Positions 1 to 64,000 of a stretch of 64,000 bases of DNA are shown here, one piece after another. Under the pieces are notes generated by a model, which saw nothing but the letters and a program-made list of their open reading frames with translations, searched no databases and was not told the DNA's origin. Positions within the stretch are counted from its first letter, which is position 1, and each line of letters opens with the position of its first letter. A program made the translations under genes and the position numbers. This DNA is from an uncultured delta proteobacterium (GTDB lineage Bacteria; Desulfobacterota; Binatia; Binatales; Binataceae): assembly GCA_963842085.1 (NCBI GenBank), contig CAWJET010000001.1, forward strand, positions 2,496,001-2,560,000, read 5' to 3'.

Positions 1-260
1 TTCTTCGCCAGCGCGGCAAGGGCCTGCGCGTGCGCGTCGGCTAGGTAGTTTTTCAATGTGGGATGCGCCAGCGCGATTACCTTGGCGACGCCGTACCTGG
101 CGATCTCGCCCGCTGCCGCCTCGGGCGCGTCGCCCGCGACGACCGCGACCGCCTTGCCGCCGCGCTTCTTCGCCAGCTCGAGGCCTGCATGAACGGCGAC
201 CAGCGTAGTCTTGGGAAAGTGTCCCCCCTGATGCTCCGCGAAAATCAGAACGTCACCCAT
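1..260 (-). CDS. etfA: Electron transfer flavoprotein subunit alpha, 5' part (runs off window)
   Basis: Manual translation from ATG at 260: MGDVLIFAEHQGGHFPKTTLVAVHAGLELAKKRGGKAVAVVAG...YGVAKVIAL, a typical EtfA N-terminus; directly downstream of etfB. Not in the ORF track. Confidence 0.88.
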   Translation of the reverse strand, partial: MGDVLIFAEHQGGHFPKTTLVAVHAGLELAKKRGGKAVAVVAGDAPEAAAGEIARYGVAKVIALAHPTLKNYLADAHAQALAALAK

Positions 261-285
261 ATCAATTACTCCGCGTTCGCGATCG

Positions 286-442
286 TAGCAGCCTGTTGAT
301 GAATCACAGGCTGCCCCCCTCTCTTGTCTACCCCGCAAAAGAGCGGGAGAGAAGATTAGGGAAGGCAGCCAGTTTTACGCAGGGTGTTGAGAGCGAAATC
401 ACGGAATGATTCTTTGTCGGCACTTTCTCAAACACCCTGCTA
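286..442. repeat. MITE-like element with terminal inverted repeats and internal hairpin between etfB and etfA
   Basis: Left end TAGCAGCCTGTTGATGAA (286); right end revcomp TAGCAGGGTGTTTGAGAAA (442); internal GCAGGGTGTTGAGA (~379) and GGCTGCC...GGCAGCC hairpin (309-370). Confidence 0.5.
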
Positions 443-451
443 GGTTCGCAA

Positions 452-1198
452 TCAAATCACCTTGGCTTCGGTGTGAAGGACCGACACCAGCTCCTGCACC
501 GACGCGACCTTGCGCCCGGCCTGGCGCTTGGGCGGAGCGGCGAGAGTCTTTATCTTGAGCTTGGGCGCGAGATCGACGCCGAGGCTGTCGGCCGCGACCT
601 CTTTCAGCTCTTTCTTGCGCGCCTTCATGATTCCCGGCAGCGACGCGTAGCGTGGCTCGTTGAGGCGCAGGTCGGTGGTGATGACGGCGGGCAGCTTGAA
701 AGCTACCGTCTCGAGACCGCCGTCAACTTCGCGCACGACTGAAGTTTTGTCGGCGCCGATTTCGACCTTCGATGCGAACGTCGCCTGCGGCCATCCGAGC
801 ATCTCGGCGAGCATCTGGCCGACCTGGTTCGAGTCGTCGTCGATAGCCTGCTTGCCCAGGATGATGAGGTCGGGCTTCTCGTCGCCGGCGACTTTTGCAA
901 GGATCCGCGCGATCGCGAGCGAGTCTAGCGCGGCGTCGGTCTTGACCAGGATCGCGCGGTCGGCGCCCATCGCGAGCCCCGTGCGCAATTGCTCCTGCCA
1001 GGTCGATTGGCCGACGGTGATGAGGATGACCTCGCCGGTCTGTTTCTCCTTGATGCGGAGCGCCTCTTCGATCGCGATTTCGCAAAACGGGTTGATGACC
1101 CATTTGACGTTATCGGTCGCGATGCCGGTGCCGTCGGGCAGTACGCGGATGGTGGTCGCTGGATCGGGAACTCGCTTGATCGGAACCAGGATTTTCAA
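452..1198 (-). CDS. etfB: Electron transfer flavoprotein subunit beta
   Basis: MKILVPIKRVPD, INPFCEIAIEEALRIKE, AMGADRA, GKQAIDDDSNQVGQM, LNEPRYASLPGIMKA motifs; TTG start. Confidence 0.97.
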   Translation of the reverse strand: MKILVPIKRVPDPATTIRVLPDGTGIATDNVKWVINPFCEIAIEEALRIKEKQTGEVILITVGQSTWQEQLRTGLAMGADRAILVKTDAALDSLAIARILAKVAGDEKPDLIILGKQAIDDDSNQVGQMLAEMLGWPQATFASKVEIGADKTSVVREVDGGLETVAFKLPAVITTDLRLNEPRYASLPGIMKARKKELKEVAADSLGVDLAPKLKIKTLAAPPKRQAGRKVASVQELVSVLHTEAKVI

Positions 1199-1718
1199 AG
1201 CCTTATAACTCCACGCATTCGTTGATGCATCGATTGAATCTGAACAGACGAGGTTGCCCAGGGAACAGAGCCGACAAACGCAATTTCTCTAACAACGGTC
1301 GGCCGATCAGTCAAACGATACTAATGGCCGCGCGCCGGCGCAAATCTGAATTCTTGCCATGATTGCTCCTCTCAAGAGAGGTTCCGATGAGAACATTTGA
1401 TCGCGACATATACTATTAGTCGCGGGTCTGACGGAGGACGCACACCATCGGTAGTTTCGTTCCGTCAAATTTTGTTTTTCGCGGGAGTGCTTCGCGGAAT
1501 GTTCGCGGTCGAAGAATTGCGGGCCGGTCGCGCTCGTTGAGCGGTGGCCATTGGTGGGGAATATATCAGAGTCGGAGCCGCGCTGCCATCTAAAGGTTCA
1601 TCTGGCTTAACTACCGGTTGAGAGAATGGCTCTGTTCCTGGTCGGCCATTCAGTCGAACAAACTAACGGGCGAACGCCGACGCGAAGGTCGGGGGCGCAA
1701 ACCCGGCATACATTTCCT

Positions 1719-2333
1719 TTATCCGGCCCCAATTCCGAGAATCGTAGCGACCAATGCTGCCCGGGCGTAAAACGCCCGAGATGTGCCCCAATGTCCGGCC
1801 CCCTTCGTGCGCGGCTGCACCATGATTCCCATCGAGCCACTGAGGCGCTCGAATCCCTTTATGCGGATCACCTCTCGGATCAAGTCGTAGTCGGCCTTGA
1901 TTTGTTGATAGAGTTCCTTGTCACCAAGATCGAACGACGCAACGAGATGACAGAGAGACCGGGTCTCCGCCTTGCTCTCAAAAACCCGCGCGACGACGAC
2001 CATTCGCTGTAACTTCAAGAACAGATGGCTGTCTTGAAATTCTTTAGCAGCCACTTCGACGGGATCGATCATCGTGATGGCCATCGTCTCCTTCACCTTG
2101 AATGTACCATTAGGCAGGGCGCGCACCGGGACAACCTTAAGTTCCCACGAGCCGAAGTTCGGAGAACGAGAAGAATTGAGCGGAAGTCCTAGGTAGCGTT
2201 CAATGGTGTGGCCTGCCCAACCCTTATTAATGCGGTCACCCTTCCACATCGTGACGCCATAACCATTGGCGAGACCGACCAGATCAAGCCCGACCAGCTT
2301 TCCAAGAAGAGCCAAGGCCTCGGACCGATCCAC
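1719..2333 (-). CDS. MutH/Sau3AI family endonuclease
   Basis: NKGWAGHTIERYLGL...PNFGSWELKVVP (MutH KGWxG..LE..LG / ELK motif) and C-terminal QPRTKG...RAFYAR; adjacent to a DNA methylase. Confidence 0.82.
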   Translation of the reverse strand: MDRSEALALLGKLVGLDLVGLANGYGVTMWKGDRINKGWAGHTIERYLGLPLNSSRSPNFGSWELKVVPVRALPNGTFKVKETMAITMIDPVEVAAKEFQDSHLFLKLQRMVVVARVFESKAETRSLCHLVASFDLGDKELYQQIKADYDLIREVIRIKGFERLSGSMGIMVQPRTKGAGHWGTSRAFYARAALVATILGIGAG

Positions 2334-2340
2334 CGGGAGC

Positions 2341-3216
2341 CTACGCTTTCGAGAACAGAGTCTGTTGGCCCTTTCTCACAACGGGTGAAGTCGAGGACCT
2401 GCCTATCGCGAGCTGATCAGGGACCGTCTCACTCAACCGGCGGACTGCGAGTTGAGCATAGGTCTGGTTCTGCTCATAGCCCACGAAGGAGCGGCCAAGC
2501 TTCAACGCCGCCACGCCCGTGGACCCTGATCCTGTGAAGGGATCCAACACCAAGTCGCCGGGATCGGTTGTGGCACGAAGGCAGCGCGCGATGAGTTCCA
2601 CGGGTTTCTGCGTCGGGTGTTTTCCCAACCGCTTCTCCTCATCGGAAGGCGGCGAAAAGTGCCAAACATTTTTCATTTGTTTTCCACCGTTCTCCGCCTT
2701 CATGATCTCATAGTTGAACTTGTGCCGGTCCTTACCACCCTTCTTCGCCTTAGTCGCCCAGAGGAGAATCTCAGTCGAATGTGTGAAGCATCTACAACCG
2801 AGATTGGGCGGGGGCGCCGGCTTTTCCCACACGATATCGTTCAGGATCCGATAGCCAATTTGCTGCATCGCCATACCGACGCTCAGATAAACGTGAAGCG
2901 TGCCGCTGACCCAAATTGATCCACCGGGTTTGAGAATTCGATAGCAGGCTCCAAGCCAAGTACGGTTGAACTCATGATCCAGATCTATGCCCCTGCTCCT
3001 GTCCCATTCACCCTTGTTCACTTTGACCATACGGCCAGCGATGCACGTAACGCCGTCGTTGGAGAGCAGATACGGCGGGTCCGTCCAAATACAATCGACA
3101 CTTTCTTCCGCTAGGGCCTTCATTAAGGCCAGAGAATCCCCGACCTGCAAATAGGATTTGCCCTCTTCGCTTTTCCAAATGATGCTTCGGTCTCGGTCAG
3201 GGGCTGCGTTATTCAC
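2341..3216 (-). CDS. Site-specific N6/N4 DNA methyltransferase (beta class, DpnIIB/MboIB-like)
   Basis: TDPPY catalytic motif precedes HPTQKP and VLDPFTGSGST; VNKGEWD, WEKPAPPPNL and ENGGKQMKNVW segments resemble DpnIIB-like enzymes. Confidence 0.92.
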   Translation of the reverse strand: MNNAAPDRDRSIIWKSEEGKSYLQVGDSLALMKALAEESVDCIWTDPPYLLSNDGVTCIAGRMVKVNKGEWDRSRGIDLDHEFNRTWLGACYRILKPGGSIWVSGTLHVYLSVGMAMQQIGYRILNDIVWEKPAPPPNLGCRCFTHSTEILLWATKAKKGGKDRHKFNYEIMKAENGGKQMKNVWHFSPPSDEEKRLGKHPTQKPVELIARCLRATTDPGDLVLDPFTGSGSTGVAALKLGRSFVGYEQNQTYAQLAVRRLSETVPDQLAIGRSSTSPVVRKGQQTLFSKA

Positions 3217-3471
3217 CGGATCACACCTCTATAGTCTATGATTGCCTGCTCGCATGGCGCTTTCAATGAGCCTGATGACGCAGATCCACAGCCTACCGAC
3301 GAGATGCTTCGGTTAGGTTCGATGACCTGAATGACCACGGCGGCGCACCTCGGTGCGCGCGTTACAAATGCATGAGGCGCACATTCGGAATCTCGGCAGA
3401 TTTGGTCCCTCACCCGACGCTCGAAGACGAGCGTCGGCCTCGCCCGACATGGGGCGAGGCAATTCAGGAAG

Positions 3472-3654
3472 GAGCCGGGATTCTTCGCTTCGCTCTGAAT
3501 GACACAAGGACCGAGAGACAGAAAAAAAGACCAAGCGGGCGCGTGTGCTGGGATCGCGGAACCCTCACCTGCCGGCCGCGTTGCGTCCGGCCGCCTCTCC
3601 CGTAACACGGGCGAGGTTAGGAGCCGGGATTCTTTCCTTCGCTCTGAATGACAC
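3472..3654. repeat. Two copies of a ~34-bp REP-like palindromic repeat
   Basis: GAGCCGGGATTCTTCGCTTCGCTCTGAATGACAC at 3472-3505 and GAGCCGGGATTCTTTCCTTCGCTCTGAATGACAC at 3621-3654. Confidence 0.8.
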
Positions 3655-3776
3655 GAAAGGAATTGGGTGCAGGGGTCCGCGCCGGTGGCGTCACCCCTGC
3701 CCAGGGAAGTGCGAAACCCACGGTGGGGTTCGCATACAATCGTCAGTCGTTCACTACGCGCCCAGCGCGTGTGAAC

Positions 3777-4559
3777 TTACTCGTTGAATCCGAGGCGATG
3801 CGACAGTTCGCGGCCGGCGTCGAGGAGGCTTGGGGCGATTTCGGCGGTGATTCGTTCCGGGCCGATGCGGTAGGTTGGGCCGGCAACTGCGACGGAGCCG
3901 ACGACCGAGCGCGTGTAGTCGCGAATCGGGACCGCGACCGACGACACTTCTTCGATGAATTCGCCCGAATCCACCGCGTAGCCGTCGCGCGCGACTGCTT
4001 CGAGTTGTGCGAGCAGAGTCGCGCGATCGACGATCGTTCGATCGGTGAAGCGCTTCAGCGTCTCGGGCAGCGCGGATTTGAGCTGACTTTCGGCGTCGAA
4101 GGCGAGATGCGCCTTGCCGGCCGCGGTACAATGGAGCGGCAGCGTGATTCCGATTGGCGGCGTGATACGCACGGCGCGATCCTCGGCCTCCGCTGCTTCG
4201 AGCGGCACGACGCCGTCGCGCCGGACGATCGCGACGTACGCGCTTTCGCGGCATTTGCGGGCGACGTCGGCGAGGATGGGGCGCGCTTGCCTGACGAGAC
4301 CCATATGATGGATGTAGCGGCGTCCGAGGTGCAGGCACTTGATGCCGAGGCGATAATTTTCGGTGGCTTTGTTTTGTTCGATGTAACCGCGCGCTTCGAG
4401 CGTCGCGAGCAGCCGGAAGACGTTGTTCTTGTGCAGCTTGAGGCGCTTGGAAAGTTCCGTAACGCCGAGTTCATCGACGTCGCCGAAAAACTGTTCGACC
4501 ACGTCGAGCGCGTGCGCGACGGATTGGATGACGTAGTTGGTTTTGTCGCGTCGGACCAT
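3777..4559 (-). CDS. IclR family transcriptional regulator
   Basis: IQSVAHALDVVE..GVTELSKRLKLHKNNVFRLLATLE HTH, PLHCTAAGKA, GYAVDSGEF...SVAVPI. Confidence 0.95.
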   Translation of the reverse strand: MVRRDKTNYVIQSVAHALDVVEQFFGDVDELGVTELSKRLKLHKNNVFRLLATLEARGYIEQNKATENYRLGIKCLHLGRRYIHHMGLVRQARPILADVARKCRESAYVAIVRRDGVVPLEAAEAEDRAVRITPPIGITLPLHCTAAGKAHLAFDAESQLKSALPETLKRFTDRTIVDRATLLAQLEAVARDGYAVDSGEFIEEVSSVAVPIRDYTRSVVGSVAVAGPTYRIGPERITAEIAPSLLDAGRELSHRLGFNE

Positions 4560-4748
4560 CGTGTTTCGGCTGCCGTGCTGGCGATTCGTGAGACTCGTGC
4601 AGCGCGGTATGTAAAAGTGTTTTACTTTAAGTGACAGGCGCGAAGTCTGTCAACGATGCTCGGCAAATTCTCGGAAAATCGCGCTAAATGGCTGATATTC
4701 AAAGAGAAAAGAAAACTATCAACCGGGCGTCAAAACAGGATTTCAGAC

Positions 4749-5390
4749 ATGCCCAGACAACTTCCTGCCGATTTTTTCAGACGTGTTGATGACGACGATG
4801 ATGAGGTATTTTACTCGGTCCCGCGGCTCGTCACCCATATCGACGACGGTGCGATCGCGAAAGTCGGCGAGATTTACGCGCAACTGCTGCCGCAAGGCGG
4901 TGCGATTCTCGACCTGATGAGCAGTTGGCGGTCGCATCTGCCGGCGCATCTCCGGCCGTCGCGAGTGGTCGGACTCGGTATGAATCGCGCTGAGATGGAA
5001 GATAATCCGGCCCTCAGCGAGATCGTTGTCCATAATCTCAATCGCGGGCCGCGGATGCCGTTGGCCGATGCCGAGTTCGACGGCGCGGTGGCTACGGTCT
5101 CGGTGCAGTACATGACGCGGCCGCCCGAGACGTTCGCCGAAGTCGCACGGGTGCTCAAGCCGGGCGCGCCGTTCGTCGTGACCTTTTCGAACCGGATGTT
5201 CCCGACCAAGGCGGTGGCGATTTGGCAGCATCTCGACGACTACGACCGCGGCAAGCTGGTCGGCGGCTACTTTATGGAGAGCGGCGCGTTTGAGAATATA
5301 GATTTCATTGACCGAAGCGCGCCGACTACGCCGCCGTCGGATCCGATTTGGGCGGTGGTCGGGTACAAGACGCGCGAGGGACAGAGTTGA
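4749..5390 (+). CDS. SAM-dependent methyltransferase (type 11-like)
   Basis: FYSVPRLVTHIDD, ILDLMSSWRSHLP, GLGMNRAEM, VSVQYMT, FSNRMFPTKA; ATG at 4749 chosen over the upstream ORF-track start. Confidence 0.88.
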   Translation: MPRQLPADFFRRVDDDDDEVFYSVPRLVTHIDDGAIAKVGEIYAQLLPQGGAILDLMSSWRSHLPAHLRPSRVVGLGMNRAEMEDNPALSEIVVHNLNRGPRMPLADAEFDGAVATVSVQYMTRPPETFAEVARVLKPGAPFVVTFSNRMFPTKAVAIWQHLDDYDRGKLVGGYFMESGAFENIDFIDRSAPTTPPSDPIWAVVGYKTREGQS

Positions 5391-5773
5391 TCAAAAATCG
5401 CGGCATGCGTCATCTGGCGCTCAAGGTTTCCGATGTCGAGCGCGCCAAGGATTTCTACGTTCGCGTATTCGGGATGAAGATTGTCTGGCAGCCCGACGCG
5501 GACAACGCGTACCTGAGCTCGGGATGCGACAACCTCGCGCTTCATCGAGGCGACTTTGGCGGCGACGCGCAGCGCCTGGACCATCTCGGGTTTATCGTGC
5601 CGACCATCGCCGACGTCGAGGCGGGATACGCGTGGGCGAAGAGCGTCGGCGTCGAGATCGTGCAGGAGCTCAAGCGTCATCGCGACGGCTCGGTGTCGTT
5701 CTACATTCGCGATCCCGACGGCAACGTGATCCAGGCGCTCTACGAACCGACGATCAGCCCGCTTTTTCAGTGA
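5387..5773 (+). CDS. VOC/glyoxalase family protein
   Basis: MRHLALKVSDVERAKDFY..VFGM, LDHLGFIV, SFYIRDPDGNVI; TTG start overlapping the upstream stop (ATG 5405 is an alternative). Confidence 0.9.
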   Translation: MIKNRGMRHLALKVSDVERAKDFYVRVFGMKIVWQPDADNAYLSSGCDNLALHRGDFGGDAQRLDHLGFIVPTIADVEAGYAWAKSVGVEIVQELKRHRDGSVSFYIRDPDGNVIQALYEPTISPLFQ

Positions 5774-5826
5774 AGGTTTGTTCAGTAAAGCTTTTTTCAG
5801 GAAAGGTTTTTTCAGTAAAGTTCAGT
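5764..5826 (+). repeat. Degenerate ~15-bp tandem repeat (4-5 units)
   Basis: ttttcagtgaaggtt / tgttcagtaaagctt / ttttcaggaaaggtt / ttttcagtaaag / ttcagt. Confidence 0.7.
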
Positions 5827-5871
5827 CCTGACGGCGCGACGGGCCCGCGAATTACTCACAGGAGAAACCGC

Positions 5872-6987
5872 ATGATGCTCAAAGGGCGCGCGACCGCCGA
5901 AGCTACGGCAGCATACGCGAGCCGGTTCCCGCAGCTGCCGGGAAATTTCCGGCCGGCGCTGGGAGTGTCGGTTTCATCGATCGGAATCGGCACGTACCTG
6001 GGCGAGCCCGACGACGAAACGGACGCATCGTACGAAGAAGCGATCAGGGCGAGCCTGCGCGGCGGGATCAACCTGATCGACACTGCGGTGAACTACCGCT
6101 TCCAGCGCAGCGAACGGAATATTGGCAAAGCGCTCGGCGAGATGGTGGCGGCGGGCGAGATAGAGCGCGAGCAGGTGGTCGTCGCGACCAAGGGCGGTTA
6201 CATCACGTTCGACGGCGGCGTGCCGTCCAACCCGCGTGCGTGGTTCGAAGAGCATTACGTGAAGACCGGAATCGTCGCACCCGCCGACCTGGTTGACGGC
6301 TCGCACTGCATGACGCCGAAGTACATCGGCGCGATGCTCGAACTGTCGCGCCGCAATCTCAATCTCGAGACGATCGACATCTACTACATTCACAATCCGG
6401 AGACGCAGCTCGAAGCGATCGAGCGCAAGGAGTTCCTGGCGCGAATCGCGATGACTTTCGAGTTTCTCGAGGGCGCGGTGGCCGGCGGAAAGATCGTCGT
6501 GTACGGGACCGCGACCTGGAACGGTTTCCGCGCGGCGCCAACTGAGCGCGGATGGCTGTCGCTCGACGAGCTGATGCGAGTCGCGCGCGAGGTCGCCGGC
6601 GACGCGCATCACTTTCGCGCGATTCAACTGCCGTACAATCTTGCGATGCCGGAGGCGGTCACGCGCTCGAACCAGTTCGTGCATGCCGGCAAGGCGACAC
6701 CGCTGGCGGCGGCGAAGGCGCTCGGCCTTGCCGTTTGCGCGAGCGCGTCGCTGCTGCAGGGACAGTTATCGCGCGGGCTGCCGCCGATAGTCGCGAATGC
6801 GTTCGGCGGTTTCGCCACCGATGCACAGCGATCGATTCAGTTCGTGCGTTCGACCCCGGGTGTAGATGTGGCGCTGGTCGGAATGAAGTCGGTGGATCAC
6901 GTCCGCGACACGCTCGACACGGCGCGCAGGCCGCCGGCGACGCTCGACGAGCTGATGCGGCTGTTCCAGCATGGCAACGAGCCGTAG
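5872..6987 (+). CDS. Aldo/keto reductase
   Basis: SSIGIGTYLG, GINLIDTAVNYR, VATKGG, IDIYYIHNPE, IQLPYNL; AGGAG RBS upstream of ATG 5872. Confidence 0.92.
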   Translation: MMLKGRATAEATAAYASRFPQLPGNFRPALGVSVSSIGIGTYLGEPDDETDASYEEAIRASLRGGINLIDTAVNYRFQRSERNIGKALGEMVAAGEIEREQVVVATKGGYITFDGGVPSNPRAWFEEHYVKTGIVAPADLVDGSHCMTPKYIGAMLELSRRNLNLETIDIYYIHNPETQLEAIERKEFLARIAMTFEFLEGAVAGGKIVVYGTATWNGFRAAPTERGWLSLDELMRVAREVAGDAHHFRAIQLPYNLAMPEAVTRSNQFVHAGKATPLAAAKALGLAVCASASLLQGQLSRGLPPIVANAFGGFATDAQRSIQFVRSTPGVDVALVGMKSVDHVRDTLDTARRPPATLDELMRLFQHGNEP

Positions 6988-7044
6988 GCGGGTCCCGGAT
7001 TATCCGTAGGAGTGTGAATAGCGAAGGGTGTAGAGTGCTTGCCG

Positions 7045-7341
7045 ATGGCGACCACCGTCAAGAAGTGGGAAGAAGCCTGGAGCCGGCTCATCAAGGCGCG
7101 GGAAAAATTACGCTCCTACGAACGCGACCATGCCATCGTCAGGCACATTCTGATTCTGGACAATACCAAGCCCGGCGAAACGATAAGTCTCGACTACGCG
7201 TTTGGCGAACCGTCACCGCCCATTGAAGTTCTGAAAGCGCTTCAGAATTTCGATAAGGCGCTGCGACAGGAGGAAGGCGTTTTTCGGCAACTTGGTATGG
7301 CCGAGATGGCCGTGGTTGCGGCCAAGCGGAAATTCGCATAG
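7045..7341 (+). CDS. Hypothetical protein (~98 aa, helical)
   Basis: Protein-like composition, fills the intergenic space; no recognised motif. Confidence 0.6.
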   Translation: MATTVKKWEEAWSRLIKAREKLRSYERDHAIVRHILILDNTKPGETISLDYAFGEPSPPIEVLKALQNFDKALRQEEGVFRQLGMAEMAVVAAKRKFA

Positions 7342-7567
7342 ACATCTCAGTCCTGCGCATAGCACTCGAAGCTCCGACGCCTTGTTCGTAAACGAGCGCT
7401 CCGCCGGTCTTGCCCTGGTAGAGAAGCGCGCCTGCCGCGACAATCGCCACCAGCGGGAAAGCGATTCGGGTGCGTTCGAGCCGGTTCGGTAACTCGCGCC
7501 AACGGTTGAGCGCGACTTTCTCTCGAAGAAGAAGCGGCGAATAACCCGATCACTCGCGGGCCGCTGG

Positions 7568-8752
7568 TCAGGCAATTGTGCCGGACGTGCGCAGGCGCTT
7601 TAGCTCATCCATCGAATAGCCGTGCGCCGCGAGCACCTCGTCGGTGTGCTCGCCGACCAGCGGCGGGCGAGTGATCTTGCCCGGCGTTGCCTCGAGCTTG
7701 GCGGCCAGTCCGGTGGTCAGGTATTCGCCGAGCTCTGGATGCGGCAGTTTGACCAGCATCTCGCGCGCGGCGGTTTGCGGATGCTTGAACATCTCCTCGA
7801 TCGTGAGAATGGGGCCCGACGGAATGCCCTCGCGATTGAGGATTTCGATCCATTGCTCGGCGGAATGCGGAGCGAGCGCGCGATTTATCTCCTCGGTGAG
7901 CGCGGTGCGGTTTTTCACGCGGCGGCCGCTGCTCCTGAATCGTTCATCGTCGGCCAGTTCCGGCCGGCCAATGACGACCACGAACTTTTTCCACATCGCC
8001 TCGTTGCCGCATGCGATATTGAACGGCCGATCGGACGCCTGGAACACCCCGTGCGGCGACGACAGCGGGTGATGGTTGCCAGCGGGAGCGGGCGTCACCC
8101 CCGTCTCGAAATAAATTCCGGCCGACCAGGTCAGGATGCTGACAATCGATTCGAGCAGCGAAGTCTCGACCCGCTGACCGCGGCCGTCGCGATGGCGCGC
8201 TTCGAGCGCGAGCAGAATGCCCTGCGCGGAGAAAATTCCGCCGAGCAGATCGCAGATGGCGATGCCGACGCGGGTCGGCCCGCTCTCGGCGGTGCCGGTT
8301 ACGCTCATCAGGCCCGACATCCCCTGCGCGATCTGATCGAACCCGGGAAAATCGCGCAGCGGCCCGCTCGAGCCGAAGCCCGAGATCGAGCAGGTGATGA
8401 TGCGCGGATTGCGCAGCGCGAGCGTTTCGTAGTCGAGTCCGAGCGCCTTCATGACGCCGGGGCGGAAGTTGTCGACCACGACGTCGGCGGCGTCGGCCAG
8501 GCGCATCAGGATTTCCCGTCCCTCGGGTTTTTTGATGGCGAGCCGGACGCTCTTCTTGGAGCGATTGGCGGAAAGAAAGAAGTAGCTGTCCGGACCTTTG
8601 CTGTCGCCGAGCTCGCCGCGCGGATTTTCGACCGGCTCGATCTTGAAAATCTCGGCGCCGTAATCGCCGAGGATTTGGGTGCAGAATGGACCGGCCAGAT
8701 AGCGCGTGAGATCGACAACTTTGATTCCGGCGAGCGGGGGTGATTGTGGCAT
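7568..8752 (-). CDS. CoA-transferase family III (CaiB/BaiF)
   Basis: PLAGIKVVDLTRYLAGPF, NRSKKS, DVVVDNFRPG, SISGFG, GFDQIAQGMSGLM, PLVGEHT. Confidence 0.96.
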   Translation of the reverse strand: MPQSPPLAGIKVVDLTRYLAGPFCTQILGDYGAEIFKIEPVENPRGELGDSKGPDSYFFLSANRSKKSVRLAIKKPEGREILMRLADAADVVVDNFRPGVMKALGLDYETLALRNPRIITCSISGFGSSGPLRDFPGFDQIAQGMSGLMSVTGTAESGPTRVGIAICDLLGGIFSAQGILLALEARHRDGRGQRVETSLLESIVSILTWSAGIYFETGVTPAPAGNHHPLSSPHGVFQASDRPFNIACGNEAMWKKFVVVIGRPELADDERFRSSGRRVKNRTALTEEINRALAPHSAEQWIEILNREGIPSGPILTIEEMFKHPQTAAREMLVKLPHPELGEYLTTGLAAKLEATPGKITRPPLVGEHTDEVLAAHGYSMDELKRLRTSGTIA

Positions 8753-8955
8753 GACCGTCAAGTTACTCGGCTCGGCGGAATTTGCTCAAGTCCGCGAAGT
8801 CGCGATGCGGCGGGAGTCGCGCGGGCGCACCACGCGAATCGCCTCGATGACGGCCGGGCCTATCTTTGGCCGCGAAACCCGCGTGGCGGCGCTACGTCTT
8901 AGAGGCAGAGTCTATGGAAACCTCTGGGCGATGGGATGATAATTGAGCACCGCCA

Positions 8956-10173
8956 ATGAAATTGCCGAGCTTGAAGAATAGCGCGTGGATGCTCGCGATT
9001 GCTGCGCTGGCCGTCGGCGCGGGTTGGTATTTCCTTGCCGGCAGCACGACCGCGCCGAAAATCGTTACCGCCAAGGTCACCGAAGGGCCGATCGTGCGCT
9101 CGGTCACGGCGACTGGAACGGTGAATCCGGTCATCACCGTGCAGGTTGGTACCTACGTGTCGGGGCCGATCACAGAGATTTATGCGGATTACAATGCGCC
9201 GGTGAAGAAGGGCCAGGCGATTGCGAAAATCGACCCACGCCCATACCAGGTGACGGTCGATATCGCGCATGCGACGCTGGCCAACTCGAAGGCGCAACTG
9301 GGCAAGGACCAGGCCGACCTCGACTACAAGAAGGTTACCTACGAGCGCGACCTGGCGCTCTACAAGGCCGACGCGGTGTCGAAGGACACGGTGGATTCCG
9401 CGTACAGCGCGTGGCAGATGGACGTCGCGCAGGTCAAGCTCGACCACGCCAATATCCAGCAGCAGACGGCCAACGTCGCGGCCGCCGAAGTCAACCTGAA
9501 CTACACCAATATCGTGTCGCCGGTTGACGGCACCGTCGTCTCGCGCAACGTCGACGTGGGCCAGACGGTGGCGGCCAGCTTTCAGACGCCGACGCTGTTT
9601 CTGATCGCCAAGGACCTGACCAAGATGCAGGTGGACTCGAACGTGAGCGAGTCCGATATCGGCTACGTCAAACAGGGGCAGAAGGCGACGTTTCGGGTCG
9701 ACGCGTTCCCGGACCGCGATTTCGAGGGAATTGTCAGCCAGGTTCGGCAAGCGCCGATCACGGTGCAGAACGTGGTGACCTACGACGTGGTGGTGAGCGT
9801 GGAAAATCCCGAGCTGCTGCTCAAGCCGGGGATGACGGCGAATGTGAACGTCGTAACGGCGTCCAAGGGCAACGTGGTGCGCGTGCCGATCGACGCACTG
9901 CGCTTTGCGCCACCGGGACAGCTGCCGGCTGATTCCGCGGCGATCGATGGAGCGCCGGGCCGCCAGACTCGAGTCTGGGTTCTCAAGAACCGCGAGGTCT
10001 CGCCGGTCACGATCACCACCGGGCTCAGCGATGGAACCTGGGTCGAGGTGGCCGAGGGCGACGTGCAGCCGGGAGAACGAGTGGTGACGGACGAAATTCG
10101 CAGCGCGGGATCGCACGGCGGAGGCTCCGGGTCGCACGGCGGCGGGATACCCGGGATGCACCTGCCCCATTAG
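8956..10173 (+). CDS. Efflux periplasmic adaptor subunit (MacA-like)
   Basis: N-terminal TM; VTATGTVNPV..VQVGTYVSG, IVSPVDGTVVSRNVDVGQTVAASFQTP, LLKPGMTANV. Confidence 0.95.
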   Translation: MKLPSLKNSAWMLAIAALAVGAGWYFLAGSTTAPKIVTAKVTEGPIVRSVTATGTVNPVITVQVGTYVSGPITEIYADYNAPVKKGQAIAKIDPRPYQVTVDIAHATLANSKAQLGKDQADLDYKKVTYERDLALYKADAVSKDTVDSAYSAWQMDVAQVKLDHANIQQQTANVAAAEVNLNYTNIVSPVDGTVVSRNVDVGQTVAASFQTPTLFLIAKDLTKMQVDSNVSESDIGYVKQGQKATFRVDAFPDRDFEGIVSQVRQAPITVQNVVTYDVVVSVENPELLLKPGMTANVNVVTASKGNVVRVPIDALRFAPPGQLPADSAAIDGAPGRQTRVWVLKNREVSPVTITTGLSDGTWVEVAEGDVQPGERVVTDEIRSAGSHGGGSGSHGGGIPGMHLPH

Positions 10174-10190
10174 CCGCGGGCGTTGGTCCG

Positions 10191-12338
10191 ATGAACACCG
10201 TTATTCAACTGGTCGATTTGACCAAGACCTACGTGCTGGGCGAGGTCGAGGTTCACGCGCTGCGCGGGGTCAACCTGACGATCGAGCGCGGCGAGTTCGT
10301 CGCGGTGATGGGTGCGTCGGGCTCGGGCAAATCGACGCTGATGAACATGCTCGGATGCCTGGACCGGCCGACCAGCGGCCGATACATCCTTGAGCGCGAG
10401 GACGTCGCGCGGCTGGACGAGTCGGAGCTGGCGACGATTCGCAGCCGTCGAGTCGGGTTCGTTTTTCAGAACTTCAATCTGCTGTCACGAACCTCGGCGC
10501 TCGAGAACATCGAACTGCCGCTGTTCTACTCGGCCTGGACCGCCGACGGAGAGAGTCGCGCGGCCGACCTGGTGAAACTGGTGGGGCTGGCGGGCCGCGA
10601 ACAGAGCCATCCCAATCAACTCTCCGGCGGGCAGCAGCAACGCGTCGCGATCGCACGCGCGCTGGTCAATCACCCGTCGATACTGCTCGCCGACGAGCCG
10701 ACCGGCAATCTCGATTCGACCAACTCGGCCGAAATAATGGACGTCCTCACCCGGCTGAATCGCGAACAAGGGATCACGGTGATCGTTGTGACGCACGACC
10801 CCGACGTGGCGGCATACGCGGACCGAATCGTGACGTTTCGCGACGGCGCGATCGTCTCGGATACGCGAAAAGCGGGAACCGCCGCGCGCGGCGGAGTGGG
10901 CGGCAAGACGGCGCCGGCGGCGCAGCAAGTGGAGTCGAAGCAGCGGGCGGCGTCGCTCGTGGACGAGGCCTGGACCTTCGCCAGCATGGCGATGGTCGCG
11001 GCGGGGCGCGCGATCAGGCGCAACAAGCTGCGCGCCGCGCTCACGATGCTGGGAATTTTCATCGGCGTCGCGGCAGTGATCGCGATGGTGGCGGTGGGCG
11101 ACGGCGCGAAGTCGTCGGTCGAGGCGCAAATCAACAGCCTCGGCACCAACCTGCTGATAGTGCTGCCGGGCGCGACCACCGCCAACGGCGTGCGCGCAGG
11201 GCTGGGCAGCAACTCGACGCTAACGGTCGGCGATGCGCAGGCGATTGCGCGCGGCGGCGGGCCGGTCGCGCTGGTGACCTACATGGATCGGCAGGTGGCG
11301 CAGGTGGTCTCCGGCAACCGCAACTGGAGCACGAACATCCAGGGCACCACCTCGAGCTATTTTGCGATCCGCGATTGGCCGCCGTCGATCGGGCGCACCT
11401 TCACCGACTCCGAGGAAAGGGCGGGCGCGGCCGTGTGCCTGCTCGGACAGACGGTGGTCAACAACCTGTTCGGCGAGGGTCAGAATCCGGTCGGCGCGAC
11501 GGTCCGGGTCAAGAACTTCCCGATGAAAGTAATCGGCGTGCTGTCGGTCAAGGGACAATCGAGCTACGGGCAGGATCAGGACGACGTGGTGATCGTGCCG
11601 TTCAACACTGCCGAGCGCAAAGTCCTGGGCGTGTCGGCGCCGCAGTCGACACCGGCGCCCGCGGCGGTCGCGACGGCGAGCACGACCAACGTTTATTCGT
11701 CGGTGCCGACCACCAATTCGGTTTACAGTTCGAGCACCGAAGCGAGCAGCCCTTTCGGCAGCGCGCCAAAGATCACCGGCGTCGTCAACATGATGTTCGT
11801 CAAAGCGAGCAGCTCCGACCAGGTGGACAACGCGCTCGCGCAAATCACCCGCACGCTGCACGAGCGCCACCATATCGAGCCGAAACAGGACGACGACTTC
11901 ACGGTGCGCAATCTCAGTGAGATAGCGGCGGCGTCCGAGAACGCGACGCAGGTGATGACGATGTTGCTGCTGACGGTGGCCTCGATTTCGCTGCTGGTGG
12001 GCGGCATCGGCATCATGAACATCATGCTGGTGTCGGTCACGGAGCGCACGCGCGAGATAGGAATCCGCATGGCGATCGGCGCGCGCCGCATCCACATCAT
12101 GCTGCAGTTCCTGGTCGAGGCGATGCTGCTGTCGGCGATGGGTGGGTTGGCGGGGATCGTGCTGGGGGTCCTCGTGTCGAAGCTGATTTCGGCACTGGCG
12201 CAATGGCCGACGCTGGTCTCGCCGGTGGCAGTGGTGGGCGGTTTCATTTTTTCGGCGGCGGTGGGGATTTTCTTCGGCTATTATCCGGCGCGTAAAGCGA
12301 GCCTGCTGCACCCGATCGACGCATTGCGTTACGAATAG
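10191..12338 (+). CDS. macB: MacB-family ABC transporter (ATPase-permease fusion)
   Basis: Walker A GASGSGKST, LSGGQQQRVAIARAL, ADEPTG; LTMLGIFIGV, GGIGIMNIMLVSVTERTREIG, PIDALRYE. Confidence 0.93.
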   Translation: MNTVIQLVDLTKTYVLGEVEVHALRGVNLTIERGEFVAVMGASGSGKSTLMNMLGCLDRPTSGRYILEREDVARLDESELATIRSRRVGFVFQNFNLLSRTSALENIELPLFYSAWTADGESRAADLVKLVGLAGREQSHPNQLSGGQQQRVAIARALVNHPSILLADEPTGNLDSTNSAEIMDVLTRLNREQGITVIVVTHDPDVAAYADRIVTFRDGAIVSDTRKAGTAARGGVGGKTAPAAQQVESKQRAASLVDEAWTFASMAMVAAGRAIRRNKLRAALTMLGIFIGVAAVIAMVAVGDGAKSSVEAQINSLGTNLLIVLPGATTANGVRAGLGSNSTLTVGDAQAIARGGGPVALVTYMDRQVAQVVSGNRNWSTNIQGTTSSYFAIRDWPPSIGRTFTDSEERAGAAVCLLGQTVVNNLFGEGQNPVGATVRVKNFPMKVIGVLSVKGQSSYGQDQDDVVIVPFNTAERKVLGVSAPQSTPAPAAVATASTTNVYSSVPTTNSVYSSSTEASSPFGSAPKITGVVNMMFVKASSSDQVDNALAQITRTLHERHHIEPKQDDDFTVRNLSEIAAASENATQVMTMLLLTVASISLLVGGIGIMNIMLVSVTERTREIGIRMAIGARRIHIMLQFLVEAMLLSAMGGLAGIVLGVLVSKLISALAQWPTLVSPVAVVGGFIFSAAVGIFFGYYPARKASLLHPIDALRYE

Positions 12339-12563
12339 CTCAGTCCGACGGGCTCTTTCGCGCGTGATCTAATGATTTTCGGCAGAAAATCAGATACTTA
12401 GCGGATTAAGCGCAACGGTTCTTTGCATAACCATTTCTTATGTTTGATGACTTTTATGTGAAGAAAAAATTATTTTGTCCTTGTCTCCCGCGTGCACATG
12501 TGATGACCTGAATAGGTAATTCTGTCAGGCCTGCCTTTTCGCAGTCGCCAGGAGGTCCCTAGA

Positions 12564-13868
12564 ATGCTTTTTCGTTGTACCCGCATCGCATGGAAAGTAG
12601 CGGGTGTCGGCGCGCTCGTGATGAGCTTCGGTCTGTTCGCCGCCACCGCCCGGGCCGGAGTTAGGCCCGGAGACGTCATCACCCCGCAGAACGCGTCGCA
12701 GGTCAAAGACCTGGTGTCACCCGGGGTCTACTACATGGTGACGCACGGTATGCACATGGACATTGTGCCCACCGAGCGCATCGATTGGCCGCCGCCGTAC
12801 AAGGACGCGACCGAAAAGTACTCGTCGCAAGTCCGCTTGACCGACGACCATCGCTCACTGGTCGGCTACGTCGCGGGCCAGCCCTTCCCGCTGATCGATA
12901 CCAACGACCCGCAAGTTGGGACCAAGATCATGTGGAACAACGTGTTCCGTCCGATCAGCACCGACGACTACGACCTGCGCTTTTTCGACTGCCAGATCGA
13001 GTACGTCAATCCGGGTCACGCGCAGAAGGTCATCAACGACATCCAGGTCGGCCATTACGCCGGCTACGACCTGGTGGGACGCACGGAAGTCGAGCCGCTG
13101 CCGATCGATCCCGACTTCAAGAAAACCGGCCGCCTGTGGCTGTTCGGTCTGTACCCGCTGCTCGCGCCGCAGGAAGCGCGCGGCCAGGGCCTGATTCGTT
13201 ATCGCTACGCATCACCCACCCAGGGTGACGACACCTGGGATTGGAATCCCGGCAGCCGCCGCGTGCGGCGCTTGAACGAGTCGCTGAACAGCAGCGCGAC
13301 CGGAGCGCAGAGCTTCGACCCCGACCACTATTCGGGCTTCAATCCGAAGACCGAAGAGTACAACTACAAGTTCCTGGGCGAGAAAGAGATGCTCGCGGTG
13401 GTTCACGCCAAACATTCGCCCGAGGTAACCTGCCCGACCGACGGCGGCGCCTCAGCCTGCCCCGAGGATTGGGAGATGCGCCACATGTACGTGGTCGAGG
13501 CGACTCCGAATCGCACGGTCGGCCAGGCCGGCAACGTGCTCGACAGGGACACCGTCGTGTACATGGACTCCGAAGTGTGGTTCGAGCCGTACGTGGACGG
13601 TTACGACCAGAAGGGCGCGCTGTGGCGCACCAACATCTTCTGGGCGGCGTACCGCGATCGTCCGGTGCCCGATGCGAAGGTGGCAATCTATCCCTTCAAG
13701 CGCGAGTTCATCGTGGGCTCAGCCCGCTACGACGTGCAGTCGGGTTTTGCTACGATGTGTTATCTGCCGGGACAGAACACGCCCGAGCGCGAGTGCTGGT
13801 ATATTAACATGGGCGCGGTGGACAAGGATTTCTTCACCACCGAAGCCATGGTAAAGGCGGCTCCATAA
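12564..13868 (+). CDS. DUF1329 domain-containing secreted protein (copy 1)
   Basis: Signal peptide; PGDVITPQN..VKDLVSPG, YVAGQPFP, DDTWDWNPGSRRVRRL, YDQKGALWR. Confidence 0.82.
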   Translation: MLFRCTRIAWKVAGVGALVMSFGLFAATARAGVRPGDVITPQNASQVKDLVSPGVYYMVTHGMHMDIVPTERIDWPPPYKDATEKYSSQVRLTDDHRSLVGYVAGQPFPLIDTNDPQVGTKIMWNNVFRPISTDDYDLRFFDCQIEYVNPGHAQKVINDIQVGHYAGYDLVGRTEVEPLPIDPDFKKTGRLWLFGLYPLLAPQEARGQGLIRYRYASPTQGDDTWDWNPGSRRVRRLNESLNSSATGAQSFDPDHYSGFNPKTEEYNYKFLGEKEMLAVVHAKHSPEVTCPTDGGASACPEDWEMRHMYVVEATPNRTVGQAGNVLDRDTVVYMDSEVWFEPYVDGYDQKGALWRTNIFWAAYRDRPVPDAKVAIYPFKREFIVGSARYDVQSGFATMCYLPGQNTPERECWYINMGAVDKDFFTTEAMVKAAP

Positions 13869-13916
13869 GCAAGTTTAGCCTGATAAATCGGGGACTTAGC
13901 TTCCCCTGACAGCTCG

Positions 13917-13960
13917 GCGGGGCGGTGCGGCGAAAAGGCTGCATCGCCCCGCGCTTTTTT
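13917..13960 (+). terminator. Rho-independent terminator
   Basis: GCGGGGCGGTGCGGC-gaaaag-GCTGCATCGCCCCGC followed by gcTTTTTT. Confidence 0.8.
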
Positions 13961-14086
13961 GGCAACGGAAATGTCTGAGAGTAGAATTAAAGAACAATTT
14001 GATGATATAGAGGCGTAGATACTTGACTCCGAATAAATTCACGACCCAGAATTGAAGCTCAAATGACGGAGGGAGGTGGCACACTA

Positions 14087-15382
14087 ATGGTCAAGCGTGC
14101 TTTGGGGAAGACAATGCTGAGCGTGGGGATGCCGGCGTTGGGCTTATGTCTCATCGTGGCTTCAGCTAATGCGACCGTGAAGCCAGGCGAGGTCATAGCT
14201 CCCAGCAACGCGGCGCAGGTCAGAGACCTGGTTTCGCCCGGGGTGTATTACGCGGTTACTCACGGAATGCGGATGAACATCGTCCCGACCGAGCGAGTCG
14301 AGTGGCCGCCGCCGTACAGGGACGCAACGGAGAAGTATTCGCAGCAGGTCCGGCTCACCAACGATCATCGCAGCATGGTCGGCTACGTCGCCGGGCAGCC
14401 GTTTCCGTTGATCGATCCCAACGATCCGTACGTAGCGACAAAAATCATCTGGAACAACGTGTTCCGGCCAATCTCGAGCGATGACTACGATCTGCGCTTC
14501 TACGATTGCCAGAGCGAATACGTTCGTCCGGGCCAGGACCAGAAAATTATCGACGACATCGAGGTCGGTCACTACGCCGGCTACAACCTGGTGGGAAGAA
14601 CCGAGGTCGAGCCCTTGCCGGTCGATCCGGACTTCAAGCAGTCGGGGCGGTTGTGGCTGTTCGCTCTGTACCCGGTGCTGGCGCCGGAGGAGGCGCGCGG
14701 AACCGGACTGATCCGCTATCGCTACGCAGACCCGAACCGCGGCGACGACAGTTGGGATTGGACGCCCGGCACCCGCCGCGTGCGCCGCCTGAACGAGTCG
14801 ATTCTCTCCAGCGCCACCGGTGCGCAGAGCTACGATCCCGATCACTATTCCGGCTTCAACCCCAAGACCGAGCAGTACAACTACCGGTACCTGGGCGAAA
14901 AGCAGATGCTCGCGACCGTGCACGCGCAGCATTCACCCGAAGAGACCTGTCCCTACGATGGTGGTGCGACCGCATGCTCCGAGGCTTGGGAACTGCGTCA
15001 CATGTACATCGTCGAGGCGATGCCACGGACCGACAGATTGGGTGGCGGCGCGCTCGACAAACAGACCGACGTTTACCTGGACGCCGAAGTATGGTTCGAG
15101 CCTTACATCGACACCTACGACCAGAAGGGTCATTTGTGGCGCACGCACATCTACTGGCTGGCCTATCGCGACCGCCCGGTGCCGGACGCCCGCGTTGCGA
15201 TCTACCCGTTCAAGCGTGAGTTCGTGGTGGGCGCGGCTTCGATCGACACGCAGGGAAACTTCTCGACGATGTGTTACCTGCCGGGCCAGCACACGCCTGA
15301 GCGCGAATGCTGGTACATCAACATGGGAGCAGTCGACAAGGATTTCTGTACGGTAAAGGCGATGGTGGCCGCCGCTCCTTAG
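14087..15382 (+). CDS. DUF1329 domain-containing secreted protein (copy 2)
   Basis: Close paralog of 12564-13868 with long identical stretches; GGAGG RBS before ATG 14087. Confidence 0.82.
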   Translation: MVKRALGKTMLSVGMPALGLCLIVASANATVKPGEVIAPSNAAQVRDLVSPGVYYAVTHGMRMNIVPTERVEWPPPYRDATEKYSQQVRLTNDHRSMVGYVAGQPFPLIDPNDPYVATKIIWNNVFRPISSDDYDLRFYDCQSEYVRPGQDQKIIDDIEVGHYAGYNLVGRTEVEPLPVDPDFKQSGRLWLFALYPVLAPEEARGTGLIRYRYADPNRGDDSWDWTPGTRRVRRLNESILSSATGAQSYDPDHYSGFNPKTEQYNYRYLGEKQMLATVHAQHSPEETCPYDGGATACSEAWELRHMYIVEAMPRTDRLGGGALDKQTDVYLDAEVWFEPYIDTYDQKGHLWRTHIYWLAYRDRPVPDARVAIYPFKREFVVGAASIDTQGNFSTMCYLPGQHTPERECWYINMGAVDKDFCTVKAMVAAAP

Positions 15383-15420
15383 GCGCTTGCTCGAGCAGCC
15401 TGGCTGATTGCTGAAAACAG

Positions 15421-15469
15421 GCGCGGAGCAAAGCGGCTGAAGGCCGTGGGGCTCCGCGCTTGTGTTTTT
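15421..15469 (+). terminator. Probable Rho-independent terminator
   Basis: GCGCGGAGC...GCTCCGCGC stem followed by TTGTGTTTTT. Confidence 0.6.
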
Positions 15470-15737
15470 CGACTATCCACAGGGCGTTGGCAGGGGCCGT
15501 TTACAAATGCAGATCGGCGGAATACAGTCTGCGCCGTGTCGCGTGGATGCGGTCTCTGCGCCGCCAGCGCGATCCTAAGAAACGGTCCCGCGTCCGACGC
15601 CGGCGCGGATGCGCCTCGCAGGTCCAACGAGTCGCTCTGCGCCGGCAATTTTTCCACCGCACCAAATTTCGTTCGCCTAGCCGAGTCGCGCGTTGACAGC
15701 GCCGGCATCGCTCCACCACAATCGGCGCAACTCACCC

Positions 15738-16874
15738 ATGGCGTTGGCAGGATTCAAGATCATCGACGCGGACGGCCACGTGACCGAGCCGGCGTCGCTC
15801 TACACGACCCACATCGATCCGAAATTCCGCGCAGCCGCGGACGCTTTGCTGTCGCGAGTCGGCGCCGGCAATCTCGGAATCGTTCCGGCGCTGTATCCGA
15901 AGTGGCGCTCTGCAGAACGTCCGCTCGGCGAGGCGAACGAAGTCCTCGGCCTCGGCAAACTCCCGTCGGGCCGCAACCATCCGCTGGCCTCGCCTGCCGG
16001 CGGCTACGATCCGGCCGAGCGCATCCGCGACATGGACAAGGAGGGTATCGACATTGCGGTCTGCTTCGCGACGGTGGCGACTTCGGTATGCGCCGCGAGC
16101 GATCTCGCGATGGAAGCCGCCCTCGCGCGCGCCTACAACCGATGGGTCGGCGAGTATTGCGGCGCGTTCCCGGCGCGGATCAAAGCGGTCGGGATCGTTC
16201 CGCAGCGCGAGATGGAGCGATGCGCCGCGGAGGTCGCGTATCTTGCGCGCGAGCCGTGGGCGGTCGGCATCATGACCTTCGGCAATCTCGACGGGATGCT
16301 GCCCGACCATCCGTACTTCGATCCGCTATATCGAGCCGCGCAGGACGCCGAATTGCCGCTCTGCTTTCACGGCGGCACCGACCGTCCGCCGTTCGCGCCG
16401 GGCCGCGAGGATGTGGGCAACAACATGTTCATGATGCATCTGACCGGGCACGTCTGGCATCAGATGCGCGCGATGGCGGCTGCAGTCGGCGGCGGATTGT
16501 TCGAGCGCTACCCGACGCTCAGGCTGGGCTTCTTCGAAGGCGGAATCTCATGGGTGCCGTGGTGGGCCGAGCGGATGGACGCGCATTACAAGCACTTCGC
16601 GCGTCACACGCCGCATCTGACGCGCAAACCGTCCGAGCACATGCGCGGGGAGCGATGCTTCTTCACGTTCGATCCCGACGAGACGATGCTGCCCGAGGCG
16701 ATGCGCCTCCTGGGCGTGCCGCGCCTGATGTGGGCCTCGGACTATCCGCATTTCGACGCCGAGTTTCCCGACGCCGCCGAAATCGTGGTCAACAATTGGC
16801 GCCTCTCACCCGACGAGAAGCGCGCCCTCCTGGCCGAAAACGCGCTGCGTTTCTTCCGGCGAATCGCCGCGTAA
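15738..16874 (+). CDS. Amidohydrolase family 2 protein
   Basis: IIDADGHVTEP, RIRDMDKEGID, ARAYNRW, LCFHGG, FFEGGISW, WASDYPHFD. Confidence 0.93.
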   Translation: MALAGFKIIDADGHVTEPASLYTTHIDPKFRAAADALLSRVGAGNLGIVPALYPKWRSAERPLGEANEVLGLGKLPSGRNHPLASPAGGYDPAERIRDMDKEGIDIAVCFATVATSVCAASDLAMEAALARAYNRWVGEYCGAFPARIKAVGIVPQREMERCAAEVAYLAREPWAVGIMTFGNLDGMLPDHPYFDPLYRAAQDAELPLCFHGGTDRPPFAPGREDVGNNMFMMHLTGHVWHQMRAMAAAVGGGLFERYPTLRLGFFEGGISWVPWWAERMDAHYKHFARHTPHLTRKPSEHMRGERCFFTFDPDETMLPEAMRLLGVPRLMWASDYPHFDAEFPDAAEIVVNNWRLSPDEKRALLAENALRFFRRIAA

Positions 16875-16879
16875 CCGGG

Positions 16880-17926
16880 TCAAACCTTGAAGCGAATGTG
16901 AATCATGTCGCCGTCGCGCATCACGTAGTCGCGGCCCTCGAGTCTTAGCTTGCCGGCCTCTTTGACCTTCGCGTCGGACTTGTGGATGGCAAAATCCTCG
17001 TAGCTGACAACTTCAGCGCGGATGAATCCGCGCGCGATGTCGGTGTGAATCACGCCGGCCGCATCCAGAGCCGATTCGCCGCGGCGGAGCGACCATGCAT
17101 GGGCTTCGGGCTCGCCGGCGGTGTAAAAGGTGATGAGCCCGAGATGGTTGTAGAGCGCGCCGATCAGGCGGTAGCGCGCGGGCGCGTCGAGGCCAGCGTC
17201 CTTGAGCATCTCTTTTTGGCCGGCCTCATCAAGTTCCCACAACTCCGACTCGAAGGCGGCTGCCAGCCTGAAGACCTCGAGTCCGTGCGCGCGCACGGTG
17301 GCGCACTCGGCATCGGTGATGTCGGCGGCGGCGCGTTCCATCTCGCAGTTGACGGTGACCAACGCCGGCTTGCGCGAGAGAAACCCGAAGCTCGAAAACG
17401 CCTGGTTCTCCTGCGCGGTCAGCTCGAGCAGCCTCAGCGCCTTGCCGTCGCCGAGCCACGCGATCACTTTCTCGAGCGCCGTGCGCTCGAAATCGCTGCC
17501 GCCCTTTTCTTTCTTCAGCCGCTCGAGGCGGCGCTCGGCCTGATCGAAGTCGGCGAACACCAGTTCGCCCTCGATGCTCTCGAGCGTCGCGACCAGATCT
17601 TTTTCCATCCCGGCGAACTGCGGAATGACGATCAGCAGCGCGTCCATGTCGCGCACCAGCGGCAGCAGGCTCGGGTCGAGCGCGGCGCCCTCCTTCTGCT
17701 CCTTGGGATTTGGCGCGAAGTCGAGGATGGTGAGCTCGACCGGAATTTTTTTCTTCGAGCCGTAGGCCGCTTCAAGAAAATCGAGCCGCGGATCCGTGAC
17801 CTTGATTTGTCCGGGACGCGCGCGATTGCGGCCCTCAGCCGTTCCCGGAATCGGTGCGAGTCCTGTCAGCGCGCGAAATACGGTCGATTTTCCGGCGCCC
17901 CGCGCGCCGATGATGCCAGTCTTCAA
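16880..17926 (-). CDS. ychF: YchF/OLA1-family ATPase, divergent
   Basis: P-loop GARGAGKST, DPRLDFL, LGLITFYTAG, AAGVIHTDIARGFIRAEV, GKLRLEGRDYVMRDGD TGS domain. Confidence 0.85.
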   Translation of the reverse strand: MKTGIIGARGAGKSTVFRALTGLAPIPGTAEGRNRARPGQIKVTDPRLDFLEAAYGSKKKIPVELTILDFAPNPKEQKEGAALDPSLLPLVRDMDALLIVIPQFAGMEKDLVATLESIEGELVFADFDQAERRLERLKKEKGGSDFERTALEKVIAWLGDGKALRLLELTAQENQAFSSFGFLSRKPALVTVNCEMERAAADITDAECATVRAHGLEVFRLAAAFESELWELDEAGQKEMLKDAGLDAPARYRLIGALYNHLGLITFYTAGEPEAHAWSLRRGESALDAAGVIHTDIARGFIRAEVVSYEDFAIHKSDAKVKEAGKLRLEGRDYVMRDGDMIHIRFKV

Positions 17927-18149
17927 TTTGCGCCACCTTAATCGCTTACAAACCGTCCAACTTACTGCTAACGGGGAACAGTCGTACTACATTAGCGTGG
18001 TGAGATTGCAACCCAAAAGACTTAGAATTTTTCGCATCATGGCGTTGCGTACACAGCACGGCGGGCTTGCGCGGGAAGAAGACCACCCGTCGCGCCTGAT
18101 CTGCCGGGCGGTGATGGCGCGGGCGCTCGGCGAGCCGTCGAGGTAGGAG

Positions 18150-18710
18150 ATGAGCTACAAGCTGCGCCTGCCGGCGCGCCCGCTCTCGCGCGAAGCGTAC
18201 GAGCGCGAGCTCGTGCGCATAATCGAAGAGTTTCAGACCCGCGCCGCATGGTCGGAGGTCTGCGGCAAGCTGCCCGCGATCGTCAACGCGGTCGCGTTAT
18301 CCGACGCTGACCCGCCGAGCTGCCACGACCTCTGGGATAGGTACGGCGTCGCGCTCGCGCGCAAGGAGCGCCACCTCGCGGGCCGCCTCCGCCTCCTCGT
18401 GACGCGCGGTCAGCTCGAGGTCGTCGGTCATCATATCAGGTACCGCGCCGCGCTCTACCGCGCTATCTCGGTGCAGCGCAAGCGCTCGGCCGCAACCCTG
18501 TGGGTGAACGCGCGGCTGGACGCGCTTGACGCTTCGCGCGCCACTGGTGGCTGCGTTGCAGCGCGCGCGGCACCGGCCGACGACCGCGAGGAGGCGATCG
18601 TCGCCGAGCGGCTGTCCGGGAAAACGCTCGCCGCGATCGCTGCCGCGCGCGGCTTGACGCGCGAGCGCGTGCGCCAGATCATAGTCAAGACGACGGGAGG
18701 GATGAGATGA
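18150..18710 (+). CDS. Hypothetical protein with C-terminal sigma-70 region 4-like HTH
   Basis: REEAIVAERLSGKTLAAIAAARGLTRERVRQI; AGGAG RBS; stop overlaps the next ATGA. Confidence 0.65.
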   Translation: MSYKLRLPARPLSREAYERELVRIIEEFQTRAAWSEVCGKLPAIVNAVALSDADPPSCHDLWDRYGVALARKERHLAGRLRLLVTRGQLEVVGHHIRYRAALYRAISVQRKRSAATLWVNARLDALDASRATGGCVAARAAPADDREEAIVAERLSGKTLAAIAAARGLTRERVRQIIVKTTGGMR

Positions 18711-19281
18711 CTGTCCGAGGAGACCGCCGAGGCTGAAAAAGCCCTGCGCTTTCGGATGACATCTCGAGGGTCTTTAGATTCTCTCCGAGCTCCTCAGGGT
18801 CCCACCACTTAAGCCTCCATGGGCTTCTCCATCCGGGTGGTTGAGTCAAACCCCTATTGGGCTATTTCAACTGACGCTTGACCTTCACCCGGAACGCCTG
18901 CAATCGACGTTCGGGCCGCGGCCATTTGATATTTGGTGGGTGGTTTCCTGCATTCGCTGAGTCGATGTCGGGCTGGCGTAGGACTTCCACCGGGCGTCCT
19001 TTTAGAAGGGAAAAGAGGGTTGTTGGTACTTGCAACGAAAGCGCCGATGGCGATGTAAGGCCATGGTCCGGCGCGTCGATTTCCGACGGACCGGAGCTCC
19101 GTTGTTGGATTGAAAATGGCTTTGTTTTGCAAATTTTGATCAGGCCGATTGCACCCCTGCCATTGCCGATTTCGGTCGGCTTTTTTGGTTTGCTTCTGCG
19201 TCATACGATAGAAAAAGACAATAGATGATAACTTTCGATTTGCATCAAATTTAGCCAATTCCCGGCACTCGGAAGTGACCC

Positions 19282-19741
19282 GTGCCCAGACACAGAACGA
19301 AGCTCAATCCTCGGCAGGAACGCTTCGTTGTCGAATACCTGAAAGACGGAAATGGCACGCAGGCCGCCATCCGTGCCGGCTACGCCGCCTCTTCGGCCGC
19401 GGTGCACGCCCACCGGCTGCTGAAGAAGGACACGGTTCTCGATAAGCTCCACGCCCTCCGAAACAGCGCCCTGCAAAGAATCGGGGTCACGGCCGAGAAG
19501 ACTTTGCGCGAGCTCGGGGCTATCGCTTTCTTCGACCCCCGCCACCTCTTCGATGACAAGGGAAACATGCTGCCCCTCCACAAGATGCCCAAGGACGCGC
19601 GCAGCGCACTCTCCGGCTTCAACATCCGGGAGTCGGTCGAAGGCGGCCACCGGGTCCGGACGTTGGGAAATGAGGCTCGGGGCGGACAGACTGGCCGCGC
19701 TGAGTATCTTGGCCGAGCACCTCGGACTGATCCCCAAGTGA
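19282..19741 (+). pseudogene. Phage terminase small subunit, frameshifted
   Basis: LNPRQERFVVEYLKDGNGTQAAIRAGY..., LRELGAIAFFDPRHLFD; the expected C-terminus DRLAALSILAEHLG is in another frame after ~19640. Confidence 0.8.
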
Positions 19742-19942
19742 CCCAAAGGAACCTGGCCCGCGCCCATCTAATGTTCGCTGCCGGTATGTTTCCGCATTCG
19801 TCATCGTTGAGCCACAGCGCCTGAGCGCGTTCAAGCAGCGCAGCACGAATCTAAGGGAGCCCGGCCCGCCGCCCTTCCCTTGAGCAGACGGCCTCAGTGA
19901 AGTCTGAGATAACGCTCAAAGATGTTCTATTGACACGAATGA

Positions 19943-21220
19943 TCAAGGTATAAGTGGCGAACTTCCCGCTTCGTGGGGTACGCGTCGGGGCTGAGGCGCA
20001 AGCCGCGGAGCTTCCCTGCGCGGCGGATCCGACCGCATCCGCGCGCGGAAGATCAGCGCGGCACCAAGGTATGCAGCCAGCAGCATCGCAAATCCGGGGT
20101 GAGGTATCGCCTTGATAAGGGCGGTTGCGAAGCATGCGGCGAGTATCGAGCTACCGGCGATCAACGCGATCTGCCGCGCTGGTTCGCTCGGCTGGAACCC
20201 CTGCCACGCGGCGAGCAGCCCGAACAGGTACAACGGCAGCAGCAGCAGGGTCTCGGGGATCCACGCAAGCGGCGACATCAGAAGCGCAAGCGCCACCCAC
20301 AGACCGAACAGGAGACCGTCGAGGTCGGCGCGTTCGCGGCTCATTATCGTGGCCGCCGCAACGACAGAGAGCAGCGCGAGGTCGATTAGTGCAGTGATTG
20401 CCAGGACCGCGAAGAAAGGAGCCGCGACTATGGTCGTGCCGGCGAAGTGCGCAACGCATTTTCGCACAAAAGCGAGCATGGTGAGTTCGGCGCGTGCCAC
20501 GTTGCGATAGGAAACGGGCATTTCCAGCGTCGCGAGCTCGATCCAGTGGGCGGGATTCGTTAGCATTACGCCGGCGACAAAACAGCCGATCGCCCAGCCG
20601 AGCGCACGCCAACGGCGGCCAAACAAAAAATATCCGCCAGCTGTTACGGGATAAAGCTTCACCAACGCCGCTAGCGCCAAGCACAGTCCAGCGGCAGCCG
20701 GACGCTCTCGCCGCGCGCAGAACCATGAGGCGCACAACAGCATCAGCAGCGTCGGCGTGACTTCGGCACCCTCCAGCGTGCCCTTGAACTGGCGCGATAG
20801 CAGCAGCAGCGAAAGGACGATGATCGTCGGCGCGGTACCGAGCGGCGGAGCGTTCGCGCGCGCCAGCATTAGCACTGCGGCCACCAGGCATAGCATCTGC
20901 CCAGCCTGCCACGTCCAGTAGGCGGTCTTCCGGTCGAGCCGTGCGAGGGGCGAAAATACCTCGACGAAAAATGGGGTGTTGTTGCAATAGCGCGGACGCG
21001 ATACGCCGGGCCGCAACTCGGTCTTTTCGCTCCGCACCACAAACGGATCGCCGCCGCTCGAGTAATCGGTCCACCAGCCGTAGTAGAAACTGAAGTCAAC
21101 GTCGTCATACCGGTGCGAGACTGCACGGATGCGTCGGGCGAGCGAGAGCGCCGCGACGATCGCGAGGATCGCCGCGCCAGCCCTGACAATCGGAAGCCGC
21201 GGCTGAGCCGAACTTTTCAT
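19943..21220 (-). CDS. Glycosyltransferase family 87-like (DUF2029) membrane protein
   Basis: DFSFYY after TM1, TPFFVEVFSPLARL...AYWTW, AAGLCLALAALVKLYP, LMSPLAW. Confidence 0.78.
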   Translation of the reverse strand: MKSSAQPRLPIVRAGAAILAIVAALSLARRIRAVSHRYDDVDFSFYYGWWTDYSSGGDPFVVRSEKTELRPGVSRPRYCNNTPFFVEVFSPLARLDRKTAYWTWQAGQMLCLVAAVLMLARANAPPLGTAPTIIVLSLLLLSRQFKGTLEGAEVTPTLLMLLCASWFCARRERPAAAGLCLALAALVKLYPVTAGGYFLFGRRWRALGWAIGCFVAGVMLTNPAHWIELATLEMPVSYRNVARAELTMLAFVRKCVAHFAGTTIVAAPFFAVLAITALIDLALLSVVAAATIMSRERADLDGLLFGLWVALALLMSPLAWIPETLLLLPLYLFGLLAAWQGFQPSEPARQIALIAGSSILAACFATALIKAIPHPGFAMLLAAYLGAALIFRARMRSDPPRREAPRLAPQPRRVPHEAGSSPLIP

Positions 21221-21250
21221 TTTTGAATCCTGATTCGGACTAGAGTTTGT

Positions 21251-21809
21251 TCAGTGAGAGGGGGGACCGGAAGAAAGATGCTCTTGATTACATCGTGCGA
21301 GAGACCATAACGAGTGACACCATTTGCGGCAAGGTGATATTGTACCGCGACCCCTTGACTCTGGAGTGCACGAAGCAGGTAATCGCTGACCAGTTAGGGT
21401 TTTGTACGGCCGCAGAATTGCCAGGTGATAACCGCAAACGAGGTCGGGTGCGCTGTATTCGACGAGTGTCGGGACACCAATGTCATTCCAAGACTCCGAG
21501 TCCTTGGTAATCAGCACGTCGCCTGATTGAAGGCGGAACCGCGTTATCTCTTCCTGGGCGGCGGTGGCGCGCATGAAGGGGATGGAATCCGTGATTCGTT
21601 CGTTCTTATAAACATCGACGTAGTTGCAAAGACGGACTGGGAGTTCTCTTTCTAGCGTGTGCTTGTCCTAGCGTGTGCTTGTCGATGGTGCTGACCAGCG
21701 TTTGCAGAACGTTGCGCTGTCGCCACACCTGCCGGTGCTCCGGCACTTTTCCCAACGGTGGCACACCGGAGTCCTTGTAGGCCGGATACGGCTTGAGGTC
21801 GTGTTTCAT
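21251..21809 (-). pseudogene. hsdS: Type I restriction-modification specificity subunit, degraded
   Basis: MKHDLKPYPAYKDSGVPPLGKVPEH start; VRLCNYVDVYKN; GDVLITKDSESWNDIG..CGYHLAILRP in shifted frames; 16-bp duplication at 21652-21683; truncated. Confidence 0.85.
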
Positions 21810-22207
21810 GCCGTTGCTTCTTTCGCGAGCGCGCGTACGATCCGCGCACGTGCTCTTGCCCGATCGGCCAGGTGCGTTTCTTCTCGTGTTTGCGCCAGCC
21901 ACTCGAAGAACCGCTGAACTCCGTGGCGAGTATTCGACTCGTCACGACAATTCACGATGAAGGCGAACTGAATCTTTTGGATATTGTCGGCCACGAAAAC
22001 TCCAAACGGAGCTGTCACAACAGTGGTATCCGAGAAACCGAGTAACTTAGTAGCCTGCGTCTCTAAAGCGGTCTTGTGGCAGGCGATGACGTGAACGGGG
22101 CCTCCTCGGCTTCCTTTGAGGACAGCCGCGAGTTCGTGGTCCCGAAGGAATGGTTGGCCGACCATTTCTTTGGCAGGGCCAACGCTAATAGCTGCGGGAA
22201 TCGCATC
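21806..22207 (-). pseudogene. C-terminal fragment of an unknown gene between hsdM and hsdS
   Basis: Open frame ending ...ARIVRALAKEATA* overlapping the hsdS ATG (ATGA); N-terminus lost by fusion to the hsdM remnant. Confidence 0.5.
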
Positions 22208-22766
22208 GGTCCGAAAAGGTGAATCGCCACCTGTTTGCCGTGCTCGTTTGCGAGGCGCTTGAGTGTTTGCCTCTGAGACAGTGAGCATCCCGCCGGTTCC
22301 GCATGCACCGTCATAAACCAAATACGTGCCCGATTCGACGCGATCCGCGAGCGGCAAGAACACGAGATTCGCCATCAGCTCGACAACGTCTTGGGGAGTG
22401 AAGTGCTCTCCAGCCTCTTCATTGTTTTCCTCGTTAAGGCGCCGAATGAGCTCCTCGGAGATGGTCCCCATGGCGTGGTTGTCGAGCGCAGGGAGCCGAA
22501 CGTTTGGCGCGCGCTTTCAAATCGCGCAATGTGAATGGTGACGCGTTGTAGAAGGCTTGCCCTGCGGCCAAACGGAGGGCGGCGTCTTGATGAACGACGC
22601 CGCTATCATCGAGCCGTTTCTTCATTTCCAAGACGGCTTGCTTGGTCGGCTCCAAAACAGCATCGAACCGGCGGATAACCGTCATTGGGAGAATCACATC
22701 GCGACATTTGCCTCGAAAAATGAAGTTCGCGATCCACTCAGCTGCCCGTTTTCCATTGCCCCTCAA
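22208..22766 (-). pseudogene. hsdM: Type I restriction-modification methyltransferase subunit, internally deleted
   Basis: RDVILPMTVIRRFDAVLEPTKQAV, GQAFYNASPFTL; NHAMGTISEELIRRLNEENNEEAGEHFTP, YDGACGTGGML; frameshifts and deletions, catalytic NPPY half missing. Confidence 0.9.
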
Positions 22767-22845
22767 AACTCCTTGACTACCGTTTTGTTCACTTTGGAAC
22801 CGACTATTCGCGCGAGGCGAGCGGATGCCAATACCGTGTGCTTAA

Positions 22846-23112
22846 TCAGGATTCGAATTCCGCTTTCAGCCGCTCCGCGACAAACATTTTGAGCAGCGAC
22901 TGGTACGGCACGTCGCGCTTGTTGGCGAGGAGCTTGAGCCGATCGAGCATCGGCTTCGGCAGACGGAGTGATATGGTCTGCGAAGAAGGGCGCAAGTTCG
23001 GAAGGGTCACTCGTTTACCTTTGCGCCAGTCGATGAAGTCCGCCGAGTCATGTTGTGCCCAGAACTCGCGCTCGCTGTCTTCGCTCTTGAATTTAGGCAG
23101 TGCCTTTTTCAT
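22846..23112 (-). CDS. BrnA/CopG-like antitoxin
   Basis: LPKFKSEDSEREFWAQHDSADF, ISLRLP..LDRLKLLANKRDVPYQSLLK; overlaps the toxin stop. Confidence 0.88.
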   Translation of the reverse strand: MKKALPKFKSEDSEREFWAQHDSADFIDWRKGKRVTLPNLRPSSQTISLRLPKPMLDRLKLLANKRDVPYQSLLKMFVAERLKAEFES

Positions 23113-23411
23113 GACGACCTGAACCTTCGCTCCCTGCGGCTCATGTCACGAGCCGAGATAACCCGAATGAGACGGCCGCGAATCGCTAATACCACGAACA
23201 TCAGTCTGCCGCTGTCGCTCTGGCCCAGAGCATAAAACCGCTCTTCGCTGCTCGATGAGTGCTGCTCGTCGCTGCCGACAATAACGGGCCGATTGAAGAA
23301 AAGCTCCTCACACTCAGTCGGCATCACCTGATGGCGGCCCCAAATCCTCGCCGAGTTGCCGGCGTCCCATTGGAAGCCCTCGCACTCCGCCAGCCGCTCA
23401 TCCCACTTCAC
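23109..23411 (-). CDS. BrnT family toxin (DUF497)
   Basis: GFQWDAGN, ECEELFFN, HS..EERFYALG, IRVISARDM. Confidence 0.9.
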   Translation of the reverse strand: MKWDERLAECEGFQWDAGNSARIWGRHQVMPTECEELFFNRPVIVGSDEQHSSSSEERFYALGQSDSGRLMFVVLAIRGRLIRVISARDMSRRERRFRSS

Positions 23412-23714
23412 GTGGGTATTGTATATCGCTCACACATACCTGTGCAAGTTGGTCAACATCCCCGCCCATCTCCGCCTTGCGCGGCTACGCTCAAGACCGC
23501 CGCGCCATCTTGACGGATCGCTAACGCTTGTCACGGCCGCCTTGAACTGCTTCGCCGCGCTCGTGGGTGGCTGCGCTTTGCTCCGCATCGGGTCTCTTTC
23601 CTCCTCGCCCTCATACAAGGGTGAAGGGCCGAGGGGGAAAGGTTCAAGTTTTTACGAACCAAACTGCGCCCTGCCGCATGAGCGGAAGCGGGCGCGGAGT
23701 AAGGAGCAGAGGAA

Positions 23715-23955
23715 ATGGACGTTTACGCGATTGTCACCGAGAAGATCATCAACCTGCTTGAGCAAGGCGTTGTGCCATGGCGGAGACCGTGGATATCGAC
23801 CGGACCTGCCGCGAAATCTTGTCAGCAAGAAACCGCATCGAGGAGTCAGCTATTTTCTACTTTCAGCCACGAAATACATGTCACCATACTGGCTGACGAT
23901 GCGCCAGGCGAATCAGATGGGCGGACACGTCCGCAAGGGCGAGGAGAGCACGATT
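23715..23955 (+). pseudogene. ardC: ArdC-like ssDNA-binding antirestriction protein, N-terminal remnant
   Basis: MDVYAIVTEKIINLLEQGVVPWRRPW then frameshift to PRNLVSKKPHRG..YWLTMRQANQMGGHVRKGEES; truncated. Confidence 0.88.
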
Positions 23956-24059
23956 CGAATGAAAAAGATGCGCGGGAGGAGTGGTACAATTGTGCCTCCT
24001 CTGTAGAGCACGACGTATTTACCTTGCAGATTTCGGAGGAGGTAGACCACGACATCTGA

Positions 24060-24858
24060 GGCTCAGCGCGGACTCCTCGTTTCTGTCGCAAACCCCGAGG
24101 CGGTTCCGGGGCTCCTCGGGATTGCCTTCGCTGCTAACGGACCCAATGACCCACCTCCGCGCCTGCTCGCGCTGGTAGACCGCGCGCGCAGTGCATCTGC
24201 GAAACCGCCGGCACAAGAAAAAGGTACTGCGCCACCAACCACTGCACTGCTTTCAGCGGTCCGCTATGCGCACGCGAAAGGCGTGACCATCGGGGCGCAG
24301 GTGTCGTGGTCCGACGATCCGGCACTGGACATCATCACGGTAGCACTGGAAGCGAGAGTCGCTTGGATCCTGCTTGGCTATCATCGTGCGGCCTCGGGCA
24401 GCGACACGACGGGCGGCGTTGTTCGGGAGGTCCTTGCCAGGGCCAAAATGCTGCCTATCAACGTCGGCGTTTTCATTCAGGGGACGGATCGCCCCATCGA
24501 GCGAGTCTTTGCCGCAGTTGATTCAAGCCGGGATGGCCGCGCGAGCCTTGCTCTCGGTGTACGCATCGCGAAGGGGAACAAGTGCAAGCTGCGCGTGCTT
24601 CTCCTGGCTAAACGCATGCCAAATGTGGAAGGCGTCCTGCCGGACATGGTGCGCGACGCACGCGCCGAAATAGGAGAAGGGTTGCACACGGACGTGCTTA
24701 CAGAACGTAGTCTGCGTCAACTCCTCAAGCAGGCGCCTGGACGATTGCTGATTGTTGGAAGGAGATTCGCCGACGAGGTTGGACTGCTCCTAGATGAAGT
24801 CCGCAGTCATCGTTCTGTAATCCTCGTTCAGGGCGCCGATAAGCAGGGCTTCGCATAG
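24060..24858 (+). pseudogene. USP-like C-terminal region of a cation/H+ antiporter (fragment)
   Basis: LLVSVANPEAVPGLL..., WSDDPALDI, WILLGYHR, GGVVREVL, ERVFAAVD; no membrane domain upstream. Confidence 0.55.
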
Positions 24859-25511
24859 AAATCGAGCCCGGCAAACCGCTCATTCAATATCGCGGTTCCC
24901 GGTGCAGGCGTGATTTCGTCGAAGACCGGCCGTCCGGCCAACGATACGCCGTCTACGTTTCAGTGTTCAGGTTTCGGAGACTCCCTGATCCGATAACCAA
25001 ACGGTGGCTGGAGTTGTGCCCTGGCGCACCACTCCCAAATGACATCGAAGTCCGAAGCAAGTTGATTGACAGTCGAATTAAATAAATCGCGCCGATGAAG
25101 TCAGACACATGAAGATCCGCCACGCAGCCGCGCTCGCGGTCCGGGTGAACGAGAACCGATGCCGATGTTGGTCTTTCTTCATCCATCCGAAACAAGCGCC
25201 TACTCGGTGATCTTCACCGGCTTGGTTGGGCTGACCGACAAAGGAGTTCTCAAGGAAGGGAATCTCGGTTTCATTCTGCTTGCGCCACAGGGCCGCTATA
25301 CGGCACATCGCTATCCTGGTTACGATTCGAACGCGCTCGGGTGGGACAACTGGCTAGACAATCCTTTGCCATCCCCCCTCCCCCCATTACTGAAGTAAGC
25401 GAAGATTGGGAGGGTTCCGCTATAACTATAAGTAGTAAAACTCATCTCTTAGTTTTTTTGAGGGTCAGTCAGTGCTACCCAATAGTCCTCGAACGATTCA
25501 AACCCCTGCCG

Positions 25512-25865
25512 ACGATCGGGAGCGCCGGCTATCCTACCGACGAAACGGAAATGCGCCGGCGCGTGGCCGAGGACTTCAAGCGATCGAATTATCCGGCAGG
25601 CTTTTCCCGGCAGGCGGCCGCCGCGCTGGCAAACGGCGATCGGCGCGCGGCGCTCAAACGGGTCAAGGCGCCCACGGTTGTCATTCACGGCGCGGATGAT
25701 CGGCTCGTGCCGATCGAGGGCGGCCGCGACACGGCGGCGAATGTTGCAAGAGCGGAGTTGATTGAAATTCCAGGCATGGGGCATGACCTGCCGGCCGCGC
25801 TCTATTCCAGGATCGCTGACGCGATCGAATCCGTGGCGAAGCGCGCGTGTGTCGGTGCGTCGTAG
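25512..25865 (+). pseudogene. Alpha/beta hydrolase, C-terminal fragment
   Basis: APTVVIHGADDRLVPIEGGRDTA..IPGMGHDLP; nucleophile-containing N-terminal half absent. Confidence 0.8.
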
Positions 25866-25878
25866 GCGATGGCGAACG

Positions 25879-26103
25879 TCACGTCTCCGAATCTTCGTGA
25901 CCCACGAACTCTTCGATTGGGATCCCTGAAGCGCGCGATAGACGAAGCGCGTGCTTGAGGAGACTCACGTGTCCCTTGTGAATCCAATCGTGGATAGCCG
26001 TGTTTGAAACTCCGCAAAGGGTGGCTGCCTTGGTTGGCCCACCAATCAGTTTCACCGCGCGAGCGACGACGTTCTGATCGCGCTGTTTCCTCCTGCTCAC
26101 CAT
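25879..26103 (-). CDS. Cro/CI-like HTH regulator
   Basis: RAVKLIGGPTKAATLCGVSNTAIHDWIHKG..ALRLSRASGIPIEEF; divergent from the recombination operon. Confidence 0.8.
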   Translation of the reverse strand: MVSRRKQRDQNVVARAVKLIGGPTKAATLCGVSNTAIHDWIHKGHVSLLKHALRLSRASGIPIEEFVGHEDSET

Positions 26104-26187
26104 CCGCGGGCTCCTTACCGTCCGGTTGCAAAGCAAACTTATCAAGATGTCCGAACGGGCTCCAGCATCGCGTTGGCCTAGCCGAAC

Positions 26188-26242
26188 CTGACAGAAATAT
26201 CTGTTAAGATTACTTGACAGAGCCCGCTGACAGAGCTAAGCT
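26188..26242 (+). promoter_or_regulatory. Sigma70-type promoter with TGACAGA operator-like repeats
   Basis: TTGACA (26214-19)-17 bp-TAAGCT (26237-42); TGACAGA at 26189, 26215, 26228; imperfect palindrome TGACAGA-aata-TCTGTTA. Confidence 0.65.
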
Positions 26243-26348
26243 TCGTACTGGAGGATCTACAGTAAAGAGCCCCGCGAACTTGGCTTTGTGAAGACAGATC
26301 TCTGGGATCCTGACGACGATTTAGGATCAAAACCGCTAAGGAGCATTC

Positions 26349-26720
26349 ATGAAATCCAGCCTTGGTTACCTCAACGGCCACCTCTGTGTTGTCAATGAAT
26401 CCGAGCCAGGCGCAAGCAGCCTTGGAGGCCCGCCGGGAAACATCCGCGAATGGCATGCAGTTCGCGAAGCCGCCAAGCCCGAAGTGGCAACCCTTCTTGG
26501 CCGGCCCGTCACCCGGGTCGAATCGGAGGAGGGCCTGTACGTGGACGAAGAAGGAAACGTCTATCAACTGGCAGACAAGGGCGAGACGAAGCCGATCGAA
26601 GTCGAGCATCTCCCTGGGACAGAGAAGACCGAACTCGAGGTGCTACTGGAGGCTTCGCTGGAGGGAGGAGAGGGGAACGGAAAAAACAGAGGCGCCAAGC
26701 GGCTCGTGAAAAAGAATTGA
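26349..26720 (+). CDS. Hypothetical protein (acidic)
   Basis: AAGGAG RBS; first gene of the ERF-YqaJ operon. Confidence 0.7.
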   Translation: MKSSLGYLNGHLCVVNESEPGASSLGGPPGNIREWHAVREAAKPEVATLLGRPVTRVESEEGLYVDEEGNVYQLADKGETKPIEVEHLPGTEKTELEVLLEASLEGGEGNGKNRGAKRLVKKN

Positions 26721-26744
26721 AGCCGCAGTCGTAAGCAGCAAGCG

Positions 26745-27488
26745 TTGCAGATGGTGGCCGCAAAGCCCGAGGCGCGCGCGGCGGAGGCACCTGCTGCCGT
26801 CGAGACGAGCGCTCCAACTTCCAATGTGACCGCCCCTGGAGATCCGGTGCGACTGAATCTACGCCAGAAGCTGGCCGAAGTTCGCCGCCGCATCGGCTAC
26901 GTCCAGAAGCGCGGCCACAACGAGCGCTTCAACTACAGCTACGTTACCGCCGCTGATATAGCGGGCTCGGTCGGCGACATACTCGCCGAATTAGGGGTGG
27001 TCGTCATCCCCAGACTAGAAGACATCTCCTACGAATCGGCCGTAGGCAGGGGCGAGGCCACCCGGATGGCGAGGGTGGTAATGGCCTACACCTTCGCCGA
27101 TGTCGACAGCGGTGAAGAAGTGATTGCGAAGGTCGCGGGCCAGGGCCTCGACCCCGGCGACAAGGCGCCATACAAGGCGATGACCGGGGCGTTGAAGTAC
27201 GCGTTGCTGCAATCCTTCCTGCTCGCCACCGGCGACGATCCGGAAGACGAACGGGCCGACGGTCGTTACTCGGCAGGAAATCCAGAACGCCTGATCAGCG
27301 CCGAACAGGTTCGCGAACTCGAGAAACTGATCGACGATACCGGGACAGACCTGGAACGGGTACTCGCGTACTACAAAGTCGCTTCACTCGGCGAAATGAC
27401 CGAGACCGCCTACCGGCGCGCGCTCGAAGTTCTCAACCGCAAACTGGCCAAACGCGGCAATCAGGAGACCGTTCATGCCCAGGATTGA
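26745..27488 (+). CDS. ERF family single-strand annealing recombinase
   Basis: QKLAEVRRRIGYVQKRGHN..FNYSYVTAADI, GQGLDPGDKAPYKAMTGALKYALLQSFLLATGDDPE. Confidence 0.9.
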   Translation: MQMVAAKPEARAAEAPAAVETSAPTSNVTAPGDPVRLNLRQKLAEVRRRIGYVQKRGHNERFNYSYVTAADIAGSVGDILAELGVVVIPRLEDISYESAVGRGEATRMARVVMAYTFADVDSGEEVIAKVAGQGLDPGDKAPYKAMTGALKYALLQSFLLATGDDPEDERADGRYSAGNPERLISAEQVRELEKLIDDTGTDLERVLAYYKVASLGEMTETAYRRALEVLNRKLAKRGNQETVHAQD

Positions 27489-28353
27489 ACGGCTGCAGCA
27501 GAACACTCCCGAATGGCACCGCTGGCGCAAGCAAGGAATTGGGGCCAGCGACGCTCCGGTGATCATGGGCGAGACCGCGTTCAAGAGCCCGAGAACGCTA
27601 TGGTCGATAAAAACCGGGCGTATGCAGGAAGCTTCCGCAGGTCCGGCAGCGCGACGCGGCCGCGAACTGGAGCGTTTCGCCCGTCGCGCGTACGAGCGAC
27701 AAACAGGCATCCAGGTGGAGCCACTGTGTCTGGTCCACCAGGAGTTCGAGTGGATGCGGGCGTCGCTGGACGGGCTCAGCTTCGACGGCTCCACGCTGCT
27801 GGAGATTAAATGCCCGCTCAGCCCGCGCGATCGCGCATCAGCTGAGCAAGGTCGCATCCCTTGCCAGTACCATGCGCAGCTACAGCATCAACTGGAGGTC
27901 TCCGGAGCAGCACAGGCGCACTACTGGTCCTTCCACGGAACTGGCGGAGTCCTGGTCGAAATACGCCCCGACCGGGAATACTTGAAGCGGCTGGTAGAGG
28001 CAGAGGCCGCTTTCTGGCAGCTGGTGCAGGAAAACCGCTGGCCCGAATTGCCCGACGAAGAACTGGATCTGAGCGCGGAGCCAAAATGGCGCCGCGCCGC
28101 TCTGCGTTACCGTGAAGCCAGACTCCGGCTGGAACACGCAGCAGCCGAAGAACACCAGCTGCGCGCAACGCTTGCGTGCATGGCGACCGCGCGGCGGACC
28201 TACGGCTGCGGCGTCGAAGTCCTGAAGAGCTCGCGAAAGGGCGCGGTCGATTACTCGGCGGTGCCGGAGCTCCGCGGGGTCAACCTCGAACCCTACCGTA
28301 AGCCGCCGGTCGCGGTCGTCAAGATCAACTTCACCGAGCCCGACGGGCAATAG
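27475..28353 (+). CDS. YqaJ/lambda-exonuclease family viral recombinase
   Basis: LQQNTPEWHRWRKQGIGASDAPVIMG, RGRELE, WMRASLDG, LLEIKCP, YHAQLQHQL. Confidence 0.93.
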   Translation: MPRIERLQQNTPEWHRWRKQGIGASDAPVIMGETAFKSPRTLWSIKTGRMQEASAGPAARRGRELERFARRAYERQTGIQVEPLCLVHQEFEWMRASLDGLSFDGSTLLEIKCPLSPRDRASAEQGRIPCQYHAQLQHQLEVSGAAQAHYWSFHGTGGVLVEIRPDREYLKRLVEAEAAFWQLVQENRWPELPDEELDLSAEPKWRRAALRYREARLRLEHAAAEEHQLRATLACMATARRTYGCGVEVLKSSRKGAVDYSAVPELRGVNLEPYRKPPVAVVKINFTEPDGQ

Positions 28354-28359
28354 ACCGTC

Positions 28360-28857
28360 ATGCAGGAATTTTTCGGCTTTCGCAATTTCCGCCAGTTCGA
28401 GCGTACCCACCGAGAGCTCAAGCTGCCCTACGAGCTGTTGAACGACCTTCGCTTCCGTCAGCTGCCCGATGCCCACAAAGCCCACCTGCTCTGTCTGCTG
28501 CTGCTCTCGGCACGAATGAACAATCTGCTGCCCAACTGTCCGGTCAAGCTGGAGCGGTTGATAGGGGCGACCGAGCCGTTGGACTTAAGCGCCTTCGCCG
28601 ACTTCGTCGACTTCGCCGTGCTGGAAAAGCCGACCTGGCAGGACCGCGTTGCGAACCGGCGGGTGCCCGACAGCATGCGCGCGGCAGTGCTGGTGCGCGA
28701 CGGCGGACGCTGCCGAAAGTGCAGGAGGGCGATCCAGCTGGAGATGGATCACATCGTTCCGGTCAGCAAGGGCGGCAAGACCGAAGAATCGAACCTTCAG
28801 ACGCTCTGCCGGCGCTGCAACCGGGCCAAGTCCAGGAAGCTGGTTCCCGGGCTCTGA
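28360..28857 (+). CDS. HNH endonuclease with N-terminal phage replication-initiator-like domain
   Basis: RDGGRCRKC...LEMDHIVPVSKGG..ESNLQTLCRRCN; N-terminus LKLPYELLNDLRFRQLPDAHKAHLLCLLLL. Confidence 0.88.
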   Translation: MQEFFGFRNFRQFERTHRELKLPYELLNDLRFRQLPDAHKAHLLCLLLLSARMNNLLPNCPVKLERLIGATEPLDLSAFADFVDFAVLEKPTWQDRVANRRVPDSMRAAVLVRDGGRCRKCRRAIQLEMDHIVPVSKGGKTEESNLQTLCRRCNRAKSRKLVPGL

Positions 28858-28864
28858 GAAAGAG

Positions 28865-30577
28865 ATGAGTGCGGCAGGCGAATCATCGCGCAGTATCGCG
28901 GTCGAGTTGGCGCTGCTGTTCCTGCGCGAACTTGAGCCGCTAGTCGCAGAAGCGCCAGAGCGGCTGGTGTCGACCGAGGCGGTACTGTCCTTTGCCGCGG
29001 TCAGGCGCGGGGACCCGCTCACCTGGCAACACTGGCGGAGGATTCTCGAGAAATACGAAAAAGCCGATCTGCTCGAGCACATGCTCGGCGCTCCGCTGCC
29101 CCTGGAGCACGGCGGCGACGGCGGATCGGCTGCGGACAGGCTGATCGGACTTGTGCTCGATTCCGGAATCGAGTTCTTTCACGATCCCGACCAGCACGGC
29201 TGGGCTTCCGTTCGGGTCGATGGCCACTTCGAGAATCACCCCATCCGCTCCCGTTCGTTCCAGCTCTTCCTGCTCCGGACCTATTACCGGGAGACCGGCC
29301 AGAGCCCGGGCGCACAAGCCATCCGCGCCACGCTCGAGCTGTTCGAGGCCAAAGCCCTGTTTGACAGTGAGGAATCGCCTATCAATCTGCGGGTCGCACA
29401 TCACCGGGGGAAACTCTATCTCGACCTGTGCGACCGTGCCTGGCGGGCGGTCGAGATCGACGCCGAAGGGTGGCGGATAGTAGATCGACCGTCGCCGAAA
29501 TTCCATCGCACCCGCGGCTCTAAGCCGCTGCCCGCACCCGAGCGCCGCGGCACTCTCGACGAACTGCGCCACTTCCTGAACGTCGACCACCAGGGCTGGA
29601 CTCTGATCAAGGCCTTTCTGGTCGCGGCGCTGCGTCCCGGCGTGCCCTGTCCGATCCTGGTCGCCAAGGGCGAGCAGGGAGCGGGCAAGACCACCGCCTG
29701 CAGAATAATCAGCGCGCTGATTGATCCGCGCACCGGGGCCCTGCGGGGCGTCCCCCGTGAAGTTCGCGATCTGACGGCGGCGGCCAGAAACTCCTGGCTC
29801 GTATGCTTTGATAACCTGAGTCACCTGCCTGAGGAGCTCGCTGACGCAGCTTGCCGGCTGGCCACCGGCGGCGGCTTCGGTGGCCGGGAACTCTACAGCG
29901 ATCACGAGGAGGCGACCTTCGACGCCACCCGGCCCATCGTGTTCAATGCGATTCCCGACCTCGGTGCCGCGCGGCCCGACTTTCTCGATCGTGCGGTGAT
30001 CGTGGAGTTGCTCGACATGAAGCCCGAGCTGCGCCGCGATGAGGCGCAGTTCTGGCGCGAGTTCGAGCAGGTACGACCGCGCATCCTGGGCGCGCTGCTC
30101 GATGCCGTCGTGGCCGGACTCGGGAATCTGCCCAAGGTCACGCTCGAGCAGACGCCCAGAATGGCCGACTTCGCCGTTTGGGTCAGCGCGTGTGAGAGAG
30201 CTTTGGGGTTGGAAAGAGGGCAAGCGTTAGATGCCTACCGGGCCAATTGCGCCGAAGCGCGCAATCTCGCACTCGAGGCATCGCCGGTTTATGAACCCGT
30301 TGCCCAACTGGCCCTGGAGGGCTTTAGCGGGACGGTCACAGAACTGCATGCGCGGCTCACCAGCATGACAAGCGAGAGCATGCGCCGCTCGGTACGCTGG
30401 CCCAAGGCGCCCAATGCGCTGAGCAACGCACTGCGCCGTATGGCAAGCAACCTGCGCGCAGTCGGAATCGAGATCCAGTTCAGCCGCGCCAATATCCAAG
30501 GCAGACGCGTGGTATCCTTGGTTTCTGTTTCCGAACCCAGGAAAAGATCGTCAGTGATCGTCAGTGACCGTCAGTAG
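28865..30577 (+). CDS. P-loop ATPase, probable replicative helicase of a phage/satellite-like element
   Basis: Walker A GEQGAGKTT, Walker B-like LVCFDNLS, CRLATGGGF..RELYSD, RPDFLDR, PRMADF; C-terminal wHTH-like WPKAPNALSNALRR. Confidence 0.78.
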   Translation: MSAAGESSRSIAVELALLFLRELEPLVAEAPERLVSTEAVLSFAAVRRGDPLTWQHWRRILEKYEKADLLEHMLGAPLPLEHGGDGGSAADRLIGLVLDSGIEFFHDPDQHGWASVRVDGHFENHPIRSRSFQLFLLRTYYRETGQSPGAQAIRATLELFEAKALFDSEESPINLRVAHHRGKLYLDLCDRAWRAVEIDAEGWRIVDRPSPKFHRTRGSKPLPAPERRGTLDELRHFLNVDHQGWTLIKAFLVAALRPGVPCPILVAKGEQGAGKTTACRIISALIDPRTGALRGVPREVRDLTAAARNSWLVCFDNLSHLPEELADAACRLATGGGFGGRELYSDHEEATFDATRPIVFNAIPDLGAARPDFLDRAVIVELLDMKPELRRDEAQFWREFEQVRPRILGALLDAVVAGLGNLPKVTLEQTPRMADFAVWVSACERALGLERGQALDAYRANCAEARNLALEASPVYEPVAQLALEGFSGTVTELHARLTSMTSESMRRSVRWPKAPNALSNALRRMASNLRAVGIEIQFSRANIQGRRVVSLVSVSEPRKRSSVIVSDRQ

Positions 30578-30698
30578 GAAGGCCGGCTTCTGGGCGCGTT
30601 TTGACCGGGTTTCCGTCGGAAAATATGGGAAACGTCCTGCGATTCGGTGATGGTTGTTCAGGACTACTACCCACTGACGATCACTGACGATCTTTTCC
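30540..30698. repeat. 27-bp perfect inverted repeat built of 10-bp iterons (putative replication origin)
   Basis: GGAAAAGATCGTCAGTGATCGTCAGTG (30540-30566, then a third CGTCAGT) and CACTGACGATCACTGACGATCTTTTCC (30672-30698). Confidence 0.8.
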
Positions 30699-31748
30699 GG
30701 GGTTTCAGGACATCGCCAGGCCGATAGACGAGGTGAAACTGCTGAACGACGCCGACCGCGGAAGTCGCTCGATATAAAAGCGCCGGTGGCGCCACGTTGC
30801 CTCGCGTGATGGGTGCGGGGACCGATTGCTTCCGCGAATTCAACGTGTGCGCCCCCCGCGTGCTCGCGGGGCATCGACCGGCTTGCCACCACAATCGCAG
30901 ACCGCAGCCTCAGAAGCGATCTCATCCGCAAGCGCCGTGACGAGCAGCACAGCCGGTGCAGTCCCCGGCGGCATACCAGGGCTCTTGTGTGGCTCCGCGA
31001 CGATCTTCATATGGATGCCCTCGAACAGCCTCGTACAGTTCCGGAGTGGTACGACGCGCCGAAGAGCTCCCCATTCCCCGACCAGGTCCGATGACCGCCG
31101 CCGCGCACGCATTGCTTCGTTTACCGAGTCGGAATGCGGATGCTGCCGCGAGCCGCAGTGGATGCTCGACGGAACTCCGGTCAGTGGTGGATGTGAGATG
31201 CAGCTGATGATGACGGCCTCGAGACCCCCCGCTGCTCCCTGCGGGTTCGAGCAACTCGCGCGCGAGCTGATCGCCGCAAAATGAGGGGGGCGCGCAAGCG
31301 CCCCGTCGTCGATGAACCAACAGATTCAAGTGGTCGAGGCCGACTATCAAATCCATCGTATGCCTCCTTCGCCGCCATCAGGGCTGAGGGTAAATTTGAG
31401 CGCCGGACGGGCGACCTCGCGGTACGACGACGCACACCCCGCGGTAGGGATCCGCTGGGAGCATGCAGCTAAACTCCTTGTCGTTTGACTGTTGACAATC
31501 TGTCACATGCGCTGTATTTCGTGCCTTCTAATGATGGGGAGCTCCTGCTACAGCATGCGCGGTTTACTCGAGGGGGAAGCCCCCTGTTCCCCCCGGAATT
31601 ACCGAAGAAATGCCTAAACCAAAAAGGTTGACGGTCCTGCGCTTGCGCCACAAACATCCGCGAAGTCACCGGCGTTGGATTTAGCCTGCATCGCAGAGGC
31701 GCGACCTGGTTCGAACTCGGCTCGGCCTGCGATCGTCACCGGTACAAA

Positions 31749-32026
31749 CTACAAAATAATGCTTGGGGGGCTCTTGACGTTACGTTGTGTTTTCTGCAAG
31801 ATCGGGCGCGATTTCGGAGGGCTGAGTGAATTGGGGGGGCTTTTGGCTAGACTTGAACGAAGGCGATTAGAGAGAAGTCCATAGCCACCGCTATAAATAA
31901 TGTTCTGCCGGGCTCTTGACTGCACGTTGTGTTTTCTGGAAGATTGTGCGCCATATAGCGGGGCAGAGTGAATTGGGGGGCTTTTAGCTAGACTTGAACG
32001 AAAGCGATTAGGGAGGAGACTCAATG
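31749..32026 (+). promoter_or_regulatory. Tandemly duplicated (142-bp period) promoter + leader upstream of the NHL gene
   Basis: TTGACG-17-CAAGAT at 31774 and TTGACT-17-GAAGAT at 31916, each followed by GAGTGAATTGGGGGG..CTAGACTTGAACGAA.GCGATTAG. Confidence 0.75.
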
Positions 32027-35000
32027 GTTAGGGGGAAGTGTGGACGCGTTTCTTTGGTGGCGGGATTTTCGGTCGCGACGGCGACTGCACTGCTCTTCGC
32101 GCTCCTGCATTGGACGACGGGCATAGGGCCACGCAGCGCTGAAGCGGCTGTAGCTTCACCTGCCACTCTCAGCCATGGTGTGTTTTCGGCCGATGCAGTT
32201 CTGGGGCAGGGCGGGGCCATGACGCCGGAGGACTTCACACAGTTCGGCGCCAACCAGGGCCAGGACATGATCGCTGCGATGGCGCTTCCAACCGGCACCG
32301 CCGTCGATGGTTCAAATCACTTGTGGGTCGTGGACTTCGGCAACAGCCGTGTGCTCGGGTATACGAACGCTTCCGCGTTTACCAACGGTCAACCGGCGGC
32401 TATCGTGCTCGGTCAGCCCGATTTCTACTCGGGACTTTGCAACATCAGCGATCACGATGGGGTAATCGACTCGTTCTTCGGGGTCCAGATGCTGACGAGC
32501 CAGGAGACGCTCTGCGGCCCGACCGGCGTCGCGGTTGACGGGGGAGGCAACGTGTTCGTCTCGGACACGCTGAACAACCGCGTGGTCGAGTTCAACAATC
32601 CTTGGAGCTCGGGCATGACGGCCGGACAGCCGGCGGACGTGGTATTCGGCCAGACGGACTTCACCCGGAACTTTTGCAACGGCGCGGAAGGGGCATTTGG
32701 GAGCCCCAGCAGCGAAAGCCTGTGTTTCCCGCTTGGTATAGCGACCGACACCGCGGGTAATCTTTACGTTGCGGACACCCTGAACTTCCGCGTATTGCAA
32801 TATTTGGATCCCTTGGGTAACGAGCCGAATACGATCGGTCCAAATGCGCACTTTGTCTACGGACAGGACAGCTTTGTTTCGACCGATGATTGCACTGCGG
32901 TGACCGAGACTATGACGGGCGTAGAAAATCGCTGCTATACGACGCCGAGCACGACCTGGACCTGCACCAGCGCGGTCACTACTGGATGTCCAGCCGGCTA
33001 TATATTCGATGGAATGGACAGTCTGTGTCATCCGCTTTCTGGCACGGGTGGCCCCGCAATCCCTCCGCTCGCGCTCTGCGGCGGCGTGCCGTTCTTCGCG
33101 GCAAACTGCCTTGACTTCCCGATTGCAGTTGCGACTGATCCCGTAACCGGCGCATTGTGGATCACAAACAACGATGGTGATTACGATTACGCGGATGACG
33201 TTTACCACTACGCCTCGACGACCGCGACGGTCAGCGATTTTCAGCTGAACGCTACGGGTCCAACTTGGGCCAACGGGGAACCCGAATTCTCCGGTACGCA
33301 TGACGCCGGCGGAGTGGCGGTCGACACTGGCGGAAATCTGTACATTACCGACATCGCCGACAACGAAGTGCTCGAGTTTCCGAACCATCAACATCCGGGT
33401 CCAGGTATCACCACCTGCGACACCCCCGACGCGGAACTTGGAAACTTTCCCCCGACCGGTGGTGGCAATCCCTTGGTGGCGCCCGATCTGTCGCCGGGAG
33501 GCTTATCCGAAACTCTGGACTGCGATGAATACTTCGTTTCCACCGGCACTCCGACGTTCGTGGAGCCGAACGAGTTTTTCGAAGGGTTTGGCTTCCCGTA
33601 TCAGAATAACGTCTGCTTCAGCTTCGACCTCAGCTTTATAGCGCCGCCGGATGTCACGGTGAAGCCGGATATCCCGGTGAACGAGAACGGCTTCGACTGG
33701 CTGCCGTTTGTTGCGCTGGACAAGGACGGCAACGCCTACGTCAGCGACCCGCTCAATAACCGAGTTATGCGGTTCAATCTCGGTATCAACGGCAGTGGAG
33801 GCAATGCTGGCGGCGAGCTGGGTCAGGTTGATTTCCAACACTTCAACTTCAATCTTGCTAGTTTCCTGACCTTCGGTCGCGGTATCGTCAATTACACCAA
33901 TCAAACGGGAATCGCATCGCTTGGTGAGGATATCTTCTTCACGATTTTCGATATCGGTGACGGCGAGATAACCGGCACGATTCCAAAAGGCAGTGCGGCC
34001 TTTCATGCGTCAAGCTCCGCATCGTTACCGTTGGGCGGCAAAAAGACCCATACCTTCGCCTCGTTCGATCTCAATGCTCTGGCGAAGAAAGACTCCAACG
34101 GTAACCTGCCGGCTACCGCAAGCGGCGGTGTGACGTTCCCTGCCAACATGCCAATGGACGCGGTTGCGGTTGATAGCACCACGCAGCCCAACGGGGTGTA
34201 CGTTTCGGATGCGGGGAACAGTCGCGTGCTCGGTTGGCATAACGTCGAGAGCTTCGCAAACGGTTCTCCTGCGGACGTGGTCATCGGGCAGGGCGGAGGG
34301 GTGGAAGGTGATATCGGGTCCTTCTTCGCGTTCTCGGAGCTCGAGAAATTCTCGACCCTGGATCCATTCGGCTCCTATCTGAACTCGATCGACGAAGGCT
34401 TGGCAGGCTGTAACAATACCCTCGACGGCGAGCCGGCGCTCGACAGTCTGTGCTTTCCGATGGGTATCTGGGTTGACGGGTCAGGAAACCTCTGGGTCGC
34501 GGATACTCTCAATAGTCGCGTCATGAAGTTCCCGAGCCCGCTGGCAGCCTTCCATAGCAAGCACCAGCAATCGGCCTTTGTCGCGAGCGAGTTCATCGGC
34601 CAGCCCAGTCCCGATGACTACTTCTGCGACAACACCCCGCTTGATGTCGGGAGTGTTTTTCCGGCTCCCACGAACCCGTTCTCACCGAACGAGCTCTGTC
34701 TGCCAACCAGCGTCTCGACCGACAGTTCGGCGACGAACGTGTTTGTCGCCGACTTTTACAATGACCGTGTGGTGCAGTTCGTCTCACCCGTTACACCGTA
34801 CCCCGCGGCAGTGGCCGTATACGGACAGAACGACCTATTCAGTGACGACGACTGCGACGATGTCACGGCGAGCTATATGTGTGGGCCCAGCGACGCCAAG
34901 CTGGACAGCGGCGGCAACCTCTGGGTAACGGACTTTGGATTTAACCGGGTGCTGGAATTCCTCCATGCGACCCCTGCTCCAGCTATCCCGCCGGCCGCTT

Positions 35001-35917
35001 CGGTGGTGCTAGGCCAGGAAGGGTTCTCGGACTGTGGCTGCAACGTGCCTAACGACGCCGATACCGGCGATTGCGGTCTTGAGGACATCGGCTACGAGAG
35101 CGGGCCTGGTGCGAATACGCTCTGCGGACCGACGGGTCTCGGCTTCGACGGCGGCGGCAACCTGTACGTTGCAGACATGTTCAACAACCGGGTCCTTGGC
35201 TATGCCGATGCCATCGTCAACGAGGAGAACGCCACGCTGGTGATCGGACAGCCGAACTTTAGCACGGCAGTATGTGACGTAGATGCAGATGCCGCTTTCT
35301 TTAGCAGCGTCATCAATGATGACCTCCCGACCTTCCTGCCCAGTGACGTGGCGTCTTCGACCACGCAGTGTCTGCCAACGTTCGTTGCGCTTGACAGGCT
35401 GCAGGATCTGGTGGTCTCCGACGCCGGCAACAACCGTGTGTTGAAGTACGACGGGCCGTTGTTCCCATCGGTGGTGCCAACGCCAACGCCTACGCCAATT
35501 GCGCCCACGCCGACGCCTACGCCGACGCCGACGCCAATCGGGCCCACGCCCACGCCGACGCCAATCGGGCCCACGCCAACGCCGACAGCTACGCCTACGC
35601 CGGTAAATGCGGTCTTAGCATTGTCGCCGGGGGATCAGACGGCCGGTAAGGTAAAGAAGGGCCACACCAGTACGGTGACGTTGTCGCTGATGAATACGGG
35701 TACTGCCACAGCGACAGGGGTGAGCGTAGTGCCCCTCGCACCCCCGTTCTCCGTGGCAGGGACCACGTGTGGTACGACCCTCGCTGCCGGAACAACGTGC
35801 ACAATCCACGTGGCGTTCTCGCCGACGAAGAAAGGGAAGTACTCGGCCACAGTGACGGTGGACAGTACCAATGGCGGGTCTCCGGTGGCTACGGTGACAG
35901 GCAAGACGCCGAATTGA
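32024..35917 (+). CDS. Large secreted NHL-repeat (beta-propeller) protein with Pro/Thr linker and C-terminal Ig-like (ASH/choice-of-anchor D-like) domain
   Basis: Signal peptide; many P.G.AVD..GNLYVAD..NNRV repeats with VLGQ.DF spacers; PTPTP linker; TCGTTLAAGTTCTIHVAFSP; GGAGG RBS. Confidence 0.88.
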   Translation: MVRGKCGRVSLVAGFSVATATALLFALLHWTTGIGPRSAEAAVASPATLSHGVFSADAVLGQGGAMTPEDFTQFGANQGQDMIAAMALPTGTAVDGSNHLWVVDFGNSRVLGYTNASAFTNGQPAAIVLGQPDFYSGLCNISDHDGVIDSFFGVQMLTSQETLCGPTGVAVDGGGNVFVSDTLNNRVVEFNNPWSSGMTAGQPADVVFGQTDFTRNFCNGAEGAFGSPSSESLCFPLGIATDTAGNLYVADTLNFRVLQYLDPLGNEPNTIGPNAHFVYGQDSFVSTDDCTAVTETMTGVENRCYTTPSTTWTCTSAVTTGCPAGYIFDGMDSLCHPLSGTGGPAIPPLALCGGVPFFAANCLDFPIAVATDPVTGALWITNNDGDYDYADDVYHYASTTATVSDFQLNATGPTWANGEPEFSGTHDAGGVAVDTGGNLYITDIADNEVLEFPNHQHPGPGITTCDTPDAELGNFPPTGGGNPLVAPDLSPGGLSETLDCDEYFVSTGTPTFVEPNEFFEGFGFPYQNNVCFSFDLSFIAPPDVTVKPDIPVNENGFDWLPFVALDKDGNAYVSDPLNNRVMRFNLGINGSGGNAGGELGQVDFQHFNFNLASFLTFGRGIVNYTNQTGIASLGEDIFFTIFDIGDGEITGTIPKGSAAFHASSSASLPLGGKKTHTFASFDLNALAKKDSNGNLPATASGGVTFPANMPMDAVAVDSTTQPNGVYVSDAGNSRVLGWHNVESFANGSPADVVIGQGGGVEGDIGSFFAFSELEKFSTLDPFGSYLNSIDEGLAGCNNTLDGEPALDSLCFPMGIWVDGSGNLWVADTLNSRVMKFPSPLAAFHSKHQQSAFVASEFIGQPSPDDYFCDNTPLDVGSVFPAPTNPFSPNELCLPTSVSTDSSATNVFVADFYNDRVVQFVSPVTPYPAAVAVYGQNDLFSDDDCDDVTASYMCGPSDAKLDSGGNLWVTDFGFNRVLEFLHATPAPAIPPAASVVLGQEGFSDCGCNVPNDADTGDCGLEDIGYESGPGANTLCGPTGLGFDGGGNLYVADMFNNRVLGYADAIVNEENATLVIGQPNFSTAVCDVDADAAFFSSVINDDLPTFLPSDVASSTTQCLPTFVALDRLQDLVVSDAGNNRVLKYDGPLFPSVVPTPTPTPIAPTPTPTPTPTPIGPTPTPTPIGPTPTPTATPTPVNAVLALSPGDQTAGKVKKGHTSTVTLSLMNTGTATATGVSVVPLAPPFSVAGTTCGTTLAAGTTCTIHVAFSPTKKGKYSATVTVDSTNGGSPVATVTGKTPN

Positions 35918-35971
35918 CCGCCCTCTGAACAGAAGAGCCCAGACTGCAAAACGGTCTGGTAGGTAACCAAT

Positions 35972-36006
35972 CGCGGGCCCTGTTGAAGACCTCAACAGGG
36001 CCCGCG
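35972..36006. terminator. Perfect 15-bp stem-loop after the NHL gene
   Basis: CGCGGGCCCTGTTGA-agacc-TCAACAGGGCCCGCG; no U-tract, so terminator or mRNA-stabilising hairpin. Confidence 0.55.
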
Positions 36007-36086
36007 GTGCGAAAAGGGAGTTTATGTATTCCGACCGCTCAGGCTTAACCACCAAATCAACATTGAACACAGGGGCGTTGCGTGGC

Positions 36087-36695
36087 ATGGAGGGAAACCG
36101 CAGAAGGTTTGGCTTTCAGTTGGCGGTGTTGGCGGCTGTAACGTTCTTGCTGTCAGGCGCTGAGGGGTTCGCTTGGGCGGCGGTGGCAGCCAAACCCGAG
36201 GACAAAGCTGTCGCGACGGGTGATCACTGGAAGATAACCGAAAGCGAACTGGACCAGCAGGCCAAGCCGCAAATCGAGTTGCTGGAAAATATGATGAAAC
36301 AGGCGCGCGCAAGGACGCTCAATGCGATGATTGATCGCCGCGTTTTAGATGAGGCGGCCAAGGCCGAAAAACTTACACCCGATGAATTGCTCAAGCACGA
36401 AGTGGACAGTAAGGTTCCTCTCCCCAGCGACGCCGAGGCGAAAGCGTTCTACGACCAGCACAAGAATCTTTTCAGCGCGCCTTATGAGAAAGTCAGTGAC
36501 AAGCTCAAGAAAATGTTGCAGATACGCGAAATTTCCAAGCGCCGCGTTGCTTTTGTCGCAGACCTTCGCAAAAAGGAGAATGTAAAGGCCGATATACTCA
36601 TGCCATCCGAAGGCAGCGTTGGGCCGCGGCCTGGAGGGACGCTGGGTCTGCAGGAATTGCTCAGAAAGAGAATACCGGCCGCGGGTAACCAATAA
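36087..36695 (+). CDS. SurA/PrsA N-terminal-like periplasmic chaperone
   Basis: Signal peptide; VATGDHWKITESELD, LNAMIDRRVLDEAAK, PSDAEAKAFYDQHK, FVADLRKKENV. Confidence 0.72.
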   Translation: MEGNRRRFGFQLAVLAAVTFLLSGAEGFAWAAVAAKPEDKAVATGDHWKITESELDQQAKPQIELLENMMKQARARTLNAMIDRRVLDEAAKAEKLTPDELLKHEVDSKVPLPSDAEAKAFYDQHKNLFSAPYEKVSDKLKKMLQIREISKRRVAFVADLRKKENVKADILMPSEGSVGPRPGGTLGLQELLRKRIPAAGNQ

Positions 36696-36974
36696 AAGCC
36701 TTTTGGGAGGATTGAGGGATGGGCCGTGCAAAGGCCCGACGCTCTTCGAAAGCCGCGGTGGTCAGCGCTTGATCAAGGCGGCGGCAGCGCCCGCCAGGGT
36801 TTCGCCGGGCGCCGAGCTCCCGCTTGTAGAAATTTGCGCTTGCTCGCCCTTTGGCAAAGGGACAGGGCGGGGGACCCACTTTATCCGCATAGTCTGTAGC
36901 ACAGACCCGCCGGCGCGGCAGAAGGTGTCGAAACAAATGCTCTGACCTTCTCTGCCTTACTAAGCTTCGCGCGC

Positions 36975-37530
36975 CTCAGCAACGCCGACAGCCAGAACTA
37001 CATTGGAATTACAGTCTATCCGCTCGATCCAAAAGGCGTTGGTTCCAACAATTTCGTCGAGATAGTCAATCTGCTGAATCAGGTGTTTGATAAGGCCGGT
37101 AATGCTCCGACCAATCCGACCCCGTCGGCAGCTTGTTCAGCGCAGTCACAGGATCCTCAACCTCGAGTGCCTACGTGGACCCCACGGGCCAGTCAGACCA
37201 GCTACTTGAGTCCGACAGTTGTCGGCATAGGAGCGTTTGGCTTCGATAGGACGGCCATGCTGGCGTGAATCCGGGCTTTGTCTACTTCAATTTGGGAACC
37301 AGCAGCTCGACCTCGAACTTTTCAAGCGTGCTGCCGGCGACCTGGAAGGTCCTGCGCCTTTTCCCAGCTGCACGCCAATCTACACGGTGGTACTCACCGC
37401 GCCAGAGTTTGACGATCCGCAGGATGAGCTTCGGATCTTCAACTTCACGTCAAATTTCTCGTCACCCAGCGCCTCGACCTTCACGGCGCGCTCGGAAAGT
37501 CCAATCGCAACCGATTCGTTTCAACGCGAA
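36975..37530 (+). pseudogene. Degraded secreted-protein gene fragments
   Basis: VYPLDPKGVGSNNFVEIVN..QVFDKAG, GAFGFDRTAMLA, FVYFNL pieces in shifting frames. Confidence 0.45.
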
Positions 37531-37670
37531 CCTGTGGCATTCCGCAACCGGGAACGGGGTGAAGGATCGAGCGAACGGCCAACATGCCTGTCATGCCGGG
37601 GTGAGATACTATTGAGAATTGCATAATATAGTTACAATGGAAAGAGGTCAGTTCACTCCGGCGCGTCGCT

Positions 37671-38024
37671 GACTGGTGCCGGCGTCATCGGCACGAGCCG
37701 GTGCGCGAACAGTGGGTCGCGCTCAGGCGGAAGCTGCTCGGGCACTATGGGTATTTCGGTATCACCGGAAATTCCCCAGCGCTGTATAACTTCCGCTACC
37801 GGGTCGTTTGCGCGTGGCGCAAGTAGTTGAGTCGTCGCTCGCAGCGAGCCTACATCTCCTGGGACCGAATGGGCCGTCTATTGCGGCATTATCCGCTGCC
37901 GCAGTCGCGCCTCCGTTCCGTCTCGGTCACGTGAGTGAATCCGTGGGCCGAAGAGCCGGATGCGATAGTCTCGCATCTCCGGATCCGTGGGAGCCTCGGG
38001 GAGCGATTCCCGAGGCGACCCGAC
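37671..38024 (+). mobile_element. 5'-truncated group II intron: maturase C-terminus plus domains V and VI
   Basis: Translates DWCRRHRHEPVREQWVALRRKLLGHYGYFGITGN...WRK*LSRRSQ..SWDRM..HYPLP; DV GAGCCGGATGCG..CGCATCTCCGGATC at 37953; DVI CTCGGGGAGCGATTCCCGAG with bulged A, ending CCCGAC. Confidence 0.9.
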
Positions 38025-38278
38025 AAGAGGCAATAGGATCAGACACGTCCCTTCGCCGCCATTACTTCCGCTGGATGGCTTGCTCGATCGGCATACGCGA
38101 TATTGAAGCGGCCGGTGGCTCAGGGGGTACCGGCGAATTGGTAGAGGTTAGGGCGTCGTCATCGGTGGTGGCTTCTCGGCGACATCTGCGCCGCGTTCAT
38201 CTCCGTCTCCGGTCCGCATATGCCGCTCACGCCCGCGGCTATTGCGCGGCAAAACGCCGAACTGTGGCATCGTCACGC

Positions 38279-39863
38279 TTAGCTGTGGATGTTCGTTGCG
38301 GAACTCGGCGATCGCTTCTGCTCGCCTCGCTGTCCATGCATCATCAAGAATTCCCAGAAGAGGCGACGCGCAAGCGGCTGTTCGGATTTCGCCATCTTGG
38401 GGATTGCGCTGCGCCAGATCTCGAGTGCGGCATCCCAGTTGCCCTGACCGTCATAGAGATCTGCCAGCTTGATGGTGAAGGACAACTCGATGGGATTCAT
38501 CATGGCCGACCTCCGATCGAATTCGACCGGATCGTGCCAATAGCTCTCGGCATGAAAAGCCGCCCCGGCATATGCGAGCAAGAGCATCGCAACCGTACCA
38601 ATCACTAGGCGGCGCGCCTGCGGCCAAACTGCAACGACCTCAACGATTCCCGCGCCCATCGCCAGGCACCATCCCAACGCAGGCGTGTACAGGTAGCGAT
38701 CTTGGACTAGCGCGCCACAAGCTTGTTCAGGTTCATCGCGGGCGCCAGCGCCACTGCGAACCAAATCGCGCTAAAAATATAGATCCGAGGCTCGTGGGAG
38801 CGGCGAACCAATAAGACCGCCACCATCGCGAGCACGAACAGTGCCGCTGCTGGCCCATACAGCGCCAGCGACAGTTGCTGCACCCAGCCTGTCGAATGTG
38901 CAGGGCCCGCTAACCATGGAACCGCAAGCAACTTGAAGTACTCGGCGATTACCATAGGCAACGTCGTCAGGATTTCGGTGATGCGGTGCTCTCCGGTAAA
39001 GATGCCGATCGTCATGGATTCGATCTTGGGCAGACCCAAGGCTCCACGAAAGCCCAGCGCGAATACGCGCGCGCCCATGTACGCGACGCTCAGCGCGAGA
39101 AACGGCAGCGTCCGCATCATTGTGATGCGAGCCGCTCGGCTACTGTCCTTCGGGAGTCCGTGCCCTGACTTTCGAACAGATATACGTATGCGGCGATAAT
39201 CAGTGCGAACGGAGCGGCGCTCTCATGGCTTAGCAGCGCACACCCAAAGAAAACCAACGCGAGGGGTGCGACCGCGGAATTGATCCGCGGGCGATCAATA
39301 TACATGAGGAACGACCCGAACATGAACGTTGCGGCGAGCGGCTCGGGGATCGAGCTTATCCAAACGATCGGCTCGACGTGTACCGGCAGAAGGCCGAACA
39401 GAGCCGCGGTCAGCAGCGCGGTCGCCGCACTGCGACTGAGGAGCTGCGCGATCCGGAACACCAAGGCGGTCGCGATCACATGCAACGCAACTTGCGATAG
39501 GTGCCATTCTACGGAATTAAGCCCGAACAAGTAGTAGTTGATGGCGAGCCAGGTGTTCTGCAGGGGACGATAGTAAACACCCTGCGGGAGATGCTGGGGT
39601 GCCCGGAACCACCAACTGTCGTACCTGAAGGAATTCCAGATGAACGACCACTGCCCGATATACGAGTTCTTTACGATTTCGGGAACGTCGTCATAGACCC
39701 AGGTATTGGAGAGGCAGCGCAGATACAACGCGCTGGTGCCAAACAAGATGGCGGCGAATAGCGCAGTTTGTTGCGAGTCGAGCCCCCAACGCTCGAGTGC
39801 CGGGAACTTCCGCGGGGACCGCGCACCCGGCTCATCTGGCCTGATGAATTCTTCAGGCATCAA
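38279..39863 (-). pseudogene. TMTC-like GT-C glycosyltransferase/TPR protein split by two frameshifts
   Basis: WVYDD..IVKN, YYRPL, WHLSQVALH, LFGLLPVHVEPIVWIS, LLSHESA; then YFKLLAVPW; then VQDRYLYTP..YWHD, in three overlapping ORFs. Confidence 0.8.
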
Positions 39864-40330
39864 GCTGTGGTGATGTAAGTCGCACGGGCTGTCTCACCGG
39901 ACAACAACCGCTTGGCGGAAACTCTGAGAGCCGTCAGAAGTCGACAGTTCTGCAATCTGCTGAAGGATACTCCAAGTTTGACCCTTGGTCACTTTCGCAC
40001 CGGCTGCGAGGGCGCCCTTGTTTCTATGAGAGCGTGGCCCCCGGTTGTGAAGCACGAACTTCCTCAGGCAAGGGCCGGAAACATTCCTAAGAGCGTAGGC
40101 TCGGTGAAAAGACGAAAGCAGAAATGCCCAAATAGCTGCTGAGCCGCAGCAATCCCTGCTAGGCCGTGACCCGCCCGATTTGTCGATCAAATGATCCGGA
40201 ATTTCAGCTTCGAGTCTCCGATTTCAACAATTCATTATACAGCCCACGACTGCCCGTCACATTTCCGACGCGGTGGCAGCATTTATCGATAGAGCTGTGA
40301 CTCCACTCACTATTATAGCAGGAATACTGG

Positions 40331-42772
40331 CTAATACACGCTGCTACTGACTTGAGCGCTGTTATTTGATTGGTTGGGGTCAACCTGACTGGCGGCTACC
40401 GTCGCAGTGTTTGTGATCGTTCCAGACCGCGAGGGCGCCGTGACTGCGATCGTAACTTGCAGTGATGTCCCGGATGCCATGGTTCCCAGAGCACAAGTCA
40501 CATTCCCGCCTGAACTGGCGCACGTGGGTCCTCCAGGCAGCACCGAATTCACTATGACGCCGATCGGGAGAGTATCAAGCATTGTTACATTAGTTGCCGT
40601 AGATGGGCCGTGGTTGGCGACGGCAATGCTATATGTCAGAGGTCCACCCCGCCGCACTAAGCTCGAGGCCGTCTTAGTGATCGAAAGATCCGCTGTCGTA
40701 GAAGGTGTAGGAGTGGCAGTCGGAGTCGATGTCGCGGTAGGCGTGGCCGTGGCGGTTGGCGTAGCTGTGGGAGTGGTGGTGACTGTGGCCGTCGCCGTGG
40801 CAGTCGGCGTAGCTGCATTAGTCGGGGTGGGCGTTGGGGTGCTGGTCGGAGTGGGAGTCGGAGTGGTGGTGACTGTGGCCGTCGCCGTGGCAGTCGGCGT
40901 AGCTGCATTAGTCGGGGTGGGCGTTGGGGTGCTGGTCGGAGTGGGAGTCGGAGTGGTGGTGACTGTGGCCGTCGCCGTGGCAGTCGGCGTAGCTGCTTTA
41001 GTCGGAGTGGGCGTTGGCGTCCTTGTCGGAGTGGCCGTTGGGGTGCTGGTCGGAGTCGGAGTTGGTGTCCTGGTCGGAGTGGGGGTCGGGGTAGGCGAGG
41101 CCGCAAGTGCGTTGATCAGGCCGGTCCCGTTCGGACTGCCCCAGCCGGTCGCCAAATCGTAGCTGGTTACTGCCGGATAGCCGCCGTTACTGCCGCTCGT
41201 GATGTCGTGGAAATCGGTGGCATAGCCTGACCCCAGACCAAGCTGATAAATGGTCGGATTAATGAAGCCGAGCGGCTTCGAACCGTTGGCAACCGCCTGT
41301 TGATTGACCAGAGCCAGATAGCCGGCCCACATGGGCGCGGCAAAACTGGTCCCGCCCCAATAGTTTGCCGTGCAGGCCTTTTGGTCGGCACAGACGTAAA
41401 AGTCAAAATTGGATTCTGCCGCGACATCCGGGGAGTTGCGCAAACTCGTGGACCCCTCGTTGGTATTGGTGATCACACCGATGGGCTGCTGCCAGGTGGG
41501 AATCGGAATGGCGTCCGGCGTAAAATAGCCGCCGCCACCGTCGGCCCAAGAGGTTTCCGAACTCCAGGGGCCGCCCGCGCTGCTGGTCTGTAAGTCCGTA
41601 CCGCCGACCACCGTGACGTATGCATCATCCGCCGGGTAAACATAAGTGGAAGACGAGGTATAAGCGCCACTGTCGCCGGCCGCTTGGAACAGATTTTGAC
41701 CCTGCGCTGCAAACTTCTTGAAGAAGGGGTCGTCAGTGCTGGGGTCCGACGGGCTCCAGGTCCACGAAGAGCTCAATTGCGCATCCAGCTTTCCATTCGT
41801 GAGATGCGTAGACATGGAACTAAAAATGGCGGTATCGCTGGACCCCACGTACACATTCAGTGCGTTCAGGCCCGGAGCCATGGAGACCGCCTGAGTGATG
41901 TCAAGGGTCTGTTCGGTATCATCGCAGTTCTGAAGGCTTAGAAACTTACCGTAAACGCAGCTCAAGCTGGTCCCATCCGTGGAAATGCCATTGATAGGGA
42001 CATTGTTCGTCTGCTTGGCGTTCGTGAAGTAAGTGTTCACGTCGGCTATGTCATATCCGTAGTACTCCAACAGCCCGAGGGTCTGGCCATTTCCGGTGAG
42101 AGCCGTTCCTCCGTAGTAGGCCGCCCTCATATCGCTGCCGAGATAAGAGCGCGAAGGACCGGAGCCCTTAACAGCATTTGACTGCACACTCAGATTTCTA
42201 TGCACGGTGGCGGGATGCGGGATTGAATAGTTGTCCAAGCCCGAGATGTGCCACGGCCGGAACGGCAGGTTCACCGTGGGCTCCCGGTCCGGAGCGTAGA
42301 ATGTGCGGTTTTCCGTGGGGTGCTGGTAGACTCCCATGGTCACATGGAAGGCTCCCTCGATGGCCGCCACCGAGCCCGTGAGCTGCACGTCCATACCATC
42401 GCGGGAGCCGCCAACCACCGTAAAGCCGTTCGTTTTCGCGAAACCAATCACGGCGTCATAATCCTCCTGGCTGGGACCAAACCTCGCGGTAAACTCTTGC
42501 ACCGTAAGGAATTGCCGGTAGGAGGGGCTTGAAGGATCGTAGAGCTCCTGCAAGAAACTATCCAACTCTGCCTCGTTGCTCAGCGGCAGAACAATGTCGA
42601 TGTGCATGGCCTGCGTTGCGGGGAGCCGCCCGCGCAACGGCGCCTGCCCATTGAGAGTCACTTCACGCACCTGATGCGTCAACGGGGGCCATTCCCGCGC
42701 CTGGCAAACCATATTCGTGCTCGACACCATCACGAAGAGGGTGAGCAAAAATACACTCAATCTTCGAATCAC
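40331..42772 (-). CDS. S53 (sedolisin/kumamolisin) peptidase with prodomain, Pro/Thr linker and DUF11-like C-terminal domain
   Basis: [14 protein letters not shown] prodomain, [29 protein letters not shown]; ADLSITKT...DPNQSNN. GTG start at 42772 inferred from the signal peptide. Confidence 0.92.
40771..41010. repeat. 90-bp in-frame tandem repeat in the S53 linker
   Basis: Units begin GAGTGGTGGTGACTGTGGCC at 40771, 40861 and 40951; the first two are identical. Confidence 0.9.
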
Positions 42773-43021
42773 GATTTTCCTTTCAGCCAGAATTTCCGTT
42801 TTCAGGCGAATGTTTACCCGGAATTTCCAATATCCGCATCGTGCCCCTTGACAATAATTGCACATCGTTCGTTCCTGGAGCAAGCAAACACAAAGAAATC
42901 GACGCTTCCGAGCACTATTTCGTGCATAAAGGTCGGGCAACTGGCGGACCCGAATCATGCCGCGGCCAAGCACAAATGGCCCAGCGTCGAGATTCAGCAT
43001 ATTGCGGACCCGCTCGTCGAG

Positions 43022-43302
43022 GTCACCACCAACGCGATCGAAAACCTGATTGGCACCTCACGCCGAATAAGCCGCGACGTGACCCGCTGGCGCTCAGGCG
43101 AAATGATCGTGCGCTGGACCGCCGCCGGGCTAGTTCAGGCCGAGCAAAACTTCCGCCGCATTCGCGGCTATCGCCATCTGCCATTACTCAAACGCGCCTT
43201 GCGCGTCGAACCATCGAAACTTGATCAAACCGAGGAGGCCGCGTAATCAAAATGCGAGTCGCCGCTGCTCTGCTCAAATTCCACAAGCAGTGGGACATCG
43301 CC
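43022..43302 (+). mobile_element. IS256-family transposase C-terminal remnant with right end
   Basis: [47 protein letters not shown], followed by AAATTCCACAAGCAGTGGGACATCGCC. Confidence 0.85.
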
Positions 43303-43766
43303 TAGACGAGCTTCTCGATTTTCCGCACCAACCCGGCGATCTGGTTTCCGGTCATCGAATCGTAAGGGCGAAAGTTCCCCGGGTCGTCAAATTCATGATT
43401 GGCTCCGATAGCGTTTGAGTATCACGGTCTAGCCTTCGATCGACACTGAAAAACGGCCTTTGTCTAACTGGACATTCCGAAAATGCTTAAACTCGAATTT
43501 CCCTCGGGGTCTTCGGGGTCGTAACTAGGGATACGATGCTAGCGTTCGCACCTCGATCTAGTAAGCGACACCTCAAGCCGTCCGGACCACCCCTCCGCGC
43601 GCGCGGGCGCGCGGATGAGGTTTTGACAAGCGGCGGGTTGAGGGGCGATGTTTCGCGGCAAGCGTTACCGTTCACTCTCTCAAGTGGCCCGCGTCATCAC
43701 CGGGAGCCAATTGTCAGGACCGACGGCCGTCCGGATCTAGAACTTGGCGAACATTCTCGAGTGTGT

Positions 43767-45332
43767 TCAGTTGAGCCTCCAAATTCTGATCCTGGGACCG
43801 GCACGCTCCGCGGAGGAGATATTCGCTATTGGCGCATAGTAAGCATCGACTGGATCGTATTTCGGCGGTGGTCGATCGGGTTTGATAGGATTGATATCGA
43901 GCATCTGGGTGCCTCGGGCGCTTAGCTCCTCCATCTCCTCTGGCGAAACACCCCTAGAGTAGAACACGATTGCTGGCAGAGTGTCAGAAAGTACCCACTG
44001 AATGTTTTCCTTCTTGAGGATATCGAGCGGCTGCAAGGCTACGTAACGATAGCTCTGCGGAAGCTGGGGTTTCCCACATAGGTTGGCTAGATCACTTACA
44101 GCTATCTCGGTACCGGGCTGGATGTTCGCCTCAATCCATTTTCGTCCGATAGTGCGTGTGTCGTCTCGCAGCAAAAGTCTGTTGAGTGCTAAGTCGTTAT
44201 GAATCGACGGTAGCAGTAGAAACGCAATTCCGGCGAACACAACAGCACGCGCTCCAATGAAACCGAGCCGAGCTTGGGTTGATTCGATCAGATCTGACAT
44301 AAGGGCCGCAGCAAGCAGAACGAAACCCGGGAGCGGAAATACGAGATAACGATAGAAGAGGTAGCGACTATAAATCAAGGGCATTATGCACGCAACGACG
44401 AAAGCAAACAGGGCCACTGTGCCGGGTTTCCTATGCAGGACTGTCCATGATGCGGCGCCGATGAAGAGACCCATCAGAGCATATCCGTAGGCCTCAGGCG
44501 CGGCGTGAAACATGAGCCACGACCATTTGTACGTGGCGAGGGGGTTTGGCAGACCATCGAGGACGAATCCTCGCTGATACACGTAGTCGTGAACTGTTTG
44601 ACCCCAATCCAAAACGAAATAAGGCGTCGCGCAGAGGAAGGTGACGAGCGTTGCAAATCCCGCAAGGTATATCCGGATATCCAGCAACGACCTAAGTATC
44701 GAACGACCCTCGTGAACGCGAGCTTCACCATGACCAACGACAATAGCGGCGATAACAGCACCGGCAGGATACTTGGTCGCGACGGCGAAGCCTGCGAAGC
44801 AACCTGCCATCAAATAGTTCGTTTCTCTGCCCGCGTAAACCATTCGCACTACCATTGCCAGGCACAGCACCAGCCAAAAAACGGCACCGGCGTCAGTTGT
44901 GGCGTACTTGGACTCGCGCACGTGAAGGGTTGATACCGTCATGATCGCTGCCGCGGCGAGCGCAGCTTCAGCTCCGAGAGGAGCAGCCGCCATGTATATC
45001 GCCGGTATCGTGGCGGTCCCTAGAGCAGCGGAAACGCGGCGGGCGACAAGATATGCACCCGACCCGTTGTCGCCAACGTAGCTCTCACGAAAGTCGGAAT
45101 GATCGCCGGTGAGCTTCGCAACCAAAATGAGAGCTACGTGGTCCACGTACATTTGTGCGGCTGGATAAGTCGCGAAGTGTGGATTCCAATCCTGATCGAA
45201 ACCCAGCGCGCGCGACACCACGTATTCTTCGTCGGGCCGGAACTTATCGGGCAGACCGAAGCTGGTTGCGGTAAAGCGAAGCCAGCCGGCCAAGAGGGTC
45301 ATCAAGCACAAAAGTATGGTTCGAGTTTTCAT
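43767..45332 (-). CDS. GT39/ArnT-like (PMT_2) membrane glycosyltransferase
   Basis: WLRF..SFGLP..RPDE, WNPHFATYP, ARRVSAALG, HVRESKYATTD, GFAVATKYP, RYLVFPLP. Confidence 0.85.
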   Translation of the reverse strand: MKTRTILLCLMTLLAGWLRFTATSFGLPDKFRPDEEYVVSRALGFDQDWNPHFATYPAAQMYVDHVALILVAKLTGDHSDFRESYVGDNGSGAYLVARRVSAALGTATIPAIYMAAAPLGAEAALAAAAIMTVSTLHVRESKYATTDAGAVFWLVLCLAMVVRMVYAGRETNYLMAGCFAGFAVATKYPAGAVIAAIVVGHGEARVHEGRSILRSLLDIRIYLAGFATLVTFLCATPYFVLDWGQTVHDYVYQRGFVLDGLPNPLATYKWSWLMFHAAPEAYGYALMGLFIGAASWTVLHRKPGTVALFAFVVACIMPLIYSRYLFYRYLVFPLPGFVLLAAALMSDLIESTQARLGFIGARAVVFAGIAFLLLPSIHNDLALNRLLLRDDTRTIGRKWIEANIQPGTEIAVSDLANLCGKPQLPQSYRYVALQPLDILKKENIQWVLSDTLPAIVFYSRGVSPEEMEELSARGTQMLDINPIKPDRPPPKYDPVDAYYAPIANISSAERAGPRIRIWRLN

Positions 45333-45997
45333 GGCGGTATCCGCCTGGTCGGCGAGGTCGCGAACCGCCACAGCAAAAGAAGGACACCGGCCGCCAAGAT
45401 GGCGCCGACCAAAGCGAACACGATGGTACGTTGATGTGGCAGGTCGAGAGTCGTACCTCCGTATACCCGGTCAGAGGATTCAGGCGGATTGCCGCCTTCA
45501 GCGATTGAGATCGCGGTAAACTCCGCAGTCCCGGAATTAAGAGAAGCAAAGCCGCCGAGTCGACACTCCAGCCGAAGCGTATGCTGATCCGGGCGTGTCT
45601 TCATCCAAAAGTCAAGCAACTGCCAGCCGACCGTTCCTCGAATGTCTTTCGTGCTATAGCCATTCTCGGTCACGGACAGATAGGCACCCATAGCAGCATC
45701 GCCGACGCCCTCAGTACGAGCCCAGCCTGAAACGCGGTACCACGTCGAAGGAGAAACTGTGATAGTTTGTACCCAGCGCGAATCAGCAGGCTTAAGGTTT
45801 GCGACTTGTAACTCGCCGATGCTCAACGAATCGACGCTCCACTTGAATGAGACGGCTGTCGAGTCGGCAAAGAACGCCTCATGCTGCCAGCCAGTCGGCA
45901 TATTCGCAATCCCTTCTGTTAGCAGCCCATTCTTCACGATCTCGGCTGTCGCGGGCAACGGGTGCACCAGCAGAAGTAATAGTGTCATTCGCACCAT
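45329..45997 (-). CDS. Membrane-anchored carbohydrate-binding-like (CBM4/9-like) domain protein
   Basis: Signal peptide, DSRWVQTITVSPSTWYRVSGWARTEG, CRLGGFASLNSG, C-terminal TM; paralogous to the N-domain of 47478-50396. Start uncertain. Confidence 0.68.
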   Translation of the reverse strand: MVRMTLLLLLVHPLPATAEIVKNGLLTEGIANMPTGWQHEAFFADSTAVSFKWSVDSLSIGELQVANLKPADSRWVQTITVSPSTWYRVSGWARTEGVGDAAMGAYLSVTENGYSTKDIRGTVGWQLLDFWMKTRPDQHTLRLECRLGGFASLNSGTAEFTAISIAEGGNPPESSDRVYGGTTLDLPHQRTIVFALVGAILAAGVLLLLWRFATSPTRRIPP

Positions 45998-46061
45998 CAG
46001 GCAAATAGGGCCAACGTAGTAGAGTCTCACGCGCGTCACCCGTCTATGAGAAGGCGTGCGG

Positions 46062-47468
46062 TCAAAAGCCCAAACCGCGGATCTGCCAAACGCCAAAGGA
46101 AACGAGAAAGATCGATGCGACGATCAATACCTTCGCCAATTGATCAGCTTTATGTCTCATGCCGAGAGCCATAAGAACCAGAAGAAATGGATACACCTGC
46201 AAATAATAGCGGGTGCCAAATTGAGCATAGCCACTCGCGTAGATCGTGAGGCTGAACAAGCTGCCGACTGCAGCCATGAGAGCGATCAAACAAGGAATTG
46301 GCCGGCAAAAACTTGGACGAAACGCGAGAACAAATGCCGGACTCGTAAGTGGTAAAGATTGGCCGACTAAAGTGGGGTGTATATAGGGAAAGCGGCCATC
46401 CAAAGCCGGAGCGAGAAACAGAAGGGTATATAGATTAGCTGGCAAATAAGCGAAAGACAGCGGGCCAGTGTCCGGATGATGTTGGGGATCGGTTGGATAG
46501 TAGATCCACATCGTTAGATCGAAAAAAGACCCAAAGCGACTCTTGTTCAAAACAATAAACACCAGCCCAGCCAAGATCCAGCCGGGCAGCATCCAAATCA
46601 GCTCGCGTGGTTTTTTTTTCAAAACGAATAGCGTGAGCGCGTAGAAGGGAAAAGTGAGGGCCAGATCGTAGCGCGCTAGAGCGGCGAAAGCGGTAAGCAG
46701 GCCCAACAGCCAAGCCCGACCCTCTCCGAAAAGCTCGTTAAGTGCCAGCAAGGTCATCAAGACCGATACAACCAGAACAAAATCCCAGCTGTTTCCTACC
46801 GTTGCCTCAAACCACAGAGTCGTTCCAATACCGAAGAACACAGTTAGCCAAATGCGTGGCGCCATGCTTAACCCAAGAAGGCCAAGTAGGCGCCATGCCA
46901 GCGCCACTTCAATCGCGCCCAGGATGACTGAGATTGCGGTTTGGTTCGTGGACATCCCGAACAGCATCACCACCGGCATCAGTAGAATCGCGGACATCGG
47001 AGGATGAACCAAATATTTGCGTCCTTCCCAGGTGATGTGTTCCATGTACTGCGGGACGTTCTCAACCCATATCCGTCCATGGAGAAACGCGTCAGACTGC
47101 CGCACAGGCTCATTGAACGCGGTTGCCTCGCATGATCCGGTGATTGAATAGAAAGCTAGGAAGGCCACCAGAACGGCGAGAAAGCTCCAGGTCGAAGCGT
47201 TGGGCAATCTGAGATGGACGGTCGCTCGATTGTGGGCTTGATGGCTAAGAGGTAGTATCCCGAGGCCCAGGATTCCCAGGCAGAGCGACGTCACAGCCAG
47301 GTAATTTGGCAGTCGGCCGCCTCGTCGAAGCCAAAGAGAATCAACGGCGACTGACAGAACAGCCAATCCGAAAAAGACTCCTGCTACTCTCCAATTCAAG
47401 TCGTCGCGGCCGAGCTTCGTTTCAGTGCCTAATGACTGGTGCATAGGCGTAAACTCGACTGTGGACAT
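46062..47468 (-). CDS. Multi-pass membrane protein, probable GT-C glycosyltransferase
   Basis: QSDAFLHGR, KYLVHPPMSAILLMP, FGIGTTLW, NKSRFGSFFD, GYAQFGTRY; many TM segments. Confidence 0.68.
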   Translation of the reverse strand: MSTVEFTPMHQSLGTETKLGRDDLNWRVAGVFFGLAVLSVAVDSLWLRRGGRLPNYLAVTSLCLGILGLGILPLSHQAHNRATVHLRLPNASTWSFLAVLVAFLAFYSITGSCEATAFNEPVRQSDAFLHGRIWVENVPQYMEHITWEGRKYLVHPPMSAILLMPVVMLFGMSTNQTAISVILGAIEVALAWRLLGLLGLSMAPRIWLTVFFGIGTTLWFEATVGNSWDFVLVVSVLMTLLALNELFGEGRAWLLGLLTAFAALARYDLALTFPFYALTLFVLKKKPRELIWMLPGWILAGLVFIVLNKSRFGSFFDLTMWIYYPTDPQHHPDTGPLSFAYLPANLYTLLFLAPALDGRFPYIHPTLVGQSLPLTSPAFVLAFRPSFCRPIPCLIALMAAVGSLFSLTIYASGYAQFGTRYYLQVYPFLLVLMALGMRHKADQLAKVLIVASIFLVSFGVWQIRGLGF

Positions 47469-47477
47469 AATAATCTC

Positions 47478-50396
47478 CTACCTGGTCTCCGTGGGCACAG
47501 GTTCAGGTATCAGCAATTTTGTAGGCACAACTTCTTCTTGACCTTCTGGACGCACCCAACTCAATTTCATCGACGAAGAGCCCCATATGTTCCGCTGCCC
47601 AACCTCGATGAGATGACGACCACGAGTCAGCAATGCGCTTCCCTCACTCGTAAACCTGGTAACCTGGCCTGGGTCCGCGATCACCGTCTTGCCGTCGATA
47701 CTCAGCCAACCACAATCGTCGGCTAGAATGATAAATCGGTAGGTGCCATCACTTGGTACGTCAATCCAGCCCCGCCAGATCACTACTGACGGGTACGGCA
47801 ACCCACCCAACGAAGAAATATCGTCGAAATCGATCGTCTTGTCTACGCGGATTATGTGAGGAGCAGATTTATTCGCCTCCATCCCTTCATAGTAGAATCC
47901 AAGCAAACCATGCTTCTCGGGCTTCGCGGCGGCCCGAGCAAGACGAGTGAAAAAAGGCGGAGCAAAGAGCATCGCAATTGCAAATGCGATCCCGACTCTT
48001 CGCAGAGTCCCGTCGCGCTGCGTATCGGTGTCGGTAACTGACTTTAGGTAGAGCGCGCAAACTATCCAAAGCGAAGCCAACGGCAACAGCTGAAGCCATC
48101 CTGGGAGACCTATGATCTTTCCAAAGTTGAAAGCAGTCGAGTCACCCACGATCGGCGGACCTCCGAAGTAGGAATTCCTGTTGTATGCGAGGTCGCCACG
48201 GGCAAACGCCTGCCATAAAAAATCACGGAAGGGATTTGTATATTCGTAAGGAAGATGCGGCTCGACGGCGGTTGCCATCAGCATTAGAAACGTCGAAAGA
48301 AGAGCCGATCCAGCCAACGCCGTGTTCCATTTTTTCGGAAGAAAAGTAAGCGCCAAGACCAAAAAGGGTATCGCTGGCAGCATGTGCCTTGGACCGGTGG
48401 CGGTTCCTCCGCCCCAGTAAATGATTGAATCTCCGTAGGATGCGTTTAGCAGTACGAAAGCGAGTATGCTAGAAACGATTACGATGAACTCTGCCCGAAG
48501 GCTGGAACGCCGCCAAAAGAACCACAACCCTGCAGTAGCTAGTATCAACACCGGGTTGCAGAAGAACAGACCGCGCTGTGGACCGAGTAGTACCTGCCAC
48601 AAGACCTCGAGGCGTGGAAATGTCACGCCGCTGAACCCCTGCGCTTGCGCGGGAAATCGCGTGTTCCCAGGAAGCATGTAAGCTTCATAACTGAGAAAGA
48701 ATGGTCGACCAAATGCCAACCAGTCGTAGGTAAAGAGTAAACCTGCTATCAGCGCGGAACCGAGAGCGAACCAGCTAAACTGCCTCGACCACCCAAGCCG
48801 CCAGAGCGCATAGGCAGCGAGAATCGCTGATATGAGAATCGAGGGATAGTCGCAGAGTCCTGCCCAACCGGCTAGCAGACCAGCTCCAAAATAAGGCCAG
48901 AAGGCGGTTTCGCCGTCGTTTGTGAAAAGCAGGTAGAATGCGGCAAGTAGGCAAGTCGCCGCGATCGGTTCACCGGCGAACTCCGTGGCGTGCGGAAACA
49001 TGATCGTCCCGAAAGCGAGTATCAATGCCAGGGCAACACTCCTTTTCTGGCTCGCACCGAAAACGAGCGCCAGCTGATAGATCAGGATGACCATCAGCGA
49101 TACAAGCAGGCCGATTGATAAGACGGTACTGAGATAGGTCACCAAAGCCCAACGCACCGATTCGGTCTTGATCTGAAACAAAGCCGTTATCCAGAGACTC
49201 ACTATCCACGGCACGATGCCAGTTAATGAGCCGCCCGGCGCTTTGTTTGAGTAGTAGTGCGAGCCCCAATCTACTAGATCGGCCGTGTTATATCCGCAGT
49301 ATCCATCGACCCAGAGTGTTCTGCGTTCCAGAAGAGAACGAATCAGGTCAAAACGCACGGCAGTGTTATGATCAGAAGCCTGATAAAAGTATGCGAAGGT
49401 TGCAAGCGATACGCAGAAGAGTGCAACTTCAGCTTTTCGGCTGGGTGCGTTAACCGAGGACGTAATTTGACCGAGAAGCCGCCGTTGCTGCGACAAGATG
49501 GAAGACACGTCTTGCGTGACCAAAACGGCGAGTCTCGGCCATGCCAATACTCCTACCAGCACCAAGGCAGCCAAGAGTACAGCAGCGATAACCTGGCTGG
49601 AATTGTCGATCGCACCACTGGCGGAAGTGATCGCTTTCCCTCCATTGTGAATGATATCTAGGTCGTACTGAAAGCGTTCATTCGGCGAAGGAGGGTCCGA
49701 GCTAACTCCCCTGATGTTTCGGCAGGCTGCGCGACCAGTATTGAGTGCCGCGAATCCGCCCAGGCGGCATGCCAACAGGACATCACCGCCCGAAGTACCA
49801 ATCTTGAGATAGAATCCTACCGGTTGCCAGTCGTTGGTCCCATGGAGATCAGCGGAGATTATTCCGTCCTCCACGATGCTGAGATTTGCTCCGGTGATGC
49901 CCTCGGGGACATTCTCGGTGCGGATGTCAGCGGTGAAGTGGTACCAACCCGCAGCTAGATGCAGAGACTGTACCCACCGCGCATCGTTGGGCTTGGTGCT
50001 GGAGATCGCGAGCTCGTTCGGCGAGTCTTTAGGTCTATTCCAACTGTAGGTGGTGAAATCAGAACCTTCCCGCCATCCTTCGCTCCGCCAATGATCAGGC
50101 GAGCCAGACGCGCCTTCGGTCAAACCAGGGTTCAGCAGGACACTTTCGCCAGCGCGAGCTATCTGGGGGTTGATTTCGGTTAGCAGACATAACATCAGAA
50201 CGATCAGGGCTATGCGGATCGGAGCGAAGCAACCTTTCGACGTGCCTGATAGTTGCTCCTGAGAGAAGACGCATCGGTGCCAGAAGCCACGGTACCTTAT
50301 ATCGAGCGTCCGAAGAGCAGATCGATTGAACCGGTTCCGGCGACGAAAGTAATACCGCTCGTTCATAGCCTTTTCGAGCTTAGGTTCACGTCGCAA
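47478..50396 (-). CDS. CBM-like + GT-C-like membrane domain + C-terminal PA14 fusion protein
   Basis: N-domain NDARWVQSL..CRLGG; RFDLIRSL, YYSNKAPG, RGLFFCNP, WGGG..GPRH; PA14 GLLGFYY..IWRGWI..GTYRF..ADDCGWLSIDG..GRHLIEV. Start uncertain. Confidence 0.78.
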   Translation of the reverse strand: MRREPKLEKAMNERYYFRRRNRFNRSALRTLDIRYRGFWHRCVFSQEQLSGTSKGCFAPIRIALIVLMLCLLTEINPQIARAGESVLLNPGLTEGASGSPDHWRSEGWREGSDFTTYSWNRPKDSPNELAISSTKPNDARWVQSLHLAAGWYHFTADIRTENVPEGITGANLSIVEDGIISADLHGTNDWQPVGFYLKIGTSGGDVLLACRLGGFAALNTGRAACRNIRGVSSDPPSPNERFQYDLDIIHNGGKAITSASGAIDNSSQVIAAVLLAALVLVGVLAWPRLAVLVTQDVSSILSQQRRLLGQITSSVNAPSRKAEVALFCVSLATFAYFYQASDHNTAVRFDLIRSLLERRTLWVDGYCGYNTADLVDWGSHYYSNKAPGGSLTGIVPWIVSLWITALFQIKTESVRWALVTYLSTVLSIGLLVSLMVILIYQLALVFGASQKRSVALALILAFGTIMFPHATEFAGEPIAATCLLAAFYLLFTNDGETAFWPYFGAGLLAGWAGLCDYPSILISAILAAYALWRLGWSRQFSWFALGSALIAGLLFTYDWLAFGRPFFLSYEAYMLPGNTRFPAQAQGFSGVTFPRLEVLWQVLLGPQRGLFFCNPVLILATAGLWFFWRRSSLRAEFIVIVSSILAFVLLNASYGDSIIYWGGGTATGPRHMLPAIPFLVLALTFLPKKWNTALAGSALLSTFLMLMATAVEPHLPYEYTNPFRDFLWQAFARGDLAYNRNSYFGGPPIVGDSTAFNFGKIIGLPGWLQLLPLASLWIVCALYLKSVTDTDTQRDGTLRRVGIAFAIAMLFAPPFFTRLARAAAKPEKHGLLGFYYEGMEANKSAPHIIRVDKTIDFDDISSLGGLPYPSVVIWRGWIDVPSDGTYRFIILADDCGWLSIDGKTVIADPGQVTRFTSEGSALLTRGRHLIEVGQRNIWGSSSMKLSWVRPEGQEEVVPTKLLIPEPVPTETR

Positions 50397-51844
50397 ACGA
50401 TACCGAAGGTGATCGAGTCCAGCAAGCAGACAAACTTGAGAACAGACGCTGGGACTTCGGGTCCAAGGTCACGGCAATATCCCTGGCCAACAACGTACGA
50501 TGATTCGGTTCTTCTCGCGCGCGGCGACTCTTACCCGTGCTGACAGCTATGCTGAGCGCGGCCTGACGGGAATCAAAACTGGAATACCGCCGCTTTATTG
50601 ACGGCGAACCGGGTCCATATACGCTCGGGTAGCCGCAGTGTGGCAACCGGCGACTCGATCATGTTGCGGTGCGCGGGTGTTTCAACTGACATCGCCGGGC
50701 ATCGCGTGTGTGGACGCCCTATGCTAGGCTACCCGGGGCAACGGGTGCTCTGTCAGCCGATTAACAATGGTCCCTTTGGATGTGGGCGTCCCCGGTCCAG
50801 AAGCCGGGAGCCAGCGTGGACGCGCCGTTCCTGCCGCCATCGTGCCCACCGGTCACCAGAGGCGTGGTGGTAATTGGTTCAGGAGCTCTTATGAGAGTTC
50901 GGATTCGTATGGTGTTTACCGCTGATAAGCGCAATTGGCTGTAGCATTGGGGGCACACAAACGACGCTAAACATTTTTCCTTGGTGTCGCGGAAGCTCCG
51001 GACAGAGATAGCGCGCGGCCGTAGGTGGATATCGCTTGCGCAGATATGTCTCCCTTATACAGGAAGTGTTCCTCCGGACCCGACGCGGTACCACCACGCC
51101 ACCGGTACAGCCAGAGCTGGGCAGGATCGGAACCTCATTGGAAAGAGCAGGCCGCAATAGAAAGAGCAGGCCGCAATAGATTGATAGCTCGTTGAAGTCT
51201 ACGTTCCACGCGATTCCATTATGAGACGTCGATGAAGGACCGGACGCTAGTGCTTCTCGCACGGCTGAGCATCATCTTAGTGTTTGCCCTGCTAGTTGCG
51301 GCCGTGATCACTGCCATCCGTTTCACGGGAACTTGGGGAGTGTGATCTCTCGCTCGTGCCGCTGATTGCGGATGCGATGCCGTGCTTTTCCTCATTCGAG
51401 GGAGCGGTGTCGCGGGTCGTGGCTCGGCCCCAAATGAGGGGTGAAATTAACAGAACATTGTTTTGGTCTTAGCGCACAGCAGGCACGATCATCGCATAAT
51501 AGCAAGTTCAGAAATCGTCGAGACGATACTGAGTTTCCCGGTCTAAGGGCGTCCGAAATGGACGCGTCTTTTTCTCGTGAGCGGGCCGCGAGCTTTCCCG
51601 CACGATCGCCGTGGCCCGCTCGCGACCGACACTAGCGATTATCCGTTCCGGCGATCGGAAATCTCCAGCCCGCTGGCTCGCTCGCGCGCGATAACTACGT
51701 TGGCGTGCCGCGCGCACAATTCGATCTGCCGAACGTGTCAGCTGGCCCAGTCGCCCTTTTCGGCGATCAGGGTCGCGCGCTCCCGGCATCGGGTCTTCTT
51801 ACAAATGAGGACAGAATCGCGTATTTTAGTCCCTGGGCCGGAAA

Positions 51845-52306
51845 TTGTTTGAATTCTGCGCCGGGAGGATACAGCTCGTGCTATCAATTCGCTCCTTTCA
51901 ATGCCGTCCGCGTGTTGCAATTCTTGGCGCGATTCTGGCGCTTGGCTCTTGTCTTGCTGTTGCTCCTGCATGTTATGCGGAACCTCCCGTCTTGACAACC
52001 GTCGTCCCAACCACTGTCTCGACAACCGTCGTCCCAACCACCCAGCAGTTCTGCATCTCCCAGGGGGAAGCGACAGCCCAAGTCATTTCGCAATGCCCGA
52101 GTCGTGAAGTCGTAGTTGGCGGCGCCGGCGCCTTTTCTCCTGAGCTCTCTAATGGCTTCGCGCAAAATGTGAACTTGAGTATTCCTACCTCAAGCGGGGA
52201 CGGATGGATTGGCCAGCAAACTTTAGTGAATAATTCTACCGAGCAGATTTGCTATCAAATAACGGTCTACGCGATCTGCGTTCCGGGCACGGCGACCGTC
52301 CTATAG
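51845..52306 (+). CDS. Small secreted Cys-containing hypothetical protein with Thr-rich repeat
   Basis: Signal-like LGAILALGSCLAVAPACYA, TTVVPTT x2, CPSREVVVGG, ITVYAIC. Start uncertain. Confidence 0.6.
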   Translation: MFEFCAGRIQLVLSIRSFQCRPRVAILGAILALGSCLAVAPACYAEPPVLTTVVPTTVSTTVVPTTQQFCISQGEATAQVISQCPSREVVVGGAGAFSPELSNGFAQNVNLSIPTSSGDGWIGQQTLVNNSTEQICYQITVYAICVPGTATVL

Positions 52307-52342
52307 CTTAGGAGAACATAGGATGCGCCCCAAATGGGATAC

Positions 52343-52624
52343 TTACCAATGATGATCTGTCTCGATGTTCTCGTCCGGATCTGGGAAGGCATGCATGAAG
52401 CATCCGATGGGTATGCTCACCCGTGACAGGTTGCGGTCGAGCGCATAACGGTCATCAAGGGCATACGCGACGAACGCGGCACCCCCGGACGGCCTTGTTG
52501 AGGAAGCGCGGCGATCCCGTCTGCGACGAACCAGGCACAGGGCCGGCGTGGTGAATATCAAATAGCGATAGAAAAGCAAGTCCTTGTGGAATAACGCGAG
52601 GCCGATCAGCGCCAACGGTACCAC
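52343..52624 (-). pseudogene. Fragment of a GT39-like glycosyltransferase
   Basis: LLFYRYLIFTTPALCL resembles YLFYRYLVFPLPGFVL of 43767-45332. Confidence 0.45.
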
Positions 52625-53068
52625 GATTGCCGAGGCGGCCAGCGCGTCCGCAATTGCCTTCTAACGCGACTCATTCCACGCCCGCACAAAGCCGACCACA
52701 CCCAGCTCGACCGTACGCCTAAGGATCAGCGCCTGCGTGCACGAGTTGGACGCGCTGATGGTAATCCTGGCGTCCTGGTTTTTCTCCGGGCGGGAAGGCG
52801 GGGAGCTCGACAGTCGTGCCTTGTTCGGGGGCTTGAGCCCTGGTGGTGGCTATGTTAGCGCGTCTTGACGCCGTTCCCGCGGCGGTCGCGATATGGCTGT
52901 ACGGCGCGGCGGTGCATGGAAGCTGGTTCTTAATTTGCCTGATCGGTGGTCGCGAATGACACGACGAACGCGGCTTGCCGTGGCAGACCCGCTCGGCGGA
53001 GGTCCTGAACATTACCAAAGTTTGTGGGCGCCTGTTGACCTTTGTGCGAGAGTGCGAGAGATCCGGAT

Positions 53069-54349
53069 ATGCCCAAGGCGCCGGATGACTACCAGTTGCG
53101 GTATCCGATAGATTTCGGTGATATCGACCCGTCGATTCGCCAACGGCCCGTGCAGCTCTACGCGGCCGACTTCGGCAAATCGCGCGGCATCCTTTATACG
53201 CCGGCCAACGGCAAGCCGCGCACCGTCGTGCTCATGGCGCACCCGCGCGCCGACTTCAGCACGCACTATTCGATTCCCTACTGGGTCGACGCCGGCTTTG
53301 CCGCGTTCGGCTTCAACACGCGCTACCTCAACAACGACGCGATGATGCTCCACGAAAATCTGCTGCTCGATCTCGCTGCGGGAATTTGTTTCCTGCGCGA
53401 AGAGGAAGGCTTCGAGAAAATCGTGATGCTCGGAAATTCCGGTGGCGGCTCGTTATTCGCTTACTACGACGCACAAGCGTGCACACCGGCCGGTGGCCGC
53501 GTGACAGCGCCACCCGGCGGCGGCCCGCCGAATCTAAACAAGTTCGACCTGCCGACTGCGGACGGATATATCGCGCTCGCCGCGCATCCGGGACAGGGGA
53601 TGGTGCTGATGTCGTGCCTCGACGCGGCGGTCGTCGATGAATCCGATCCGCTCGCGAGCGATCCGGCGCTGGATATGTACGACGAGCGCAACGGCTTCAA
53701 GCCGCCGCCGGCCGAGAGCCGTTACTCAAAGGATTTCGTCGAGCGATACCGCGCGGCGCAACGCGCGCGATGCGCCCGAGTCGACGCGATCGCGCGCCGC
53801 CATATCGCCGAGGCGAGCAGCGGTCGCGCTGCGATGCGTGCGCCCGACTTTGCGGCGTCGAGCGCAGACAGTCGCAATTACGTTGCGCGGCGTGCGATGG
53901 CGCCGCGCTACATGCTCGTCTATCGCACGCAGGCGAACCTCAACTATCTCGACTTGTCGATCGATCCCTCGGAGCGCGCCGTCGGATCGATCATCTCGCC
54001 GCGACCCGATCTCGCGAACTACTCACCATTCGGCCTGGGTCGCATCGTTACACCCGACGCGTGGCTGTCGACATGGTCGGGAATGTCATCGTACGCGAAG
54101 ATGGCGTCGAATCTGCCTAAGGTGACGGTGCCGACGCTGGTGGTGGGCGCGAACGGCGACCAGGACATTTTCAATTCCGACGTGCGCGGCGAGTTCGAAG
54201 CGTCGGGCGCGAGCGACAAGACCATTGCGTTCATCGAAGGCGCCGATCACTTCATGCGCGCCGGCGGCGCCAAGTCGCATCTCGGCGACCCGCGGCCGCG
54301 CCTGATGAAGGTGCTGACAGAATGGACCCGCGCTCGTTTCGCTACCTAG
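53069..54349 (+). CDS. Alpha/beta hydrolase
   Basis: GNSGGG nucleophile elbow, AAHPG, WLSTWSG, GANGDQD, IEGADH. Confidence 0.88.
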   Translation: MPKAPDDYQLRYPIDFGDIDPSIRQRPVQLYAADFGKSRGILYTPANGKPRTVVLMAHPRADFSTHYSIPYWVDAGFAAFGFNTRYLNNDAMMLHENLLLDLAAGICFLREEEGFEKIVMLGNSGGGSLFAYYDAQACTPAGGRVTAPPGGGPPNLNKFDLPTADGYIALAAHPGQGMVLMSCLDAAVVDESDPLASDPALDMYDERNGFKPPPAESRYSKDFVERYRAAQRARCARVDAIARRHIAEASSGRAAMRAPDFAASSADSRNYVARRAMAPRYMLVYRTQANLNYLDLSIDPSERAVGSIISPRPDLANYSPFGLGRIVTPDAWLSTWSGMSSYAKMASNLPKVTVPTLVVGANGDQDIFNSDVRGEFEASGASDKTIAFIEGADHFMRAGGAKSHLGDPRPRLMKVLTEWTRARFAT

Positions 54350-54375
54350 CCGATAGCATTCAGGAGGGATCGCAA

Positions 54376-55329
54376 ATGCCGACGCACCCAATTCGATTTG
54401 GCCTTCAAACCGGTCAGCAACTCGTGGACTGGAACGAACTGAAAGAGCTATGGCGCAGCGCCGACGGTTGGGGTTACGACTCGCTCTGGACCTTTGATCA
54501 TTTCTATCCAATCTTCGTTCCCGACCCGACCGGACCGTGCCTTGAAGGATGGACCACGCTCACCGCGCTCAGTCAGCAGACCAAGCGCGCGCGAATCGGC
54601 GCAATGGTAAACGGCAACACTTATCGCAACCCGTGCATCACGGCAAAGATGGCGGCGACGCTCGATCACGTCAGCGACGGCCGTCTGAATCTCGGCATCG
54701 GCGCGGGATGGTTCGAGCTCGAGCATCGCAGCTTCGGCATTGACTTCAAGACGATTCCCGGACGGCTGCAGGCGCTCGACGAATCGCTGCAAATTATCAA
54801 AGGGATGTTCGAGCAGGAAAAAACAACTTTGCACGGGCGCCACTACAACGTGACCGACGCGGTCTGCAGTCCGAAGCCCATCCAGAAGCCGCATCCACCA
54901 ATCATGATCGGCGGCCAGGGCCAGAAGGTATTGCTAAAAATCGTCGCCAAGCACGCTGACATGTGGAACGTCCCGGGCGCGAGCGCAGAACGATACGCCG
55001 AACTGTTGAAAGTGATCGAACGACACGGCGACACCGTCGGCCGCGACACTGATCAGATCGAGAAGACGATCATGATGGGGTTGTGCTATCGAGCGCCGGC
55101 GGAGCGAGAAAACGCCGCGCTCGCGCGAGTTGCCGCGATGTCGGGTGCCTCGGCCGAGCAAGCGCGCCGCCAGCTAATGATCGGCTCGCGCGAGGAATGC
55201 CTGGCGACGATCGATCGCTACGTCAAGGTTGGCGTCACGCACTTCATCTTCACGCTGCCGCGGCCGTTCTTCGCGGATGAAGTTCAGCGCTTTGCCGAAG
55301 AGGTGATTCCCGCGGTGCGCCCGAACTAG
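54376..55329 (+). CDS. LLM-class F420-dependent oxidoreductase
   Basis: GYDSLWTFDHFYP, LEGWTTLTAL, NTYRNP..AKMAATLDHVS.GRL.LGIGAGW, PKPIQKPHPPIMIGG; AGGAGG RBS. Confidence 0.93.
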   Translation: MPTHPIRFGLQTGQQLVDWNELKELWRSADGWGYDSLWTFDHFYPIFVPDPTGPCLEGWTTLTALSQQTKRARIGAMVNGNTYRNPCITAKMAATLDHVSDGRLNLGIGAGWFELEHRSFGIDFKTIPGRLQALDESLQIIKGMFEQEKTTLHGRHYNVTDAVCSPKPIQKPHPPIMIGGQGQKVLLKIVAKHADMWNVPGASAERYAELLKVIERHGDTVGRDTDQIEKTIMMGLCYRAPAERENAALARVAAMSGASAEQARRQLMIGSREECLATIDRYVKVGVTHFIFTLPRPFFADEVQRFAEEVIPAVRPN

Positions 55330-56111
55330 CGCGCGGTGAGCAACACGCAGTCGGCGGCGTCGGCGTGGGCAGCGTCGAAGGGTGCTGCGATTCCAGCAAA
55401 TGCGCCCGAGTCGAGGTCGCGCTCCAGCTCGGCCAGTCCGCTGGCAACTCCTGCGCTCGCCAGGCGCCGAAATCCGGAAGTCGAGGCACGGAACCCGGGA
55501 TCGAACAGGAGGTCGGGCCGCGTGCGTGCCGCTTCAAAGGTAAGGTCGCCCCGCCCCGAGTAAAAGATCTTCGCTGCCGCGACGCGTGAAAATCCAGCGT
55601 GAAACATCGCAGTGATCAGGCCGCCGAGCGTCGGATGAAGCGGTAGCAGCACCTCGTCGATCTCGGGAAAATAATGGCGATACCACAGCGTCTCGAGGTT
55701 CTCGCGGACGACCGCCTGCAGCACGGCGGCGGCCCGCGCCACACGCCTGAATTCGGCGAGCACGGCCGCAAGAACCGGGAGATGGTGCAATACGTTGACT
55801 CCGGCGACCGCGTCCACCGAGCGCGGGCGAAGCGGGAGCGACGATGCGTCAGCGAGAATCCATCGCGCCGACGCCTTCCGCGCGCCGATTTCAACCATCG
55901 CAGGCGACCGATCGAGCGCAATCACCGAAAATCCGCTCGCCGTCAATGCGCCGGTGTAATTCCCAGTGCCGGCGCCGACTTCGAGTACGGATCTAACGCG
56001 TAAGTGCCGCAGGACTTCGACCAGCGCGACAGCAATCGCGGGCTCGACGCCCCGCGAATTGTCATACCCGGAGACAACTGGTCCATAGTTAATGGAAGTC
56101 GGAACTGGCAC
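55326..56111 (-). CDS. Class I SAM-dependent methyltransferase
   Basis: VLEVGAGTGNYT, ALDRSPAM, ADASSLPL..SVD, VLHHL. Confidence 0.88.
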   Translation of the reverse strand: MPVPTSINYGPVVSGYDNSRGVEPAIAVALVEVLRHLRVRSVLEVGAGTGNYTGALTASGFSVIALDRSPAMVEIGARKASARWILADASSLPLRPRSVDAVAGVNVLHHLPVLAAVLAEFRRVARAAAVLQAVVRENLETLWYRHYFPEIDEVLLPLHPTLGGLITAMFHAGFSRVAAAKIFYSGRGDLTFEAARTRPDLLFDPGFRASTSGFRRLASAGVASGLAELERDLDSGAFAGIAAPFDAAHADAADCVLLTAR

Positions 56112-56298
56112 CGCAAAAACTCAATGAGGTGTTCAAAACAGACGATGCGCTCCCGGCAGGTGTGAGGCAAACGGCCCCAATGTTGGGGGTGTTCTGAATC
56201 GCGCCATACAGACTGCTAATGACGTCGACGTGAGTCTTTCTCGCCACCGCCGGCTTCGCTAATCTGCTATTTCCGTCGGCGGCAGTGCGCGATGGAGA

Positions 56299-56374
56299 GC
56301 CACCCTAGCTCAGTTGGTAGAGCAGCTGATTCGTAATCAGCAGGTCGCCGGTTCGAATCCGGCGGGTGGCTCCA
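56299..56374 (+). tRNA. tRNA-Thr (anticodon CGT)
   Basis: GCCACCC acceptor stem pairs with GGGTGGC; D-arm TAGCTCAGTTGGTAGAGC; GCTGA-TTCGTAA-TCAGC; GGTTCGAATCC; encoded CCA; 76 nt. Confidence 0.98.
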
Positions 56375-56439
56375 GAAAACCCCACGCAGAGAACGAGTTC
56401 AACTCACCGAAGCAAAACGCTTGCCCACAAAAGCCAATC

Positions 56440-57522
56440 TATTGGTGCTTGCATAATATAGATACATATGCTAGCCTACTGACATGGGTAATCCAGCAGG
56501 AGTGCGGCGGGACTTCGAGGCACTGGAACGGCGGCGGATGGAGGCGGCGCGATTGCTCAAGCAGGGCGTGAGCCAGAGCGAAGTGGCTCGGCGCCTTGGC
56601 GTGCACCGGCAATCGGTGATCCGCTGGGCGCGGCAGCTGGCGCAGGCGGGCCGGGTTGGTTTGAAGAAGGCGGGTCGCGCCGGACGCAGGCCCAAGCTCG
56701 GGGCTGGCCAACTGCGCAAGATCGAGCAAGCGCTCAAGCGCGGGCCCGAGGCCCTCGGATACCCCAACGGGTTGTGGACTGCGGGTCGGGTGCGCGAGCT
56801 AATCGAAGGGCAGACCGGAGTGCAATATCACGAGGCCCACGTCTGGCGCATTCTGCGCAAGTTGGGCTGGAGCTGCCAGCGTCCGAGCGGGCGGGCCTTG
56901 GAGCGTGACGAGCAGGCCATTCGGCACTAGAAGCAGTACCGTTGGCCGCAGATTAAAAAAAAGCGTTCTGCGAGAGGCGCACCATCGTCTTCATCGACGA
57001 GAGCGGATTGAGCGAACGGCCCCATCGCTGTCGCACCTGGGCGCCGCGCGGGCAGACCCCGGTACTGCAGTACCACTTCAACTGGAAGACGCTGTCGGCG
57101 ATGGCGGGAGTGAGCTGGTGGAATTTCTACTTTCGGCTCTTTCCCGGCGCCATTCGCAGTCCGCAAGTGGTGGAGTTCCTGCGCCATCTGATGCGCCATC
57201 TGCGGGGCAGGCTGCTGATTGTTTGGGACGGCTTGCGCGCCCATCGCAGTCGCCTGGTGTGGGACTTTGTTCGCCACCGGCGCGGGCGGCTGTGGCTGGA
57301 ATTTCTTCCCGCCTATGCACCGGAACTCAACCCGGTCGAGTACCTGTGGTCGCACTGGAAACAACACCAACTATCCAACTTCTGTCCGCAGACCTTCGCC
57401 CAGTTGAGCCACCACGCGCGCCGCGCACTCACACGCATGCGCCGCCGGCCCGCTCTGGTCATGGCCTTCTGGGAGCAAGCCGAACTGTTCCCCTTGTAAC
57501 TATATTATACAATCCTCAAATA
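56440..57522 (+). mobile_element. IS630-family insertion sequence
   Basis: Imperfect TIRs TATTGGTGCTTGCATAATATAG / revcomp TATTTGAGGATTGTATAATATAG with TA ends; HTH ORF plus DDE ORF. Confidence 0.9.
56484..57499 (+). pseudogene. IS630 transposase (HTH + DDE joined by an A9 frameshift) with premature amber codon
   Basis: ERRRMEAARLL, WTAGRV, LGWSCQRP; TAG at 56928; A9 at 56955-63; VFIDESG, VWDG..HRS, LPAYAPELNPVE. Confidence 0.85.
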
Positions 57523-58713
57523 AGTATTTCAGTGGAGACGGACGTGGGAGACGGGAGGGTGTAGGGGGGCGAGCCTGCGACTGGATGGCCGGGTGACCCC
57601 CACGCCTTTCCAGTCGCGACATGCACCGGGAACGAGAGGTAAGCGGGCAGCTACGGCAAATCCAATGGCCCGCGCTCTTGCAACTCGTGGTCGATCGAAC
57701 GGCGCGGTTTTTGGAGAGGGTAGTCCGCGGGCCAGAGTGGACAAAATTTAAGGAGGCGGCGCCTCAGTTTTCCAAGGCGCGAGGATCTTGCCTGGTTTAT
57801 CTCAGGTTTCCAATACCGGATTCCAATCGACCTGGTTGGCAGCATCCTCGCGCCCTCCCAGTCCATTCACACCTTTCATCCCGCTCATCCGAACCGCCCG
57901 CTTCCTATGGGCAGCAATGAATGTGCCACGAGCGATTGGTAAATAACGCTCCGAATAGGCGGCGCGCTCCTGCTATCAATCAGCCGATAGCTACAAATTG
58001 TAGAATTACTGCAACGATGTGTCGCTAACGCTACTTATCTTGATTGCGATGACCGACTTTTACGGAACGGGTGGCTGAGAGCCCGCGGGCTGGAAAGGCA
58101 ATGGTCTTCAGCACTTACTTGATTCGCCAGTACAGAGTTTCCTTCGGCCAGGGCATCACGAACAGATCGAGAAGAGACGATGCTCGACTGTTCGGCTCGG
58201 GCGATGCGGTCATTTGGCGCCGTGCCGAGCTTCGGGATGCGCGGAGCGTCGCCGAGCCCGCGCCGAGATGCCAGCAGTCGATCCGACGTCAACGTTGAAC
58301 CGATTGCGCAACTGGGCGGAAGCCCCTTCGGGCCTACTCGCTAACGGCCGGCTGTTTCCAGACTGGTGAAGGTTGACCTACGGCGAGCCGATCCCACTCG
58401 CGCCGCTCTCTCAACGGTCGCGCCGCATGGAGAGTGAGCGCTCGTGGACGACGCATACCGTGTGTCAAGCAGCTATCGATAACCGCTATCGGGTGGTTCC
58501 TGGCGAATCGGTGGAACTGCCGTCCGCATGATGGTGGATCAGCTTCCATTTGCCCTCTTCGAGCCGGAAGATGTTGGTTGCGCGTTGATAGTAACAGAGG
58601 CTTATGCGGCTTCAACTCTCACCTGTTTCGTGTCTCGCCATTGCAAACCGACTCTTCAGAATAGCTATGGCGATTGAGATTTTCGCCGCGCGTGAGCTAT
58701 AAGGGAATTGGGT

Positions 58714-58926
58714 TTAGTCGGTGAACACTTCCAGTCCAGCCTTTCCCAGCGTTGTCAGAGCTGCCGCCTTATCAAACGGATTAACAAGAACCACCGCGCA
58801 GCCGTTAGCGATGCCGCCTGGACGAGCGGAGAAGATACGCGACTGATGGAGAACAGTGCAGGCGTGCGCGACGAGTCCATCGGATGGGTGGCCTGCGGGG
58901 TCGGGCGGTCGTACGAAGATTCTCAT
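58714..58926 (-). CDS. Small hypothetical protein (~70 aa)
   Basis: MRIFVRPPDP..CAVVLVNPFDKAAALTTLGKAGLEVF; GAGG upstream; weak support. Confidence 0.4.
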   Translation of the reverse strand: MRIFVRPPDPAGHPSDGLVAHACTVLHQSRIFSARPGGIANGCAVVLVNPFDKAAALTTLGKAGLEVFTD

Positions 58927-59166
58927 GCCTGAGACCTCAGAGATTAGATACGCAGGAACGTACCAGCGGCTCAAGTTAATGACAAGAGTACGACCTCGCA
59001 ATCACAGCTTACGAACGTACGAAATAAACGAACTGTCAGGGTCTAAATGAGGACTTTGCGTCTCTACGCCCGTCCCTTCGAGGGCAACGTGTCGTTGGCG
59101 ACTCGGTCATCGGCGAGCCAGCGCAGGGAGTGCGCCAGCGCCGCGCCGCCGTTCTCGCGTACCCAC

Positions 59167-59285
59167 CACCCTGATATCCGGGCGCCAAGGGCTCGCCACC
59201 CATCGATGCCTGGGAATGGATGGTGCACTGTCGTACAGCCGGTGCGGTACTCTTTAGGGAAGTGTGGAGAAGGGAGGGTGTGAGG
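59167..59285. repeat. ~135-bp repeat family, copy 1 (partial)
   Basis: CACCCTGATATCCGGGCGCCAAGGGCTCGCCACCCATCG...GGATGGTGCACTGTCGTACAGCCGGTGCGGTAC. Confidence 0.8.
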
Positions 59286-59315
59286 TCGTCCGGAGCATGA
59301 TTGAGCTTGCGGGTG

Positions 59316-59466
59316 GAGTTATTGTCAAATGTTGTGGATCCGCCGGTCATGATCAGGCGGCTTCCCTTGGTTGACTGTGAGTTGATTGGATAAGGTGATT
59401 GGCCGGATCGACTTGGACACCATCGGCGAACTTCACCCCGGCACGAATCAGCGGCAATAGCTCCAG
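59316..59466 (-). mobile_element. IS256-family extreme C-terminal remnant and terminal repeat
   Basis: ELLPLIRAGVKFADGVQV...REAA* followed by ATCCACAACATTTGACAATAACTC. Confidence 0.7.
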
Positions 59467-59487
59467 TCTGGAGTTGTGGTGAATGAA

Positions 59488-59665
59488 GGATGGTACGTTG
59501 TGGGACAGCAGCACGGTTAGTATTTCAGCGAAGACAGGCAAAGAACAGAAAAGGGTAAGGTCACCCGGATATCCGGACGCCAGAGGCTCGACCTCCCATC
59601 CATGCCTGCTGGGTGTACGACGTGACTATTCCGGCTTGAGACGAACAGAAGCGGGAGGGGCTGAT
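59488..59665. repeat. ~135-bp repeat family, copy 2 (tail of one unit + head of the next)
   Basis: TATTTCAGCGAAGACAGGCAAAGAACAGAAAAGGGTAA|GGTCACCCGGATATCCGGACGCCAGAGGCTCG. Confidence 0.85.
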
Positions 59666-59727
59666 CTCGCTCATAGACGATGAGACATTGGATCATCCAT
59701 GGAGCCTTTCATCGTCGGCAGGCGTTT

Positions 59728-60177
59728 CTATTTTTTCTGTATCGTCTCGACGTAACGAACGATCTCGGTAATTCTCTGTTTTACCGCGGCGTCGTTCTCA
59801 GGAGTGAGCTGGTGGCCTTGGTTCTGGAGATACGTGCCCCAGAACGGCATCGCGAACCGCTTGTGCGAATCCATCATTCCTCGGCCGTCGACTATCCGAT
59901 ACACCTTCTCGAAGGGGAATTTACCACCGTTCCTCGAGCTGATGTCAGTGAGGTCCGGTGGATTCGTCTCTGTAAGGTCTCTTCCTTTTCCAGTACCGTC
60001 AGTTCCGTGACAGGGAGCGCAAAGCTGTTCGAAATCATGTTTGCCGGTAGACTGGCTGACGGCGCTCGTTCCGCCACCAAATACCACAAGAAGACAGGCC
60101 ATCGCACCAATCGCTGCTGCAGAAAGAGCTTGCCGAATTGACCGTCTTGTGATGCTCACCTCGGTTCGTCGGTTCAT
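59728..60177 (-). CDS. Monoheme c-type cytochrome
   Basis: Signal/TM; GKHDFEQLCAPCHGTDGTG, PPDLT..RNGGKFP, MPFWG axial Met. Confidence 0.92.
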   Translation of the reverse strand: MNRRTEVSITRRSIRQALSAAAIGAMACLLVVFGGGTSAVSQSTGKHDFEQLCAPCHGTDGTGKGRDLTETNPPDLTDISSRNGGKFPFEKVYRIVDGRGMMDSHKRFAMPFWGTYLQNQGHQLTPENDAAVKQRITEIVRYVETIQKK

Positions 60178-60251
60178 CTGGTTCACGTTCGCCTCACCTG
60201 TCGAAAGCTGCTCGTAGAAATAATGTGACAAATCGAACGCTCCGGCGAGGG

Positions 60252-60387
60252 GGTCACCCAGATATTCGGGCGCCAGAGGCTCGCCCCCCATCGACATGCG
60301 GATGGTGCACTTCCCGGAGGGTGCGCTCTGGTACACCCGGTGCGGTAACTATTTCAGCGAACACGGGCAAGAACAGAAAAGGGTAAC
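60252..60387. repeat. ~135-bp repeat family, copy 3 (full unit)
   Basis: GGTCACCCAGATATTCGGGCGCCAGAGGCTCGCCCCCCATCG...GGTGCGGTAACTATTTCAGCGAACACGGGCAAGAACAGAAAAGGGTAA. Confidence 0.9.
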
Positions 60388-60495
60388 TTGCCGTCGGATC
60401 AGCTTGCGTACCCCCTCTCTAGGGGTTGCCTCTTCCACCCCCGCGCAGAGAGTGCCTGCTTCAATCCCTCTATAGCAAATGGTCTCGTTGCACCA

Positions 60496-62807
60496 TCAGG
60501 GAAGGTCCGGCGAGATCGATGCTATCGACTGTCTCAGGGCCTTCAACTGGTTATAGATCCCCACCAGCTTCCCGCGATTGCGCTGATTTGCGGCCTTCTT
60601 CAACTCGACCTGGAGGTTCTTTGCCTGGGTCTGAACGGTGAGGTAATTGTCCGGCACGGTCACGTGCGCGCCCGCAATGACGCGGTCAACGTCGCCAAGA
60701 TCCGAGGTGCAGTTGAGGACCGGTACTGTAATGGGCAAGCCGGCATCAATTCGATTGATGGAATCGTCCACCAGCCGCTCGCAATCGGCGATGCTGTATA
60801 CGGTGCTCAACGCGCGCAGGAAGAACCCGATCTGATTCAATACCTGCTGCGTGTCGCCGCCGGTATAGGTGCTCGCCAGGCTGTTGAGCGAAAAGGCGCC
60901 GCAAGAAGGAATCCCCCTTGGGCAATTTCTGCCTGTTGGGACAGCAGTATGCGCCACGCCGGCTACCGATTGGTCGAAGGCAGGGCTGAAGTAGAACGAC
61001 GCGGCATCCTCGATATTGGTGGCGATTCCGCTGTCGTGGAAGAACGCATTCTTGCGAGGGGCTTCGATGATCGACTGGATATTAAAGTCGCCCTGAACCG
61101 CTCCCGGATCCTGCGGAATCACGACCGGGGAAACCACCTCGTTTAGCGCAAGCGAGCCACCGGAGCCCGAAAAACTGGCGAACGGATCGCCAAGATCCCT
61201 CAAGCCGTCTGCATTAGTGTCTGAGATAAAGTTTCTTCCCGCTTTGCCCAGCCGTTGACTAGCGATTCCAAGATTGAGCCAGGTGATTTCGTTATCTACC
61301 ACCGTGTCTCCGATCACGGTTGGCCAAGCCGGCTCGACCGCGCCAGAAGTCCCAACAGCACCGGCGCTGCTGGTGTAGGCGAGGAAGAGATACGGATTGG
61401 TCGAATCGGTCGGCGTTACAACACCCCATACCATATCGGTCGGTGAGCCGATCGCCGGGATGTACGTCTGATCTGGCTGCCATGTCGTCGAGACATTTTC
61501 CGGGCTGACGACCAGCGCCGGCGCTACAGCCGGCACTCCGAGATCGTCACCGATAGTGTCCTGTGCTCCGCCGTTGAAGTGGCAGAGATTACAGCTCGCA
61601 CGGCTGTCGAGAAAGATTGCCTTGCCCGTCTCCGCAACAGCGTCGTTGAAGGTGATTACGCTTTGCGAGAATGAAGTCTGAGTTCCGTTCCTGCCTGTGG
61701 CGAAAGCGCTGGCCGAGAACTGCGCGCCCGTGCAAATCGCCGAGGGAGCCGAGTTGGAACAGAGCGCGAGTTCGAATTGGCGGCCTAGGTATTCCTGGAA
61801 TGCTGCCATCGCGTCGAGTTCGGCGGCAGTTGGGCATCGAAAATCGGGGCCGGGAACCCGGTTCAGCTGCGCGTAAAATGTTTGCGGACCGCGCCAAGTG
61901 AAAATGTCCGGAGCGCAAGCGTGAGATCGGTCGGACGCGCCGCAAACTCATTGATCGCGTCAACGCAGTCGGCGTTCTTCGGAGAATTGGCAATTATCGA
62001 CGGATCGATCAGGGCACCGTCTCCACCCCATCCAAGTTCAATATCCCGGGTGCCGTCGTCGGCGACGCCTCCTCCGATAGCTGCACCCGGACAAGGTGCA
62101 GCAACTATCATGAAGCCGCCGCTGCCTGTGCCCGAGGTCACCGACGCGAAAGTGAACTGCGTCGCCGAGAGCACGCCGGAGGCTGTAGTAGGCGCGATCA
62201 GGCCAGTTACCGTTGCGGTCGCATTGAATCCATCAATCGAATTGTTTTCGAATGAGATTGTCTCTCCTTCGAAAAGCTCCATGGGTTCGATCATCGTCAC
62301 GGTAGCAGTCGCACCGTCGCCCGTGATCGAGGAAACCACCCCGGAATTCACGCAGAGGTTCGAGGTCGTAAACGCCAAACCTCCGAGCGCCATCGAAGCC
62401 CGGAGCGGACCTTCGGGGTTGTTGACGTTGCCCGGGGGTCCGTTCGCGATGTTGAACAACGTTAGCTTCTGAACTGTCGTCGGGTTTTCAAGATTCGGGT
62501 TCTTAGTCGCCAGAACCAGGTTCCTGTCGTGAGCACTCATCGAGGCGAGGTCCGAGGGAGCCAGGCCGTAGTCGTGCTCGGGTATATGGCAGGTCTTGCA
62601 GGTGCGGCCGTTGCCGTTGAATGTTTCCTGGGTGAAAAGCTTGAATCCCTTATCGATCAGCTTCGCGCTTTTTACGTCGAACGCCCACGCGCTTCTCGGG
62701 GTAATCGTCCCCAGAGCCAGCAAAACCAGGGCATCGAATGTGAGGATCCACCGCCACGTGGTTTGCCTCGCGACTGTTTCACGGAAAGAAGTTAGTGCCG
62801 TCTGCAT
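60496..62807 (-). pseudogene. Diheme cytochrome c peroxidase/MauG-superfamily protein, split by a 1-nt frameshift at ~61863
   Basis: GFKLFTQETFNGNGRTCKTCH; ETGKAIF..SCNLCHFNGG; FNIQSIIEA..FFHD; adding one base gives the continuous read KHFTRSLNRVPGPDFRCPTAAELDAMAAF. Confidence 0.8.
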
Positions 62808-63149
62808 TTTCAACGCAAATCCTCCTGTTCCGGACAGGCACGCCGATCCCCGCACTGAGCGTTGAACGTGGCCGCGACCCCGAGCGCCAACTGCACGGAG
62901 TTTCCCCGAGCGCGAACATAGCAGGCGCCCACAGATAGGCAAAACGGACGCAGCCTTGAATAACCATCATTTGAGTCTCCAAGAAGTCGTTTCCGGCGGC
63001 TACACTGCGATCAGTTTTCTTTAAGCAGCAAGGGTGAAGATTTTCACGAGCATCGGGACGAGAGCAAGCCTGGTTCCAATCCGCCCCGTAGTGCAACTCG
63101 CTCACCATCGATCTCTGAAGGGGTGCTCACAGCAAGGATGGTCAGGCGT

Positions 63150-63405
63150 GGTCACCCGGATAATCCGGCGCCAGGGGCTCACCCCCCATCGATCCGCGGA
63201 TGCGCGCACTTCCCGGAGGGTGCACTGTCGTTCAGCGGTGCGGTAACTATTTCAGCGAAGACGGGCAAGAACAGAAAAGGGTAAGGTCGCCCGGATATCC
63301 GGGCACCAGGGGCTCGCCCCCCGTCGGTGTGTGGATGATGCACCCGGTGCGGTAACTGTTTCAGCGAGGATGGGCGCGGACATGGGGAGGGAGGTGCTGA
63401 CTGGG
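63150..63405. repeat. ~135-bp repeat family, copies 4 and 5 in tandem
   Basis: Full unit 63150-63284, then an internally shortened unit from 63285 with perfect palindrome CCCGGATATCCGGG (63290-63303). Confidence 0.9.
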
Positions 63406-63675
63406 GTTGGCCCCGGCTGGCGTTCTCGTGCGCCGGCCCGTTCTTTTTCCCGATTGCGGCGAGTATCTATCCGGGGGCTTATGTGCTACACGACGATCAG
63501 GAAGCAGGCTGCGTCGAACATCCGAGGCACATTAGGCTCTCGCAGAACGGAGCCGGGAACCTCGGGCGCACAACCTGCTTTTTCGACGTCAAATACCGGG
63601 TCACAGCAGCGAGCGCAGCGGTGTGGCGGCGCTGTTTTAGCAAACACGGTGATGAAAAGCCGCGCTCGGCGTTCG

Positions 63676-63915
63676 TCAGACGTCGCGAATCATGTGCGAG
63701 ATCCAGACCAAGATGACGGCACCGATGGTCGCGATGACGATGCCACCGATCAAACCGTTGGGTCCGGGAATGCCGAGCGCGCCGAATAGCGAGCCGCCGA
63801 CGAGGCCTCCTATCAGGCCGAGTATGAGATCGCCGATTAATCCGAAACCTTCGCCATGCACGAGCTTGCCGGCCAGCCAGCCCGCGATAATTCCGACTAC
63901 GATCCAGTAAAGCAT
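63676..63915 (-). CDS. GlsB/YeaQ/YmgE family (transglycosylase-associated) membrane protein
   Basis: WIVVGIIAGWLAGKLV.GEGFGLIGDLILGLIGGLVGG..IVIATIGAVILVWI; GAGG RBS. Confidence 0.93.
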   Translation of the reverse strand: MLYWIVVGIIAGWLAGKLVHGEGFGLIGDLILGLIGGLVGGSLFGALGIPGPNGLIGGIVIATIGAVILVWISHMIRDV

Positions 63916-64000
63916 CGTGGGGTCCTCATTGCATTTTTCTCGAAGTGATCTGCACTCGCATTGGTAGCGACCTCTGGATGGCACATCCTGCGCGCGGTCA

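What the first reader, a model, noticed from the sequence alone, without database searches (positions are those of the whole stretch)
59167..63405. Unexplained ~135-bp structured repeat family punctuating a co-oriented gene array
Seen: about six full or partial units at 59167, 59488 (tail+head), 60252 and 63150 (two in tandem), all in one orientation, separating minus-strand genes (glsB-like | diheme protein | cytochrome c | IS256 remnant | small ORF). Each unit has a palindrome CCCGGATATCCGGG, CCATC..GATGG and GTGCAC..GTGCAC hairpins, and a conserved asymmetric tail GGTGCGGTAACTATTTCAGCGAAGACGGGCAAGAACAGAAAAGGGTAA. Copy 3 changes both palindrome arms (CCCAGATATTCGGG). It is not CRISPR-like, lacks attC ends and has no TIRs. 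Inference: recombination sites of a cassette-capture system, a portable promoter/leader RNA (minus strand has TTGCCC-17-TACCGC), or a new tandem-forming mobile repeat in a tRNA-linked island.
Basis: partly seen in the sequence, partly recalled or inferred. Interest (0 to 1): 0.78.

Follow-up and report, generated by a model that had tools for sequence, protein, structure and literature searches.

The report
Clustered 135-base intergenic repeat family
A non-coding stretch of about 105-135 bases is repeated six to eight times between a few genes next to a tRNA gene; the repeat is real, but it looks like an ordinary, partly decayed bacterial intergenic repeat, not a new gene-capture system.

Summary
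The repeat is real. Six units lie on the + strand between 59165 and 63396 (nhmmer E 3e-38 to 2e-13). A head pattern hits 5 times against 0.01 expected. There are also three marginal fragments, one of them an inverted head at 57564-57606. No copy lies in the other 57 kb of the window.

"Structured" is not supported. Folds are no more stable than shuffles (z -0.95 to +0.95), and at most 1 of 17 (+ strand) and 0 of 21 (- strand) predicted pairs covary.

The repeat matches nothing known or public that I could search:
- no Rfam family;
- no attC core motifs, no GTAG tag, no long terminal inverted repeats or target duplication;
- no recombinase, reverse transcriptase or Y1 transposase among 149 ORFs, only an IS630-type transposase;
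- only a chance hit in 185,579 species genomes, and nothing in the plasmid and phage sets.

One 84-aa protein from another contig echoes three units in a different arrangement.

Best reading (0.42): a lineage-restricted intergenic mosaic repeat, spread locally by duplication and recombination and now decaying. Only the distal 38 nt of three tails is well kept (90-97%). Cassette capture, promoter/leader and sRNA readings remain possible but unsupported. Interest is low to moderate.

The parts
59165..59283 (+). U1: full unit with a head, a short middle and a degenerate G-rich tail
   Evidence: nhmmer E 3.3e-28. Head pattern match at 59167-59197. Alignment.
59284..59295 (+). 12-nt stub of a further head (GGTCGTCCGGAG) directly after U1
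   Evidence: Read from the sequence and from the alignment. Too short for statistics.
59488..59558 (+). U2a: 5'-truncated unit holding part of the middle and a well-kept A-type tail
   Evidence: nhmmer E 1.8e-13, model positions 63-133. Distal 38 nt are 90-92% identical to U3 and U4.
59559..59663 (+). U2b: short unit with a head and a degenerate tail, abutting U2a
   Evidence: nhmmer E 1.6e-18. Head pattern match at 59562-59592.
60252..60386 (+). U3: full 135-nt unit, solitary. It lies 65-74 nt upstream (on the gene strand) of the cytochrome c start.
   Evidence: nhmmer E 2.8e-38. 89% identical to U4 overall and 98% in the tail.
63097..63149 (+). Possible degenerate partial unit directly left of U4
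   Evidence: nhmmer E 0.19, model positions 29-70. Marginal.
63150..63284 (+). U4: full 135-nt unit, first of a tandem pair
   Evidence: nhmmer E 6.7e-37..
63285..63396 (+). U5: short unit with a degenerate G-rich tail, second of the tandem pair
   Evidence: nhmmer E 5.4e-23..
57520..57563 (+). U0: probable tail fragment abutting the right end of the IS630-type element
   Evidence: Two collinear short matches, 15 of 17 and 15 of 16 (D5 and D20). nhmmer gives only E 12. Weak.
57564..57606 (-). Inverted partial head
   Evidence: 36 of 46 aligned positions match the reverse complement of the U3 head plus its left flank, E 7.5e-4 pairwise. nhmmer E 2.3 on the whole window.
59728..60186 (-). Cytochrome c gene lying between U2b and U3
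   Evidence: Pfam Cytochrom_C and Cytochrome_CBB3. 110 homologues, most of about 138-141 aa. The start is inferred from homologues and from the sequence.
60496..62813 (-). Two-haem cytochrome c gene (DHOR/RoxA/CCP-like), split by a frameshift near 61870-61930. It lies between U3 and U4.
   Evidence: Two CxxCH motifs. The three frames are shown. No Pfam hit.
63676..63915 (-). GlsB/YeaQ/YmgE-type small membrane protein gene, to the right of U5
   Evidence: Pfam Transgly_assoc 7.7e-10. NCBIfam PRK10457.
56442..57519 (+). IS630-type insertion sequence. Its transposase is in two frames. It has 25-nt terminal inverted repeats, with TA on both sides.
   Evidence: HTH_33 and DDE_3. Inverted repeat I2. 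Sequence.
56299..56374 (+). tRNA-Thr (CGU) at the left edge of the repeat-bearing stretch
   Evidence: ARAGORN. Rfam 72.1 bits.

Best explanation
The units are a lineage-restricted, low-copy family of non-coding intergenic mosaic repeats. Each has a 45-nt head with an imperfect palindrome, a middle of variable length, and a tail.

I think they multiplied at this one locus at the DNA level, by duplication and by unequal or illegitimate recombination between copies, and not by transposition or by a dedicated recombinase. Most copies are now decaying. This origin is inferred.

What is shown:
- the family exists;
- it is confined to about 6 kb of this window;
- it has tandem, truncated and inverted members;
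- it belongs to no searched family;
- it lacks the marks of attC sites, MITEs, REPs and known RNAs.

Also inferred, and weaker: the one well-kept part is the distal 38 nt of the A-type tails together with the head that follows it. This part may act in the transcript of the gene strand. There the head forms a G+C-rich hairpin directly followed by a U-rich run, which could pause or end transcription or protect a 3' end between genes.
For: Clustering. There are 6 strong units and 3 marginal fragments within 57520-63396, and none elsewhere in 64 kb.

No dispersal seen. The head pattern hit one chance site in 185,579 species genomes. There was no blastn match in 72,556 plasmid or 50,697 phage records. 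A phmmer search of 1.84 billion representatives with the open + frame found only one credible echo, P0001. The - frame found none.

Array-type anatomy.
- There are two abutting pairs, U2a-U2b and U4-U5.
- A 12-nt head stub follows U1.
- A degenerate partial unit lies left of U4.
- U2a is 5'-truncated.
- An inverted head lies next to a tail fragment.

Rearrangement between relatives. P0001 comes from a different 13.6-kb contig. It reads the U2a-like tail with the same left flank, then a head with a long middle, then at once another head. No such order exists in the window.

Decay.
- Tails are 45-69% identical apart from U3-U4.
- Palindrome positions vary without compensation.
- The surroundings are degraded: a frameshifted two-haem gene, a two-frame IS630 transposase, and 1.5 kb without any recognisable gene.

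No enzyme for the rival mechanisms. The 149 ORFs of at least 100 aa include no integrase, resolvase, reverse transcriptase or Y1 transposase.

Local duplication of similar size occurs elsewhere in the window. There is a roughly 142-nt tandem duplication at 31760-32043, about 85% identical.

For the transcript role. At the U5/U4 junction the - strand forms a hairpin of -16.6 kcal/mol (z -1.8; 12 of 200 shuffles fold as well), followed directly by UUACCCUUUUCUGUUCUU. The distal 38 nt of the three A-type tails are 90-97% identical, against 64-82% for the 33 nt before them. P0001 keeps 14 of 14 residues across this part.
Against: Adjacent units are not the most alike. U4-U5 are 75% identical, while U3-U4, 2.9 kb apart, are 89%. 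Heads are about equally diverged in all pairs (79-86%). This star-like pattern fits copies of a master element better than recent tandem duplication.

Only 64 kb of the source genome could be searched, so dispersed copies elsewhere are not excluded. The source genome was not among the hits.

The well-kept 38-nt tail could reflect gene conversion and not function.

The terminator reading is weak.
- The scan found 3 terminator-like sites in 58000-64000 against 5.9 expected from shuffles. Only one lies at a unit junction, at 59566-59553 on the - strand.
- The U5/U4 junction misses the scan's U-run rule by one U.
- Solitary heads (U1, U3, U4) are not followed by U-rich sequence.
Confidence: 0.42

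Rival explanations
1. The units are a non-autonomous mobile element (MITE-, REP- or PATE-like). It is moved by a transposase encoded outside the window, and it inserted repeatedly into intergenic DNA here.
For: - Heads are about equally diverged in all pairs (79-86%), and distant U3-U4 are closer than adjacent U4-U5. Copies of a master element would look like this.
- The units are intergenic, carry hairpins and are modular.
- A related contig carries units in another arrangement.
- The short ends TCACCC...GGGTAA match as inverted repeats at 5 of 6 positions (read).
Against: - There is no target duplication at any of the 4 arrays, and no terminal inverted repeat longer than 6 nt.
- There is no GTAG tag, and CGTC occurs only sporadically and not beside the palindrome.
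- There is no Y1 or other matching transposase among the 149 ORFs. The IS630 ends do not resemble the unit ends.
- No copy lies in the other 57 kb of the window.
- There is only a chance hit in the species-genome collection.
Confidence: 0.2
2. The units are a portable regulatory module read on the gene (-) strand. The tail would hold a promoter, and the middle and head would form a leader or operator for the downstream cytochrome genes, in the manner of Neisseria REP2.
For: - U3 lies 65-74 nt and U4 about 335 nt upstream of the cytochrome c and two-haem gene starts, in the same orientation.
- On the - strand the columns AA.AGT.AC of the tail are invariant in 5 of 5 units. In U3 and U4 this reads TGAAATAGT, which resembles an extended -10 (my reading).
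- The head is an imperfect 24-nt palindrome that could bind a dimer (read).
- REP2 is 120-150 bp, has no terminal inverted repeats, has internal stem-loops and sits upstream of genes (PMC3184786, section 11 read).
Against: - The scan found 0 sigma-70-like sites in 58000-64000.
- TTGCCC-17-TACCGC matches 6 of 12 positions.
- No -35 lies at the right distance from AATAGT.
- The -12 GC of a sigma-54 site is absent (TATC in its place; recalled consensus, read).
- Distances to the start codons differ five-fold.
- U1, U2a, U2b and U0 precede no recognisable gene.
- Tandem and truncated copies are not expected of a promoter.
- The upstream extensions of the cytochrome c homologues P0005, P0007 and P0011 do not match the units above noise.
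Confidence: 0.12
3. The units are recombination sites that mark the borders of exchangeable DNA segments in an unrecognised cassette-shuffling system. Its recombinase would lie beyond the window.
For: - Units bracket four segments: 1.5 kb, 190 nt, the cytochrome c gene and the two-haem gene.
- The head is a 24-nt imperfect palindrome with a central AT (9 of 12 symmetric positions, read). Recombinase core sites often have this form (recalled).
- One head is inverted.
- The unit order differs in the contig of P0001.
- The stretch starts next to a tRNA gene.
Against: - No tyrosine or serine recombinase was found among 149 ORFs.
- No RYYYAAC or GTTRRRY motif occurs in any of the 6 units on either strand.
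- Two of the four 'cassettes' have no recognisable gene, and one gene is broken.
- Sites in use should stay intact, yet palindrome positions vary without compensation and units are truncated.
- The tRNA 3' end is not repeated.
Confidence: 0.07
4. The units are genes or parts of genes for small RNAs made from the + strand, antisense to the neighbouring genes.
For: - A terminator-like hairpin with a T run lies on the + strand at 63415-63448, 19 nt after U5, and no + strand gene precedes it.
- One + frame is open through the 135-nt units, which means only that this strand lacks stops.
Against: - No Rfam match at E<=1.
- The + strand folds are no better than shuffles: z +0.68, +0.95, -0.13 and +0.88 for single units, and +0.33 for U4-U5 with the terminator.
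- 1 of 17 pairs covaries.
- No promoter-like site was found.
- Terminator-like sites are not enriched: 3 found against 5.9 expected.
Confidence: 0.06

Closest known systems
Neisseria REP2 repeats
   Same: Both are 120-150 bp, have no terminal inverted repeats, carry internal inverted repeats, and lie intergenic, often just upstream of genes in one orientation (PMC3184786, section 11 read). Here the units are 105-135 nt with the same general build, and two of them lie upstream of genes.
   Different: [quoted passage not shown] Here no promoter-like site was found, copies form tandem pairs, and all lie within 6 kb.
Pneumococcal BOX elements and rhizobial/enterobacterial mosaic repeats (RIME, BIME)
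   Same: Both are modular and made of distinct sub-sequences, one of which varies in copy number or length. They are intergenic, transcribed with neighbouring genes, and partly decaying (BOX: PMC3184786, section 7 read; RIME and BIME recalled).
   Different: Those families have tens to hundreds of dispersed copies. BOX is thought to be moved by an insertion-sequence transposase. Neither high copy number nor mobility is shown here.
Mycobacterial interspersed repetitive units (MIRU)
   Same: Both are short units found as tandem copies in intergenic regions between co-oriented genes, with G+C-rich internal inverted repeats (PMC3184786, section 9 read).
   Different: MIRUs are 40-100 bp, occur about 40-50 times per genome, carry small ORFs in the gene direction that overlap the flanking genes, and show 4-nt direct repeats at filled sites. 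Here no frame is open on the gene strand and there is no target duplication.
REP elements (GTAG- or CGTC-tagged) with RAYT transposases
   Same: Both have a G+C-rich palindrome, lie between unidirectional genes, and have a possible role as RNA hairpins (PMC3733652, abstract read).
   Different: REPs are 20-40 bp, high in copy number and tagged by GTAG or CGTC at one end. Here the unit is 105-135 nt, GTAG is absent from all 6 units, and CGTC is not next to the palindrome. No Y1 transposase is in the window.
Integron attC sites
   Same: Both are imperfectly palindromic sites of 55-140 bp that separate co-oriented genes (recalled).
   Different: The inverse core sites RYYYAAC and GTTRRRY are absent from all 6 units on both strands. 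No integrase was found. Units lie upstream as well as downstream of genes, and also occur as tandem pairs.

Membership tests
Integron attC site | Inverse core sites R'' (RYYYAAC) and R' (GTTRRRY) at the two ends (consensus recalled) | tested here: not met
   0 matches to either motif in any of the 6 units plus or minus 10 nt, on either strand.
Integron attC site | Linked IntI tyrosine recombinase | tested here: not met
   No Phage_integrase hit among the 149 ORFs of at least 100 aa in the window. DNA beyond position 64000 was not seen.
MITE | Terminal inverted repeats and a target-site duplication | tested here: not met
   The ends match as inverted repeats at only 5 of 6 nt (TCACCC/GGGTAA). 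The flanks of the 4 arrays share no duplication.
MITE | Many dispersed copies in the genome | tested here: inconclusive
   No copy lies outside 57520-63396 in the 64-kb window. The rest of the source genome could not be searched.
REP / REPIN with RAYT | A 20-40 bp palindrome tagged by GTAG or CGTC at one end (PMC3733652, abstract) | tested here: not met
   GTAG is absent from all 6 units. CGTC occurs sporadically and not beside the palindrome. The unit is 105-135 nt.
REP / REPIN with RAYT; IS200/IS605-derived PATE | Y1 (HUH) transposase nearby | tested here: not met
   No Y1_Tnp hit among the 149 ORFs. Only the window was searched.
Known structured RNA (Rfam 15) | Match to a covariance model | tested here: not met
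   In 55000-64000 at E<=1 there is only tRNA-Thr and a sub-threshold match on its opposite strand. In the whole window at gathering score there is only the tRNA.
Structured RNA in general | Folding energy below shuffles, and compensatory changes in helices | tested here: not met
   z scores are -0.95 to +0.95 for 8 unit folds and +0.33/+0.60 for the dimer. Compensatory pairs number 1 of 17 and 0 of 21. All 500 of 500 shuffles reach the observed covariation score. Only 5 sequences were available, so power is low.
Diversity-generating retroelement (template/variable repeat pair) | Mismatches confined to adenines of the template, a variable repeat inside the 3' end of a gene, and a reverse transcriptase nearby (recalled) | tested here: not met
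   A sites changed at 38 of 75 site-copies, but non-A sites also changed at 45 of 223. The units are non-coding. There is no RVT hit among the 149 ORFs.
Neisseria REP2-like promoter-bearing repeat | Promoter, ribosome-binding site and ATG inside the unit (PMC3184786, section 11) | tested here: not met
   0 promoter-like sites in 58000-64000. The ATG inside the head has no Shine-Dalgarno sequence before it (read). The homologues of the cytochrome c start downstream of the unit.
Intrinsic terminator-like repeat (SPRITE-like) | G+C-rich stem directly followed by a U run | tested here: inconclusive
   The scan flags the U2b/U2a junction on the - strand (59566-59553), but sites are not enriched: 3 against 5.9 expected. 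The U5/U4 junction has a -16.6 kcal/mol stem followed by 4 U in the first 8 nt. Solitary heads lack the U run.
tRNA-linked genomic island | Direct repeat of the tRNA 3' end at the far border, an integrase, and deviating composition | tested here: not met
   The 25-nt tRNA 3' end occurs once at up to 3 mismatches. No integrase was found. G+C is 0.57-0.61 in 56-64 kb against 0.53-0.66 elsewhere. The right border may lie beyond the window.

The most novel reading that the evidence does not exclude
The heads, 24-nt imperfect palindromes with a central AT, would be crossover sites of an undescribed recombinase encoded beyond the window. This enzyme would shuffle, invert and delete the segments between units, including the cytochrome genes, next to tRNA-Thr. 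That would be a cassette system unrelated to integrons. The inverted head at 57564-57606 and the different unit order in the contig of P0001 would be its footprints.
Probability: 0.06. Interest if true: 0.75.

Novelty: new member of a known kind. Interest (0 to 1): 0.3.

Why it matters
As it stands, the finding adds one more lineage-specific intergenic repeat to a long list. Its practical value is small:
- it warns that the annotated start of the cytochrome c gene lies inside a repeat;
- it flags a rearrangement-prone stretch next to a tRNA gene.

It would matter more in two cases. The first is that the well-kept 38-nt tail plus head proves to be a working transcript element. The second is that related genomes show gene segments exchanged at the units. 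Both can be tested once the complete genome and its relatives can be searched.

Tried and rejected
1. Known RNA family. Rfam at E<=1 over 55000-64000 and at gathering score over the whole window found only tRNA-Thr.

2. tRNA-derived repeat or att site. The head loosely recalls a T-arm, but ARAGORN finds no tRNA-like gene there, and the tRNA 3' end is not repeated.

3. Protein-coding repeat.
- U3 and U4 differ by compensating indels in the middle.
- No frame is open on the gene strand.
- The Atlas score for the open + frame is 0.77 with low recognition.

4. Diversity-generating retroelement. The degenerate tails differ from the A-type tail mostly by A>G (27 of 52 A site-copies, against 1 of 18 for T>C). 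However, non-A sites also differ, the units are non-coding, and there is no reverse transcriptase. The bias can be explained by an A-rich purine tract drifting towards G in a G+C-rich genome, and by how purine runs align.

5. IS630-derived MITE. The terminal repeats of the IS do not resemble the unit ends. The shared 8-mer GTAACTAT lies inside the IS repeat and is matched by the left IS end, so I take it as chance.

6. Sigma-54 promoter on the - strand. The GG of the -24 element is present, but the -12 GC is replaced by TC in all heads (consensus recalled).

7. Copies in other genomes. Plasmids and phages gave nothing.

8. Protein 'echo' searches.
- P0002 is a chance match to a large repeat protein.
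- P0003 is a 236-aa ORF with a 52-aa period and about 30% identity. I treat it as unproven, because its score sums four near-identical stretches.

9. Unit echoes upstream of cytochrome c homologues. The long N-terminal extensions of P0005, P0007 and P0011 do not match the units above noise.

10. Gene remnants in 57.5-59.7 kb. No Pfam hit above noise and no NCBIfam hit.

Full report
**What is there**

Reading 58800-64000 and running the repeat finders confirms a family of direct repeats. A profile built from the units and run over the whole window with all filters off finds six strong members. All are on the + strand:
- U3, 60252-60386 (E 2.8e-38)
- U4, 63150-63284 (6.7e-37)
- U1, 59165-59283 (3.3e-28)
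- U5, 63285-63396 (5.4e-23)
- U2b, 59559-63 (1.6e-18)
- U2a, 59488-59558 (1.8e-13, tail half only)

A degenerate head pattern that fits all five heads occurs 5 times, against 0.01 expected. None of 100 shuffles reaches 5. U3 and U4 are exactly 135 nt. U1, U2b and U5 are 105-119 nt, because they lack 16-26 nt of the middle.

There are also three marginal pieces:
- a degenerate partial unit directly left of U4 (63097-63142, E 0.19);
- a tail-like fragment at 57520-57563, supported by two collinear short matches of 15 of 17 and 15 of 16, but only E 12;
- an inverted partial head at 57564-57606, which matches the reverse complement of the U3 head plus its left flank at 36 of 46 aligned positions (E 7.5e-4 in a 1.6 x 4.5 kb comparison).

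A 12-nt head stub follows U1. Nothing resembling a unit lies in the other 57 kb.

**Surroundings**

From left to right:
- tRNA-Thr lies at 56299-56374 on the + strand.
- It is followed by an IS630-type element at 56442-57519. This has HTH_33 and DDE_3 domains in two frames, 25-nt terminal inverted repeats and TA on both sides. It is not an IS256.
- From 57.6 to 59.2 kb, and again in 59.3-59.5 kb, no ORF has a Pfam hit above noise or any NCBIfam hit at E<=0.1 (31 and 26 ORFs).
- Three genes lie on the - strand. The first is a cytochrome c (59728-60186; Pfam). The second is a roughly 770-aa protein with two CxxCH motifs that resembles DHOR/RoxA/CCP-type cytochromes; it is split by a frameshift near 61870-61930. 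The third is a Transgly_assoc (GlsB/YeaQ-type) gene.

The 149 ORFs of at least 100 aa in the window were all scanned against Pfam across. The only enzyme of mobile DNA is the IS630 transposase. There is no integrase, resolvase, reverse transcriptase or Y1 transposase.

The tRNA 3' end is not repeated, and G+C does not shift. So an 'island' is not shown.

**Is it structured?**

- Eight single-unit folds on both strands give z scores from -0.95 to +0.95 against dinucleotide shuffles.
- The U4-U5 dimer with its downstream hairpin gives +0.33 and +0.60.
- Consensus folding of the five full units finds 1 of 17 (+ strand) and 0 of 21 (- strand) pairs with a compensatory change.
- On the - strand structure, all 500 of 500 column shuffles reach the observed covariation score.
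- The palindrome CCCGGATATCCGGG is perfect only in U5. The other heads break one or two pairs without compensation.
They give one A.C mismatch and one G.T pair.

With five sequences the power is low, but nothing supports a conserved RNA or DNA structure beyond short G+C-rich hairpins.

**Pattern of conservation**

Heads are about equally alike in every pair (79-86%). Tails are 45-69% identical, except U3-U4 at 98%. The tails fall into two states.
- U2a, U3 and U4 share an A-rich distal 38 nt at 90-97% identity. The 33 nt just before it are only 64-82% identical.
- U1, U2b, U5 and the fragment at 57520 have G-rich versions that match this 38-mer at only 23-26 of 42-46 aligned positions.

Relative to U3/U4, the degenerate tails differ mostly by A>G (27 of 52 A site-copies). 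T>C accounts for 1 of 18 and G>A for 7 of 37.

I considered adenine-directed mutagenesis of the retroelement kind and rejected it. Non-A sites also differ (45 of 223), the units are non-coding, and there is no reverse transcriptase. Drift of an unconstrained A-rich purine tract in a 59% G+C genome is enough to explain the bias.

The well-kept 38-mer is the one hint of constraint. Gene conversion could produce the same pattern.

**Distribution outside the window**

It has no further likeness to the unit and is a chance hit.
- The source genome did not appear in that scan.
- blastn found nothing in the plasmid and phage collections.

As a proxy I searched the protein collections with translations of the units, because gene callers sometimes call such frames.
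- The open + frame (63 aa) found one credible protein, P0001: 84 aa, 72-74% identity, on one 13.6-kb contig. It turned up both in the 5.8-billion-sequence index and among 1.84 billion representatives read in full.
- The - frame found nothing.
- P0002 is a chance match.
- P0003 is a 236-aa ORF with a 52-aa period. It aligns at about 30% identity with the same landmarks, but its score sums four near-identical stretches. I regard it as an untested lead.

Compared with the window, P0001 reads as follows:
- first, the U2a-like tail together with U2a's own left flank;
- next, a head with a long middle;
- last, with no tail in between, another head carrying the same G-to-T variant as U1.

So a related genome has units at what appears to be the same junction, in an arrangement that does not occur in the window.

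**Relation to the genes**

On the gene strand, U3 ends 65-74 nt before the cytochrome c start, and U4 ends about 335 nt before the two-haem gene start. U5-U4 and U2b-U2a lie after the glsB-like and cytochrome c stops.

The window's own annotated cytochrome c (P0004, 187 aa) starts at an ATG inside the U3 head. Of the 20 best other hits, 16 are 123-144 aa and begin near 60153-60186. The annotated start is therefore probably wrong, and the unit is non-coding.

The long N-terminal extensions of three homologues (P0005, P0007, P0011) do not match the units above noise. Whether orthologues carry a unit upstream remains unknown.

The promoter scan finds no site in 58000-64000. The terminator scan finds 3 against 5.9 expected. 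One lies at the U2b/U2a junction on the - strand. Another lies on the + strand at 63415-63448, just after U5.

At the U5/U4 junction the - strand forms a hairpin of -16.6 kcal/mol (z -1.8), followed directly by a U-rich run. This just misses the scan's rule.

**Explanation**

I commit, at 0.42, to this reading. The units are a lineage-restricted intergenic mosaic repeat that multiplied locally by duplication and recombination between copies, and that is now mostly decaying. They sit in a degraded stretch that also holds a broken gene, a two-frame IS and 1.5 kb of unrecognisable DNA.

Four things count for it:
- the tight clustering;
- the tandem, truncated and inverted members with degenerate array edges;
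- the differing arrangement in P0001;
- the absence of every mark of transposition or site-specific recombination that I could test.

Two things count against it. The divergence of the heads is star-like, and adjacent units are less alike than distant ones. Both fit a mobile element better (rival, 0.20).

A role in the transcript of the gene strand, as a hairpin plus U run at tail-head junctions, is my best guess for why the 38-nt tail is kept. It is inference only.

The other readings have nothing positive beyond position and shape:
- promoter/leader, 0.12;
- cassette recombination, 0.07;
- + strand sRNA, 0.06.

**Comparison with known kinds**

In size, lack of terminal repeats, internal hairpins and position upstream of genes, the units most resemble Neisseria REP2 (PMC3184786, section 11 read). 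In modular build and tandem copies they resemble BOX and MIRU (same paper, sections 7 and 9 read), and also RIME and BIME (recalled).

They fail the defining features of attC sites, MITEs, tagged REPs (PMC3733652, abstract read) and template/variable repeat pairs, as listed in the membership table.

A full-text search for the 14-nt palindrome found no paper. A search for Acidobacteria, intergenic repeat and palindromic listed only general repeat literature. I did not establish the source organism. The only taxon name seen was on a distant (42%) cytochrome c homologue.

**Verdict**

It is of an ordinary kind and is not demonstrably structured, mobile or recombinogenic. I rate it a new member of a known kind, with interest 0.3.

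Noticed in passing
window 59728-60336 (-): The window's own annotated cytochrome c (P0004, 187 aa) starts at an ATG inside repeat unit U3. Of the 20 best other homologues, 16 are 123-144 aa and begin near 60153-60186. The annotated start is probably about 45 residues too far upstream.
   Followed up: yes
window 61870-61930 (-): The two-haem cytochrome c gene (60496-62813) is split into two frames, so it is either a pseudogene or carries a sequencing error. The downstream frame continues upstream as ...AELDAMAAFQEYL.
   Followed up: partly
window 56442-57519 (+): An IS630-type element lies 67 nt after tRNA-Thr. It has 25-nt terminal inverted repeats (80% complementary) and TA on both sides. Its transposase lies in two frames (HTH part 56484-56930, DDE_3 part 57008-57499). 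Its right end abuts a tail-like fragment of the repeat.
   Followed up: partly
window 59243-59290, 59622-59663, 63355-63396: The degenerate tails differ from the well-kept A-type tail mainly by A>G on the + strand: 27 of 52 A site-copies, against 1 of 18 for T>C and 7 of 37 for G>A. This may be compositional drift of a purine tract, but the asymmetry is striking.
   Followed up: partly
window 63415-63448 (+): A 9-pair terminator-like hairpin with a T run lies on the + strand 19 nt after U5. No credible + strand gene lies upstream, and on the - strand it has no U run.
   Followed up: no
window 31760-32043 (+): A tandem duplication of about 142 nt (about 85% identical over 120 nt) lies directly upstream of the 1297-aa NHL-repeat protein gene (32024-35917). 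Each copy contains CTCTTGAC, which resembles a -35 element.
   Followed up: partly
window 3470-3505 and 3619-3654 (+): A 36-nt motif is repeated at 94% identity, 149 nt apart, in the region around 3440-3740. This lies beside the 3' part of the ORF 3213-3608 (-) and the start of an IclR-type regulator ORF on the - strand (3777-4559). Its meaning is unknown.
   Followed up: no
window 40770-41034 (within the gene 40331-43000, -): A 90-nt in-frame tandem repeat (2.9 copies, 97% matches), with shorter 24- and 48-nt periods nearby, lies inside a pro-kumamolisin/DUF11 protein gene.
   Followed up: no
window 19282-28857: A patch of phage- or plasmid-like genes: terminase small subunit, ArdC N-terminal pieces in two frames, BrnT toxin, ERF and YqaJ recombination proteins, an HNH endonuclease, and fragments of a type I methylase (HsdM_N, N6_Mtase). 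It looks like a decayed prophage or integrated element.
   Followed up: no
protein P0003 (representative library): A 236-aa ORF is made of 4.5 copies of a 52-aa (156-nt) unit. It aligns at about 30% identity with the translated repeat and shares landmarks (SG.RG, RCG, ED, R.SGY). It could be a distant tandem-repeat relative in another organism, or it could be chance. Its DNA could not be fetched.
   Followed up: partly
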